A stretch of 63,283 nt of DNA, filler included, from Octopus bimaculoides (lineage: Eukaryota), in the NCBI RefSeq assembly GCF_001194135.2. It is 3 parts of 3 records of this genome, joined end to end, with 100 filler letters (N's around TTAATTAATTAA, not from the genome) between each part and the next. Parts side by side here need not be neighbours in the genome. Positions count along the whole stretch, not along the records: positions 1 to 25,158 come from NC_068984.1; 2 more parts are not named here. One strand, 5' to 3'. Under the pieces are notes generated by a model. The model did not search any database and had not been told where the DNA came from. It was given only the letters and a program-made list of their open reading frames with translations. Shown here piece by piece: positions 1 through 63,283 of this stretch. Within the stretch, counting starts at the first letter, position 1, and the number at the start of each line of letters is the position of its first letter. Both the position numbers and the translations under genes were made by a program.

Positions 1-226
1 AAAAGACACCATTTCGAGCGTGGCCGTTTTCGTGCGGGTGACACGTAAAAGCACCCACTACACTCTCTGAGTGGTTGGCGTTAGGAAGGGCATCCAGCTG
101 TAGAAACTCTGCCAAATTAGACTGGAGCCTGGTGTTGCCATCCGGTTTCACCAGTCCTCAGTCAAATCGTCCAACCCATGCTAGCATGGAAAGTGGACGT
201 TAAACGATGATGATGATGATGATGAT
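1..226 (+). mobile_element. 3' end of a young RTE-clade LINE or its partner SINE, with (GAT)n tail
   Basis: Ends ...CCAACCCATGCTAGCATGGAAAGTGGACGTTAAAC(GAT)7; same 3' end as the RTE LINE at 8222 (minus) and nearly identical to 20680-20906. Confidence 0.75.
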
Positions 227-229
227 GTG

Positions 230-447
230 CGTGTATTTGTGTCTGTGTTTGTTCCCCACCCCCACATTGTTTAGAAACTGATGCTGGTGTGTTTATGCCT
301 CCGTAACTTTGTGATTTGGAAGACGATAGCAATAGAATAAGCACCAAGCTGACAAAGAATAAGTCCAAGGGTCGATTTCTTCAACTAAAAGGCAGTACTT
401 CAGCATGGCCAAACTCAAATGACTGAAACAAGTAACAGAGTAAAAGA
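230..447 (+). mobile_element. 3' half of CORE-type tRNA-derived SINE (family A)
   Basis: Matches the 3' half of the complete copy at 34676-35085, including the AAGTAACAGAGTAAAAGA tail. Confidence 0.75.
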
Positions 448-2830
448 TATATATATAAACAGATGGCATTTGCAATGAGCAGATTTTAAAACCAGAATCA
501 AAACTTGAGTATCTTATCTGGGATTTTATGTAACATAATAAAACAAGGTATGTAACAGATAAATTATTTTGGCAGTATTGGTAGACGACATCATTCACCC
601 ACACAACATTCCCTCGCAACATAGATAAAGAGGCTAGGCTGAAATGGGGCGGGGATGGCATCGTCTCCTCATACCGACCCTCTGGAGACCAATACCTAGG
701 GATTGCTCAATTATGTTTTTTTCTCAGACACACACACACCACACAAAGACATGCGTGCATGCACACACACACGCACACACACAGGTTTGTTGTGGATCAA
801 CATATTATAAATACATAGAATTAACAAAGTCTTCAGTATGAATTATTTTCTATTTCTGTATAAACAAAACATAGAAACAATTTGTGACATGGCATCAAAA
901 TTGAAATAGATATGGAAAGTTGAGATTTAGACAAAAAAAAAAAAAAGTGTCATTAAGCAGAGAAAAAATATTTTCCTGATATTTAGCTGTTATTTCTAGC
1001 ATATTGAGTTTTGTGGTTAGAGCTTAATATTCTTTTGTTTGCTGTCACAGGAGAAATCTATGCAGTTTTGTGCTTTTGGAAAGTGGGAAGGGGTAGGGAG
1101 GGGCGACAGGATGTTTTCTAAGAAAATTTGAAATTAAAAAACAAAAATTTCTGGATCTTTTGAGTTTGGCTGCCAGTTTTCAATCTCTTCAATTCTTACT
1201 CAAATTGATTTCATATTCAGTGTNNNNNNNNNNNNNNNNNNNNNNNNNNNNNNNNNNNNNNNNNNNNNNNNNNNNNNNNNNNNNNNNNNNNNNNNNNNNN
1301 NNNNNNNNNNNNNNNNNNNNNNNNNNNNNNNNNNNNNNNNNNNNNNNNNNNNNNNNNNNNNNNNNNNNNNNNNNNNNNNNNNNNNNNNNNNNNNNNNNNN
1401 NNNNNNNNNNNNNNNNNNNNNNNNNNNNNNNNNNNNNNNNNNNNNNNNNNNNNNNNNNNNNNNNNNNNNNNNNNNNNNNNNNNNNNNNNNNNNNNNNNNN
1501 NNNNNNNNNNNNNNNNNNNNNNNNNNNNNNNNNNNNNNNNNNNNNNNNNNNNNNNNNNNNNNNNNNNNNNNNNNNNNNNNNNNNNNNNNNNNNNNNNNNN
1601 NNNNNNNNNNNNNNNNNNNNNNNNNNNNNNNNNNNNNNNNNNNNNNNNNNNNNNNNNNNNNNNNNNNNNNNNNNNNNNNNNNNNNNNNNNNNNNNNNNNN
1701 NNNNNNNNNNNNNNNNNNNNNNNNNNNNNNNNNNNNNNNNNNNNNNNNNNNNNNNNNNNNNNNNNNNNNNNNNNNNNNNNNNNNNNNNNNNNNNNNNNNN
1801 NNNNNNNNNNNNNNNNNNNNNNNNNNNNNNNNNNNNNNNNNNNNNNNNNNNNNNNNNNNNNNNNNNNNNNNNNNNNNNNNNNNNNNNNNNNNNNNNNNNN
1901 NNNNNNNNNNNNNNNNNNNNNNNNNNNNNNNNNNNNNNNNNNNNNNNNNNNNNNNNNNNNNNNNNNNNNNNNNNNNNNNNNNNNNNNNNNNNNNNNNNNN
2001 NNNNNNNNNNNNNNNNNNNNNNNNNNNNNNGTGCTTACAGCTGACCTCTGCCTTTTTTTCAGTTTGGCTATGAGGCTGTAATGCGTCTCAATAGAAACAT
2101 CTACTGGTGTACAACCTATCAGCCAGAGACAGCTATAGGTACAACCATAAGTTACATGATATTTTGTGAATACAATAAATAACCTAATTATTACCTTATC
2201 GACACCTGAGTAGAGGTAAGAGGTAATAAGATTCATTCTAATCAATAAGAGATTAATAATAGAACATATGTTACTATTGCCAGTCAAAGAAAATTATCAG
2301 CATCAAGGTGAGATCAACAAATTTTGACCCTACACTGCTTCCTCGATTTCCTTATTGGCAAACTTCAGACTTAGGAAACACCAACAAGCTGGAATTTCTC
2401 TGTTTTGATGGGTATTTTTCAGATTTTTTGTTTTCGCAGTCCCCATGGAAATGCTCTGGACTATCTTTTTAGCAAAAAAAAAAATTAGCGAAAAGGATGT
2501 TTTTTCACACCAACTGATTTTAGTTGATTTTGAAGACACTACATACAATGATTTTTGGGGGCACTACATCCTTAAAAACTATAGGAGAAGCTTTTTCAGC
2601 AAAAAAAGTAAATATTTTCAAACAAAAAGGTGTGATTAAAGGGAGATTTTTCTGTTGTTTCTAGCAAATCTCATGACCACCTTCCTCATTTCTTTCTCAC
2701 TCTGACAAGTATTGATGTTTTTCAATATTTTGTCTCCTTTAATAGCATAAATGAGTTTATGCTATGAGAAAAATTATTTTGAAAATTTGATTTTTAGCAA
2801 CCCTAAACCTTACCAGTCGTGGGATTTTAT

Positions 2831-3055
2831 TCTTTTACTTGTTTCAATCATTTGACTGTGGCCATGCTGGAGCACCACCTTTAGTTGAAGAAATCGACCC
2901 TCACAATTTATTCTTTGTAAGCCTAGTATTTATTCTATTGGTTTCTTTTGCCAAACCTCTAAGTCGTGGGGATATAACTACACCAACATCGGTTGTCAAG
3001 TGATGGCAGGGAGACAAACACAGACACACACAAATATATACATATATATATGTAT
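2831..3055 (-). mobile_element. 3' half of family A SINE
   Basis: CTTTTACTTGTTTCAATCATTTGACTGTGGCCATGCTGGAGCACC...; homologous to 34676 and 48160 copies. Confidence 0.8.
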
Positions 3056-3062
3056 ATTTGCT

Positions 3063-3396
3063 GAGACCCCCTTCGGTCATGACTGACCATGGGATTGCAC
3101 CTAGAAAGTTACCCTCTCAGGCACAAGTCCGGGCAAAGTTGTTTTATGGAAGACCAGCAGTCACCCATGCATACCGGCCTCCCCTCTCCACGCCACCAGT
3201 GTTATCCAAGGGAAAGGGAAAGGCCGATACAGCTTGGTACCAGTGATGTCGCAACTCATTTCTACAGCTGAGGGAACTGGAGCAACGTGAAATAAAGTGT
3301 CTTGCGCAAGAACACAACACACAGCCCGGTCCAGGATTCAAACTCACAACCTCATGATCGTAAGCGCGATGCTCTAACCACTGAGCCATGAGCCTT
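3063..3396 (-). mobile_element. tRNA-derived SINE (family C), apparently full length
   Basis: Minus strand has A box TGGCTCAGTGG and B-like GTTTGAATCC, then GTGTTCTTGCGCAAGACACTT; related to 52527-52805. Confidence 0.75.
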
Positions 3397-4176
3397 CACT
3401 ATATATGTATATATATATATATATATAAAGAAGTCCAGCTTATTGTTTGTATCACGACAGAACGCACGCGTTAACCTTTATACAGTAAGTTTAAACTATT
3501 TTTTTAACGCGACTCTGTCTATCTCTATATCTATCTCCCCCTCTCATTCTTCCCTCTACTGTTTTTCGCCTCTCCCTGTCACTACTATCTCTCTCTCTAT
3601 CTCTCGCTGCTCGTCCTTCGCCTCTCACTGTTACTACTACTATCTCTCTCCCTCTCTACCTCTCGTTGCTTATTTTCGTTCTTCGACTCCTCAAGCTCGC
3701 ACGTACTTCTTTGCCCCTCCAGTTCGTGCATCACAGCGTNNNNNNNNNNNNNNNNNNNNNNNNNNNNNNNNNNNNNNNNNNNNNNNNNNNNNNNNNNNNN
3801 NNNNNNNNNNNNNNNNNNNNNNNNNNNNNNNNNNNNNNNNNNNNNNNNNNNNNNNNNNNNNNNNNNNNNNNNNNNNNNNNNNNNNNNNNNNNNNNNNNNN
3901 NNNNNNNNNNNNNNNNNNNNNNNNNNNNNNNNNNNNNNNNNNNNNNNNNNNNNNNNNNNNNNNNNNNNNNNNNNNNNNNNNNNNNNNNNNNNNNNNNNNN
4001 NNNNNNNNNNNNNNNNNNNNNNNNNNNNNNNNNNNNNNNNNNNNNNNNNNNNNNNNNNNNNNNNNNNNNNNNNNNNNNCAGTAATGTATCTATATGTAAA
4101 TGTGGATGAAGGTATATACATACATGTACATATATATGCATATACTCATATATTGTTTATATATATATATATATAT

Positions 4177-4540
4177 TGATAGAAAGGACAACAAAAGAAA
4201 GAAAGAGACCTCGAAATGTAAATAGAGGAATTTATCTGTAAAAATATTTGACACTTATTCGGTAGCCATGATAAAACTCCGAGTTTCGGATGCTGGGGTG
4301 GGAACCCACACCGCCTTCTCTTCAGTTATCCGGCCATTGAAAATTCCTGTGAAAAATGACCGTTAAACAAAGGGAAATTACTGTGTGTTTGACCATTATT
4401 AAGACAAAAGAGCTACAGATCACTAAGGGGAGGGAGTAAAGGTAAGGGGGTAGAAAAGTCTATAGTGTTCACGTAAGTGCACCAATCTGTACATTCGCCT
4501 ATATGTATATACTAAACCACCCCTGCTTGAAACACACACA
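4177..4540 (-). mobile_element. Penelope-like terminal repeat fragment carrying a hammerhead motif, 3' end at (TA)n
   Basis: Minus-strand CTGAAGA...CGAAAC motif; ends at the (TA)n run near 4158-4176; same layout at 28589-28700, 37690-37895, 59581-59760. Confidence 0.55.
4263..4336 (-). ncRNA. Type I hammerhead ribozyme fold (GUU cleavage triplet)
   Basis: GATAA-CTGAAGA-[helix II]-GAAA-CTC-G-GAG-T-T-TTATC: helix I GATAA/TTATC, palindromic helix III; helix II imperfect. Confidence 0.65.
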
Positions 4541-5039
4541 TGCTCACCCACATACTCACCAAAAACTATACATATATATATACATGTACATATACATATA
4601 TATACCCACATACACAGGTATACCCGCCTACGCACCCACATACACACGCACTCAACAGCCTTGCACCCATACACACGCACGCATGGGTACGTGCGTATAT
4701 AGATGTATGTGCATGCATGCGAAAATATGCATATATAGACGCGTTTTAACCTTATAGTTTTTTCACACTTTCTTCTGTAATTTGCTTTTAGCCCTATGGT
4801 TTTTGCTTTTTTTTCGTGAACAACAACAACAACAACAACAACATGGAAAAATACCTTAGGAATGAGAATCCAGATTCAAAATTTCCCTAACACACTTTCT
4901 TCCTGTTTCTTGAATAAAAGCTGTGATGGACTGCCATCCCGTCCTGCTGTGGGGAACACATATGCCATAGAAACCGGCAAGGCTTTAAAAGGGCGCAAAA
5001 AAAAAAAATAATAATAATAAGCCAAATCTGAAAGTTTTG

Positions 5040-5570
5040 CTGGGTCTGTGAATGGAAACTGTGTTTTTCTGTCAAGGTTGGGATGACACTAACAGACAAA
5101 GTTCAGCAAGACTTCTCCATCACTTTCCCATTTCTTAGCACAAAAGACCTCAATTTTGATAGTTTGGAGCTCATCCTTGCTGATGATATGATTTTCTTGA
5201 GTCCTTGAAGGATCCACCTTCCACCAACCATTGTTGATGTTGTTACAGTCAGGTCATCCATGAAGGCTCTTATAGATGGTTGTTGCATACCAGATTTCGT
5301 TTGGGGCCCCTAACACTCCACCTCTGCTGACTTGACTACCATGTTCACGGTGAGGGTGAAATGGGTTTCTGAAATGGTGCAGCCAGTTATAATACCCTTT
5401 TCGAGCCTGCGCCACTTGGATGCTGTATGACCAGAAGTGATTCTCCCCTACAAGTTACAATAAGAATCTCGAATGAGGCTGATCTTCCGGTTTAATTATA
5501 TTTTCTATTAGATCATAACCATGGTCTAGGATGAGAAGCATTTTTTGTCCCATCTCCCATAAAAGTCATT
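5040..5570 (-). mobile_element. Non-LTR reverse transcriptase fragment, Hero-like
   Basis: Translates WRRLEKGIITGCTIS...QQPSIRAFMDDLTVTT...RWILQGLKKIISSARM; FMDD catalytic motif; degraded. Confidence 0.7.
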
Positions 5571-5699
5571 TTATGCAGTTCATATCTCTCCTTAGTTTGT
5601 ATTGAAAACTTCAAAAATAATTCTTGCTGTACAAAGTAATCAGGTTTTTCTGTACTGCACCCACCCCCAGGAATCTTCCACCAATTCGTTGAGGAATTA

Positions 5700-8218
5700 C
5701 ATGGAGAAAGAAGAAAAGGCCAAAACTTAGCAAATAGTCCTCAAAGGGGGAAGTGAAAGAGGAGGAGGGTACAGAGCTCCACTCCAAGGACACAACAAAA
5801 ACAACAAGCACAAAAAGCATAAATACAGCCCATTTTATAACCACTCCAACAAGAAGAAGAAAACACAAAAAACTGAAACAGCAAAACAACAAAGCAACTT
5901 AAACTATATGCAAAAAGTATCCATTAACTTCACTGCTGTAAACAAAAATAACAGTGAATTGATGGAATACCTAAATAAAAATAAAATCAAGACAGAAGGA
6001 GAGGAATGAATTTGAGGATTTCATCCTCAAAATTCCAAAGGACTGTGCTAATAAAAGTGTCATCAGATGTGTACAAACAATTCAAGAGAAATTCCCAGTT
6101 AAGGTGAAATTTTTAAAAAAGACGATAGATAAAAACTTTAACAAGGGGCTTCTACAAAACATTAACCTGAAGAGAGGTCTGAAACATCTGGGCTTCTGGA
6201 AATTCAAGATGAGTGATCTTCTTTCTTTCTCCAGTTAACATGATTGTGCTGAGAATACAGTGTGTGAATGTACCTGGCCTGAAGTCAGCTCAGAAGGAAG
6301 GTTCATTGCTCAATGATCTCTGGTCAATTGATATAGATGAGTCATCCATCAGTGAGATGATGATTTTTGGAGTATACATACTAGTTTCTTTTTTCAATGA
6401 CTATGAAATATTCTTATCTCATTGTCTGTCAGGATCAGACAGCAGGGTAGCTGTGCTATTCCAGAAATTCTTACATCTCAAAATATGAGCAATCTTCTTG
6501 GACCTGGACAGTAAGTTGGTGGCCCTGGACATGAATGGTAGTGAAGGTAGCACCTTTAGACTGATGGCCTTTTAGGCTCTGACTGGAGCTGGAAGACTAT
6601 ATTTCTTCAAATATCTTGAAACATTCCTGGGAATGTCTCGCTTTTTAGTATTAGTTGGGGACTGGAATTGTATTTTGGACATATGGAATGACTGTGCGGG
6701 GCTAGTGCATAGCAGGAGCCTCTACAGGAACCATATTAGTGAGCAAGTTAAGTGGCAGTCAACAGGGACAAGCATCAACAACTGATGGTAGGTTGCTCTG
6801 AAGAGGACAATTAGAGTAGAATTGATAGCATTTGACAATGAACTAGGAATTGAAAGCAATAGATTAGAGGGAGAACTATTTTCAAACTTAGAAGAGGCTT
6901 TTAGTAAAGGTATTGTAACTGACATGCTAGTGGTGAGAATGGCCATTGACCATTTCTTTAAGGTGAATCCACAGAGACTGCTTTGTCAGAGCTAAGTCTA
7001 ATGCACTCAAATACGAAGGAACTAAAGTCGTTCAATGGGCCTGAAAGATGGAGACACAACATGACAACAAAACCATGAACAGGTACTGAGTAGGTGTATG
7101 CAACCTTCCAACAGTACTTCATAGGACTGTTTGAGGAGGGTGATGGGTCAGCAGTGGTGGTGGACTTTAGTTTGTACTTGGATGGTCTGTCTTAGCTTCA
7201 GCAAAGAATATAAAGTTCTTCAAAAAGCCAATAACAGCTACTGAAATAGAGGAAGCAATGACAGTTGCACTAGTCACAAATCGCCTGGTTTTGACGGTGT
7301 GCCCGATGAGTTCATGCCAGATTTGTTTGGTAGCCTCTTGAAAGAAGTTTACTGTAACTGTCAGCAGAACATGAGAGTGGTAATGCTGCTGAGGAAGGGT
7401 ACTGACAACGGAGACATGCCAGGGAATTTTCAGGTCATAACCAATAAACACAGAATTTAAGATTTTGACCAAGTTGTTTGCCAAAAGTTGGCAATTGCTC
7501 TTGGTAATCAGAGATGTGCAAATGTGCACAATTCCAAGCAAGTCTATTCTCAACAACTTCCACCTGTGATACATCACAGAGAGGGCTCAGATGAACCCTC
7601 ACTTTTGTGGGGCTTTGATCAATCTGAGTCAATCTAAAGCATCTGATAGAGATGACCATTATTACTTGGAAGCTGTCCTGAAATCAGTTCAGTTCAGACT
7701 TGTTTTCAGAGGCAGGATTGCTGCAACACACAGTACCTGCTTGGGGAGTAAAGTAAATGGTCACCTACTGGTATGTTTTGCATTGCATATTCAGTCTGCT
7801 AGGGCTACCTGCTCTTACCCCTTCTGTATGTGCTGGTTCTCAAGCCCCTGTTATGGAAGTTGGAACAATTCAGGGGCATCCCATTTGAACTAGGACCTGG
7901 GAGGGCAGAGTTGGCATGCATACATGATGTTACTATCATTATGTCGACACCCCTAAAGTGGAAAAGGTCAGTGCCATTCTAAAGGAGTGTAAGTTGGAAG
8001 CAGGGGCCTAAATCAATGCCAACAAGTTGGTAGATTTGCAACCAAGCATCTAGAATGCCCAGCTGATGGACCAGTTAAACTGCCCATGGTCTGGTTTGGT
8101 CCCAACCAGCTGGATAAGAACTGGGGGATAGTGACAAACAGGGTGGCCAGTCTTACCCAGTAATGGACAAAATGGAAGCTGTCCCTGAAAGGGCAGATGG
8201 AGGAGGCAAATTCCTACA
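5700..8218 (+). mobile_element. Degraded L1/Tx1-clade LINE (copy 1): APE endonuclease and RT
   Basis: VNVPGLKS (6260), LVGDWNCILD (6650), SPGFDGVP (7285), QGYLLLPLLYVLVLKPLLWKL (7800), KLSLKG (8177); many stops; cut at 8222 by an RTE. Confidence 0.8.
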
Positions 8219-8221
8219 TCA

Positions 8222-11200
8222 TTGTCATCATCATCGTTTAATGTACGCTTTTCATACTGGCATGAGTTGGATGGTTTGACTGAAAACTAATAAGCCAGGG
8301 AGTGGCATCAAGTTTCAGTCTGATTTGGCAAGGTTTCTATGGCTGGATGCCCTTCCTAATACCAACCACTCCAAAAGTGTAGTGGGTGCTTTTTACATGT
8401 CACTGGCACAGGTGCCAATGACATGACATCAGCCACAACTATGATCTTACTTAGCTTGACAGGTCAACACAAGCACAGTATATCACCAAAGGTCTTGGTC
8501 ACCTGTCACTGCCTCTGTAAGGCCCAACACTCGAACGGTGGTGTTTACGTGTCACTGGCACAGGTGCCAGTCAGACGGCACTGGCATCGGCCATGACAAC
8601 AATTTCGCTTGGCTTGACAGGTCTTCTCAAGCACAGCATATCACCCAAAATTTGAAGGGTATTTTTTATGTGCCAGTTAAGTGACACTGGCGTCAGCTAC
8701 GACTATGATCTCACTTGGCTTGACGAGTCTTCTCAAGCACAGTATATCACCAAAGGTCTCGATCACTTGTCATTGCCTCCATGGGGCCCAACGTTCAAAG
8801 ATCATGGTTCACCAACTCATTCCATGTTTTCCTTGTTCTACCTCTTCCACAGGTTCTCTCCACCGTTAGAGTGCAACACTTCTTCACACTGCTGTCCTTG
8901 TCCATACATATCCCATGACCATACCAATGCAGTTGTCCCTCTTGTACACCACATCTGATACCTCTTATGTCCAACTTTTCTCTCAGGATGCTTACACTCT
9001 GTCATGCATGCACACTGACATAACACATCCAGTGATGCATATTAGCTTCATTTCTTACAAGCCTATGCATGTCCTAGGCACAGCCCATGTTTCACTACTG
9101 TATAGCATGGCTGTTCGCACACAGGCATCATACAGTCTGCCTTTCACACTGAGGGGGAGGCCCTTTGTTACAAGCAGAGGTAGGAGCTCTCTGAACTTTG
9201 CCCAGCCTATTCTTATTTTAGCAGCTACACTCTCAGAGCATCAACCCCCGCCTCTGACTTAGTCAACTACTTCCAGTTTTCCCCTCTGGCATGTGATAGA
9301 GTCTCTTTTCTGTACATTTTTAGTATTAATTGTACCTGTACACCTTCCACACACAAAAATTATTTTCCCTGTTAACCTTCCTCTGATATTGCTGCACCTC
9401 TAATGTGTCCATAGCTTACACTGGGTACATCTTATGGAGTTTCTACTCATGCCTTTTCTACAGATTGAGCAGGGCCATCTACCTGAAGGGAATTGTGATT
9501 TGTCTACTTTCCTATTTACTAAGACTTTGGTTTTTGCTAGATTGACTCTAAGGCCCTTCAATTCTAGACCTTGCTTCCACACCTGAAACTTCTCTAGTTC
9601 TGGTAGTGATTCAGCTATAAGAACAAGGTCGTTAGCACAGAGGAGCTTCTAGGGTTAGCCTGTCTTAAATTCTTCTGTTATTGCCTGGAGGACTATGATG
9701 AACAAGAGGGGGCTGAGGACTGATCCTTAGCGAACCCCTACTTCTACCCTGAATTCTTTGCTATACTTGTTGCCAACCCTCACCTTACTGACAGCAGCCC
9801 TGTGCATATCTTGTACAGCTCTCACCAACTACTCATCTATCCTTAGTTTCTGCATTGACCACCAGATAAGGGATCAAGGGACCCTGTCAAAAGCTTTCTC
9901 CATATCAACAAAAGCCAAGTACAGAAGTTTATCTTTGGCTATGTATTTCTCCTGCAGCTGCCTTACCAGAAATATAGCATCAGTGATGCTTCTCCCAGGC
10001 ACAAAACCAAACTGCATCACATCTAGACTAACTCTCTTCCTAATTAGTTATGCTATGACCCTCTCTGTGACTTTCATCACCTGATCTAACAATTTGATAC
10101 CTCTGTAATTGTTTCTATCTAAGGCATCACCTTTACCTTAGTAGCAGTTGACTATAGTGTTGCTACACAAGTCATTAGGTATGAAGCCTTTGTGTACCAA
10201 CTGGTTAACTATACAGGTGACTAGACCATAACCTACACAACCAGATATTTTAAGCTTCTCAGTGGTGATACTCTATGGGCTGGGGGATTTCCTTGTCATT
10301 ATATCCTTAATTGCATTATCTACCAGGGTACTGTTGATTCAGATAGCTGCTCACTCTGTTGGGTCAACATTTGGTGGACTCTCCTACCATTCATTCTCTT
10401 CATTTAGCAGCCTTTCATCGTGGCATTTTCAAGCCTCTTTCTTTTTAGAATCATTAAATGCAAGTGCATCATCATCCATGCAGACACAGTTCTCTCCTGT
10501 GACATTGCAATTTTCTCTAACATATTGTCCTGCAATTTGAAACACTTCAAGTCACTGGTTGTCACATCACAGAACATTGGCAAACTTCTTTTCTGCTTCC
10601 CCTCTAGTTAAGTATACCAGTCTCCTAGCTTCCCTTCTGGTGATCTGATACAGTTTTCTGCTACCACCACACTTCCAGTCCTTCTAGGTCTGTTTCTTTT
10701 CTCTAATGGTCCTGCCAACTACATTGTTCCGCCACCATGTCACTTTAGGTTGAGAGCGGATTTTGCACCGGCCACAGATCTGGTCAGTAGCCCTCAACAG
10801 GTTGTCTGTAAGAACCTCCATTTGTCTTCCATGCTATATGTTGTTATATCCTTCTCTTTTTCATCAAATGCTTCAAGTAGTACGTCTCTAAATCTCTGTC
10901 CATTCACAGGATACTTAAGTTTCCAGACCATTCTTTTCCTCACTGGTCATCTTCTGGGAAGTCATTTAGCCCTGATTCTGAAGTTGCAAACAACTAACCT
11001 AAGCTGGGGAGGTGCATTCTTCACCTGGGAAAGTTTTGGAATTAATAAGCAGCCATCATTCCTGTTTCCTGGCACGAATGTAGTGAATTTGACTAGTGTG
11101 CCCACTGGACTGGTAGGTGAACAGGTGACTGGCTGGTTTCCTGAAGTAGTATTGCAGATCATAAGGTCATTTGCATCACAGAACTCCAGTAGCCTGGTTC

Positions 11201-11540
11201 CATTATTATCTATCACCTGACCATCGTTGCCCCGGCTACCACTTGATCAAGTTGGAACATCTGTTATATATTTTCTTGTGGAAGGGATGTGTTTCAGTAG
11301 TCAGGTGGTAAGTCTGCTGCTAGCATGGTGGCTTAGGCATACCATGGTTACTGATGCACCAACATGCACTGAAGTTGTGTAATGTGCAATGATTCTTAGA
11401 TGTTGAATGTGTGTGGGCTCCATTTGTGAGGCATATCTTTGCAGCTTGTCTCCTTGACAGAGATGCAGTCCTGATAGAAGAAAAGACTGATATTGGGTAC
11501 TTGACACCTTGAATGTTGTTAGGCACTCACAGCTATCTAC
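8222..11540 (-). mobile_element. Degraded RTE-clade LINE
   Basis: APE fragment NGTRLLEFCDANDLMICNT (ORF 10962-11216), GLRVNLAKTKVL plus Cys-rich motif (ORF 9400-9582), 3' end with GAT repeats at 8222-8240. Confidence 0.85.
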
Positions 11541-11699
11541 CACAGCAATATGATCAGTGGATGTTTCACTTTAGCAATATAGGGTGTTTGAGATAAATTT
11601 GACAGCTTACATAAAAAGAAAAGAAAACACAATATTCCATCTAAAAATAAAAGTATTTAAAAAAATATAAAAATATAAATTTGATTATGGCTGAGAGAT

Positions 11700-12665
11700 A
11701 ACAGCTTACTCAAGGTAGTCACCCTCAGCTTCTACCATGGCATCAAGATGGCTTCAACTTGGTGCAAGCATTCCTCATTGTGTCCTTGGGAAGATCTTCA
11801 AACACCTTGATCTTGGCCACCAGCTCAGCTTTGGTGTTGCAGGCAGAGTGGATGGAGTTTTCTCAACTGTGCCCTACACATAGTAATCTATGGATTTCAA
11901 TTGGGAGAATCAAAAAGCCATAAATTGGGGTTGGTGAAGTTGTAGAGATTCTTTAAGAACCAATTCTGACTCTTTTCAGAGGTATGACAAAGAGCTGAAT
12001 CCTGGTACCACACAGATGGTCTTCCAGCAGCAACCCCCTCCAGCCAGAGATTGGCCACAGTCAGCAGTAGCTTCACATAGCCATCTGAATTAAGCCTAAG
12101 GCCCTATTCAAAAATGTTGGGAAGCATAACATCACCCTCATTGGAGACACACCCAAAGATCATTACAGTTTGGAGGAACTTGGTTTTCATGATAAGTGGG
12201 GCATCACATGGACTGTAAGCAAGCCAGCCACTTGTGTTCTGGGTGTTGTACAACTGGTCCTGGCAGAAGTTCTTTTCATCTGAGAAGAATCAGATCATCC
12301 CAGGCTCATCATGTTGCATCAGCTTGTTCAGGAGCTTCTTTGCCTTCATTGAGTAGTTCTCCTTGATCTTGGCTATGAGAATTTGTCCCTTGTGTCTCTT
12401 GTATGAGTGGTAATAAAGGTCTTCATTCAAGGCCAGCTCCATAATAGTGACTCCAATACCTATCTCTCTTACCAAAGCCCAGATTGCCTTGCTCAGATCT
12501 TCTGTCATCTTGTCCAGCAGTTGTTGCATGAATTTCAGCATGTGGATGCAGTCAGAACACCTGCTGGCCACAGCTTCATAGTCTCTGTTGAAGCTGTCTT
12601 ACAGCTGCAACAGTGTTGACAGAGCATTGAGCAGCCATCATGATGTTGGCATATTGATACCCAGT
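11700..12665 (-). mobile_element. Tc1/mariner transposase remnant (maT/DD37D-like)
   Basis: Minus strand gives WSDEKNFCQD, VMIFGCVSNEGDVMLP, WYQDSA and a degraded SPDLNPMDYYVWG-type motif; frameshifted. Confidence 0.7.
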
Positions 12666-12859
12666 GTGAGTCATTATGATATAAGTAACTCTTTTCTAAT
12701 ATTCAGATGGCTTCCAGTCCTCCATTTCAGCTAACTTTTTGCAACTACAACTTTAATTTGTATGCTCTCTAATGGTATTGTCTGTTCACAAATACAACAA
12801 GCTGTTCCTCAAACAAAAAAAGAAGCATAAAATTGGTCAAATTTAGCCCAAACACCATG

Positions 12860-13500
12860 CATATAGAGGATTAGTTGCAGGAACATGTGGAAATGTTCTT
12901 GGATAAAGCTCTAAGCATTGATAAAAATGAACAGGGACTACAATGGATCATTTCTAAAGTCCTTGGCCTGGCACTGTTACTAAGGAGCACTACCAGTTTG
13001 AGATAAACTATACAGGCATGGATGTGCTGTCAGATGGGCTTGTCTGAGATGTGCACAAAATGATGAAACCATTTTGCATGCACTTGTTTAGTATCTCAGC
13101 ATTGCTGACTTGTGGAGTTATATTGAACACCTGCTGTCATATGTGGGACAGATCCATCTACTGTTCGAGTCCATAGTAGTGATTGTTCCACTCCCTTCCA
13201 TTAATTGAGCAGGTAAGGCAGTTTTCTTGTGTCTGATCGCTATGGCAGAAGAGGTTGTCTGGTGGACGAGGTTCAAATGAAGACAGAGACATTTCTATTT
13301 GGTAGACCCCTCATTGACTTCTTAGGTTTCACTTTGAGGTTTTACTTAAAAGGTACTATCCTCAAGTGAATTTATTGAAAGGTGGATGAAAATGGCAAAA
13401 ATGATAAGAGTGGATGGTACTGCTTTAAGTATAGACCTGTGAGTTGAAGAACAGGCAATAGAGGGGACACTTATGTTTGGTGTTCAGAAACATTTTGGAG
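12860..13500 (+). mobile_element. 3' part of an L1/Tx1 LINE (zinc knuckle), probably continuing copy 1
   Basis: KSLAWHCY.GALPV.DKLYRHG...CLRCAQNDETILHALV, a CCHC-type C-terminus. Confidence 0.6.
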
Positions 13501-13693
13501 AATCACATCATTATCACTATTTTTTCTCCTTTTTACTGATGTATACTATGTGTATTTCTTTATTTTTACTATATACCATGTATATCTTTTACATTTTTCT
13601 TATCATTTCAGTCTATGTAAATCCCTACACTTTGTTTTTTCTTTTGTTTTATCCATTTCATTCCTCACCCCTGTGGCAAACAAAAAATCATTT

Positions 13694-13703
13694 CTACTAC
13701 CAT

Positions 13704-13763
<60 letters not shown>
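13694..13763. repeat. (TAC)n microsatellite
   Basis: Direct reading; explains the poly-Y/L/S ORFs. Confidence 0.95.
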
Positions 13764-13765
<2 letters not shown>

Positions 13766-13769
13766 TTTG

Positions 13770-15480
13770 ATTTTATCTCAGATTTTGTTGGAACTTCTGG
13801 AGTCTTGCATGAACAGTGGACTTGCTGCCTGTAGCCTACAATACCATGCAATCTGTTCTTTTCAACTATCTAATACTTTTCTGATTATTTTGGTCATGCT
13901 AAAGAGGCAAACCTTTTGTAACAGTTCTACTGGGCACTCTGTTCTGATTTCTTTATATTCCTCTTGATGCCTTCTGATACTGTCCCCAAGGACCCAACAA
14001 TAATTGGCACTATTTCCACCTTCTTCATTTTCCATAGCCAGGCTATTCTGTACTTAAGAGGGTTGTATTTATCTATTCTTTTGCCTTCCTTCTTGACTAT
14101 TCATGGGTCAAAGGGGCACACAACATCAACTATATAGCACATGTGGTGCATCTTGTCAACCACCACCAAGTTTGGTCTGTTATGCTCTAACACCTGATCT
14201 GTTTGGATTGGGAAATCCCAGAGGATTTTGCAAGTCTCTGACTCTACCACTCTCTGCAGTTTGTGCTCATACCATGCCTTGCCTTTCTCTAGCCCCACTT
14301 TTTGTACAGTTTCAAATGTTGTGCTTTCACTACCTTATCATGTCACCACAGCTTGTAGTAGTTTTGGGTAAGTCTAGGGCATTCGTTCATGATATGAGCA
14401 ATGGTTTCATACACTCTGTTACAGATACAGCACAGCAGAGACACTTGCTTATTCCTAAAGTTGAACTTCCAATTTGTGGCCAAAGCTTGGTCTTGCACTG
14501 CCAGTATAGTGCTCTCAGTCTCTTTTTTTAGTGTTCCTTTCTTCAGCCAATACCACCTATGTTTTCCTGCAATTTCTGTTGTGGTTACATGGAATTGATT
14601 GTGTAGTCCCTTGTTGTGTAATGCTTCTTCATGTCCTTTTTATACATCTTCCTTTGATTTTCCTTTTTACTCTGCTTTCAATACTTGCTCGTTCCTAACT
14701 GACACTAGCAAGATTTCTTTGCTTTGGGATAGGTATCTCATTAAGCTCTCGAGTTCGATATGTATGTCTTTCACACTTATCAGTCCTCTTCCTCCATTTG
14801 CTCGCTTCATGTATAGATGATCAGTATCTGCACATGGATGATGAGCTTCATGCATCGTTATGACTTTTTGTCTTCCAATCCAGCCCCTTTAGCTCCTCCC
14901 CTATCCACTTCAGGATTCCAGTGCCATACCAAACTACTGTGACCGTGCATGAGTTTATTGTCAAAATTATGTTTCTGACATTCAGTTTGAAACCAATATT
15001 TTTCTCACTTGCCTCAGGTACTCTTTCTTTGTCTTTTCTTTCATATCATTGTGTTTAATTCTATCTGCCTCAAGTATTCCCAGGTATTTATAACTGGATT
15101 GAGGTTCAATTGCCTTCATCATTTGGCATACATATGCCTTCTGTCCTAACAAATTTTCCTCATTTCATTGCCATCATAGTACATTTTGAGAGTCCAAACT
15201 CCATCTTAATATCATTCGAGCAAATCTGCACAGACTGAACTAGGCTGTCTAGTTCTGCCTCACTTTTGTGAACAACTTCAAGTCGTCCATGACTAGCGAG
15301 TGGTTTAGTTTTTCTCTTACCTCTTCCCAGATCATACCCCAACTTTGTCTTTTGTAGTATATCACTCAAGAGGATCATTCCCAGCATAAAGATCAGTGAG
15401 GACACACTGTCCCTCTGGAAGATTTCTCACTTGATTTTCACCTCTCCTAATACCTGATTCTGATTTTCAGCTCAGCCTAA
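13770..15480 (-). mobile_element. R4/Dong-like non-LTR retrotransposon remnant (RT plus restriction-like endonuclease)
   Basis: KILWDFPIQTDQVLEHNRPNLVVVDK...IVDVVCPFD (RLE), LYMKRANGGRGLISV, KSEAELDSLVQSVQICSNDIKMEFGLSKC. Confidence 0.8.
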
Positions 15481-15497
15481 TACCTGGTTCATTGTTG

Positions 15498-15503
<6 letters not shown>

Positions 15504-15552
<49 letters not shown>
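15504..15552. repeat. (TTA)n microsatellite
   Basis: Direct reading. Confidence 0.95.
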
Positions 15553-15553
<1 letters not shown>

Positions 15554-15799
15554 TTGTGTTTGGAGCAAGAAGACACTTGTTCATAACCCATAAGTTTTCT
15601 TTAAATTTTGTTGTTTTATTAGTTTGTATCCCAACTTTTGTTGAACTGTTAACTAAATAACCCAGCTTGCTACAAGCAGGGCCAGCTGCAATGACCAAAA
15701 CTCACCCTTTAAGAGTGAATTTTGAGATTTAAAAATTGCAGATTTAATGATTTAAAAACAAAAATATAAATATGGTTTCCCAAATCTGGTGAACTGGAA

Positions 15800-18700
15800 T
15801 GGCTCTTATGACACTGCTTTCCCACCACTAGATGATGTGGTACAGAAATAAAGCAAAGACTGCAGCAGCAGCAGCAGCAACTAAAGCAGCAGTGACAGAA
15901 TCAGCAGCAGCAGTAACAGAAGCAGTAGCAATGAATAAGATATATTTTAAAATGATGCAAGCATGACATCCACCACTGTCCCCAACACCAACATCAACAC
16001 TACCACCATCACCTCTACCACTGCTACCACCACCTCAAACATTAAATAAAACAACAGCAGCAGTTCCTTTTTCTTAGCAGAAAGGGAACGATTTTGCACA
16101 AACCTGTAAGAAGGTGGAGAAAATCAAATTTACAAAAAATGTTGAGCGATGCTAATATTCACTTATCAAAGACTGGCAGAACAGTTTACCTTAACATACC
16201 AGAGAAAGTGTAAAAAGACATTAAGGAAAAGAACATTATAAATTGATGCATATCATTAAAGAGGAGACTGCAGTAAGTAACAGAAGCCCAGGTTGAAAAA
16301 TGCCTGAGACTGGTCTGGGGTTTAAAATCTTATGTTGCCTGTGGGAGAAGCTTTGATACAATTGAGGTAAGATTCTCAACTGAAGAATCAACCAAGGAAA
16401 ATGCTACAACAACCTTCAAAAGTGAAGAATAATGATTGATTCTGACTTAACTCAGGTGAAGGGTTGTCAAAGTATAGGTGGTGAAGCTGCCCCCAGAAGT
16501 GGACATCTCTCTGTTGATAGCAGTTGTATCATATGGTATGGCGGACAAAGTAAAATTCTGTAAGTATACAAAATGGGAAAAGAGAATGGGTCAGGTACAG
16601 GAATGGAACTGTTGTTGCATGCTGATTTGGGCACTGCTGAAAACATCCCTGGCCTGATCAACCTACCTAGTGGAGCACAATTATTTGTAGCCACATTTGT
16701 GGCAAAACAAACCATTTAAAGGCTTTCTGCCCTATTCAAAGAGAAAAAAACCCCTGCTGCTGTAGACTCTCCCAACACAACAACAACAGCAACAAAAACA
16801 ACAGCGCCACCACCAGCAACAACAATGACACAAGCAGCAACATCCAAAACTAAAGCAACAACAGCATCAACAGAAAGAGCAGCAGGGAAAATCCATTCAT
16901 CAACATCAGCAGCAAGCACTGGTAACACATCGAAGGAAAACAAAAATAACACTTTCACCATCACAGCTGAGAGAAGCCTCACCTGCACCAGACCACCAGC
17001 CAAGAAATGCACTCTGTGCAGACATACCCCTTCTCCTCCGACACAGATTTCCCCAATTGTGTAAACTTGTCTAGCAAGGAAAATTATCTTTGAGACCCAC
17101 CAGAATGGATCCTGGTGAAAGGAAAAGAAAGAAATTACAAAATGAAAAGTGTAGTACAAGACTAAAATCAAAGAGGATAGAGGAGGAGACACAAAAACCA
17201 ACAAACCATCACACATCCACACCATCGCAATTACAAACATCTCCAACACTACAAACACCACCAACATTACAAAAAACCTCAGCAAATGAAAACACAAAAC
17301 AATGCAAACCAACAATGTGAACAACATTCCCAAGATATCACAAACGACAAAAACTTAATAAAACATATTCAAAAATACACAGATATTACTCTAAATGAAT
17401 ACCCCACCCCCATGTAACATCTCTATTCACATAAAAATTATTAGAACAATGCAACAAACTTACAACAAACTGAAAGCAAAATACTCCAAAGGAATGGGAA
17501 ACTTTTGTTGGACTATAAATAAAAGGCCCTACAAAGAAATGCTTGTCAAGACCCACAAATAACCAGGACAGACTATCTGTCTCTACACAAAATATAGGGT
17601 AAGTGATTCTCTTCATTCTCCTTCTCTCTGACAGACATAGCCTTGCTCAAAATACACAGTATAAATGCATGTGGCCTTGGGTTGCCATGGAAACAAGGCC
17701 ACATACTCAATGACCTCAAGTCATTAAGTTTAGATGTAGTGGCTATCTGTGAAACCAGACTCTCTGACTGACAGACATTCATGCCCTCTTTTAGTGGATA
17801 CAAGATTTATCTATGATTATGTCAACCAGGATTGTGGGGTGGAACAGTGGTGTTTTTCCAGAGAGGTCTAGATCTGAAAATAAGGACTATCTCCTTGGAC
17901 CCAGAAGGTAAATTGGTGGTCCTGGATGAGAGCAATAGTAAATAGGGTGCCTTTAGACTGGTGGCTGTTTATGCTTTGACAGGGGCATGCCAGCCAGATT
18001 TCTTCAGCCATCCGGAAGTTTTCCTGAGAATATCTCAACCTTTCATACTAATAGAGGATTGGAGTACCATCTTGGATGCATGCTTGGATTGTGTGGGGCT
18101 AGCTGTTAGAAGAGGAAGTGGTGCAAAAACCTTGCAAACCTGCTCAGACGTTTTCAATTGTCTAACAGGTGCTGACTAGATTTCCCTAATGTGCCAGTGT
18201 GGACATAGACAAATGCATCAGGTCATCAAATTTGTATCTAGATAGAGTATTCTGTAGGCTGGTAGATAAGGACAGTATAAGTTGTTCACTTTTTAAAATT
18301 GTCCGCTACACAGACCATAAATTTGTGATCTGCACAGTTTACCTAGATATACTTCATAGGCCTGGTTAGTGGAAGCTGAATGCATCACTCCCAGCATGCC
18401 AAGTTTCAGAGACCAGATTAACGAATTAGTCAAGTCGGCATTAACGGGGTTAATCATCGACAACAGACAGTTTATTGCCCTGAAAAAGGCAATTAGAGTA
18501 GAATCAATTAGGTTTAGAGCATTAGCAATAGAAAAGAACAGAATAGAGGAAAACTTAGAAATTTAGAAGAGACGCTTAGGAAAAGCATCACAACTGACAT
18601 GCTGGCAGCAAGATTGGCTCTGGATCAATTCTTCAACACTAAGTATGAGTTAAGGTGTGTGCTCTAAGAAATATGGGAACAAAAGTCACTTGATGGACTC

Positions 18701-19541
18701 AAATGGAAGATATGCTACATGACAACAAAGCCACAATTCAGTCTTTAGTGGACCAAAATGTGTGCACAGTACTCAAAGCCCAAGCAGATGTATGCGGCAC
18801 TTCAACAGCACTTCACCCAGCTGTTTGGAACAACTGGCAGCCTGGAACACAGGATGGACTTCAGTGCCTACCTCAATGGTACATTACAACTCACAACATA
18901 AGAGCAGAGCATTGTGTAAGGCCAATAACAGCCATGGAAATACGGGATGCACAGCTATGGAGGGTGATGGGCCATGGAAATATGGGTTGCACAAGGAGCA
19001 AATCACCTGCGTTGGATGGTCTTCCCTACAAGTTTTAATTTCATATGCCAGACTTATTTGGTGGCTTTTTAGTAGATATCTACTGCAACTGGTAGTAGAA
19101 TGGAAGAATTCTTAGTTCTGTGAGTTGAGGAGTGGTGGCACTGCTGAGAAAGGACCCAAACAAGGGGTATCAAACAAAAAATTTTAGGCCCATAACACTG
19201 TTGAATGCAGATTTCAAAGTTTTGGCCAAGGTGTTAGCAAAGAAGTTGGTGCTTGTTGAGGAACTGATTGGTGAAGCACAATCCCAAGCAGATCCATCCA
19301 CCTCATGCGATACATCATAGACAGGAGTCCTGATCAATTTACAGCCTTCGATAGAGTTGACTCCCAATACTTGACAGCCATTCTCATGTCAGCCAGCTTT
19401 GGTCCCATTTTCTGTGGCTTGATTGCTGCAATGTACAGTGACATTTATTTGATAATTCAGGTGAATAGTTACCTATCAGAATCATTCAGCATCATGTGCT
19501 TGGTCATTCAAGGTTGCCTCCTCTTGTTTCATTTTGTCCTG
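15800..19541 (+). mobile_element. Degraded L1/Tx1-clade LINE (copy 2): ORF1-like region, APE, RT up to the QGC motif
   Basis: NACGLGLPWKQGHILNDL (17665), SPALDGLPYKF (19005), LLRKDPNKG..KNFRPITLLNADFKVLAKVLA (19140), QGCLLL (19509); collinear with copy 1; 5' limit approximate. Confidence 0.8.
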
Positions 19542-19723
19542 TTCAATGTAAGATGTTAATAAGGCTTCCACTTATCCGAATGTTCCTCAATGTTCTGTGA
19601 ATATATTGTCTTCCTCGGGTACCCACTACATTCATCCTGTAGACCTTCAACTCATATGTAAAATACATGAAATCCAATTGATTAAACCTATCACTCATCT
19701 GGGAATCTTAGTTTGTATTCAAG

Positions 19724-19917
19724 TGAAGTAAAAATGCCCAAACACGTGACGAAAACAGTTGATGATGAGTTCCGTAAAGTAGCTGATTCAATTCTTCATC
19801 GGAGCCAGTCCAATTCTCTCAAAGTATCATCAGCCCCTTTTGAAATACCAGAGTATCCAATTGAAGAGAAAGAACAGAAAACCTACCTAGAACGTCAACT
19901 AAGGGTCAACAAAATAA
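19724..19917 (+). CDS. AMPD2: AMP deaminase N-terminal coding segment (single exon or retro-inserted fragment); 3' end may run into the gap
   Basis: MPKHVTKTVDDEFRKVADSILHRSQSNSLKVSSAPFEIPEYPIEEKEQKTYLERQL resembles recalled vertebrate AMPD2 ([26 protein letters not shown]) and AMPD3 N-termini; possible acceptor AG 19722-23, ATG 19734, possible GT 19918-19. Confidence 0.72.
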
Positions 19918-20673
19918 GTNNNNNNNNNNNNNNNNNNNNNNNNNNNNNNNNNNNNNNNNNNNNNNNNNNNNNNNNNNNNNNNNNNNNNNNNNNNNNNNNN
20001 NNNNNNNNNNNNNNNNNNNNNNNNNNNNNNNNNNNNNNNNNNNNNNNNNNNNNNNNNNNNNNNNNNNNNNNNNNNNNNNNNNNNNNNNNNNNNNNNNNNN
20101 NNNNNNNNNNNNNNNNNNNNNNNNNNNNNNNNNNNNNNNNNNNNNNNNNNNNNNNNNNNNNNNNNNNNNNNNNNNNNNNNNNNNNNNNNNNNNNNNNNNN
20201 NNNNNNNNNNNNNNNNNNNNNNNNNNNNNNNNNNNNNNNNNNNNNNNNNNNNNNNNNNNNNNNNNNNNNNNNNNNNNNNNNNNNNNNNNNNNNNNNNNNN
20301 NNNNNNNNNNNNNNNNNNNNNNNNNNNNNNNNNNNNNNNNNNNNNNNNNNNNNNNNNNNNNNNNNNNNNNNNNNNNNNNNNNNNNNNNNNNNNNNNNNNN
20401 NNNNNNNNNNNNNNNNNNNNNNNNNNNNNNNNNNNNNNNNNNNNNNNNNNNNNNNNNNNNNNNNNNNNNNNNNNNNNNNNNNNNNNNNNNNNNNNNNNNN
20501 NNNNNNNNNNNNNNNNNNNNNNNNNNNNNNNNNNNNNNNNNNNNNNNNNNNNNNNNNNNNNNNNNNNNNNNNNNNNNNNNNNNNNNNNNNNNNNNNNNNN
20601 NNNNNNNNNNNNNNNNNNNNNNNNNNNNNNNNNNNNNNNNNNNNNNNNNNNNNNNNNNNNNNNNNNNNNNNNN

Positions 20674-20908
20674 GGCACATAAAAGACACCATTTCGAGCG
20701 TGGCCGTTTTCGTGCGGGTGACACGTAAAAGCACCCACTACACTCTCTGAGTGGTTGGCGTTAGGAAGGGCATCCAGCTGTAGAAACTCTGCCAAATCAG
20801 ACTGGAGCCTGGTGTTGCCATCCGGTTTCACCAGTCCTCAGTCAAATCGTCCAACCCATGCTAGCATGGAAAGCGGACGTTAAACGATGATGATGATGAT
20901 GATGATGA
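20674..20908 (+). mobile_element. 3' end of a young RTE LINE/partner SINE with (GAT)n tail
   Basis: Two substitutions versus positions 1-226 by eye. Confidence 0.8.
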
Positions 20909-21065
20909 ACTAGCTCTAGAGCTACTACTATGGAAATTGGAGGCATCCCATGTGAACTAGGATGTGGGTCCACCACATCAGCATACACAGATGATGTCAC
21001 TGTCATAGTGTCAAACACCAAGCACATAGGCCTGGTTGGCATTGCTTTGAAGAAATATGAGGCTG
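20909..21065 (+). mobile_element. L1/Tx1 RT fragment resuming copy 2 (YADD-type motif)
   Basis: LALELLLWKL..GIPCELGCGSTTSAYTDDVTVIVS; matches copy 1 at ~7835-7950. Confidence 0.75.
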
Positions 21066-21469
21066 ATAGATACTGGAACTGAGACTTACATAGTCAGCCT
21101 ACAGAAAAGTGCCATCTTCACTCCTTGATTTTCTTCTTTGGATTCCTACCAGGGCTGATAGTCTCTTTCTTTCACTATTTTGTGTCTAATTCTGGCATTG
21201 TAGTAGACTCCTTTCTTCTGTAACATTTTTATCTTCTTCAAAGTAAAATTTGTTTTCATCTTGGCTATTATTTCTTTTTTGAGGTTTCATTGGCCCCTCT
21301 ACCATTCTATGTTCTTGTTCTACTCTTTTTTTTCTTGCTCAATGTAGTCATGTTTACACTCTTTCATTATTAAGAAGATCTCCAGTTTCAAATGCGATAA
21401 TCACTGTCTTTTCACAATTAGATTTTTCTGGTCTAGAAGTCTTTGATAGGGAACATGTCTTTCTCTTTC

Positions 21470-21960
21470 CATATTATTATAACTATTATTATTACTATTG
21501 AGTGAAAGGGTAGTGCATGCCATCAGAGTGGTGATCTCATGGTGATCTCATATCAAGATAAACAGCACATGACCTTGCAGGTGGGGCCCAGTTAGAATTT
21601 TCTTCAGGTTGAGTAGCCCATTCCATTCAAAAGGTCCCTGAATAAGGTTTGTTTAAGGATGATGAACAAAACACCCATGTTTCCAGAGGTGAATTATCCA
21701 AACCCCAAAGAAATCCCCTCAACACATGGCTATGATGTTCCCCCACTACTTCTGCTCAGAGATGCACATATCGTCAGCCACCAAGGGATATGCTCAACTT
21801 ATTAAGATCAAGCAACTGACAAGCAAATCTGTGGTATTGAGCAGAATATGTAGCCCATCTTTTATACCAAGACAAACCATGTACATAACACTTCCAATCA
21901 GTTAAGATCAAAAGCCACGAGAGTCACTGCCTGGTACTGCATCAGAGCATTTATTTTTAT
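21470..21960 (-). mobile_element. Interspersed repeat with (TAT)n tail, probable LINE 3' end
   Basis: Simple-repeat tail at 21470-21500; family not identified. Confidence 0.35.
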
Positions 21961-22099
21961 TATTGGTCTATCTCAACAGCAATATTAGTAACAAGTTGAA
22001 GTTCACTGTTGTTGCTATTAACTGTAAGGAGTCAACGATTTTCTTTGATTCAACAGACATGCAATCAAAGACATTTCATCCATGACCAACTCCAGGTGA

Positions 22100-22800
22100 G
22101 GGTAACACAAGAAATCCTATAAAACAGTAAAAACACTTTTGCAATAAGATAATGGGGATTTCACACCAGCTACAGGACCACACATTTTAGGGTTGAATGT
22201 GTATGGCCTATAATTGATTTGGAAAATAAGTTCACATAATAAATGACTAGGGTTCCCAGTGCATTGGCACTCACAGTACTGAAATATCACATAGATTTTG
22301 TTGTGTTCAGTAGGTTTTGATTGAGTGGAGTGGTAATACAATTTTCAAAAGGCTTAAATCTTAGAGTAAGGATGATCTTTCTGTCGGTGTACATGAGGAG
22401 TAGTCAGTGCATTGACCTGTGGTTGGCAGCTGTTTTTACCTGGATGGAAGCCTGGTAATCAATTGAAATACAGCTTCTAGATAAAAACTTGGTTACTGAA
22501 GGCTTATAATGCCAATTCTAGCACTGAGAGCCACTTTAGCAAGCTAGTTAAGTGAGATTTGACAGATGCCATCATCTATATAGATAAAAGTGAAATTCTA
22601 TCTGTCTGGAACACCTGTATCTCAGTCTACATTTGCTCTACATAGACATATTATACCTTTTGGAATCTGGATGATCCTGGGATTGAAAATCTGACCTTCA
22701 CTTGGTTCTTGAACATCCAGTATTGGGATCTGATGTAAGAGCATTTGGGCTGCCATTTCTAGAAGGTAAGGTGACCGTGACAGGTTTCAAACGGTTTACA
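22100..22800 (-). mobile_element. Highly degraded Gypsy-like RT/RNase H remnant
   Basis: LHQIPI, FIYIDDGI (~22565-22590) and an RNase H-like SANALGTLV in the expected order, with stops. Confidence 0.4.
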
Positions 22801-22849
22801 AGAGTTACATCCCTTGGCTATAAGAATAAATGCAACATTCTGTATTAGA

Positions 22850-23326
22850 AAACTGACCAAAACTTCTTTGAATTTAATACCAAAACTTTGTGACAACTAC
22901 CTCTATTGCTTACAATAATAGAATTAACAAGAGTCAAGTACAATCACTCAAAATTGTTGGACTTCACCTCATGCAGCAGTGCTTTTCCCATGGTCAGCTC
23001 TGTGTTGGTTGTTCCAGAGTTGGAAATGGCAACAATCTCTACATTCTAACACCAAATGGTAAAACCTTGAGGGTGCTTTGCACCCACAGTGGGACAGCAA
23101 ATGTCAAAAAGGTACCATGGAAGCACTGACAGGCACAATGTGTATATTTTAAACAAATTTTCATTAAAAAATTGTTGATATTAGAATGAGTAGAACATTA
23201 TGTTACCAATGAACAGAAACATGACTAAAGATGTATCAAGGTCCAATATAATTTTTTCATATTGCCTTCTAAAGTAATTTCCATAAAAATGTAACATAGT
23301 GGGCACTTGCCCAAGCAAATATCTAA
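22850..23326 (+). mobile_element. Helitron 3' fragment (PIF1-type helicase C-terminus)
   Basis: INKSQVQSLKIVGLHLMQQCFSHGQLCVGCSRVG resembles Helitron TINKSQGQSL...FSHGQLYVACSRV; possible terminal hairpin TGGGCACTTGCCCA (23300-23313) then CTAA (23323-23326). Confidence 0.7.
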
Positions 23327-24146
23327 AAAGAGGTACATGTATCTATTTTTAAGGTTAGTATAAGAAAATTTGACTAATAAAGTACTATGCAAAATTTGTT
23401 TTTATTTGACTAAAATAATCTGATGCTTTTTGTAAAACATAGGGAGGTGATGTTTGTAAAACATCATTTGGTGAAAGTGGGTGCTGAGTAACAAAAGACT
23501 GAAAACTATTGTGCTATGTCATTAATGCTAATTAAAAGTTACATGTCCAATACTATAATACCATAATAATGTAAACTAAATATTCTACTGTTGACTGTGT
23601 CCAGTATTATACTCAATTGCTGATTTCTATACATGCATAGACATGATCCAGGGTGGGGGCTTATACTCATAACATAGTTTTATCTCTTCCAGTTTCATAA
23701 TGAGAGTACACAATGCTGCTATATACCACCACTTTATAAGTAGAAGGATATAACACCATTATGCAGTAACTTGTTTTTGCAGAACTCTACTTCTGTGCAT
23801 TTCCACTTTACAGAAATATGCTGGAAATTCACGTACAATGCAAGAAGATTGACAAGTCTGGCATCCATTGTAATGTTTAGAGAAATAAGTTGTTGCCTAA
23901 ATGAAAACAAAAGTTATTGAAAACTTTCAGTGTTACCTAGTAAAGTGACAACTTGTGATGATTAAAATGAGTTGTTGAGATGAGGGTGGTTTGATTCAAT
24001 GCAGTAGTACTGCATGACATTTAAACTAGGAAAAGAACAAGATCTGTAGTTTATTGAAAGTAATTTCTGGTGCTTATCATGATCAATTGTTTCAATAGTT
24101 TTTGTTAGACTATATCTATAAAATTGGTGTTTCACTTTATTTTCAG

Positions 24147-24394
24147 TAATTTACATAACAATTTCCACTCTACATAAGCTCAAAGAAGAAATGTGCTGAA
24201 AGTATTAAACTGCTATCAATGAGAGACAAAGTAAGACTGTACATGGGATTTTAGTTGAATCTTCAATGTGATTCATAGGGCACCAAGACTTTTAAATACT
24301 AAGAAAAGGATTACCAAATTAATTTGCTCAGACTATCAATTTGTTCCAATTGCAAGAAAAAGAGAACTTTCAAAATGAATTCCCTGAGTTTGAG
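24147..24394 (+). other. Two candidate exons (24147-24230, 24332-24394) separated by a 101-nt GT-AG intron; gene unidentified
   Basis: TTTTCAG|, AAA|GTAAGA, TTTGCTCAG|, GAG|GTAAGT; spliced frame reads MRDK|TINLFQLQEKENFQNEFPEFE. Confidence 0.3.
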
Positions 24395-24868
24395 GTAAGT
24401 GAAATATTGAAAATTTATTATAAAAAGATATCCTAATATCATCACATTTTGATACCATCCAGTTTTTAGTAGATAAAGGGCTCCAACTAGTTTAAGCAGT
24501 TGTATTTTACATTTGACTGTTCAATATAGACTCTGCAGTATACAGAATACCATTAAATAGAATCATGTGAAGTTTATGAAGGATAGATGTAGAAATTTTT
24601 CAATGAAGTGGGAAACTAATCTTTGTATTTACTGGAGGACATATATTGGCTGGAAGTTGCTTCTCTGTGAACCAATCTAGAATGAACTTATGCAGGTATC
24701 AGCAAGCTAGATTCTTTATGGTGGAAATAGGTTATTAAAATTTAGTTTTAGCATGCAGTGAAGACAGTCAAAACTTTTATTAACATGCATGTTTTAAAAT
24801 TTTCAGGTGAATTGCAAGGTAAATTGACTAAAACTACTGGCACAAAAAATACATAATCTCTCTGCAAC

Positions 24869-25139
24869 TGTGGTATGACGTCAGTGTCTGGGGAGGCTGA
24901 CCGGAAGAGGAAAAAGGGCAGAGGGAGCCTCGATCGGGATTCGTGCACTTTTCGAACGGGGTCGTGGTCAGGACAAGACGTGTTAAGCGACGGTCTAGGT
25001 TTGGGAGAAGCAGCTGCTATTCCTGGTGTTCCTTGGGTTGGGGCAAGCTTCAAGGATTGGATACCGCAAGACAGACTCGCAGTCAACGAAAGGAAAACCG
25101 AGGTAAGGCGATTACATCTACTCGCACGCATACACCACA
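24869..25139 (+). mobile_element. Probable 5' LTR of an LTR retrotransposon (271 bp)
   Basis: Termini TGTGGT...ACCACA, CpG-rich, TGACGTCA and CCGGAAG motifs near the 5' end, no matching flanking TSD, contig ends 19 bp later. Confidence 0.6.
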
Positions 25140-25158
25140 AGCTATTTCGGCCCCACGT

Positions 25159-25258
25159 NNNNNNNNNNNNNNNNNNNNNNNNNNNNNNNNNNNNNNNNNN
25201 NNTTAATTAATTAANNNNNNNNNNNNNNNNNNNNNNNNNNNNNNNNNNNNNNNNNNNN
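25159..25258. other. Assembly placeholder (44N-TTAATTAATTAA-44N)
   Basis: 12-mer with stops in all six frames centred in a 100-bp gap; identical at 45350-45449. Confidence 0.9.
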
Positions 25259-25499
25259 CGAAAGTGAAGCATTCGGAGCTTTTAGCATTTTCTCGGATTC
25301 GTAATCTCTATTTTTCTACGCAGATTTTTTAAAAAATCGAAAAAATGTTAAAAAATTAAGAAATTGGGGTGGGGAGGGGGGAAATAAAAATTTTGAAAAT
25401 ATGATTTTTTGGACGAAATCGTAATCTCCTTCATCGAAAACATAGGAACCCGAAGAAATTTTGCGGGAAAAAAAAACGGAAATGCAGTTTACATTCGCC

Positions 25500-25750
25500 C
25501 ATCATAATTATCGTCATCACCACCATCGACGTCATCATCGTCTTCTTCATCATCGCCGCCAACACCTTTACGACCAGCATCGTTGACATCGCTCTCGTCA
25601 TCATCATTCTCACCTACACAATCACCAGTACTACCACCACCACCACCATCACCACCACCACCATTATCATTATCTTTATCACTATCATCACCAACACCAA
25701 CAACACTATCGTCGTCGTCGGCGTCGTCGGCGTCATCATTATCATCCTCT
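25500..25750. repeat. Degenerate CAT/CAC/CGT trinucleotide tract
   Basis: Direct reading. Confidence 0.85.
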
Positions 25751-25969
25751 TGTCTCCCGTTCTAGTATGTCTTACACTCCTCTCCATTTATGTATTAAAG
25801 AAACTCTTAACACCATTCCTCCCCTTCAAAGATTATCTTTTACGAAAAGAAAAGAATGAAAAGCAGGCTAAACTTATAAATGACACCATTGTCAATTCTA
25901 TTTATAAGTCTAGCAACAATTTTCCAGGCCATCAGCATATTTCGGCAAAACAAAGCTGCTAAGATCTTA

Positions 25970-26490
25970 AACAAATAGCTATGACATAAAAAAATACTTA
26001 TATGAAGTAAAAAAAAGTAATAAATCTCAAATTAAGTTTTGTGCATCCAGCCTAACTCTTTAAAGCCTTCCGGTTAGAGGATTTCGCAGCAGTTTAATAA
26101 CGAATGAAATCTTAATATCTTGTGGGTTAAAATTTCCCTTCTAGCATTCACGTCAAGGCGATCCCCACGTAAATAGGGTTGGTCGGAAATTACAGAGATT
26201 TATTTAAAACCCAGAAAAAAAAAACCCTACAAATCAAATGGCTGCCAATATCATAAACAAATGACTATGAAATGAAAATGTTTATATGAAGTAAAAAAAG
26301 TAATAAATTTCAAATTAATGTTTGAACATCCAGCCTAACTCTTTAAAACGCTCGGGCTAGAGGGCTTCGCAACAGTTTGATAACGAATGAGATTTTAATA
26401 TCTTGTGGGTTAAAATTTTCCTTCTAGCATTCACGTAAATAGGGTTGGTCGGAAATTACAGAAATTAATTTTAAATAAATACCAGAGAAA
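25970..26490. repeat. Diverged tandem duplication, period ~270-285 bp
   Basis: CATCCAGCCTAACTCTTTAAA...AAATAGGGTTGGTCGGAAATTACAG occurs twice. Confidence 0.85.
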
Positions 26491-28299
26491 AAGAGGGAAG
26501 GAATGGGAGAAAGAGACCTACCTGCTTTTAGAAATGAATCATCATTGTACATCAAAGATTTACACAACCGGAAATACGCAAAACTATCCCTTCCTGCTTG
26601 AAGGTATTTTGCATGAAAGGTGGCGGCATGAAGTATTTACGTTGACAACGTTAAGGAAAATGACTGGGACCCAGGGTCAATAATTAGTAGCACAAGAAGA
26701 AATTTCCTTAAGTACCGATTACATATTAAGATTGAATGTTCTATAAACTGAGTGGAAAATATACGAATTGTTGTAAATACGCATAGTTGTGTTCTGTAAA
26801 CTCAACGTCTCTTTCTTTAGTGTAAATATAACATAACACTATTTTCTTGGGTAGCCGGTTATAACGAGTCTGCGGCGATTTCGTTTTATTTTTACCATTT
26901 CTGAACTTAAGTGATGGTGTCATTAGAAAACAGATGAATGTCACAGTTCATCATTCTTCTCTATGTTATTACGTAGAATACTATTTAAGTAATGGTTTAT
27001 TAATTTAGATTGAAGAGAAGATTGTTGTTGTCATTGATGCTGTTGTTGCTGTGATGCTAGTGGCGGCGTCGGCGACAGTGACGGTGGTGACTGTGACGGC
27101 GGCGACAGTGATGATAGCAAAGGCGGGGAGGAGATGGCAGTAGTGGTGGTAGCATCAGTTGTGATGGTTGGTGATGTTTAACACTTGGACTACATTATCT
27201 ATTACATGCTTTCCTCATTGAAGATGTGATAAAGTATGGTTCAAGGTTGGATTCGGGCACTCTTTCTAGCAGTTCGAGCGATCATGTAGTGACTATCTCT
27301 ATAAAGTACAGTAATGTACCGATTGTATAACATTGTGTAAGTGTCTTCTTGGTAGAACGTAGTGAAGTATACCAATGGTATAAAGTAGACCTGAGAAATG
27401 TCTCGCATTGTTTTACTGTTCTGCTTACAGATTGTATTTGTAATGTGAGAATCAGTTGATTTCTCTTTCAGAATATCCAAGCTTATCCAAACTGACAGTT
27501 TGGCATTTACTTACAAAACCATGTATGTTTGTATGTGTGTATGTATGTATGTTTGTATGTATGTATGTATGTATGTATGCATGTATGTATGTATTGATGG
27601 ATGGATGGATGGATGGATGTTTTGTGTCAGCAAATGACTATACAGAGAATTGAAACAGTGGAATAAATAGGAATAAATGTTTACGTTGTGAGGAAGAAGA
27701 AACGTATAAAGTTTCTAAGAAGATCCATTGTCGGAGGGTTCGAGTTCTGACAAAGGATTCTTCCTAATATGTAAGAATTCTCTTTCCCACGGCATAAAGA
27801 TTCATCCCACTGTTTGCATTATCAAAATTATTGTTTTATTTACATTTCTAATCGAACTAGTAGCTGTTGTTTGGTCTTAAGGAAGTTTTGTAAGAATTTT
27901 AAACCAATCCCAGAATTAACTGGAACTTCATTAATACCTGGAAGAGTACGAAGTAATAATTTTTTAATCTGAGCGGGATTTGAACTCAGAACGTAAACAG
28001 ACCTAACTGAAAACCTAAGGCATTTGCCCGAAGCGCAATGATTCCGAATCAGTTATTATCAAAATTCTAGCGTCCATGAGCATTATACATTATACAATGT
28101 GTCCTTCCTTTCCTATGACGATATTATGTAGTATGAGACAGATTTGGTGGCTATTTCTAGCATGTCGAGAACCCAGGAGAGGAATTAGTTTCTCGATTTG
28201 GGGAAACGGTGATAAATTGAGAGATAAAAACTGGAAGAGTATTAAAGATTCAAATAGAGCGGGGGGCGGGAAAAGAGAGCAAGAAAAGAGGTATCTTTT

Positions 28300-28535
28300 A
28301 TCTTTTCTTTGTTTCAGTCGTAGGACTGTGGCCAAGATGGAGTACCACCATAATGGGTCTAGTAGTGCAAATCGTCCCCTGTACTTATGTTTTAAGTCTT
28401 ATATTCATTCTATCGATAACTTTGGCTGAACCGCTAAGTTACAGGGGCGTTGGAAAACCAACACTGTCATGTGTTTGGGGCAAACATAAACACAATGACA
28501 CACACTAACATACATACATGTATACATACATACAT

Positions 28536-28591
<56 letters not shown>

Positions 28592-28830
28592 AAACAATAA
28601 GTAAAGAGACCAATGGCAAAAGTAGAATTATATTTTATGTATAAAGTCTTACAGCTGTTTCAGGGAAAATCCAATGTATCCCTTCATCGGAGACGGTAAT
28701 AGTATATATGTATATCCTTTTATTCTTTTATACGTTTCAGCCCTACAGTTTCTGTTTGCCGAATTCACTCACATAGTATTGGCTGTAGTAGAAAACACTT
28801 GCCCTGGGTGCCGCACAATGCGACTGAACC
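28300..28830 (-). mobile_element. Family A SINE whose internal (TA)n holds a hammerhead-bearing insert (~28589-28700)
   Basis: 3' half 28300-28530, (TA)n 28540-28588, head and CORE-like part 28740-28830. Confidence 0.65.
28646..28694 (-). ncRNA. Type I hammerhead fold with CCGAUGA core (GUA triplet)
   Basis: GTCT-CCGATGA-AGGGA(12 nt)TCCCT-GAAA-CAGCTG-T-A-AGAC. Confidence 0.65.
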
Positions 28831-29349
28831 GGAAACCACGTGGTTGCGAAGCGAGCTTCTTAACCATACCCAAGAAAATATATGTTTTTTAAAAAATGTG
28901 TCAAGTTTGTCAACAATGCCAAAGCATTGTTGAAATTGGACCTACCTTATTATAACTAATCCATCAAATATTTCACACACATGCTGTACATCCTTTACCA
29001 AGACGTCATTAACCATTTTCTGACATTTTATTGGAACTTTCAACCAGCCTACATTTTACGTTCACGCTTTATTCACATTTCAAGCTTTCGTTCTTCTGAC
29101 TTGTTGTTGTTGTTGTTGTTGTTGTTTACGAAATCCGCTGAGAGCCTCTCTTCCAAACCTTTTCCTGCCTCATTCATTCACATGTAATATCTTACATAGC
29201 ATTCACGACGCTTCCTTCTTCCTCTGTTCCACATTTTAGCTTTACTATACTCTCGCTCACGACGGCGTTTGTTTATTTATTTATTTATTCATTCATTCAT
29301 TCATTCATTCATTCATCCATTCATTCATTAATATATTCTGGGAGAATCA

Positions 29350-29550
29350 TAAGCACGCCGGGTAAAATGCTTAGCGGTATTTCGTCTGTCTTTATGTTCT
29401 GAGTTCAAATTCCGCCGAGGTCGACTTTGCCTTTCATCCTTTCGGAGTCGATTAAATAAGTACCAGTTACGCACTGGGGTCGATGTAATCGATTTAATCC
29501 CTTTGTCTGTCCTTGTTTGTCCACTCTATGTGGCAATAAAGAAATAAATA
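29350..29550 (+). mobile_element. tRNA-derived SINE family B (Meta/MESC-like central domain, by recall)
   Basis: GAGTTCAAATTCC B box then GTCGACTTTGCCTTTCATCCTTTCGGAGTCGATTAAATAAGTACCAG. Confidence 0.75.
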
Positions 29551-29974
29551 TGTTCTACGCATGAAATAATTTGACACTTATTAATGTTAAATTAGTCCAA
29601 AAATTTCTACACTTAGGTGCAGGCAAGCCTGCGTGGTTTACGAACTCGCTTCGCGACCAAATGGTTGGGGGCTCANNNNNNNNNNNNNNNNNNNNNNNNN
29701 NNNNNNNNNNNNNNNNNNNNNNNNNNNNNNNNNNNNNNNNNNNNNNNNNNNNNNNNNNNNNNNNNNNNNNNNNNNNNNNNNNNNNNNNNNNNNNNNNNNN
29801 NNNNNNNNNNNNNNNNNNNNNNNNNNNNNNNNNNNNNNNNNNNNNNNNNNNNNNNNNNNNNNNNNNNNNNNNNNNNNNNNNNNNNNNNNNNNNNNNNNNN
29901 NNNNNNNNNNNNNNNNNNNNNNNNNNNNNNNTATATATATATATTGCGTGTGTGTGTGTGTGTGTGTGTGTGCT

Positions 29975-30190
29975 GCATGTGTGTATGTTTGTCCCTTCAC
30001 TGTCGCTTTACAAATGACGCTGGTTTGTTTACGTTCCTGTAACATTAGCGTTTCAACGAGTGAATCAATTAGAAGTACCAGACGTAAAAAATAAGTACAA
30101 GGGTCGATTTGTTCGGCTTAACCCGTCAAGGCGGTGTCCCAGTATGGTTGCAGTCCAATGACTGCAACAAGTGAAAGACAAACGATAAAA
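29975..30190 (+). mobile_element. 3' half of family A SINE
   Basis: Homologous to 230-447. Confidence 0.65.
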
Positions 30191-30535
30191 AGATTCAAGT
30201 GATTACCTGTAAAAGCGACCCGTCGTTTTTTTCATTATCTGCGTTTGTTATTGGGACCTTTATCTCACGGACATTTTACTGTCTTGTTCTTACGGAGTCA
30301 CAGAACGTCAGAAAGTCCTGAGAGCTTACTACATATTTTCGGCATTCGCTACCGCCAAATATTTCAGCTTCACGCAAACTACTACAAAACATGAAGTAGT
30401 CGAAATCTCGAAAGGGGTTTCAATTGTTATAAATATATAACATCCGGTTCACCAATATTTTATGAATGGAATTGGATAGAATGGAATTTGTGCCAAAGCG
30501 GTTGTATATATACACAGACATATACAAATACGTGC

Positions 30536-30715
30536 AGGCTCTCTGTCGGTTACGATGACGAATGTTTCACTTGATACGATCGTCCGAACAGCCTTCCCGT
30601 GAAATTAATGTGCAAGAGGTTGAGCACTCTATAGACACGCGTATGCTTGATGTATTTCTCAAGGAGATTCAGCGTGACACAGAGTATGACAAGGCTGACT
30701 CTTTGAATTACAGAT
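30536..30715 (-). mobile_element. 3' part of family D SINE
   Basis: Diverged reverse complement of ~50105-50280. Confidence 0.65.
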
Positions 30716-31038
30716 ACAGCTCATTTTTGTCATACATACAAATAAGTACCAGCTTTACAAAGAATAAGTCCTGGGTCAATTTCCTCGACTAAAGGCGGTG
30801 CTCCAGCATGGCCGCAGTCAAATGACTGGAACAAATAAAAGAATAAAAGAATATTTGTGTTGCAAGATTCCTGATGTGAAATCGTGAAACAGATATTGTT
30901 GTATTTTGGGATGGTCTCTTTCTTTTTGCCAAATAAACACACGCACTTTTTCGAAGAGATAGGGTGTACAGATGAGTCGTCATGTACAGAAAACAATTGT
31001 GTTGTATGTAGGATTAACCCACGGGTTAACTGCAAGTT

Positions 31039-31040
<2 letters not shown>

Positions 31041-31114
<74 letters not shown>
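31041..31114. repeat. (GATA)n microsatellite
   Basis: Direct reading. Confidence 0.95.
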
Positions 31115-31309
31115 CATAAAGAGAGAGAAAGAGAGAGACCTCAAGTAGATTCCACCAATCTCTTTATTCTCTCGTGTGGTTTTCTACTGAATTTTGTTAG
31201 AGGTCTATAAGTGTTGCACTGGGATGCCTGCCCATCACGCTTCCGTGCTCTTGTCGTTCATCATAGGCTTTCGTCCTTCCGCCTCCATGGGAGTGGTTTG
31301 TTCATTCAT

Positions 31310-31345
<36 letters not shown>

Positions 31346-32989
31346 GAAACGAGCATTACTCGGAATTTCAACGGTATGGAAACACGGTCTAATCCCGCAT
31401 GTACTCTATGTGCGAAGCCTTAGCCACGGTAAGTTTCGCTTCCAGTTCTGGAGACAAGTGACGCGGAGAAAATTGTCACACACTGCTGACATGAAAGGCG
31501 CAACGTCGACAGAAAGGAAGCAACTCAACCAATATTAAGTTAGTACATATTGACGTTTGGACTTAAGGTCTTAAAACGTGGTAGATAAGACACAAAGGTT
31601 TGTCTCCTTTTATAGGAACGGTGGCGGTGGCGGCGGTGGTGGTGGTGGTGTGGTGGTAGTTAATCCCAGGACAACACTGATCGAGCTATCTTCTGACCAA
31701 ACTCATTTCAGTCGCAGCCATCCCTTCTTTGTCATATGTACTGAGAACAGGACGTATTCTTTTCTGAGACAAAAGAGTGTGATTCGAGTGAGATTTTGTT
31801 GCTACTTTTTGCAGATTAAGCGACTACATAAATGTTCCTCAGTTGATTCATACAGCCTCTGCAGTTCTAATGCGTTTGACAAACAGAAGTGAACATGTAA
31901 AAAGCGAAATTGTTTTGATGAAAAGCAAAGCGTTGCAATAACGAAACTGTTATATGTGATACATTTAGTCAACGTATTTTCCCATTTAATGCTACTTCAT
32001 TTTCCTGAAAAAAAAATATCCCCCGTTAAATCCTCAAACATTTTAACACTAAAATGCCAGTTCTAGAATCCCAATCCCATAACAAAAACCTAAAGTTGCA
32101 AATTATCTATAATACATTAAAAGTCAGTTTGAATCTTGCTTGCTTATAATGCTACCCAGCCAAAATGGTGCATAATGGAAAAATACAATGAATTAAGTTT
32201 ACTCTGAAATGTTAATACAAACAATAAAACAATGTTTCGTGGAAATCAGAAGAGTAGTTATTGAGATGTTCGGAGTTGGGGGGTATAACTACCCAAAATG
32301 GTGCATAATGGGAAAATGTTCCGAATATAACTTCATCCTGAAAGGGAAAAAACCCTAACCTTTCGATTAGACAATGATTTGACAACGAAAGTATACGATT
32401 TGTTTTTTTTTACAGTAAATGTTTCTATTTTCGCTTTTGTTAAATATACTATTTTAATCATTTAGAAATATTTTAAAGTGAATGTGATTTCAAAAATGTA
32501 AGTTGTTTATCCAGTAAGTATTTATATTTTAACTTTCTTTAAACGGACAATATCTTAATGTTTTTTTTAATTATTTTCAAGTGAATACCATTACAAAAAT
32601 CTTTTTTGATATATCTAAAAAATATTTTAAAGCGAAAATGACTTTAAAAATACGGGAAATATTTCGTAAAAGACCCGTTCATAACCTCGGTATGAAATCA
32701 TTTTTTCCATAGGTTTTTTCGAGTGCATTCAAAAGTATCTCAGCTCCAAAAATTTGGCTGCTATTTCTACCACGCCCTGTTACCATGTAACAGCTATTTG
32801 CGATAAGAGACCCGAATTACTTGTTACGTGGTGTGCAAGAAATAGTAGCCAAATCTTTCTTTCCCCGAGCCTTTTACGCGTGAATTCGATGTCACATTCG
32901 TTGAAAGCATACGAAATAACCTGGAAAAGAAAAAAAAAACACGAAACTAAACTCTATTGCTGGGAAACTCAGAGTTTCCTGGTGACCAA

Positions 32990-33560
32990 ACGAGTCGCGA
33001 GTAGTCTAGTATGTAATAATTTTGATACAATGTGTAGATTGTCTCTTTCTCTCTGGCTCAAAGTGATACAGTCAACACTCATCCTGGCTTAAGACACGTT
33101 CAAGAAAACCAGCCGGGTCTGCCTGAAACAATGTCAGATTTTTCCGTGATAAGATCAGCCTGGCGCGCTTTTGATCAGGTGCCAGAAGGCGTGGCACCCA
33201 CCGAGCGGAAACATTCGTCATACCAAGTTCATTGTGCGTGATATTGTCAAATCTCTTATGGGATATGCTAATCCCATTGGTTATTTGATTTCTAACCAGT
33301 CACCAGTGAACCATTACCATGTGGTGAATGCGACCAATGTTTTCTTCGGCGGTAGTAGTTGCAGGACGTTCAGACCTTGGGTCATCTTCAAGATCCTGTA
33401 CCCCTCCTAACTTCAGTTACCTACTTTAGTACTGTTGATAAAGCTGGTGCGTCATCCCTTAATGTAGCGATTATGTCAGCATGAATGTCTTTGAGAACTA
33501 AACATTTTCTCGCAGGCACTTTATAACACCACGAAGACAATTTTGTACGTTTTCAAGAGA
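32990..33560 (-). mobile_element. mariner transposase remnant (N-terminal half)
   Basis: KDIHADIIATLRDDAPALSTV, LEDDPRSERPATT, VSARWVPRLLTPDQKRARL, FLERVLSQDE. Confidence 0.8.
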
Positions 33561-34675
33561 AGTCGCTACAAGTTACTCTTGAAGTGTTCTATGATCACTT
33601 CAAATAAGAAGAGTTGAAATTAATAAGGAGTGTTGATATTAATGCATGCAAGATTTCACAGATCTAGCATCACTCTTTCATAATCAGCCTATGAACTTTC
33701 CAGCCCACCCTCGTATATATACGTAGCCTACAATAACTTTACGGTCAATATATTAAATTAACAATTTTAATTTATAAGAATTCCATGACAAATTAGCCAA
33801 AAATGAATGAACATTTGTCTCAGTATTGTGTAGGCACTCCTTTTGCTAATGCCGTGGCTTTTAATGGCTTAAGCGTGGATTTGTTTAAACCATAAAGGAA
33901 ACTTATGTTTATCTATTCTTTGGTCTATGCTTCTATTCGCTCTGTTACTGATGTAACTTTCAGCCATCTTACTCGCAGTCTTCTTTCTAGATGGTACTAT
34001 TTTGTATGTTCTGCTGGCCTGAAGTCGGGACTATGAGCAGCTCATTTCATTAGTTCATTTCCGTGAGTTTTTTTTCCAACGCTTGTATAGCAAGAGATTC
34101 TATCACCTTGAAAAATAATGATCTTATCAATTCCTACTTTGAAACATTGTTAATAGACACTGTTCATGTATGTATCTGACCGTTTTATAGCATTTAAGTG
34201 ATTTTCAATAAAAATCATCTCATACCTACTTAGTGCCCAAACTGGCCTCCATACCCTAACTCCATTTCCTCCTCTGCTTGATCAGCAATAGATACGTCAC
34301 ATCACACTTAAAAGAATACATCTGTGTTGTTTAAGGACCGGAGACAACTACTAAATATTTGAACAACAAGACAGACGAGGATGCGTCCCAGCCTCCACAT
34401 TGTGTAAAATGTCAATTGAGTCAAAATTTGCGTGGGAGATATCACCCACTTCATCAGCTGGTGTTCAGAAATGTCCGCAAAACACTACTTTCCCATGAGA
34501 GGCGACTGTCGCTATAACCATCCACGATGCCAACCAACTATTTTCAGAAACCCCTCAAGAGCTGTTTTCACTTAAACAAAGTCACCACTTTTGTTAGTCA
34601 TGTGACATGAATTCTGCAAAGGAAAGAAAATTTAGATAAATCCCAAAGATATGTATGCATATATATATATATTCT

Positions 34676-35085
34676 TTTATTCTTTTATTTGTATCAGCCA
34701 TTTGACTGCGGCCATGCTGGAGCACTCCAGGACTTAATCTTTGTAAGCCTAGTACTTATTCTATCGGTCTCCTTTGCCGAACTGCTAAGTTACGGGAACG
34801 TAAACACACCAGCATCGGTTGTCAAGCGATGGTGGGGGAGGGCAAATACGGACACACAAACATACACACACACACATACACAGACATATATATATATATA
34901 TATATATANNNNNNNNNNATATGATGGGCTTCTTTTCAGTTTCTGTCTACCAAATCCACTCACAAGGCTTTGGTCGGCCCGAGACTATAGTAGAAGACAC
35001 ATGCCCAAGGTGCCACGCAGTGGGACTGGACTCGGAACCATGTCGTTCGTAAGCCTGCTACTTACAACACAGCCACTCCTGCACC
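34676..35085 (-). mobile_element. Complete family A CORE-type SINE with internal (CA)/(TA) microsatellite
   Basis: Head GGTGCAGGAGTGGCTGTGTTG...GGTTCCGAGTCC, CORE-like GGCACCTTGGGCATGTGTCTT, A-rich tail. Confidence 0.8.
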
Positions 35086-35709
35086 TATATATATATATAT
35101 ATATACACAGGAAGAATGCATTGAGAATAGTTAAAATACATTTTATTAACATATTTAAAGCTTTAACCGGTTTCACAGTTTACACTGATTATCAAAAAGT
35201 TCAAAGAGGAAGACGTGGCCTTTGTCGCAGCTGTTTGCTTCTGACTAGTGTTTGAAGCTTGCTCTATTTTTATAGGGAGTTCATGGTTCAAATTAGTATA
35301 TATTTTGAATAGGATTTGATTTGGTTGAGGATAGTCACATGACTGGTCTTAGAAATATTTGTAGGTTACCCGCTATGTCCGTGTGTTAGTATCAAGTGAC
35401 GATGTTTGGTGTCGTAAGTTAAGGCTGACACGGTTGACTGAACATGTCCAAACAATCAATGCTCTGAATGTTTTTTGTCAAGTATTTGTAGAGAATGAAC
35501 ACATGATTAAGTTTATAACCTTTTGCACGCTTTCCCGCAACGTCTGTGCGTTGGTGTCACGTGACAGTATATTTTGCGCCTAAAATAAAGGCCGACACGA
35601 TATATTCTGCTCGCAGAATATATAAATTCAAACAACACACAGTCGCTGATTTTGCACCAATCTAAAAAGCTAGTTCTAAAATCTCTCTAGGAGATAATCG
35701 CAGTAGTTG

Positions 35710-36165
35710 TACTAACAAGTAATGCTCGTAGTTACATCAACATGGCTGTTCCGTTCAGAAGGACTTTACTGCGATTTTTTAAGCCCAAGAAGACATCTCC
35801 TCTAGCTAGTTAACGATGCACTACTGCATCCGATATATTCAGTACTGAAGAGAGGCAGATATAGCCCGAAACCAGACTGGTATGCACGTCCCGTCGCTAA
35901 ACAGTGGTAGGGGGTTGTTCCCCTGCTCGCAGTATATCGGATGCAGCTGTGCATCGTTAACCACCGAGAGGAGATATCCTCTTGGGCTTAAAAAATCACA
36001 GTAAAATCCGTTCGAACAGAACATCCATGTTGAAGTGGCTACGAACATTACTTATCGTATGCAGTGGTGCATCCTTAACCAGCTAGAAGAGATATCCCCT
36101 TGGGCTTAAAAAATAGCAGTAAAGTCCATTTGAATGGAACAGCCATGTTGAAGTGGCTATAACTT
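35710..36165. repeat. ~115-bp unit present as an inverted pair plus a third tandem copy
   Basis: 35719-35836 is the reverse complement of 35934-36051; 36058-36165 repeats the right arm. Confidence 0.8.
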
Positions 36166-37689
36166 GTTATACACACACACACACACACACACAGAGTATC
36201 CGTCTACTAAATACACCTCCAAGTTTGGTCGGCCCAAAGTGCCACGCAGTGAGACTGATCCTGGAACCATGTGTCAGGAAGCAAACTTCTTACCACACAG
36301 CCACACCTGCACCATCACACTGTGTGTGTGTGTGTGTGTGTGTGTGCTTGTGTGTGTGTGTGTGTGTGTGNNNNNNNNNNNNNNNNNNNNNNNNNNNNNN
36401 NNNNNNNNNNNNNNNNNNNNNNNNNNNNNNNNNNNNNNNNNNNNNNNNNNNNNNNNNNNNNNNNNNNNNNNNNNNNNNNNNNNNNNNNNNNNNNNNNNNN
36501 NNNNNNNNNNNNNNNNNNNNNNNNNNNNNNNNNNNNNNNNNNNNNNNNNNNNNNNNNNNNNNNNNNNNNNNNNNNNNNNNNNNNNNNNNNNNNNNNNNNN
36601 NNNNNNNNNNNNNNNNNNNNNNNNNNNNNNNNNNNNNNNNNNNNNNNNNNNNNNNNNNNNNNNNNNNNNNNNNNNNNNNNNNNNNNNNNNNNNNNNNNNN
36701 NNNNNNNNNNNNNNNNNNNNNNNNNNNNNNNNNNNNNNNNNNNNNNNNNNNNNNNNNNNNNNNNNNNNNNNNNNNNNNNNNNNNNNNNNNNNNNNNNNNN
36801 NNNNNNNNNNNNNNNNNNNNNNNNNNNNNNNNNNNNNNNNNNNNNNNNNNNNNNNNNNNNNNNNNNNNNNNNNNNNNNNNNNNNNNNNNNNNNNNNNNNN
36901 NNNNNNNNNNNNNNNNNNNNNNNNNNNNNNNNNNNNNNNNNNNNNNNNNNNNNNNNNNNNNNNNNNNNNNNNNNNNNNNNNNNNNNNNNNNNNNNNNNNN
37001 NNNNNNNNNNNNNNNNNNNNNNNNNNNNNNNNNNNNNNNNNNNNNNNNNNNNNNNNNNNNNNNNNNNNNNNNNNNNNNNNNNNNNNNNNNNNNNNNNNNN
37101 NNNNNNNNNNNNNNNNNNNNNNNNNNNNNNNNNNNNNNNNNNNNNNNNNNNNNNNNNNNNNNNNNNNNNNNNNNNNNNNNNNNNNNNNNNNNNNNNNNNN
37201 NNNNNNNNTATACACATACACACACAGGGGTATATCTGTATATATATTGTAGATGTGTGAGGAGAAATAACTGACAGTTTGATGGAAAATAAAATAAAAA
37301 CACATTTATTACATCACTGAATAAAAGAATATCTGATTAAGCGAGTAACTTTGATGGTTGTTTGAAGATATAGTTTATACGAGTAATATGATAGCTTACT
37401 ACTCGTCTTGAAGAATTTTAAGCTGGTCACAAGCTATTTTGTTAATACCACACAACACCACATCACATCACACCACCACGCACACACACTAGCACTGACC
37501 ATTTCCCAGCACCCCCACCATCATTCACACACCTACACATGCACACACGCACACGTCAAGGTCACCAGCCCTCTTCCACACGCACATATATACTCTCTTA
37601 TACACACGCACGCGCATCTTCGTTTTGGGATCACCACTACTTTATTATCTCTCCTGTGTGACCCCTCTGTCCGGCATTCGCCATGATAG

Positions 37690-37838
37690 ATCGCTAGCCC
37701 CACACTCTTTATTTTCTCTCCCTGTTTCTTTCCGTGTTCTTTTCTGTTGAAGAGCGTAGGCTCGAAACGTTAAAGACTATTTGACTTCCCGAGCGTTAAA
37801 CTAATACATCTGTTTATCGTCTACACCACCTGTCTTTG

Positions 37839-37875
<37 letters not shown>

Positions 37876-37895
37876 TGAATTCTCCCTATATATAT
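37690..37895 (+). mobile_element. Penelope-like terminal fragment with variant hammerhead fold (37740-37775), 3' end at (TA)n
   Basis: TTTT-CTGTTGAA-GAGC(GTAG)GCTC-GAAA-CG-T-T-AAAG; second copy at 59581-59760. Confidence 0.6.
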
Positions 37896-38099
37896 AAATA
37901 TGTATATAAGCAAAATAGCTAGCTGTAAAATCTCAAGAGATCAGAGTAATTAACTATAGTAACAAATAAGTCAACTGCCATATCCAAGTGATTGTTTCAT
38001 GTTACTACTAGTTTAACCCCAGGCAGATCTTCCGCCAGCTATTTATCGGTGCGGCGTTGCACCCTTTATATACAATATATATTGCTAGCAGAGGGAACG

Positions 38100-38617
38100 G
38101 TCCCCTACTCAAAGTGGTGGTCCGCGGACGGTGCCGGTACGCGGTGAGTTTCCAGAAAACAAAGAAACATTTACGGAGATGTGCTTGCATAGCAAGCGAC
38201 CTGATCTGAGATCGTGTGCTGGAACGAAAACAATTGCAGCGTGGAAGGTGCTTATAAGCCATTTAAGAAACACAAAAACCGTTAAATTCACTTCGACATT
38301 TAAATTTAAGATGCAGCACGGAATTTTGTCAGTGAACAGGTCGCGGTCTCAAAGAGACGAAAATATTTTGGCAAATTAAATTTAAATGTTGATGTCAATC
38401 TAACAGTTTATAAAATGCTTATAAGATGGTTATGTAATATTGTATTATTTATTTGTAAATAAATATATGATTAAAAAATTGTCAGCTTTTATTATATTCA
38501 TTATATATATTGTTTCCAGTATAAATTAATATTACTAAGAAATATTACCGATCCCTGGCACATTGGGTGGGGGAAAACTGCCGGTACGCCGCACCAGATA
38601 GTTTGAGAAGTACTGCT
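38100..38617. mobile_element. Non-autonomous hAT (Charlie-like) element
   Basis: CTACTCAAAGTGGTGGTCCGCGGAC at left; TTTGAGAAGTACTG at right (reverse CAGTACTTCTCAAA). Confidence 0.55.
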
Positions 38618-38633
38618 CTAGCAGATAACAGGA

Positions 38634-38682
38634 TCGCGAGACTGACTCAGTTTCCAGCTGGTTGGTTCGTCTTCAGTCACGA
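38634..38682 (-). ncRNA. Type I hammerhead fold, canonical core, GUC triplet
   Basis: TCGTGA-CTGAAGA-[15 nt, weak helix II]-GAAA-CTGA-G-TCAG-T-C-TCGCGA; predicted cut between 38640 and 38639. Confidence 0.7.
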
Positions 38683-39019
38683 GTACCTGATCGCCAGAGC
38701 GATAGCCAGGGTCCGCTCCAGCCAGAGATCTACCTGGTGTTAAACTAGTAGTAACATGGAACAGCCACTTTGATATAGCGATTGACTTTACTTGTTACTA
38801 CTCTGATCTCTTCATGAGATTTTACAACTAGCTATTTTGCTTGTTGCAAATCAGTGGCCGATGGTCGCTTTGTTTACAATATAATGCTGGCTGGATCGGA
38901 CCTTGGCTATCGCTCCTTCGACCGGCTACTCGCGACTGAAGATGTATGTCTGTATGTATGTATGTACGTATGTATGTATGTATGTATGTATGTATGTATG
39001 TATGTACGCATGTACGTGT

Positions 39020-39440
39020 GGAGGCGCAATGGCCCAGTGGTTAGAGCAGCGGACTCGCGGTCATGGGATCGCGGTTTCGATTCCCAGACCGGGCGTTGTG
39101 AGTGTTTATTGAGCGAAAACACCTAAAGCTCCATGAGGCTCCGGCAGGGGATGGTGGCCAACCCTGCTGTACTCTTTCACCACAATTTTCTCTCACTCTT
39201 ATTTCCTGTTTCTGTTGTGCNNNNNNNNNNNNNNNNNNNNNNNNNNNNNNNNNNNNNNNNNNNNNNNNNNNNNNNNNNNNNNNNNNNNNNNNNNNNNNNN
39301 NNNNNNNNNNNNNNNNNNNNNNNNNNNNNNNNNNNNNNNNNNNNNNNNNNNNNNNNNNNNNNNCATTAATTTCACGAGCAGGCTGTTCCGTTGATCGGAT
39401 CAACTGGAACCCTCGACGTCGTAAGCGACGGAGTGCCAAC
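39020..39440 (+). mobile_element. tRNA-derived SINE family D (interrupted by gap)
   Basis: GGAGGCGCAATGGCCCAGTGGTTAGAGCAGCGG...GGTTTCGATTCCC; matches 49899-50289. Confidence 0.85.
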
Positions 39441-39449
39441 ACACACGCA

Positions 39450-39455
39450 TGTACG

Positions 39456-39489
<34 letters not shown>

Positions 39490-39609
39490 TGTATGTATAT
39501 GGATGTACGCATGTATGCATGTATGCATGTTTGTACATACATTCACACGCACATCCATGCTTACATACATACATTCACACAAGCGTCCGTGCTTACACAC
39601 ATACATACA

Positions 39610-39643
<34 letters not shown>

Positions 39644-39705
39644 CATACATACATACACACACACATACATACATACATACAAACATACATACATACATAC
39701 ATACA
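39450..39705. repeat. (TGTA)n followed by (TACA)n, head-to-head microsatellites
   Basis: Direct reading. Confidence 0.9.
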
Positions 39706-40265
39706 ACTAGATGTGTATGTGTATTAATTCTAGTAAGCATACGCGTTAGTTCTATTATCCATACGACTGCACATGGAGTATTTAAATATTTTCGATATTG
39801 TAAAGCACTGATGCAGCTGAGTTCTTTTTAAGTTTTAAGAAAGACGTCGTTGTAAATGAATACCAGATATTTCTGCAAGTAATTGAAACTGTCAAACAGT
39901 TACATAGTACTTCTTCTGTTTATACCACTAATTCCTGTAATTACTACTTATAGATACAATCTCCCAGCGTAATGGCGATTAAAAGCGTTTGTTATCTGGT
40001 ATATGTGGGTTTTCATGCTTCAAGAATAGTTATTAAAGGATTACTCTCTCAGCTTCTATAGATCAGCAACATAATTTACACGGTGCAACGTGGGAGTATA
40101 TGTAGGCATACCTCAACTTACGTCGGTAATTGGTTCTAAAACATGCAACTTAACTAGAAAAACGACGAAACACGAAAAGAATTTCAAAAATTGTTAGTTT
40201 GTATCTATTTTAATAAATGGTTTGTATATATTTTCACATGTATTTAGTTTGATGTTCCACTTCAG

Positions 40266-40422
40266 CAGGGCCGGCTCAAGGTACCGGCAACTCGGGTAGT
40301 CGCCCGTGTGCTAGGGGCACCAAGGAGAGTGTGACAATGACAAGGAAATTTCCACGATCGTCAGCTTGTACACGCCGAAGTTCAGCTTGCCCGGGGTGCC
40401 AGCAACCCTAGGGCCTGCCCTG
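40266..40422. mobile_element. 157-bp hAT MITE with perfect 8-bp TSD
   Basis: Termini CAGGGCCGGCTC...GGGCCTGCCCTG; CACTTCAG at 40258-40265 and 40423-40430; partial copy at 48554-48645. Confidence 0.85.
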
Positions 40423-41101
40423 CACTTCAGTATTGACATTTTAGGGTTTTTTAATATTTTTATGCTCTTAAATATTTTCGCTGGGACCGACTACAGTCGG
40501 ATAAATTTCTTTAAAAAAAAAAGAAGTAAAGTCGAAAAATACGTAACTCGAAACGACATGTGTTGGGGTAACGCCTGTACTTGGAAGATTGTACTGAGAA
40601 ATTTAACCTGCTGGAAATAGTAACCAAGTTGTCCTCAAAAACACTCTTGCATTTTTTTAAAAAGAGAAACATTAAATAAGGTTGTCCTTAATCACCCTAA
40701 ATAGCTGGGATTGTCAGAATGTCTTCAACCGGAACTCGGCTGGTTCTGCGGTTAAACAACTTCAACGATATTACAAGAATATCTGACCTTCTTCACTCAC
40801 ATTCCTTTCATGTTTTTGTTTTTGTTTTTATGAATAAACGCAGAAATTATCTACAATTAGTTCTTAAAGTGCTAGCGAAAATTTTTCAGCAATGGAATCA
40901 CCAGTTCATATTTCCTGCCACACATTGAGAGGGAGAATCTATTACAATACAGTAAGTAGAGCATTGTAGAATGGATTAACGTACAGCTGAGAACAGTACA
41001 GCATACTACAGTGTGGTGTTGTAGAGTATATTACATTATAGCTGTCAACTGTATACTTCAGTAGAGTACAGCAGGATACCGTACAATAGAGTACAACATA
41101 C

Positions 41102-41960
41102 GGATCTTTGTGGTTTTCGTCACTGTTTACAATTGTCTTTAAAAAAATTTCCTAATGTATCATATATATATAAATTTTGACGCTGAATCTGAATTTGCTA
41201 TTCATTTATTCCAGAAAAAATTTGCAAAAGTGTTATTGGTTTTCAAAGTTTGATCATTTTCTAAATTTTCAGCCAATCAGAAAACAGCGCGTTCGCTGTC
41301 TCTTCCATCATCAGGGCGGGAGACATCGGCATGTCAAAACATTAAACTAGCTACGCGAGCAAATTAAATATTTAAAAGCTACGAACAAGCCGACAGGAGT
41401 TGTTAGAAATTACAGTCAAAACATTATTTAAAACAGACATTTATTAGTTAAAAAATTTCAAGAACGAAAGTTTGCAATACACTCTAGGATCTTATAAAAT
41501 AAATTATCTTTCTCGTATCTCCTTCTTCGCATAAATTCACAAATATAAGAGTCAACCATGCCCAGGTACTTTCAATTTGTTGAATGTGAGCCCCATCTGT
41601 TATGAAAACAAACAATTATAGATCAAGTCGTGATTACACTCCTTGTGCGCATACGCAGCATCCTTGGTTACTATGGAAACAGAGTTCTTCACAATCAGCT
41701 ATGGAACATTTAGTGCTTCTTTGCTTTGGTTACTATAGAAACAGACTTCTTCGCCACGGTGAAGTCTAAAATACTCGCTTCTGATTGACTAAAATACCTA
41801 AATTTTGCAAATTTTAAAGGCTAATAATAACTTTTTAATTATGGATTTATAGGGGAAATGAATTTTATTTTCATAATTTGTATACAAAACTTAATCCATA
41901 TACCAAATTTGAAAACAATTGGATCAAAGTTGTAGACAGTGACGAAAACCACAAAGATCC
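41102..41960. mobile_element. 859-bp non-autonomous DNA transposon, 31-bp TIRs starting GG, 8-bp TSD
   Basis: GGATCTTTGTGGTTTTCGTCACTGT(T/C)TACAA at both ends (30/31); flanks CAACATAC / CAACATCC. Confidence 0.85.
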
Positions 41961-42159
41961 CAACATCCTGCTATAGAGTATAGTATAGAGTACAAAATGA
42001 TATAGTAGAACTCGGTACAGTAAAGTGCAGAACCGTAAAATACATTACAGTATAGTACAATGTAGTGCAATGTTACACTGGAATAGAAATACTAATAGTA
42101 TAGAGTAGTACTACAGTACGTTTCAGTACAGCATAGTACCACAGTACTGTACAAAGTAA

Positions 42160-42430
42160 TCAGAAGGCATGGGGGTCCGTGTGTGATGCTAGAGTGAAGC
42201 GCTTTGAAACTGAATGTAGGAGACTGCTTCAAGAGATGAGGAGACGTCGTCATCAACTCCCTAACGGCTGTTGCTCGGGGTCATTTTCGGTGCCCTCAGT
42301 ACCACAAGATCTGTCTATTGCATATCGGTCTTGCCAGCCACGTCCGCTCCCATGAGAAACAATGTGCTAGAGGCGAAGTAAGATGCATGTCTTGGATCGA
42401 CGCTGTCATCAACTTTGATGGGTGTCATGA
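42160..42430 (+). mobile_element. RTE-BovB-like LINE 3' fragment
   Basis: FRCPQYHKICLLHIGLASHVRSH, degenerate C-terminal C2H2 motif. Confidence 0.55.
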
Positions 42431-43096
42431 ACCAAAAGAGCTGTACAAAATAGTACAGTAGAATACACTACCGCTTAGTGTAGTACTACAGTTCATTACA
42501 TTACAGTACAGGAGAATACATTACTATAATAGAATAACATAGGATAAAAGCAGTACAGCAGTCATTCCTACAAAACGGTACAATGCAGTATAGACCAATG
42601 TATAAAGCCGATAGACGACAATTCACTTTTGCATCATTTTGATAACGTATTTTACGACACTTGTAGAGAGACGAATTTAAATGTAGTAACTGGTTTATTG
42701 TGAAAAATTTTTTCTGGTGAACGTGGCAAGGTCCAGTAATCTGGATCGGCTGTTAAAGGAGGAATGTCGGATGGATTTCGGTTAATAGACTGTAGAAAAA
42801 ACATGTTAGTATGATTGGCGCTAATTTACAATGTTTAGTTGAGTCATGGATTACTCAACTAAACTCTTTGATTTAACTTTGACAATGTATTTAGTTATAC
42901 CACCACCGTGTTCTGACTCTAAATTCCTCTAACATCAACTTTGCTTTTTCTGGGGTAATTAAAATAAAGAACACCAGTTATGAACTGAGGTCGATTTAAT
43001 CGACTACACCCAGTCTTAAAATATGTGACCTTATTTAGTGCAAAGATTTTTATCACTAAACGATCTCAGTCGAGACGGACCAAAGTTAATCTTAAC

Positions 43097-43153
<57 letters not shown>

Positions 43154-44895
43154 GTCAACCAATACATTTATTCTATTTTTCAACATCCTCTTTCATTTCC
43201 TCAAGTGTTAGTTCACGAATTGTTGTGCTCTCACAACTGACCAATCATCTTCTACTATTAGTCTGTAGCCGGAGCAAAGTCAACAGCTATGCTCATAACT
43301 TGGTAAAATCAATGCATTTTGCCCCACTAGCCCCAACACGAACTACATCTTCAGTTTTAAGAGTTGCCGATGATTTTCTCCAAAACATGTCATAACAAAA
43401 TCTTTTTGAATGTGAAATGCCGAGAACTGAGAAAGTCAAATATTTCTTCATTTTTTTGTTGCCTTTTTTTTAATGAAAAGTTAACTGCTAATCGTAAATC
43501 TTAATAAATGACCAGTTGTTGTTTTTTTTTTGTTTTTTTTTTGTCTTTTGGGGTTTTTTTTTTTTTCAATATCTTCTGCTAGTGTTCCAATCACTGTCCA
43601 GGTATGACTGCATTACTGTTTTAAGATTTATTTCCTCTGCTAATGTTTCTGTTACTGCCCAAGCCTCACCACTATAGAACAAGAGCTCTGTCAATGCAGC
43701 TTGGCACCAAGAATAGCAAGACTATGTTGGCCGACGGCTTTTTCTGTTTCTAGACTGAGGGCTCAGTTACGGTGTTCAGGTTCTGGTTCAAGCTGGACCT
43801 TCAAGTGAATAAGAACTGGATAAGTTTGTGAACAAAGTAGCCTGCCTCACTTTGAAATTGGCTGAGATTTCTGAAGGGTCGGGTGGAAAATGACTAATGT
43901 GTACATCGCCTTGGTTATGTACTATCACCTAACCACTATACTTTGTCCCAACAAACATTCGATCAGCTTAGAGTGTATTCTATTATATGCAGCAAGAAGT
44001 ATCCCGAGATTTCCATAGAGTGGATGTTGGCAGTAGATGAATTTCATGACTGGCAAAGTATCTACTGCTAACACCTACTCTGTGGAAATCTTGGGATGTT
44101 GTCACTAATAACGCACAGGCACAAACTAAGACTGCCACGTATTCAGAATTCCTGTCCACGTCTCATAACTATACAACAGAATTGTTTCAATGCATATTCT
44201 TTCTGCAAATCTTTCTTTTATTATCCACAGCCCTACAACTATACAACAGTAATGTGTCAATATAAACTTATTAAAGAATCATTTTAATTCAAGCACTGAC
44301 TGAACAATTATTCGAAGTAAAGTAAAGTTTCTGCTAATTGATGTCTTTGGACTTTGCTTATAATCGTTTCTGTTGTCGGTTATGTCACATCTAAGATGTG
44401 AGTAGATGTCTATTCACAAACCCAACAACAACTGACCACCCTTCAATTTCTACCCATCCCACTCCTCTCACTCATCTCCCAACTCTTCGCTTCTACTACT
44501 ACCTCCTTAACACCCTTATTGTTAACCCCTCCCTCTTATTTATTTGACACTCTTATCTCCTTTCACCTTTCCCTGTTTCAACATTCTTCAAACCCACATA
44601 GATCCTCCTACTTCCTCTCTCTCCAATACCCCTCGCTCTCCACATTTAAACATCCCACCTTTAAAGTTCTGCATCATGATCTAAAATGTACGATCATGTT
44701 TTTATACCTTGATGATGGATGCTCCATTTATCCAATGTTTATTTCCTTCCATTACGGCTTGCATATTGCGGTGAACTACATCTAACAACATTATGATGGA
44801 TCTCCGAGCCCCCAGAAACAGCTGTTGGACTTATAACATCTTACTTCTTCCTCCTTAATTTTTTCTGTCATCGTCTGAAAGTTTACATGTATACA

Positions 44896-44930
<35 letters not shown>

Positions 44931-44966
44931 GTGCTTAATTTGATCATTCGCATAAATTTCTCTCTA

Positions 44967-45071
<105 letters not shown>

Positions 45072-45349
45072 TTATTAATATTTCTAAGTCTCTCTAAAGG
45101 AGACTACGGCAGCGGTACTGGAAATTAATAGTTATCGCCAAGCCAACATGGCAGTCCCAAAATTAGGACGAAAGCTGCCGTGAATTAGCTCCAAGAAGCC
45201 ATCGCCTCTAGCTAGCTATGTGACACACGAAACCTGTGTCCTTTATAACCTTCGAACAGGGGAGGTCAGCAGGTTCCCCTTGCTGGTTTGGCATCTGCAG
45301 ACTAGTTTCAGGGTGTTGCCCCTTGTCAATGCAGAGCAGCCAAGCTCCA

Positions 45350-45449
45350 NNNNNNNNNNNNNNNNNNNNNNNNNNNNNNNNNNNNNNNNNNNNTTAATTA
45401 ATTAANNNNNNNNNNNNNNNNNNNNNNNNNNNNNNNNNNNNNNNNNNNN
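45350..45449. other. Assembly placeholder (44N-TTAATTAATTAA-44N)
   Basis: Same construct as 25159-25258. Confidence 0.9.
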
Positions 45450-45496
<47 letters not shown>

Positions 45497-45700
45497 CAGG
45501 GTGTTTCAAAAACTTTGATATCATTTGAGATGTGAATATTACAGAAACTACTTGTCAAAGCAAATGAAGCTAAACAGGCTTAATGTTGAGCAACATAAGA
45601 TTTATTCCTCCAAATTTGAATGAGAAATCCGAAGGTATGTGGATTCCATGAACGATTTCACAAATGTTCAATATGTACACCGCCTGAGACACGGCACACG
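45497..45700 (-). mobile_element. 3' end and TIR of a Tc1/mariner element
   Basis: TA|CAGGGTGTTTCAAAA; minus strand VCRVSGGVHIEHL*. Confidence 0.7.
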
Positions 45701-46974
45701 GCGCACGACTCGCTCGACCTGCTTCTTCTCGTCCGTCGACTGCCTCGGTCGCGTGACCTAGCGTCTCCTGGCGCTCGTAACACACGGACACACACACTCG
45801 CGGTCGGTATCACCGCCGAGACGACGGTCTATGTATACATATATATGTATGTATTTATGTATGTATACATGTGTACATATACATGTGTGTATATGTGCAC
45901 ACATGTGTATAGATATGTGTTGTGTGCGTGTATGTGTATGTGCGTATATGTACACTGTACCACCTGTGAGAATTGAATTGGTGACCTCAAACCAATAAAC
46001 AAAGCACAAGTCATCTTTTAACAAGAACACAATACTGACCACTCCTTATCTACTATTAATCCTATTTCTATTTTCTATTTATTTATATATATATATAATA
46101 ATAATAATATTAGGGAATAAATTATTATTCCAATCTTACAGGTAAAATTCAGTATAATAATATTAGACCGAATTTCGTAATATATATGTATAACTGGTGG
46201 TTCGTCTCTAAATTAGTTATATATATNNNNNNNNNNNNNNNNNNNNNNNNNNNNNNNNNNNNNNNNNNNNNNNNNNNNNNNNNNNNNNNNNNNNNNNNNN
46301 NNNNNNNNNNNNNNNNNNNNNNNNNNNNNNNNNNNNNNNNNNNNNNNNNNNNNNNNNNNNNNNNNNNNNNNNNNNNNNNNNNNNNNNNNNNNNNNNNNNN
46401 NNNNNNNNNNNNNNNNNNNNNNNNNNNNNNNNNNNNNNNNNNNNNNNNNNNNNNNNNNNNNNNNNNNNNNNNNNNNNNNNNNNNNNNNNNNNNNNNNNNN
46501 NNNNNNNNNNNNNNNNNNNNNNNNNNNNNNNNNNNNNNNNNNNNNNNNNNNNNNNNNNNNNNNNNNNNNNNNNNNNNNNNNNNNNNNNNNNNNNNNNNNN
46601 NNNNNNNNNNNNNNNNNNNNNNNNNNNNNNNNNNNNNNNNNNNNNNNNNNNNNNNNNNNNNNNNNNNNNNNNNNNNNNNNNNNNNNNNNNNNNNNNNNNN
46701 NNNNNNNNNNNNNNNNNNNNNNNNNNNNNNNNNNNNNNNNNNNNNNNNNNNNNNNNNNNNNNNNNNNNNNNNNNNNNNNNNNNNNNNNNNNNNNNNNNNN
46801 NNNNNNNNNNNNNNNNNNNNNNNNNNNNNNNNNNNNNNNNNNNNNNNNNNNNNNNNNNNNNNNNNNNNNNNNNNNNNNNACGATATATACATTCAAGTGA
46901 TCAGCTAGTACTCATAAAAAAAAGCACCTTAATATATCATCGTACAAAACATTACAGCGTTTCTCAAAAGTCAT

Positions 46975-47770
46975 CACAACATCACACGAAAAACGACATC
47001 GCTTAAATGGCAACCATCTTCGGCTTCGCACGCCCGTGCTCTTTCCAAAACTTGCACCATAACACCCTCAAGAGCTTCAGACTCCACTTCTCTGATTTCT
47101 CTATTGATTTTCTCCTTCAGTTTGCACCAGGGTTTCCGGTTTGTTGACATAAACCCTCTCTTTCATGTATCCCACAAGAAAAAATCCCGGCTATTCAAGT
47201 CTGGGGAACGTGAAGGCCATTCAAAGTAGGCCTCACACATGGTTCCAGCAAGATGGGGCAACTGTTCATATCGCAAGAGAAACAATGCAGTTACTACGGC
47301 AGTGGTTTGCAGAGAGAATAATCTCCCGCTACGGCAATGTTAACTGGCCTTCACTTCACGTTCCCCAGACTTGAATAGCCCGGATGTTTTCTTGTGGGTA
47401 TACCTGAATGAGAGGGTTTACGTCAACAAATCCGAGACCCTGGTGCAACTGAAGGACAACATCAATAGAGATATCAGAGAAGTAGGGTCTGAAACTCTTG
47501 AGGGTGTTATGGTGCAAGTTTTGGAAAGAGCACGGGCATGCGAAGCCGAAAATGGCTGCCATTTAAGCGATGAGATTTTTCATATGTGATGTAGTGGTGT
47601 TGCAAAATTTGACTTGTCCATATTNNNNNNNNNNCGGAACCATGTGATTAGTAAGCAAGCTACTTACCACACAGCCACTCCTATGCCTATATTGTTCTTT
47701 ATATTGCGTCAAAATTTCATGAAGGAATTATTAAAAATTGAAACCCATCAGTGACTTTTGGGACACCCCG
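46975..47770 (+). mobile_element. Tc1/mariner 3' portion with an inverted duplicate of the transposase C-terminus
   Basis: WFQQDGATVH...NWP...SPDLNSPDVFLWVYL...ENGCHLSDEIFHM*; TIR-like end TTTTGGGACACCCCG|TA; 46975-47219 is the reverse complement of 47345-47598. Confidence 0.8.
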
Positions 47771-48159
47771 TAGTAATATACAAGAGCAAAAGAAAAGGGT
47801 GTAGCATAGTCATAAATGATAGAGAAATATTTAGATCAACGTTTAGTTAACAAAAGAAAAAAAACCAAATATCACGACAAATTTGTTTCTTAACAAAAAA
47901 AAACATGCAAACAACTAGTATTATCATGTTTAATAATAAATAAATTACTTACATGTCTACAGTATCGGAAAATGCTACGTCGTCAGCTAAAAGAAAGACT
48001 TTCCTTCTCCTGACAAAGTAGCTTAAATTCTGCATTAATTTGAACGAATTTTTTGCATTTTTCAAAAATGCAGACATGTAAGTAATTTATTTATTATTGA
48101 ATATGATAATATAAGCGCCTATGTATCCACCTTTTTCTTTTTATATCAAGCTCTTTTTA

Positions 48160-48406
48160 CTCTTTACTCTTTTACTTGTTTGTCATTTAACTGCGGCCAT
48201 GCTGGAGCACCGCCTTTAGTCGAGCAAATCGACCCCAGGACTTATTTTTGCTAAGCTTAGTACTTATTCCATCGGTCACTTTTGCCGAACCGCTAAGTTA
48301 CGGGGACGTAAACACACCAGCATCGGTTGTCAAGCGATGTTGGAGGGACAAACATAGACACACAAACACGCACACACACAAACACACACACACACACACA
48401 CAAACA

Positions 48407-48458
<52 letters not shown>

Positions 48459-48550
48459 TATATATATACATATATACGACGGGCTTCTTTCAGTTTCCGT
48501 CTACCAAATCCACTCACAAGGCTTTGGTCGGCGCGAGGCCATAGTAGAAG
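48160..48550 (-). mobile_element. Family A SINE, 5' end replaced by a hAT MITE fragment (48554-48645)
   Basis: Near-consensus 3' half, (CA)n, then the junction AGTAGAAG|TAGCAGGGTTGG. Confidence 0.8.
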
Positions 48551-49029
48551 TAGCAGGGTTGGCTCTAGGATTGCTGACGCCCCAAGCAAACTGAACTTCG
48601 GCGTGTACAAGCTGACGGTCGTGGAAATCTCCTTGTCTTTGTCACTAGTGGTGGTGGTAGTGGTGGTGGTGGTGGTGATGGTGGTGGTGGTGTGGTAACA
48701 ATTTAAATAGTAGCAATAAAAAAGCATGCAAATATCTAATATTATCATATTCAACTAGCTGGATCCGTAAAAACTTAGAAACTTCGGACACTGACTGAAT
48801 GTGTAACGTAGAACAGGGTTTACTCTTAACGTTTTTTTACAAAATTTTGTATTTTAGAGGTTATTTCGGGTTAAAGTTCTCGTATTTGGGTCATTTTAAC
48901 CAATCAATGATGTGTATTCAGCTGAAGAAAGTTACTACTGCTGTTTACGAACAACTTCTGGCTCATTATTTATACAGAATTATTACTGAGACACTTTTTA
49001 TTATTATGCGGGCGCGCGTGCATGTGTGC

Positions 49030-49065
<36 letters not shown>

Positions 49066-49898
49066 GTGGAGAGAGGTATAAGACGGAACGTAAACAAACC
49101 AGCACCAGTGTCAAGCGCTGGGAGCATGCAAACACAAAGACATAAACACACGTTATATACAATGGGCTTCCACACAGTTTCCGTCTACCAGATTCATTCA
49201 CAAGGCACTGGTCGCTCTGGGGATATGGAAGAATACATTTGACCAAAATACCGCGCAACGGGACTGGAATTCGAAACTATGTGGTTGCAAACCTGGCTTC
49301 TTAACCACACAACAGTTGTTATTATGTTTGTTGTTGTTGCTTTCTTATAATTTTCCATGCAAAGTGACGCCAGTAATTTTTGTTCGATTTCCAGTGTACC
49401 ACGAACTGAAAATGACTAAGAACTACCAAAACAGTTTTTGGCGAGTAATAATCGAGCAGTTTTTGGTAATTACGTAAGATAAGGACAAAGCAGTCTTGTA
49501 AAGGATTGGAATAGATTTCATTCAAACTACGTCGAGAGTTTGGTAGGTGTTGCAAGATAGTTGCAGGAGTTGTAGTTAGATTTATCTTCCAGTGTCACAT
49601 AATATATATTCACAATTAGGCTATGAAAGAGCCTCTACGTTGTCACTTAACCTACTTGAAATAGCAACCACAGCCCCCTCAAATTACATCCCTTTTAGTC
49701 TCTAGAAAAAAGAAAAAGAGAAAGAAGATATTAGATAATGTGATACTACATATAGTAAAACGTTTTGAATTCTTCTTGATCACAGGATCTACTTGATTAG
49801 AACAGATCTGTGGATTAGCGAACAATATTAAATTAATGCTGGAAGTGGCCTAAGTAAGTTAACATTACTTTAATAATTGATTGCTTCTGGTTAACTAA

Positions 49899-50289
49899 TG
49901 GAGGCGCAATGGCCCAGTGGTTAGGGCAGCGGACTCGCGGTCATAGGATCGCGGTTTCGATTCCCAGACCGGGCGTTGTGAGTGTCTATTGAGCGAAAAC
50001 ACCTTAAAAAAAGCTCCACAAGGCTCCGGCATGGAATGGTGGCGAACCCTTCTGTACTCTTCCACCACAACTTTCTCACTCTTACTTCCTGTTTCTGTTG
50101 TGCCTGTAATTCAAAGGGTCAGCCTTGTCACGCTGTGTTACGCTGAATATCCCCGAGAACTACTTTAAGGGTACACGTGTCTGTGGAGTGCTCAGCCACT
50201 TGCACGTTAATTTCACGAGCAGGCTGTTCCGTTGATCGGATCAACTGGAACCCTCGACGTCGTAAGCGACGGAGTGCCAACAACAACAA
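49899..50289 (+). mobile_element. Full-length family D SINE with (CAA)n tail and 12-bp TSD
   Basis: tRNA-like head; CTGGTTAACTAA at 49887-49898 and 50290-50301. Confidence 0.9.
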
Positions 50290-50443
50290 CTGGTTAACTA
50301 ACCTAATTTATTTTCTTAAATATGCTAATTTTTCCAGCCTTGTGGTGTAAATTATCTGCTTAGTGATTCTGTCATTCACTACCACGGCAAATATGGTAAA
50401 TAGAAGATCTAATCCTAGCAAACGGTGATGATAATGGTGATGG

Positions 50444-50476
<33 letters not shown>

Positions 50477-50549
50477 CGACGATGAAGACGACAGCAAACA
50501 TTATGATGACGAAGATGATAATAACCTTGTCACTTTGTTATTATTATTA

Positions 50550-50780
50550 TTATTTATATTGTCCATCCTGAAATACTGTACTACTTATATAGAATTTATT
50601 TAATTTATCCTCGTCCTTAACTACACATCTATATACGACGTTAGTAACCTGACAGGAACCATCCGACGGACATAATTCGGGGTTTCTACAATTACATTTC
50701 TTCCCAGGGCCTTTCCTAGTTTTATTTTTATTTTTACTTTTACTTTTTGCATCATCAGTTCTCGACAGGTTTCCTTCTAT
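50550..50780 (-). mobile_element. Penelope-like GIY-YIG endonuclease fragment
   Basis: CNCRNPELCPSDGSCQVTNVVYRCVV...KFYISST. Confidence 0.65.
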
Positions 50781-51387
50781 CATTCGTATAATTTTTTTTT
50801 ATACGCGATAGTCTGTACTCACTTTTTTTCTATATGCCTGTCTAAATGAAGTATTGTTTCATCTTCTGTGATTTTGTGCATCCGTATTCTATGTATAGAA
50901 AAAGCATTATGTTTCCTTATTTGTGATTAAATGTTCGAGATGTGATATATTAGTTGGATGACCTTAAATTTGTTGTTTGTTCTACAACCAAAGTTTGTTA
51001 TACTCGTCTCATTTACTTGAGCACTTCTCTTGCAGTCCTATTAACCCTCTTGTTCCTAATAAGAAACAATCACTATTATTATTGATATATATATATATAT
51101 GTGTGTGTGTATGTGTGTGTGTGTGTAGATATATATCAATTATGTAGGTATAAGTTAGAGGTGTTTAAAACCTCTAAGGGATGTTTAAATCCAAAGGCGC
51201 TCCTGGTGATTACCTGCGTAGGTACAGTCTTTGGTAGAAGGTATACGCTAGCAGGTAATTCAGCGGGTAAACCGTAGTTTAAATTATATGTAAGAAGAAA
51301 ATGGAGGAAACATGACAGGAGAAGTTGGTCGTTTGCGATAGTAACCCATTAATTTGATTAATTAATAAAGAAAAGTGGTAGTAATAG

Positions 51388-51443
51388 TACATTTACGATT
51401 GTTTCTCTTTACCAGTTGTAGTGGTAGACATCATCAGAATGCA
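51388..51443 (-). ncRNA. Type I hammerhead fold with extra U after the core (GUA triplet)
   Basis: TGCATT-CTGATGA-T-GTCTACC...GGTAAAGA-GAAA-C-AATC-G-T-A-AATGTA. Confidence 0.55.
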
Positions 51444-51719
51444 GAGTCATATGTAGAGGTAAGAAGAGCGAAAGACGTAGGAATACATTGGTAACGAGAA
51501 TAACTCCAGCAATTCAGCTTGGAAAAGTATATTATTGTGCCAATTTTTTTAATTTTCGATTAGCTTTAATTTTAGAAATGTTGGTAGCCAAACCAACTAG
51601 TTCCTCAGGCCTTAAGAAATAACAATAAGTCCTGGGGTCGATTAATTCGACTAAAAGTTCTTCAAGGCGGTATTCCAACATGGCCTCAGTCTAATGATTG
51701 AAACAAGTTAAAGATATAT

Positions 51720-51932
51720 TAGTTTCAAATTTTGGCACAGGGCCAGGAATTTAAGAGGAGATAGTAAGTCGATTACATCGACTCCACTATTCAACTAATA
51801 CTCGTCTTATCGATCCCGAAGGGATTAAAGGTAAAGTCGACCTCGGTGGAATTTGAAAACAGAACGCGAAGTTGGACGAAATGCCGCTACGCACTTTTCC
51901 CGACGTGCTAACCTCTCTGCCAGCTCGCCACC
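51720..51932 (-). mobile_element. Family B SINE
   Basis: Reverse complement of the 29350 family. Confidence 0.75.
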
Positions 51933-52469
51933 TTGATATGCACATATATTAATTTCCGTAACCTTTTTTCACTTGTTGTACATGTATATTCTTTTCAAAA
52001 TTCGGCGGCACACCTGAACTAAAATTATAGATAAAAGTATGGGGAAAAAATTATATTCAGGTTCCACAGCGGCACACCAGTGTGCCACGATATACCGGTT
52101 GCGGAGCACTGATATGCACATATATTAATTAGCATCTTGTATTTATCTTGCTCTCATACAAAGGGAATTGTGTGGAAGAAGGAGGCTGTCAACAGATATA
52201 CAGAGACCGATTCAGTGATAGAGTGGGAAGTAAAATGAATATGTGCGGAAGAACTAAGCGTTTGTCTATCACGCTCGACCGATATTAGCAAACAGTGAAA
52301 ACTAAGACAATTAAAATGAAAGTGTGGTTGTAAGAAGGAATGCCAGGTTTCATTGACAGCTGATTTTGCATAAAACAGAAAAATACAGCTGTTGAGTTAT
52401 TTCTATAATTCAAGCAGAACGTTATGAGTTAATGAGTACACACAAACAAGAATGCCCACATATTGATTT

Positions 52470-52952
52470 CAAATTTTGGCACAAGGCCAGCAAGCTTGGC
52501 GGAGAGTCTAAATCCATTACATCGAAGTGAGGGCGCGTGGCCTAGTGGTTAGGCTGTTGCACTAACAATCGCCAGATCGTGGGTTCGATTCCCTGATTGG
52601 GCAGCGGGTTGTGTTCTTGAGCAAAACAGTTCATTTCATGCTGCTCCAGTTCCTCCTTTCCATCGGGGGGGGGGGGAGAGATTGTTTTGCTGACCTATCC
52701 AACAGAGTGGCGTCATTTGAAGGTTAAAACAATGCAAAAGCGCATTGTGACAAGCGATGTATAACAACATCTGATAGCCTGGCCGGTCACGTGATCACGT
52801 GATCATATCGACCCCAGTGCTCAACTGGGATTTATCTTATCGACCCCGAAAAGATGAAAGGCAAAGTCAACCTTAGTGGATTTTGAACTCAGAACGTTAT
52901 GCCGCTAAGCATTTTGACGGCGCGAAAACGATTCTGCCAGCTCGCCGCCTTA
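52470..52952 (-). mobile_element. Family B SINE interrupted by a plus-strand family C SINE (~52527-52805)
   Basis: B sequence stops at ...TACATCGA and resumes at ATCGACCCCAGTG; insert has head GGCGCGTGGCCTAGTGG...GGTTCGATTCC. Confidence 0.7.
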
Positions 52953-52975
52953 GAACGCCCACATAGTGATAAATT

Positions 52976-53021
<46 letters not shown>

Positions 53022-53429
53022 GAAAGAGAGGTAGGGGAGGGTAGTTTACTTATGATTCATGTTTGTGAGCACGCGAAAAACGTGTTCATTATCTCTGTAT
53101 ATCGGTGGTTCTTAACCATTTTTGGTGGGGTTGCCTCATTCCCTTTAATTAGTTGTTATGCCTAGCGCCCACCTATGTGGCGAGTGAAGTATCACGACTA
53201 AACTAATTTAGCATAGTTTATAAATTTTACTCTAAAAATAGATTATTTAAGGTTTTAACAGTAAAATGATAAAGAAAAAATTAATAAAGACACAAGTTGT
53301 AAATTTACTTAATACATTCTCAAGTTAACGATTTCCCTGTGCCTGATGAGATCTCATTTAGTTTTAATAACCGTTACATGTATTTATCATGTATAGTATA
53401 ATTACTACGATATGCAAAATTTAGTATAT

Positions 53430-53780
53430 TAATTATGTAACCCTAACCCATCGCCTCTTCACTGCACTTCCCCTCACAGCTGCACGCACATCTGCGATAT
53501 TTTTCTCAGTTCTGCTGGTTGCGGGTCTCTCAGAACGTTCGTCCCTAACGACATTTTTCGGCTTATACACTCCTCTCCATATACTTTCTGTAACTTCGCG
53601 TAGGCCTCTGAGCATGTATCGCCAAGCTTCTGGTAAAATTTGATACAGATTCATGGTGAATGTGACGATCACAGCGGAAGTTAGCTAGAATGTTCAAATC
53701 TAGTGTGCATGCACAGCAGAGCTCAAGGTCAAATTTTTGCTAAGCGGCTTCAATCTGCGTCCATTAGCTTTGTTACTATG
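53430..53780 (-). mobile_element. Tc1/mariner N-terminal fragment
   Basis: SERPATSRTEKNIADVRAAV resembles the SGRP-HTH linker. Confidence 0.5.
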
Positions 53781-53849
53781 ATAACAGTCCGGATACTTAT
53801 TGATCAGAGTGTGTGTATGCTTTTCGTTCAAAGCCACGAACCCACGTGC

Positions 53850-54260
53850 GGTGGCAAGATGCTAATGTAGGACTAACAGTGAGTGCCCAGTCAATGCAAC
53901 ACAGACACCGTAATATTCAAATCAATGGTGGTGTTGTCTTCTTACAACTGAGGGCACACTCGCAGAAATATGTTAGAGCAACGGAAGACGCCTTTAAAGC
54001 CAGACTAAATAACCAAAAATCCTTGTTTAGAATTCAAAAGAGCAATGTGCGCGCTGTTACAACGTTAGCCAACAATATATAGCGAGTAAAAGAGGAAGAA
54101 ACGTCATACAAAATCAGCCGGAAGATGTTGGAACAGCAGGGCCATGTCTAAGTGGAAGTAGATGTTGGCAAGCTTTGCATATCCGAAAGAAGAATCATTC
54201 TTACAAATTTACACGATCCTGGTGCCCTCCTGTAATTAAAAAGCAAGATATTTCTTTGCT
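53850..54260 (+). mobile_element. Penelope-like GIY-YIG endonuclease fragment
   Basis: ATEDAFKARLNNQKSLF...TTLANNI...LCISERRII. Confidence 0.6.
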
Positions 54261-55749
54261 GCCTTCATGAAGCGAAATTGCTTTCGGCAACGTGATCGTC
54301 GCCTTTTTTAGACTCGAGAACCAAAAAAACTGGTATAAATGCACAGTTGAATCTTCAACCACAGCTGCCATCGTATCATGGGAAGCGAGTCTTCTTTCTC
54401 TTCTGCTTTTTATCTTTATATCATCAATGTGTAGATCAAGACTGTATATTTACATCCAGCTATATGCTATTGACCAGCATATCTGAGGAGACGTCAGTAT
54501 TGCCAGTGCAACAGTCGGCTCATATCCGTCAGCAACATTCTGACGAGATCATGGTTTCGATTTCTGGACAGGAACACTGCATAGTGTTCTTGAGCAAAAT
54601 ACTTCATCTTACGTTGCTCTGTGATCACTTTGACATCTGGCATATGACATGTGGCACAGCGTGCACCTGCACAGGCAATGTCGATTTAATAGAGGAAATG
54701 AGTTAATGTACTGTACAAGCATTTGATCACAATAAACACATCATCTGTGCAGGTTGTTCAGCAAGAAACTGTGGAACCCTCATCTATCGTCTGCTAAGGC
54801 AAGTTCACCATTATATGTATGTATGTATGTATGTATGAAAGGCAAAGTCGACCACGGCGGAATTTGAACTCAAAACGTAATGACAGACGAAATGCCGTTA
54901 AACATTTCGTCCGGCGTGCTAACGATTCTGTCAGTACCACACGTCCACTAATGAGGCTAGTTGCACTAACCTCATTAGTGTACATGTGGTACTGGTCCTG
55001 CGTGAGTATCCTGCTTCTGTTTCAGGTATGAGCCCATCTACTAAGATTTTCTTTATACTAGGTGCACAGCTTAAATAAACTCTTGAGAGTTGTCTAAATA
55101 TTTTCCCGTGTCTATACGTTTGGGGAAAGTGTTTATCTACGAAACTAAAAAAAGATCTGATCTATACAAGTTTTATGTTCAGGGAGAATGGGTTGTGAGT
55201 CACAAAACTTTCCTGGGGAATTTTTTCTTAGCGGAGTTAGAGTCGGGCGCCTAACTAATCCAACCTTTAAATCACCTGAAGGATTCTCAATAACGTTGGC
55301 TGTCTTCATAAATTTACAATGTTTATCAACCCCTTTTATGATGATATCAAAACATGCTGTAATTAATGGAAAATACTCATGACCATTTTCAATCAGAGCT
55401 GATGCAAACAGTGATATGACTTATTGTTAAGTATAGCAATATACTTAACCAATCGCTTTCAAGAAACTGGTCTGAAGATATTTATTATCGCAGCTGTATA
55501 ACAGGTAAGTTGCTCAGCCTTAAGTGGTTTAATTCTAGATAATACTATGTATCTTTGATAAGACGGCTCCTGAACACTGATAACTACCATATCGTTGCAC
55601 CCAATGCAACTGATCTTCCAACACTTCTATGTAAAATTTAATTCGCATTATAACATGCTTGGCGTCGCAATAAATCTTGATAAAACTGCTTTTTATCATA
55701 ACTGCCCTGGAAATCCTCTTGAGTCTCCCAAACTGAAGGTATCTGATAA

Positions 55750-55787
<38 letters not shown>

Positions 55788-55849
55788 CTTTCTGTCTATC
55801 AACCTGGTCGACTATTTGTCAATCTTTCTTTCTTTCCCTCTCCCCCCTA

Positions 55850-55898
<49 letters not shown>

Positions 55899-55987
55899 GT
55901 GCTGAATCTATTGTGTATACGTGTATATATATACACACATACATACATATATACACGCATACACACACACACACACACACATACACA

Positions 55988-56250
55988 CCGGGTTATTCAA
56001 AAAGAAGGAACCGATTTCATTACGTAATATTTTAATAAGGAAAAGCAATAGAAAATTTCAGCTGAGTCACAAGTATTTACTCGCAATCAACTTTTATTTC
56101 CTGTCTTACAAGTGTTCAATGTGGCCACCACTTGCAGCACGGGCAACATCAATGCGATCAGAGAATTCCAGCATATCACGATCCACTAAGTTGATCACTG
56201 TTCGATGTTTAGTGGGTAGCGGTGGAACATAAACGCGATCTTTTACCGCT
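55988..56250 (-). mobile_element. 3' end and TIR of a Tc1/mariner element
   Basis: CCGGGTTATTCAAAAAG terminus; VKDRVYVPPLP...RIDVARAASGGHIEHL*. Confidence 0.7.
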
Positions 56251-56809
56251 ACTCACTAGCTTCGTTGTCGTTGAATGCTCGAAATGAGGAGTAGATAGAC
56301 ATCTAACTTCAATATCTCTGAAAATGAGGAATATATTTAATATATTATATTACATTAAGAAAGATTCACATATTGTACTCCAAGTTTCCCGGCAACCCAC
56401 AAGTATGAAGTTGTCCGACTGACAGTTAGCTAACAATTCCCGTGACACCGTTCGCCAACTGCTGCATGAAGTTGCTACATGGAAAAACCAGTGCTATGTA
56501 AGAAGGTCAGCGTACCATTTAACCGACTAAAGGAACAACTCTGATTTAATTGGAAGATTTTGGTCGACATTCCCGCGCACACTTACGCAATCATATATAT
56601 ACACACACACACACATATACACACAAACACAGACGCATATATACGAACATGTGAGTTGGTTATATAAAAATATATGTATGTATATTACGCCTTTATTTCT
56701 ACTAGCTTGGAAAGATTAAACCTACAGCAATTACGAAAATGAAATATAATAAAAGTTAAAATTAACATCGAACAATTAACAACAATAATAGTGAAATTAT
56801 TTCTATTAC

Positions 56810-57192
56810 AGACACAAGGCCTGAAATGTTTGGAAAGGAAAGTAGTTGATTATATCGATCCCAGTATTCAAATTGTAGATATTTTATCGACTCCAAAAAG
56901 ATGAAATGTAAAGTTGACCTCGGAGGAATTAGAACGACTCAGAACGTGCAGCCAAGAAAGAAATACCGCTAAGCCTTTTGTCCGGCGTGCTAACGATTCT
57001 TTTCTACTCTAGGTACAAGGCCCGAAATTTTAGGGGAGTGGGCCAGTCGATTAGATTGACCCCACTGCGCAACTGGTACTTAATTTATCGACCCCGAAAG
57101 GATGAAAGTCAAGGTCGACCTCGGCGGAATTTAGACTCAGAACGTAATGACAGACGAAATACCATGCTTAACGTTTCTGCCAGCTCGCCGCC
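56810..57192 (-). mobile_element. Two tandem family B SINEs
   Basis: Two consecutive copies of the family B body (~56810-57000, ~57000-57192). Confidence 0.75.
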
Positions 57193-57665
57193 ATAATACA
57201 AGCTGATCTCCGTCTGTCTGTCCGTCACAAGATATATGCGAAGGAGGGGAAGAAGGGGAGGAAAAAGGTTGTCGCTGAGAGAGAAATACAGAGGGGGGGA
57301 AGATAGATAGGTAGAGTGTTGTCACCATAGTAACAAACAATTTTTGATTAAAAACGCGGGAATTTTAAGTACAAGTCCATGAACACAACGCAACGCAGAC
57401 TTCAAAAAAGATTTTTATTATATAGCATAACTACTATTAACTGGCCGTGTTCTCTGTAACACTTATGTGTGTGTGTGTCGTTAGTGTGTATTTCTGTGTG
57501 TATGTGTGTGCGTTTCTGTATGTCTTTGAACATACAGACAACGCAACACAGACTTCAAGAAAAACCTTTCACTATAATGACAAGTTGTTGTTGTTGCTGT
57601 TGTTGTTGTTGCTGTTGTTGTTGTTGTTGTTGAGAAACAGAAATACAGTGAGAGAGAGCGTGTGT

Positions 57666-57719
<54 letters not shown>

Positions 57720-57784
57720 GTTGTCAACATAGTAACTAACGAGTCTTTCATTTTATAACACTACTGTAGCGAAGTTTCTCTCTC

Positions 57785-58500
57785 TGTTATATATGCATGA
57801 ATGCGGACGCAGCAGATAACATCTAGCCTTCGGCCGCATCTTTGGACCCTGTTGTGTCCACCACTCTGATTGGTTGGTATTGGCGCATTTTTGTCTCGTG
57901 TTCTATTTCGCGCCAGAGTGCAAACCAATCAATCGCAGCCTTCTGATAAGGTCACGTGGAACAGTTTTCTGAACCCTTGGTTGAGCCGATTATTTCTTAT
58001 AAATAGCTAGCTTGTCTGCGCTAAAGTTGTCTCGGCTTTAGACCTTCTGAGGTCTAGCCGCTGACCACAGAGCACCAGCCAGTTCCAGCGACTACACGAC
58101 ACAGCTTCACGGAGATCCAACACTTCTTTCAACACCTTGCTGCAAACTCCATCTTCGACGCCACCATCAGCTACTTCATCGTCAGCGTCTACACCGACAT
58201 CTCTACGTACACACCACCAACAGCACTCGCACAGGTTAACTTTCTCAATGCTGTTTGTGTGAAATGCTTCACCAGGGTAAACGGCCAGAATTCAACCTGC
58301 GAGAACTCCTATACCAAGTAACCGGCCACAGCATTGAAGCCTTAACTTCTTACACGACATGTGTCTTACTTCGGCTCTGCCTTCAACGCCACAACCTCCT
58401 GGTACAGTACTTCGACTACTGTGTACCTTAGCTACGAACTGATATTTCTCATCCTTGCGTCTGGACTTCTAACGTCCTTATTATAGACTGTTTTCTATGC
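57785..58500 (+). promoter_or_regulatory. CpG-rich promoter-like block, possibly an LTR
   Basis: ATTGG 57869 and 57879, TTTCGCGCCA 57906, CCAAT 57925, CACGTG 57953, TATAAATA 57998; starts TGTTAT but no matching 3' end found. Confidence 0.5.
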
Positions 58501-59580
58501 TCTGCGAAAAATACATACACACATAAGTTTTTTACTCACACATATCACCATATATTGGAAAAAATTAAAAAGAAAAAGAAATAAAATATAATCAAGATAG
58601 TTAAAATAAGCTATCATATTCCACTATATAATTTATATAATTTATAAATATATATCAACATATTACATATTTATACCCAAAAAGTCCACTAATAAAAAAT
58701 TTTAAATGATATAAGAAATAAAAAAATAATTTAATTCCATATAATGACAACTCCTTCTCTGAGTTATATCCTCTGTATAAATATTAGTACTAAATATATA
58801 TTGATAATATATTAATATCAACTAAACAAATAACTTGAAAAAACAGTCAGATTTATTATTCATTAATACTAATGAAATATTAGAATATAATAATTAACTA
58901 AATTGAATTAGTTAGATTAAATTTTGTTGATTTTATGGTGCATACGATGAATTGAAACAATTGTAGGTCTGGTCTTGTCAATGTATTAATAAACTTTTAT
59001 TAATCTTATCTCCATCTTCTCCCTTGGTTTTTTATAATATTAATACTATATATGCATGTACCTGTATTGTCGGGTATTCAAGCAGTCTAATCTTGGATAT
59101 TTTTATCCCCCTGAGGTTTACATTCTCACCTGTACTTTGATATATATATATATATATATANNNNNNNNNNNNNNNNNNNNNNNNNNNNNNNNNNNNNNNN
59201 NNNNNNNNNNNNNNNNNNNNNNNNNNNNNNNNNNNNNNNNNNNNNNNNNNNNNNNNNNNNNNNNNNNNNNNNNNNNNNNNNNNNNNNNNNNNNNNNNNNN
59301 NNNNNNNNNNNNNNNNNNNNNNNNNNNNNNNNNNNNNNNNNNNNNNNNNNNNNNNNNNNNNNNNNNNNNNNNNNNNNNNNNNNNNNNNNNNNNNNNNNNN
59401 NNNNNNNNNNNNNNNNNNNNNNNNNNNNNNNNNNNNNNNNNNNNNNNNNNNNNNNNNNNNNNNNNNNNNNNNNNNNNNNNNNNNNNNNNNNNNNNNNNNN
59501 NNNNNNNNNNNNNNNNNNNNNNNNNNNNNNNNNNNNNNNNNNNNNNNNNNNNNNNNNNNNNNNNNNNNNNNTATATATAT

Positions 59581-59760
59581 AGGGGGAATTCACGAAAAAA
59601 CAACAGACGAAGACAGGTGGTGTAAACAACAAATGGATGTATTAGTATAACGCTCGGGAATAGAGAAAGTCTTTAACGTTTCGATCCTACGCTCTTCAAC
59701 AGAAAGGAACACAGAAAGAAAGAAGGAGAGAAAAAATATGTGTAATAAAGGTTTTCCACA
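59581..59760 (-). mobile_element. Second copy of the 37690 element with variant hammerhead fold (59671-59707)
   Basis: CTTT-CTGTTGAA-GAGC(GTAG)GATC-GAAA-CG-T-T-AAAG; 3' end at (TA)n. Confidence 0.6.
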
Positions 59761-61034
59761 GGTTAAAAAGTTCAAAGGCTTTAGACGTCGTGGTGTATTG
59801 CGGCGATTTCTTATCAGTAGATAGGTACAGCGTAATCCGTAGGCAGGAGAGGTGCAACCGGAGAGTGCAAAGTTATGCTCTTTTCTTCCTCTATTTAAGT
59901 TAGAATAAGTTTTGACTGGCCATCTACTTGGTTGCAAGGTTGTGAAAAGGTCTTGCAGAATTTTATAGTCCCAGATGTCGCGATCGTTTGTAGATTATGA
60001 ATTAAGGATTTGTATTTTCTCCCCAAGATCTCACATTCAGATATACTTTGGTATGTATCCTGTAGATCTAATAATAAATGTTACGAAACTGAAAGTATAT
60101 CTTGGGTACTGGATACGCAAACTCCTTATCAATTGTCTATAGATGTCTCCACTCTCTTGTATTTTTCTGGCCACATTCGTGTCCATGTATGTATGTATGT
60201 ATGTGTAAAAGACAAGCCCCTGCACAGTTCCCACATTCTCTCGCAAGATACTGTAAGTGAATTTGTCCAGGGTGCTGCACAGTATGACTGAAACCGAAAG
60301 AACGCGATTGCGAAGCGTATTTCCTAGTCAACAAACATATATAGAAATGTTTTTATAGCTCCGCTATTATAACAACATCAAGCGTATGTTCTTTCAATCA
60401 ACATTTATTCTGTTAGATGTCAGTGTTCGAGTAGAAATGTTCTCATGTGTTACTATCTTTCCAAATCCTGTTGCATTTCACATGGAATTCTCGGTCCTCC
60501 AACGTCGGTTTTCTGTATAAGTCGACATACCATTATTTGGGCTGTAAGTTTGGGTTTGAAAAACCTCGACATTTCATTCCGAAAATATGGTATCTCATTT
60601 TACACTGCTAAACACAAATGTAAAACACACACAAATTTTACTCACATTTTACATTCATTTGTGAACTGGAACTGAGGTAGAGGACACCTCCCTATAGTGA
60701 CGTACAGTGGGGTTGAACTTAGAATCACGCAGATGTAAAGCGAACGCTTTAACTACACAGCCATGCAAGTTTTAATTACATATTTTTATGACTAAATTTT
60801 TAGGCTATTAACCCAGAACTAGAAGATTATAATAAACCCATTGTATCTGTTTTTCTTTTGTTTTTCTTTGTTTATATTATATTTGGCAATATATTTAACA
60901 GATTAGATGAAAGTCTTTACCATTTCAAATAGAATATAGATTTATGTTGATTAAACACTGAATGGTGAGCTAACTTGAAATTAATACTAAGGACTTATTC
61001 ACATACACACACACACACACTCCTTATGCATACA

Positions 61035-61067
<33 letters not shown>

Positions 61068-61139
61068 GCATACATACATACATTCGTACATACATGCATA
61101 CGTACGTACGTACATACATATACGCACGCGCGCACACAG

Positions 61140-61511
61140 ACACAGACACACACACGTGTGTGTATGGTTAGCTTTGCCTAATAGTGACAAACGATGCTGG
61201 TGTGTTTACATCCCCATAGCGGTTCGACAAAAGACACTGATAGAATAAGCACTAAGCTTACAAAGAATAAGTCCTGGGGTCAATTTGCTCGACTAAAGGC
61301 GGTGCTCCAGCATGGACGCAATCAAATGACTGAAACAAGTAAAAGAGTAAAAGAGAACGTTGAATTTAAAAACGACAGCGAGATGGCAGAATCGTCAGCG
61401 CGTTGGACAGAAATGCTTAGCAGAATTTCTTCCGGTGCTTTATGTTCATAGTTCAAATTCCGCCGAGACCGACTCTGCCTTTCATCTTTTCGGATTAAAA
61501 TTAAGCACCAG
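61140..61511 (+). mobile_element. Family A SINE 3' half followed by a family B SINE (61375 to the gap)
   Basis: Matches other copies in the window. Confidence 0.75.
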
Positions 61512-63039
61512 NNNNNNNNNNNNNNNNNNNNNNNNNNNNNNNNNNNNNNNNNNNNNNNNNNNNNNNNNNNNNNNNNNNNNNNNNNNNNNNNNNNNNNNNN
61601 NNNNNNNNNNNNNNNNNNNNNNNNNNNNNNNNNNNNNNNNNNNNNNNNNNNNNNNNNNNNNNNNNNNNNNNNNNNNNNNNNNNNNNNNNNNNNNNNNNNN
61701 NNNNNNNNNNNNNNNNNNNNNGAAAATGTAGGGAAGGGCAGGAGTGGGTGTCCCTTAATCCGTTTAAATTGTTGGCTCCTAGCCAAGAGGTAAAATTAAG
61801 CATCCACAATTGAAAAATTACTAATATAGAGGTGAAAAGTGCAGAGCACAAAAGTTTTGAACCCTTTCAGTTCAAAGCCAGCTTGAGATATAATAAAGAA
61901 CAGTTGTTGTTGCTGTTTATGTTGTTGTTGTTGTTGCTGTTGCTGTTGTTTTCGTTGTTTGCAAAATGATGGTGAGCTGGCAGAATCGTTAGCACGCCGG
62001 ACAAAATGCTTAGCGGCATTTCGTCGGTCTTTTCACACTAAGTTCAAATTCTGCTGATAGAGATAAGGTGTTGTAGATTTGGTTATCTGAAAGTTGAATT
62101 GTTTCTCGTAGAAAATTATATTTTTTTTTATTAATATTTACCGGAAACCCTCTCCTTGGGACGTAGATTTCGAAAATTAAATCCGTTTTTCCTGAAGACA
62201 AACAAACTCGTTTTCAATTTTATATCTCAATCAAAAGTTGTATGTTTCAAAATAATTCTGTGTAACGGAGTAATTGTACGTTTTAGAATCTGTAATTTTT
62301 TTAACATTTCAAACAAAATTTACAAAGACTCTGTTCTACCGTTGAAGGAGCGCTGAGGTTCCACAGACACCACGTTGGCAACCTCTGCCCCAGAACAGCC
62401 CTTGAATTTGGTGCACCCTGCATGAGGCCTATACAACCTATACAGGCAAGTAAATCGGTTCTAAAGTGCCGATCCCATAAAAGTGTCACACGAAACGGAC
62501 TGCCCCTCACCCCTAACTATGCTACTTTCTCTGCCCTAAAGTGATGTTGCTATTCTAGTCATCGACTCCCGACCATGAATCAGGCAGCACTAGTTTAAAT
62601 TATTACCCGGCGCTATCAGTTAAACCAGTGCTATCTAATTCATGGTAGTCATTTTTAAGGTTTTGGACGATCAATATTGACCTTGCATCTGCAGATGTAC
62701 ATGCAGACCTGGACAAGATTTTTTTAAAGACTAACAGTTACCCGTGTATGCAAGCCTCCTCTCTGCACGCTACCAATGTTTATCCAATGTATAAGGCTAC
62801 CAACTTGGGACAAATGCCCAAGGAGCTAGAACAAAATCCCCATCCTTCGAATACTTTTGTCAATTCACTGCTCAAGCTGGATACTTATTCTATCAGTTTC
62901 TAAAGGATGATGGGCCACTGTTGACTTCGGATGGATTTGAACTCAAAGCGCAGTGAGTCTGGACAACTACCGCATGGCATTGGAGTGCCAGTTCTCTAAC
63001 AACTCTCAACTTGTTTCTCTTGACAAAAGATGATCTAGC

Positions 63040-63260
63040 AGGTATAGTTCTTTTTAAGTTTGGCAAAAGGCCAACAGTATTAAGGGGGAGAAGTCGATTA
63101 CTCAACTGATACTCACTCTTGCTCAACTGGTACTCACTTATCTTATCAACCCAGGTGCTCACTTATTTTATCAGCCCGAAGCATCAGATCGTAAAGTCGA
63201 CCTCAGTAGCATTTGAACTCAGAATGTAAAGTGCTAGAAGAAATACCACCAAGCATTTAA
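63040..63260 (-). mobile_element. Family B SINE with short internal duplications
   Basis: AAAGTCGACCTCAGTAGCATTTGAACTCAGAA; repeated CTCAACTG(A/G)TACTCACT. Confidence 0.65.
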
Positions 63261-63283
63261 AATTATTATTATTATTATTTTTT

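Follow-up and report, generated by a model that had tools for sequence, protein, structure and literature searches.

A spliced AMPD2 fragment and a SINE within a split LINE of Octopus bimaculoides: a probable recent retro-insertion

The window (the whole stretch of Octopus bimaculoides DNA that was analysed: 63,283 nucleotides, filler included) holds two plus-strand copies of an AP-endonuclease/reverse transcriptase (RT) LINE, one of which is interrupted. Copy 1 (6219–8216) is unbroken at the point where copy 2 splits, and the two share ~68% nucleotide identity. The left part of copy 2 (17620–19529, +) contains the AP-endonuclease domain and the N-terminal two thirds of the RT, to ...QGCLLL (~19525–19529, where homology to copy 1 fades); the right part (20909–21070, +), reading LALELLLWKLE...AYTDDVTV..., resumes the RT from the point at which the left part stops. 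The left part is an old, decayed sequence in which stops and frameshifts are numerous, and is colinear with copy 1 (tblastx and blastn). Two intact homologues, P0173 and P0174, map to 17847–19325 of copy 2 (tblastn) and carry Exo_endo_phos and RVT_1, colinear on both LINE copies: AP endonuclease and RT in one ORF. Among solved structures – which include no other APE-LINE clade – the best match of the host LINE is human L1 ORF2p (E=1e-4 vs 1e-2 for R2); its motifs we take to resemble those of Tx1-type elements.

The first-pass annotation held that the motifs separated in copy 2 are contiguous in copy 1, and the alignments agree. Local alignment matches 7526–7839 of copy 1 to 19276–19544 of copy 2, and 7828–7951 of copy 1 to 20905–21019 of copy 2: the halves of copy 2 thus abut in copy-1 coordinates. 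Pfam searches of raw three-frame translations of this decayed LINE gave almost nothing and frame-corrected joins were required; with these, the left half alone matched RVT_1 at profile positions 3–123 (21.9 bits), while the left and right halves joined matched at positions 3–165 (29.4 bits). Judged by alignment, the flanking halves come from a single copy. The interruption itself is borne out with a small correction on its left side: the LINE breaks off at ~19525–19529 and resumes at 20909, the residues FHFVLF (19530 onward) already belonging to the AMPD2 5' exon described below.

Between the two halves the sequence opens with copies of two AMPD2 exons. Positions 19530–19692 (+, 163 nt), the 5' end of the putative retro-insertion, are a copy of a non-coding (alternative 5') AMPD2 exon, with 94.5% identity to 27068–27231 of L001, the O. 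vulgaris AMPD2 5' region (blastn). Homology begins at CATTTTGTCC in both the window and L001, where the Inr-like TCATCACATT lies directly upstream of it in L001; the O. vulgaris exon ends ...AAACCTATC/GTAAGC (slashes mark splice borders or the corresponding points in the window). Joined straight to it is a copy of AMPD2 exon 2 (19693–19903, +, 211 nt, ATG at 19734), with 92.5% identity to L001 47072–47282 (blastn, in which the block runs on to 19904 and L001 47283), which in O. vulgaris is bordered by TTTTTGACAG/ and /GTGAGT. Both blocks come out as single-copy when the window is compared with L001 by blastn. In O. vulgaris 20 kb separate the two exons; in the window they are adjacent, the intervening intron is missing and the fusion falls exactly at the exon–exon junction: CCTATC/ACTCAT in the window compared to CCTATC/GTAAGC ... 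TTTTTGACAG/ACTCAC in L001. Capture at the DNA level, by a Helitron or Pack-type element, was rejected: such elements carry introns. The AMPD2 match also stops exactly at the exon-2 donor (CTAAG/GGTCAAC in the window vs CTAAG/GTGAGT in L001).

These matches alter the earlier description of ~190 bp of unique DNA downstream of the LINE break: the stretch exists, and comprises the 163-nt AMPD2 5' exon followed by the opening 41 nt of exon 2. As for whether 19542–19733 derives from AMPD 5' UTR or from an intron, the match is to 5' UTR (94.5% identity of 19530–19692 to the upstream O. vulgaris exon). In the 41 nt that precede the ATG, identity to O. vulgaris drops to 75.6%, compared to ~95% elsewhere. 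Decay of the retrocopy and RNA editing were both rejected as causes: SSGNLSLYSSEVK is likewise encoded by RefSeq AMPD2 of O. bimaculoides, and the divergence thus reflects a lineage difference of the parent gene.

The exon-2 copy codes for MPKHV...ERQL. Its translation is identical at 69/69 positions to residues 21–89 of O. bimaculoides RefSeq AMPD2 (XP_014778174.1), and the AMPD2 copy is therefore young. The exon is also present in O. sinensis AMPD2 (XP_036366732.1), as ...NLTT/DSPESH...ERQL/SSSPWMHY, and the frame matches residues 35–92 of Haliotis AMP deaminase 2-like (E=1.4e-9, exhaustive HMMER search). A word-index protein search with a 62-aa peptide recovered nothing beyond the 57-aa model of the window itself and missed the octopus RefSeq AMPD2 proteins that contain the exon; identity of the exon was reached through the exhaustive HMMER search together with cluster look-ups. 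The stop-free AMPD-like frame of the first-pass annotation thus stands (HMMER and RefSeq AMPD2), with its ATG moved from 19735 to 19734. PDB and Pfam searches with the exon-2 peptide gave no match, and neither did Rfam within the window.

The remainder of the gene is not at this locus. With the 811-aa Haliotis AMPD2, tblastn matches residues 30–92 only, so that no other AMPD exon was found in the window, and neither tblastn nor Pfam (with the peptide) found the AMP_deaminase / A_deaminase catalytic domain there. The locus is a dead gene fragment – 57 AMPD2 codons followed by SINE sequence and lacking the catalytic domain – and the 57-aa database "protein" placed on it is an annotation artefact. 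This "uncharacterized protein" should be counted neither as a gene nor as an AMPD2 exon. A 345-aa "ORF" at 19713–20750 was also rejected, being merely N translated as X.

Immediately after exon 2 come 16 nt (GGTCAACAAAATAAGT, 19904–19919, +), ended by the assembly gap, which appear to be the interior of a tRNA-type SINE ("SINE2"). The stub matches L001 48918–48933 at 15/16 positions, preceded there by CATCCTTTCAG/; the matching site belongs to intron 2 of O. vulgaris, where it sits on the strand of exon 2, 1635 nt past that exon and within a SINE2 copy at L001 48840–49010 (+). In that copy GGTCAAYAAAATAAGT follows TTTCAG/, and the stub accordingly begins just 3' of a cryptic CAG acceptor of the SINE. 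The join of exon 2 to SINE2 therefore reads CTAAG/GGTCAACAAAATAAGT in the window, compared to CTAAG/GTGAGT plus TTTCAG/GGTCAATAAAATAAGT in L001. Assignment to SINE2 is putative, drawing on only the 16 nt of the element that are visible; the stub is not the canonical next AMPD2 exon (SSPWMHY...). From the age of the SINE, SINE2 is probably also present in AMPD2 intron 2 of O. bimaculoides.

The gap that ends the stub is, as first described, a run of 754 N (19920–20673); its length is estimated, and it covers the junction of the AMPD2/SINE2 part with a second SINE. Its sides are discontinuous in every frame, the left edge being derived from one SINE and the right edge from a different one. The complementary LINE halves support the view that the contigs on either side are adjacent.

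The second SINE ("SINE1", 20674–20908, +) is young, RTE-tailed and abuts the right half of the LINE, with a (GAT)7GA tail (20886–20908) lying directly against it. It is 99.1% identical to 1–227 of the window and ~80% identical to 8217–8409(-): the young RTE 3' tail seen on first inspection is borne out. Compared to L001 38568(-) (in a family alignment with the L001 copies) SINE1 is near-complete at the gap edge, which is compatible with a template switch, though not diagnostic of one. The sibling copy at 1–227 (+) shares the same internal deletion and is cut by the edge of the piece.

A member of the likely machinery family lies in the same window. An RTE-like LINE at 8217 to ~11300 (-) encodes an AP-endonuclease-like N-terminus, an RT and a PHD-like finger (RVT_1, E=2e-22, and PHD, 1e-4, in the minus-strand translation), and we take its motifs to place it in the RTE clade. 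The 3' 190 nt of SINE1 and the (GAT)n tail are common to SINE1 and this RT-encoding element: by virtue of this shared end, SINE1 was probably mobilized by machinery of this LINE family.

The flanks of the block show no target site duplication (TSD). The flanking sequence reads ...CTCCTCTTGTTT up to the left border and ACTAGCTCTAGAG from the right border onward, with no repeat common to the two sides, in agreement with the earlier failure to see a clear TSD; comparison with copy 1 indicates that ~10 nt of LINE target were apparently lost between them. A degenerate pair, CCTGTTC / CTAGCTC, was considered and rejected, since the O. vulgaris match assigns CCTGTTC to the AMPD2 5' exon. No poly(A) was found, an A-run being absent from the visible sequence of the block; the 754-N gap could hold one.

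Taken as a whole, the locus very probably records a recent retro-insertion of ~1.4 kb, comprising a spliced AMPD2 fragment and a SINE, that split an old AP-endonuclease/RT LINE in O. bimaculoides. A different reading takes 19693–19903 for the native exon 2 of O. bimaculoides AMPD2, and the flanking LINE pieces for unrelated insertions. The perfect agreement of the translation with the RefSeq AMPD2 N-terminus speaks for it, as does the word-index search, which recovered only the window's own model. Yet the RefSeq CDS needs AG and GT borders, and the copy has TC before 19693 and GG after 19903: it cannot splice normally. The upstream exon is fused to it with zero intron, compared to 20 kb in O. 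vulgaris; the window flanks have no colinear homology to O. vulgaris L001; and the LINE halves, as aligned, belong to one copy. We find a native exon scarcely credible. The first-pass annotation had named normal splicing at both ends, and the status of only AMPD N-terminus, as signs that would favor a native exon: neither was found, the former because of the TC/GG borders and the latter because there is a native O. vulgaris locus – where the intron-containing structure of the parent gene is seen (L001) – and the RefSeq AMPD2 gene of O. bimaculoides extends over 205 kb. The splice-site argument, with O. vulgaris and O. sinensis, suggests that a second, native exon-2 copy exists in O. bimaculoides. 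The original preference for a chimeric or templated retro-insertion over an exon at its native site is upheld by exons fused at donor and acceptor positions, without the 20-kb intron. That the arrangement is instead an assembly artefact – an incorrect join of scaffolds or a contig that is itself chimeric, e.g. through collapsed repeats or cDNA contamination – is highly improbable: the assembly is a short-read one with three N gaps in 25 kb, and the contigs on either side of the gap each break off within a SINE, a typical assembly break site, but the LINE/UTR-exon junction and both exon junctions fall within one gap-free contig (4079–19919), and the contig to the right of the gap holds exactly the missing continuation of the LINE, which a random misjoin would not.

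Accepting retro-insertion, the number of events must still be considered. A poly(A)-type AMPD2 retrocopy (mobilized by a LINE such as L1-Tx1) might have been followed by SINE1, landing beside or inside the 3' end of that retrocopy. New insertions often strike A-rich tails, and the gap – which conceals the junction of AMPD2/SINE2 with SINE1, possible poly(A) included – allows for two insertions; moreover, the SINE1 subfamily is very young, its other 99.1% identical copy 19 kb away indicating that independent recent insertions occur here, and L1-Tx1 families are reported to have been recently active in Octopus (PMC13282606). Nonetheless we consider two insertions in one spot unlikely. The SINE1 tail meets the LINE with no residual A-run, so the second insertion must have landed exactly at the boundary of retrocopy and target; the LINE break points on either side of the block agree within ~10 nt, as one insertion predicts; and the AMPD2 part and SINE1 appear equally young. 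Because the 754-N gap hides the link from AMPD2/SINE2 to SINE1, we infer the single event, as we do the responsible enzyme and the capture route.

On the favored reading, the source of the 5' part of the insert is a spliced AMPD2 transcript running from the alternative non-coding first exon to coding exon 2 and on to the cryptic CAG acceptor of a SINE. Reverse transcription of this spliced fragment supplied the 5' part, and the young SINE, with its RTE-like LINE 3' end and (GAT)n tail abutting the target, forms the 3' part. The whole block would most likely have been laid down in one target-primed reverse transcription event, by RTE-type machinery recognising the SINE tail. Two routes could have brought the parts together: the AMPD2 exons may have belonged to a single Pol II co-transcript, spliced and with the SINE at its end (exon trapping or 5' transduction), or the reverse transcriptase may have jumped from SINE RNA to an AMPD2 transcript. 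The evidence points to a spliced co-transcript, with exon 2 joined to an intronic SINE, at least as strongly as to the switch of an RTE RT proposed at the outset. Splicing accounts better than an RT jump for the way in which the exon-2 donor and the SINE2 acceptor are joined exactly. In O. vulgaris no sense-strand SINE1 was found within ~14 kb downstream of the intron-2 SINE2, and the co-transcript route would thus need a species-specific insertion of SINE1.

Events of this kind are known, with precedents in both splicing capture and template-switch chimeras. Exon trapping (spliced 5' transduction) gave rise to human SVA_F1, with MAST2 exon 1, and to chimpanzee pt_SVA_D6, with STK40 exon 1: in these chimeras one or more host 5' exons, up to the exact donor, are joined at an internal AG acceptor of the retroelement and inserted elsewhere (PMC6139936). 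The octopus insert resembles SVA_F1 in that its AMPD2 exon 2 runs up to the splice donor and is followed at once by the base directly downstream of TTTCAG/ in an intronic SINE, in that a retroelement 3' end adjoins the target, and in the presence of a sense-oriented trapping element in a downstream intron of the source gene (in O. vulgaris, 1.6 kb past exon 2). It differs in its mollusc host, in its likely machinery (a (GAT)n-tailed LINE of RTE type in place of L1 and its poly(A)) and in that the acceptor-bearing SINE2 and the tail-bearing SINE1 are different families whose link lies inside the gap; nor is there evidence that the octopus chimera has amplified into a family.

Template-switch chimeras include U6-L1 and similar fusions in mammals and tripartite ones in Magnaporthe (PMC2104539, PMC4476161). 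Here too copies of different RNAs stand head-to-tail in the same orientation, with a LINE/SINE-type 3' part and cellular RNA 5'; unlike the octopus insert, however, these chimeras are normally flanked by TSDs, and the octopus fusion point lies in the gap. With processed pseudogenes (PMC5470649) the insert shares the loss of an intron exactly at an exon junction, a non-native locus and the status of a non-functional fragment of a multi-exon parent. The usual retrocopy is 5'-truncated and keeps its 3' end, whereas the octopus copy is confined to the 374 nt at the 5' end of the mRNA, has no visible poly(A), ends 3' in a SINE with a microsatellite tail, and stems from an isoform that is non-canonical in its alternative first exon and its exonised SINE.

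The copy may be regarded as a fossil transcript of an AMPD2 isoform that is not among the listed protein models: one with an alternative non-coding first exon, a start at the exon-2 ATG and splicing into an intronic SINE. "Stringent" LINEs recognise their own 3' tail (as in the RTE type), and genomes in which they dominate are expected to make few retrocopies; an AMPD2 fragment carried on an RTE-tailed SINE indicates one way in which octopus host exons can still move. Neither the annotation nor the mechanism nor the fossil transcript is surprising in kind. A bolder reading, which we think very doubtful, is that the chimera or its source is a new composite retroelement with further copies, the octopus analogue of SVA_F1: the promoter-proximal AMPD2 exon could then provide an RTE-tailed SINE with Pol II transcription, and the sibling SINE at 1–227, whose 5' side is cut by the piece edge, could be a further member. 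In the window, the k-mers that span the chimera junctions are AAACCTATCACTCATCTGGG and CAACTAAGGGTCAAC.

The peptide of the stop-free frame (MPKHVTK...ERQLRVNKIS) has no match in Pfam or PDB, and a word-index protein search with it returned solely the window's own 57-aa model. An exhaustive HMMER search gave 19 relatives, among them an 811-aa protein of Haliotis asinina named AMP deaminase 2-like (P0003; E=1.4e-9, residues 35-92), with which octopus AMPD2 was recovered. The word-index search (62-aa query) had thus missed octopus RefSeq AMPD2 proteins having a 57-residue stretch 96-100% identical: negatives of such searches on short queries are not to be taken as absence. The O. sinensis protein (XP_036366732.1) starts MDTRSLDRPVAIAVKRNLTT-DSPESHTLCPSDIKMSKHVTK...ERQL-SSSPWMHYNE..., and O. 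bimaculoides RefSeq isoforms start MDKSADRPVAVAVKRNITT-DSSGNLSLYSSEVKMPKHVTK...ERQL-.... Translated from 19695, the window equals the O. bimaculoides protein over 69 consecutive residues and diverges right after ERQL. Identity of this length, with departure at exactly that point, shows that the window is O. bimaculoides DNA and that the segment was copied from an authentic internal exon of AMPD2.

The 57-aa model belongs to the same 90% cluster as a 104-aa O. vulgaris model, the locus of which (L001, 88 kb of chromosome OX597833.1) retains introns. Besides repeats, blastn found just two single-copy blocks common to the window and L001: window 19530-19692 corresponds to L001 27068-27231 (94.5% identity), and window 19693-19904 to L001 47072-47283 (92.5%). 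In O. vulgaris the blocks are spaced 20 kb apart, the first ending ...AAACCTATC immediately before GTAAGC, the second with TTTTTGACAG directly upstream and ending CTAAG before GTGAGT. The window joins them as CCTATC-ACTCAT, which is the exact exon-exon junction: the signature of spliced RNA copied back into DNA. Because AG and GT are absent at its borders (TC precedes 19693 and GG follows 19903), the window copy is unable to serve as the RefSeq exon. No further AMPD exons were found in the window, and blastn against L001 revealed no homology of the window's flanks to the O. vulgaris AMPD2 locus. The AMPD2 gene of O. bimaculoides spans 205 kb, and the parent copy would lie elsewhere in that genome. 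The first-pass annotation had proposed a chimeric retro-insertion rather than an exon at its native site, and this is supported by the spliced junction, the missing AG and GT, the non-native flanks and the split LINE. The 69-codon stretch (19695-19901) carries no amino-acid change relative to the O. bimaculoides parent protein, in a comparison at the protein level that leaves silent differences uncounted; the copy is, judged in this way, young.

The 41 nt of exon 2 before the ATG (19693-19733) are only 75.6% identical to L001 47072-47112; identity between the two species is higher in the remainder of exon 2 (96.5%) and in the 5' exon (94.5%). The O. bimaculoides RefSeq protein also has SSGNLSLYSSEVK, where O. 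vulgaris and O. sinensis have SPESHTLCPSDIK. Since the RefSeq parent carries the same residues, decay of the retrocopy is ruled out as the cause, and the low identity reflects fast divergence of the parent's N-terminal linker. The O. vulgaris annotation (L001 10001-78446, OX597833.1) splits AMPD2 into several models: CAI9737667.1, a 104-aa 'hypothetical protein' made up of exons 1 and 2 plus a micro-exon, and, apart from it, the AMP deaminase models CAI9737662.1 and CAI9737665.1. One O. sinensis RefSeq transcript unites the pieces.

The insert is hosted by one of two diverged plus-strand copies of a LINE family, which by self-comparison of the window share ~68% nucleotide identity and are colinear over 6219-7253 (copy 1) and 17616-18947 (copy 2). 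Local alignment pairs copy 1 7526-7839 with copy 2 19276-19544, and 7828-7951 with 20905-21019: the points at which copy 2 breaks off and resumes are thus adjacent in unsplit copy 1. After frame correction, the protein read from the left half aligns to Pfam RVT_1 over positions 3-123 (21.9 bits); with the right half added the match reaches position 165 (up to 29.4 bits). Together the alignments and this extension confirm the earlier reading that copy 2 is interrupted where copy 1 is continuous. Two intact database homologues (P0173 and P0174), colinear with both copies, contain Exo_endo_phos and RVT_1, so the host is, by homology, an AP-endonuclease LINE. Among solved structures the top match is L1 ORF2p, at only E=1e-4, and membership of the L1 clade is tentative. 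The insertion has no target-site duplication, and ~10 nt of LINE were apparently lost there.

The canonical exon after exon 2 encodes SSPWMHY; the window instead runs GGTCAACAAAATAAGT to the assembly gap. L001 contains this 16-mer at 48918 (one mismatch), on the same strand and 1635 nt 3' of exon 2, with CATCCTTTCAG directly upstream. The 16-mer comes from inside a tRNA-type SINE (SINE2) of which L001 has ~10 copies. The family consensus at the acceptor site is TCGGGG, CAG occurring only in decayed copies such as that in intron 2. The AMPD2 match stops exactly at the donor, and the window continues with the base that directly follows the acceptor, which, judged on 16 visible nt, is best explained by exon 2 having spliced into the intronic SINE; from the consensus of that SINE, a stop codon would be expected shortly afterwards, within a few codons.

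At the 3' end of the block a different SINE (SINE1, 20674-20908) ends in (GAT)7GA, directly abutting the right half of the LINE. It is 99.1% identical to window 1-227, with an internal deletion in common; this second copy, cut on its 5' side by the start of the piece, matches 20681-20907. The 3' 190 nt and tail of SINE1 are common to a decayed minus-strand LINE (8217 to ~11300) with an AP-endonuclease-like N-terminus, a strong RT match (RVT_1, E=2e-22) and, behind it, a PHD-like zinc finger; by the shared 3' end and tail the two resemble a LINE/SINE partner pair. By its motifs the LINE is putatively of the RTE clade, and the earlier label of an RTE tail is plausible. Tandem repeats of ~110-150 nt occupy the 3' UTR of this LINE at 8385-8800.

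One of three N runs in the piece (19920-20673, 754 nt) lies inside the block and hides the junction that decides the mechanism. No meaningful frame runs on from one side to the other. The last 16 nt of the left contig belong to one SINE family, and the right contig starts inside another; the contigs are placed as neighbours because each carries one complementary half of the same LINE copy. A 345-aa 'ORF' spanning the gap (19713-20750) was rejected, being merely N translated as X.

A young, spliced 5' fragment of AMPD2 thus sits within a split LINE. It probably arose in a single event of target-primed reverse transcription, which would have been primed on the RTE-type tail of the SINE, with the AMPD2 exons carried as 5' passenger. 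The template may have been a spliced Pol II co-transcript ending in the SINE (exon trapping or 5' transduction, as for MAST2 exon 1 in human SVA_F1; PMC6139936), or the reverse transcriptase may have switched from SINE RNA to the AMPD2 transcript, template switching between RNAs having precedent (PMC2104539). Both routes yield the same visible structure. The donor-to-acceptor join favours a part played by splicing; the lack of a sense-strand SINE1 near the intron-2 SINE2 in O. vulgaris (blastn, L001) counts against the co-transcript. Possibly the AMPD2 retrocopy and SINE1 were instead inserted separately, one after the other, but SINE1 must then have landed exactly at the boundary of retrocopy and target.

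By class the event is a chimeric, partial, processed retrocopy, a kind already known, of which this is a new mollusc instance; the active LINEs reported in Octopus include RTE, CR1, Dong-R4 and L1-Tx1 (PMC13282606). The AMP deaminase catalytic domain is absent from the window, and the copy is for that reason non-functional as an AMP deaminase. Its value is that it corrects an annotation, illustrates how host exons can travel on an RTE-tailed SINE, and preserves as a fossil an AMPD2 isoform whose first exon is alternative and which includes an exonised SINE.

Another family of short interspersed repeats is found at 226-472, directly 3' of the SINE at 1-227, and at 2825-3057 (minus strand), with many copies in L001 (e.g. 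17589-17808, 31128-31368 and 32547-32786). A plus-strand 79-aa ORF (22890-23129; contains ...CFSHGQLCVGCSRVGNGNNLYIL...) has no Pfam match at E<=0.01 and resembles the C-terminus of PIF1/Helitron-type helicases. Trinucleotide microsatellites at 13690-13770 and 15490-15560, related to one another on both strands, read as poly-Tyr, poly-Leu and poly-Ser ORFs.
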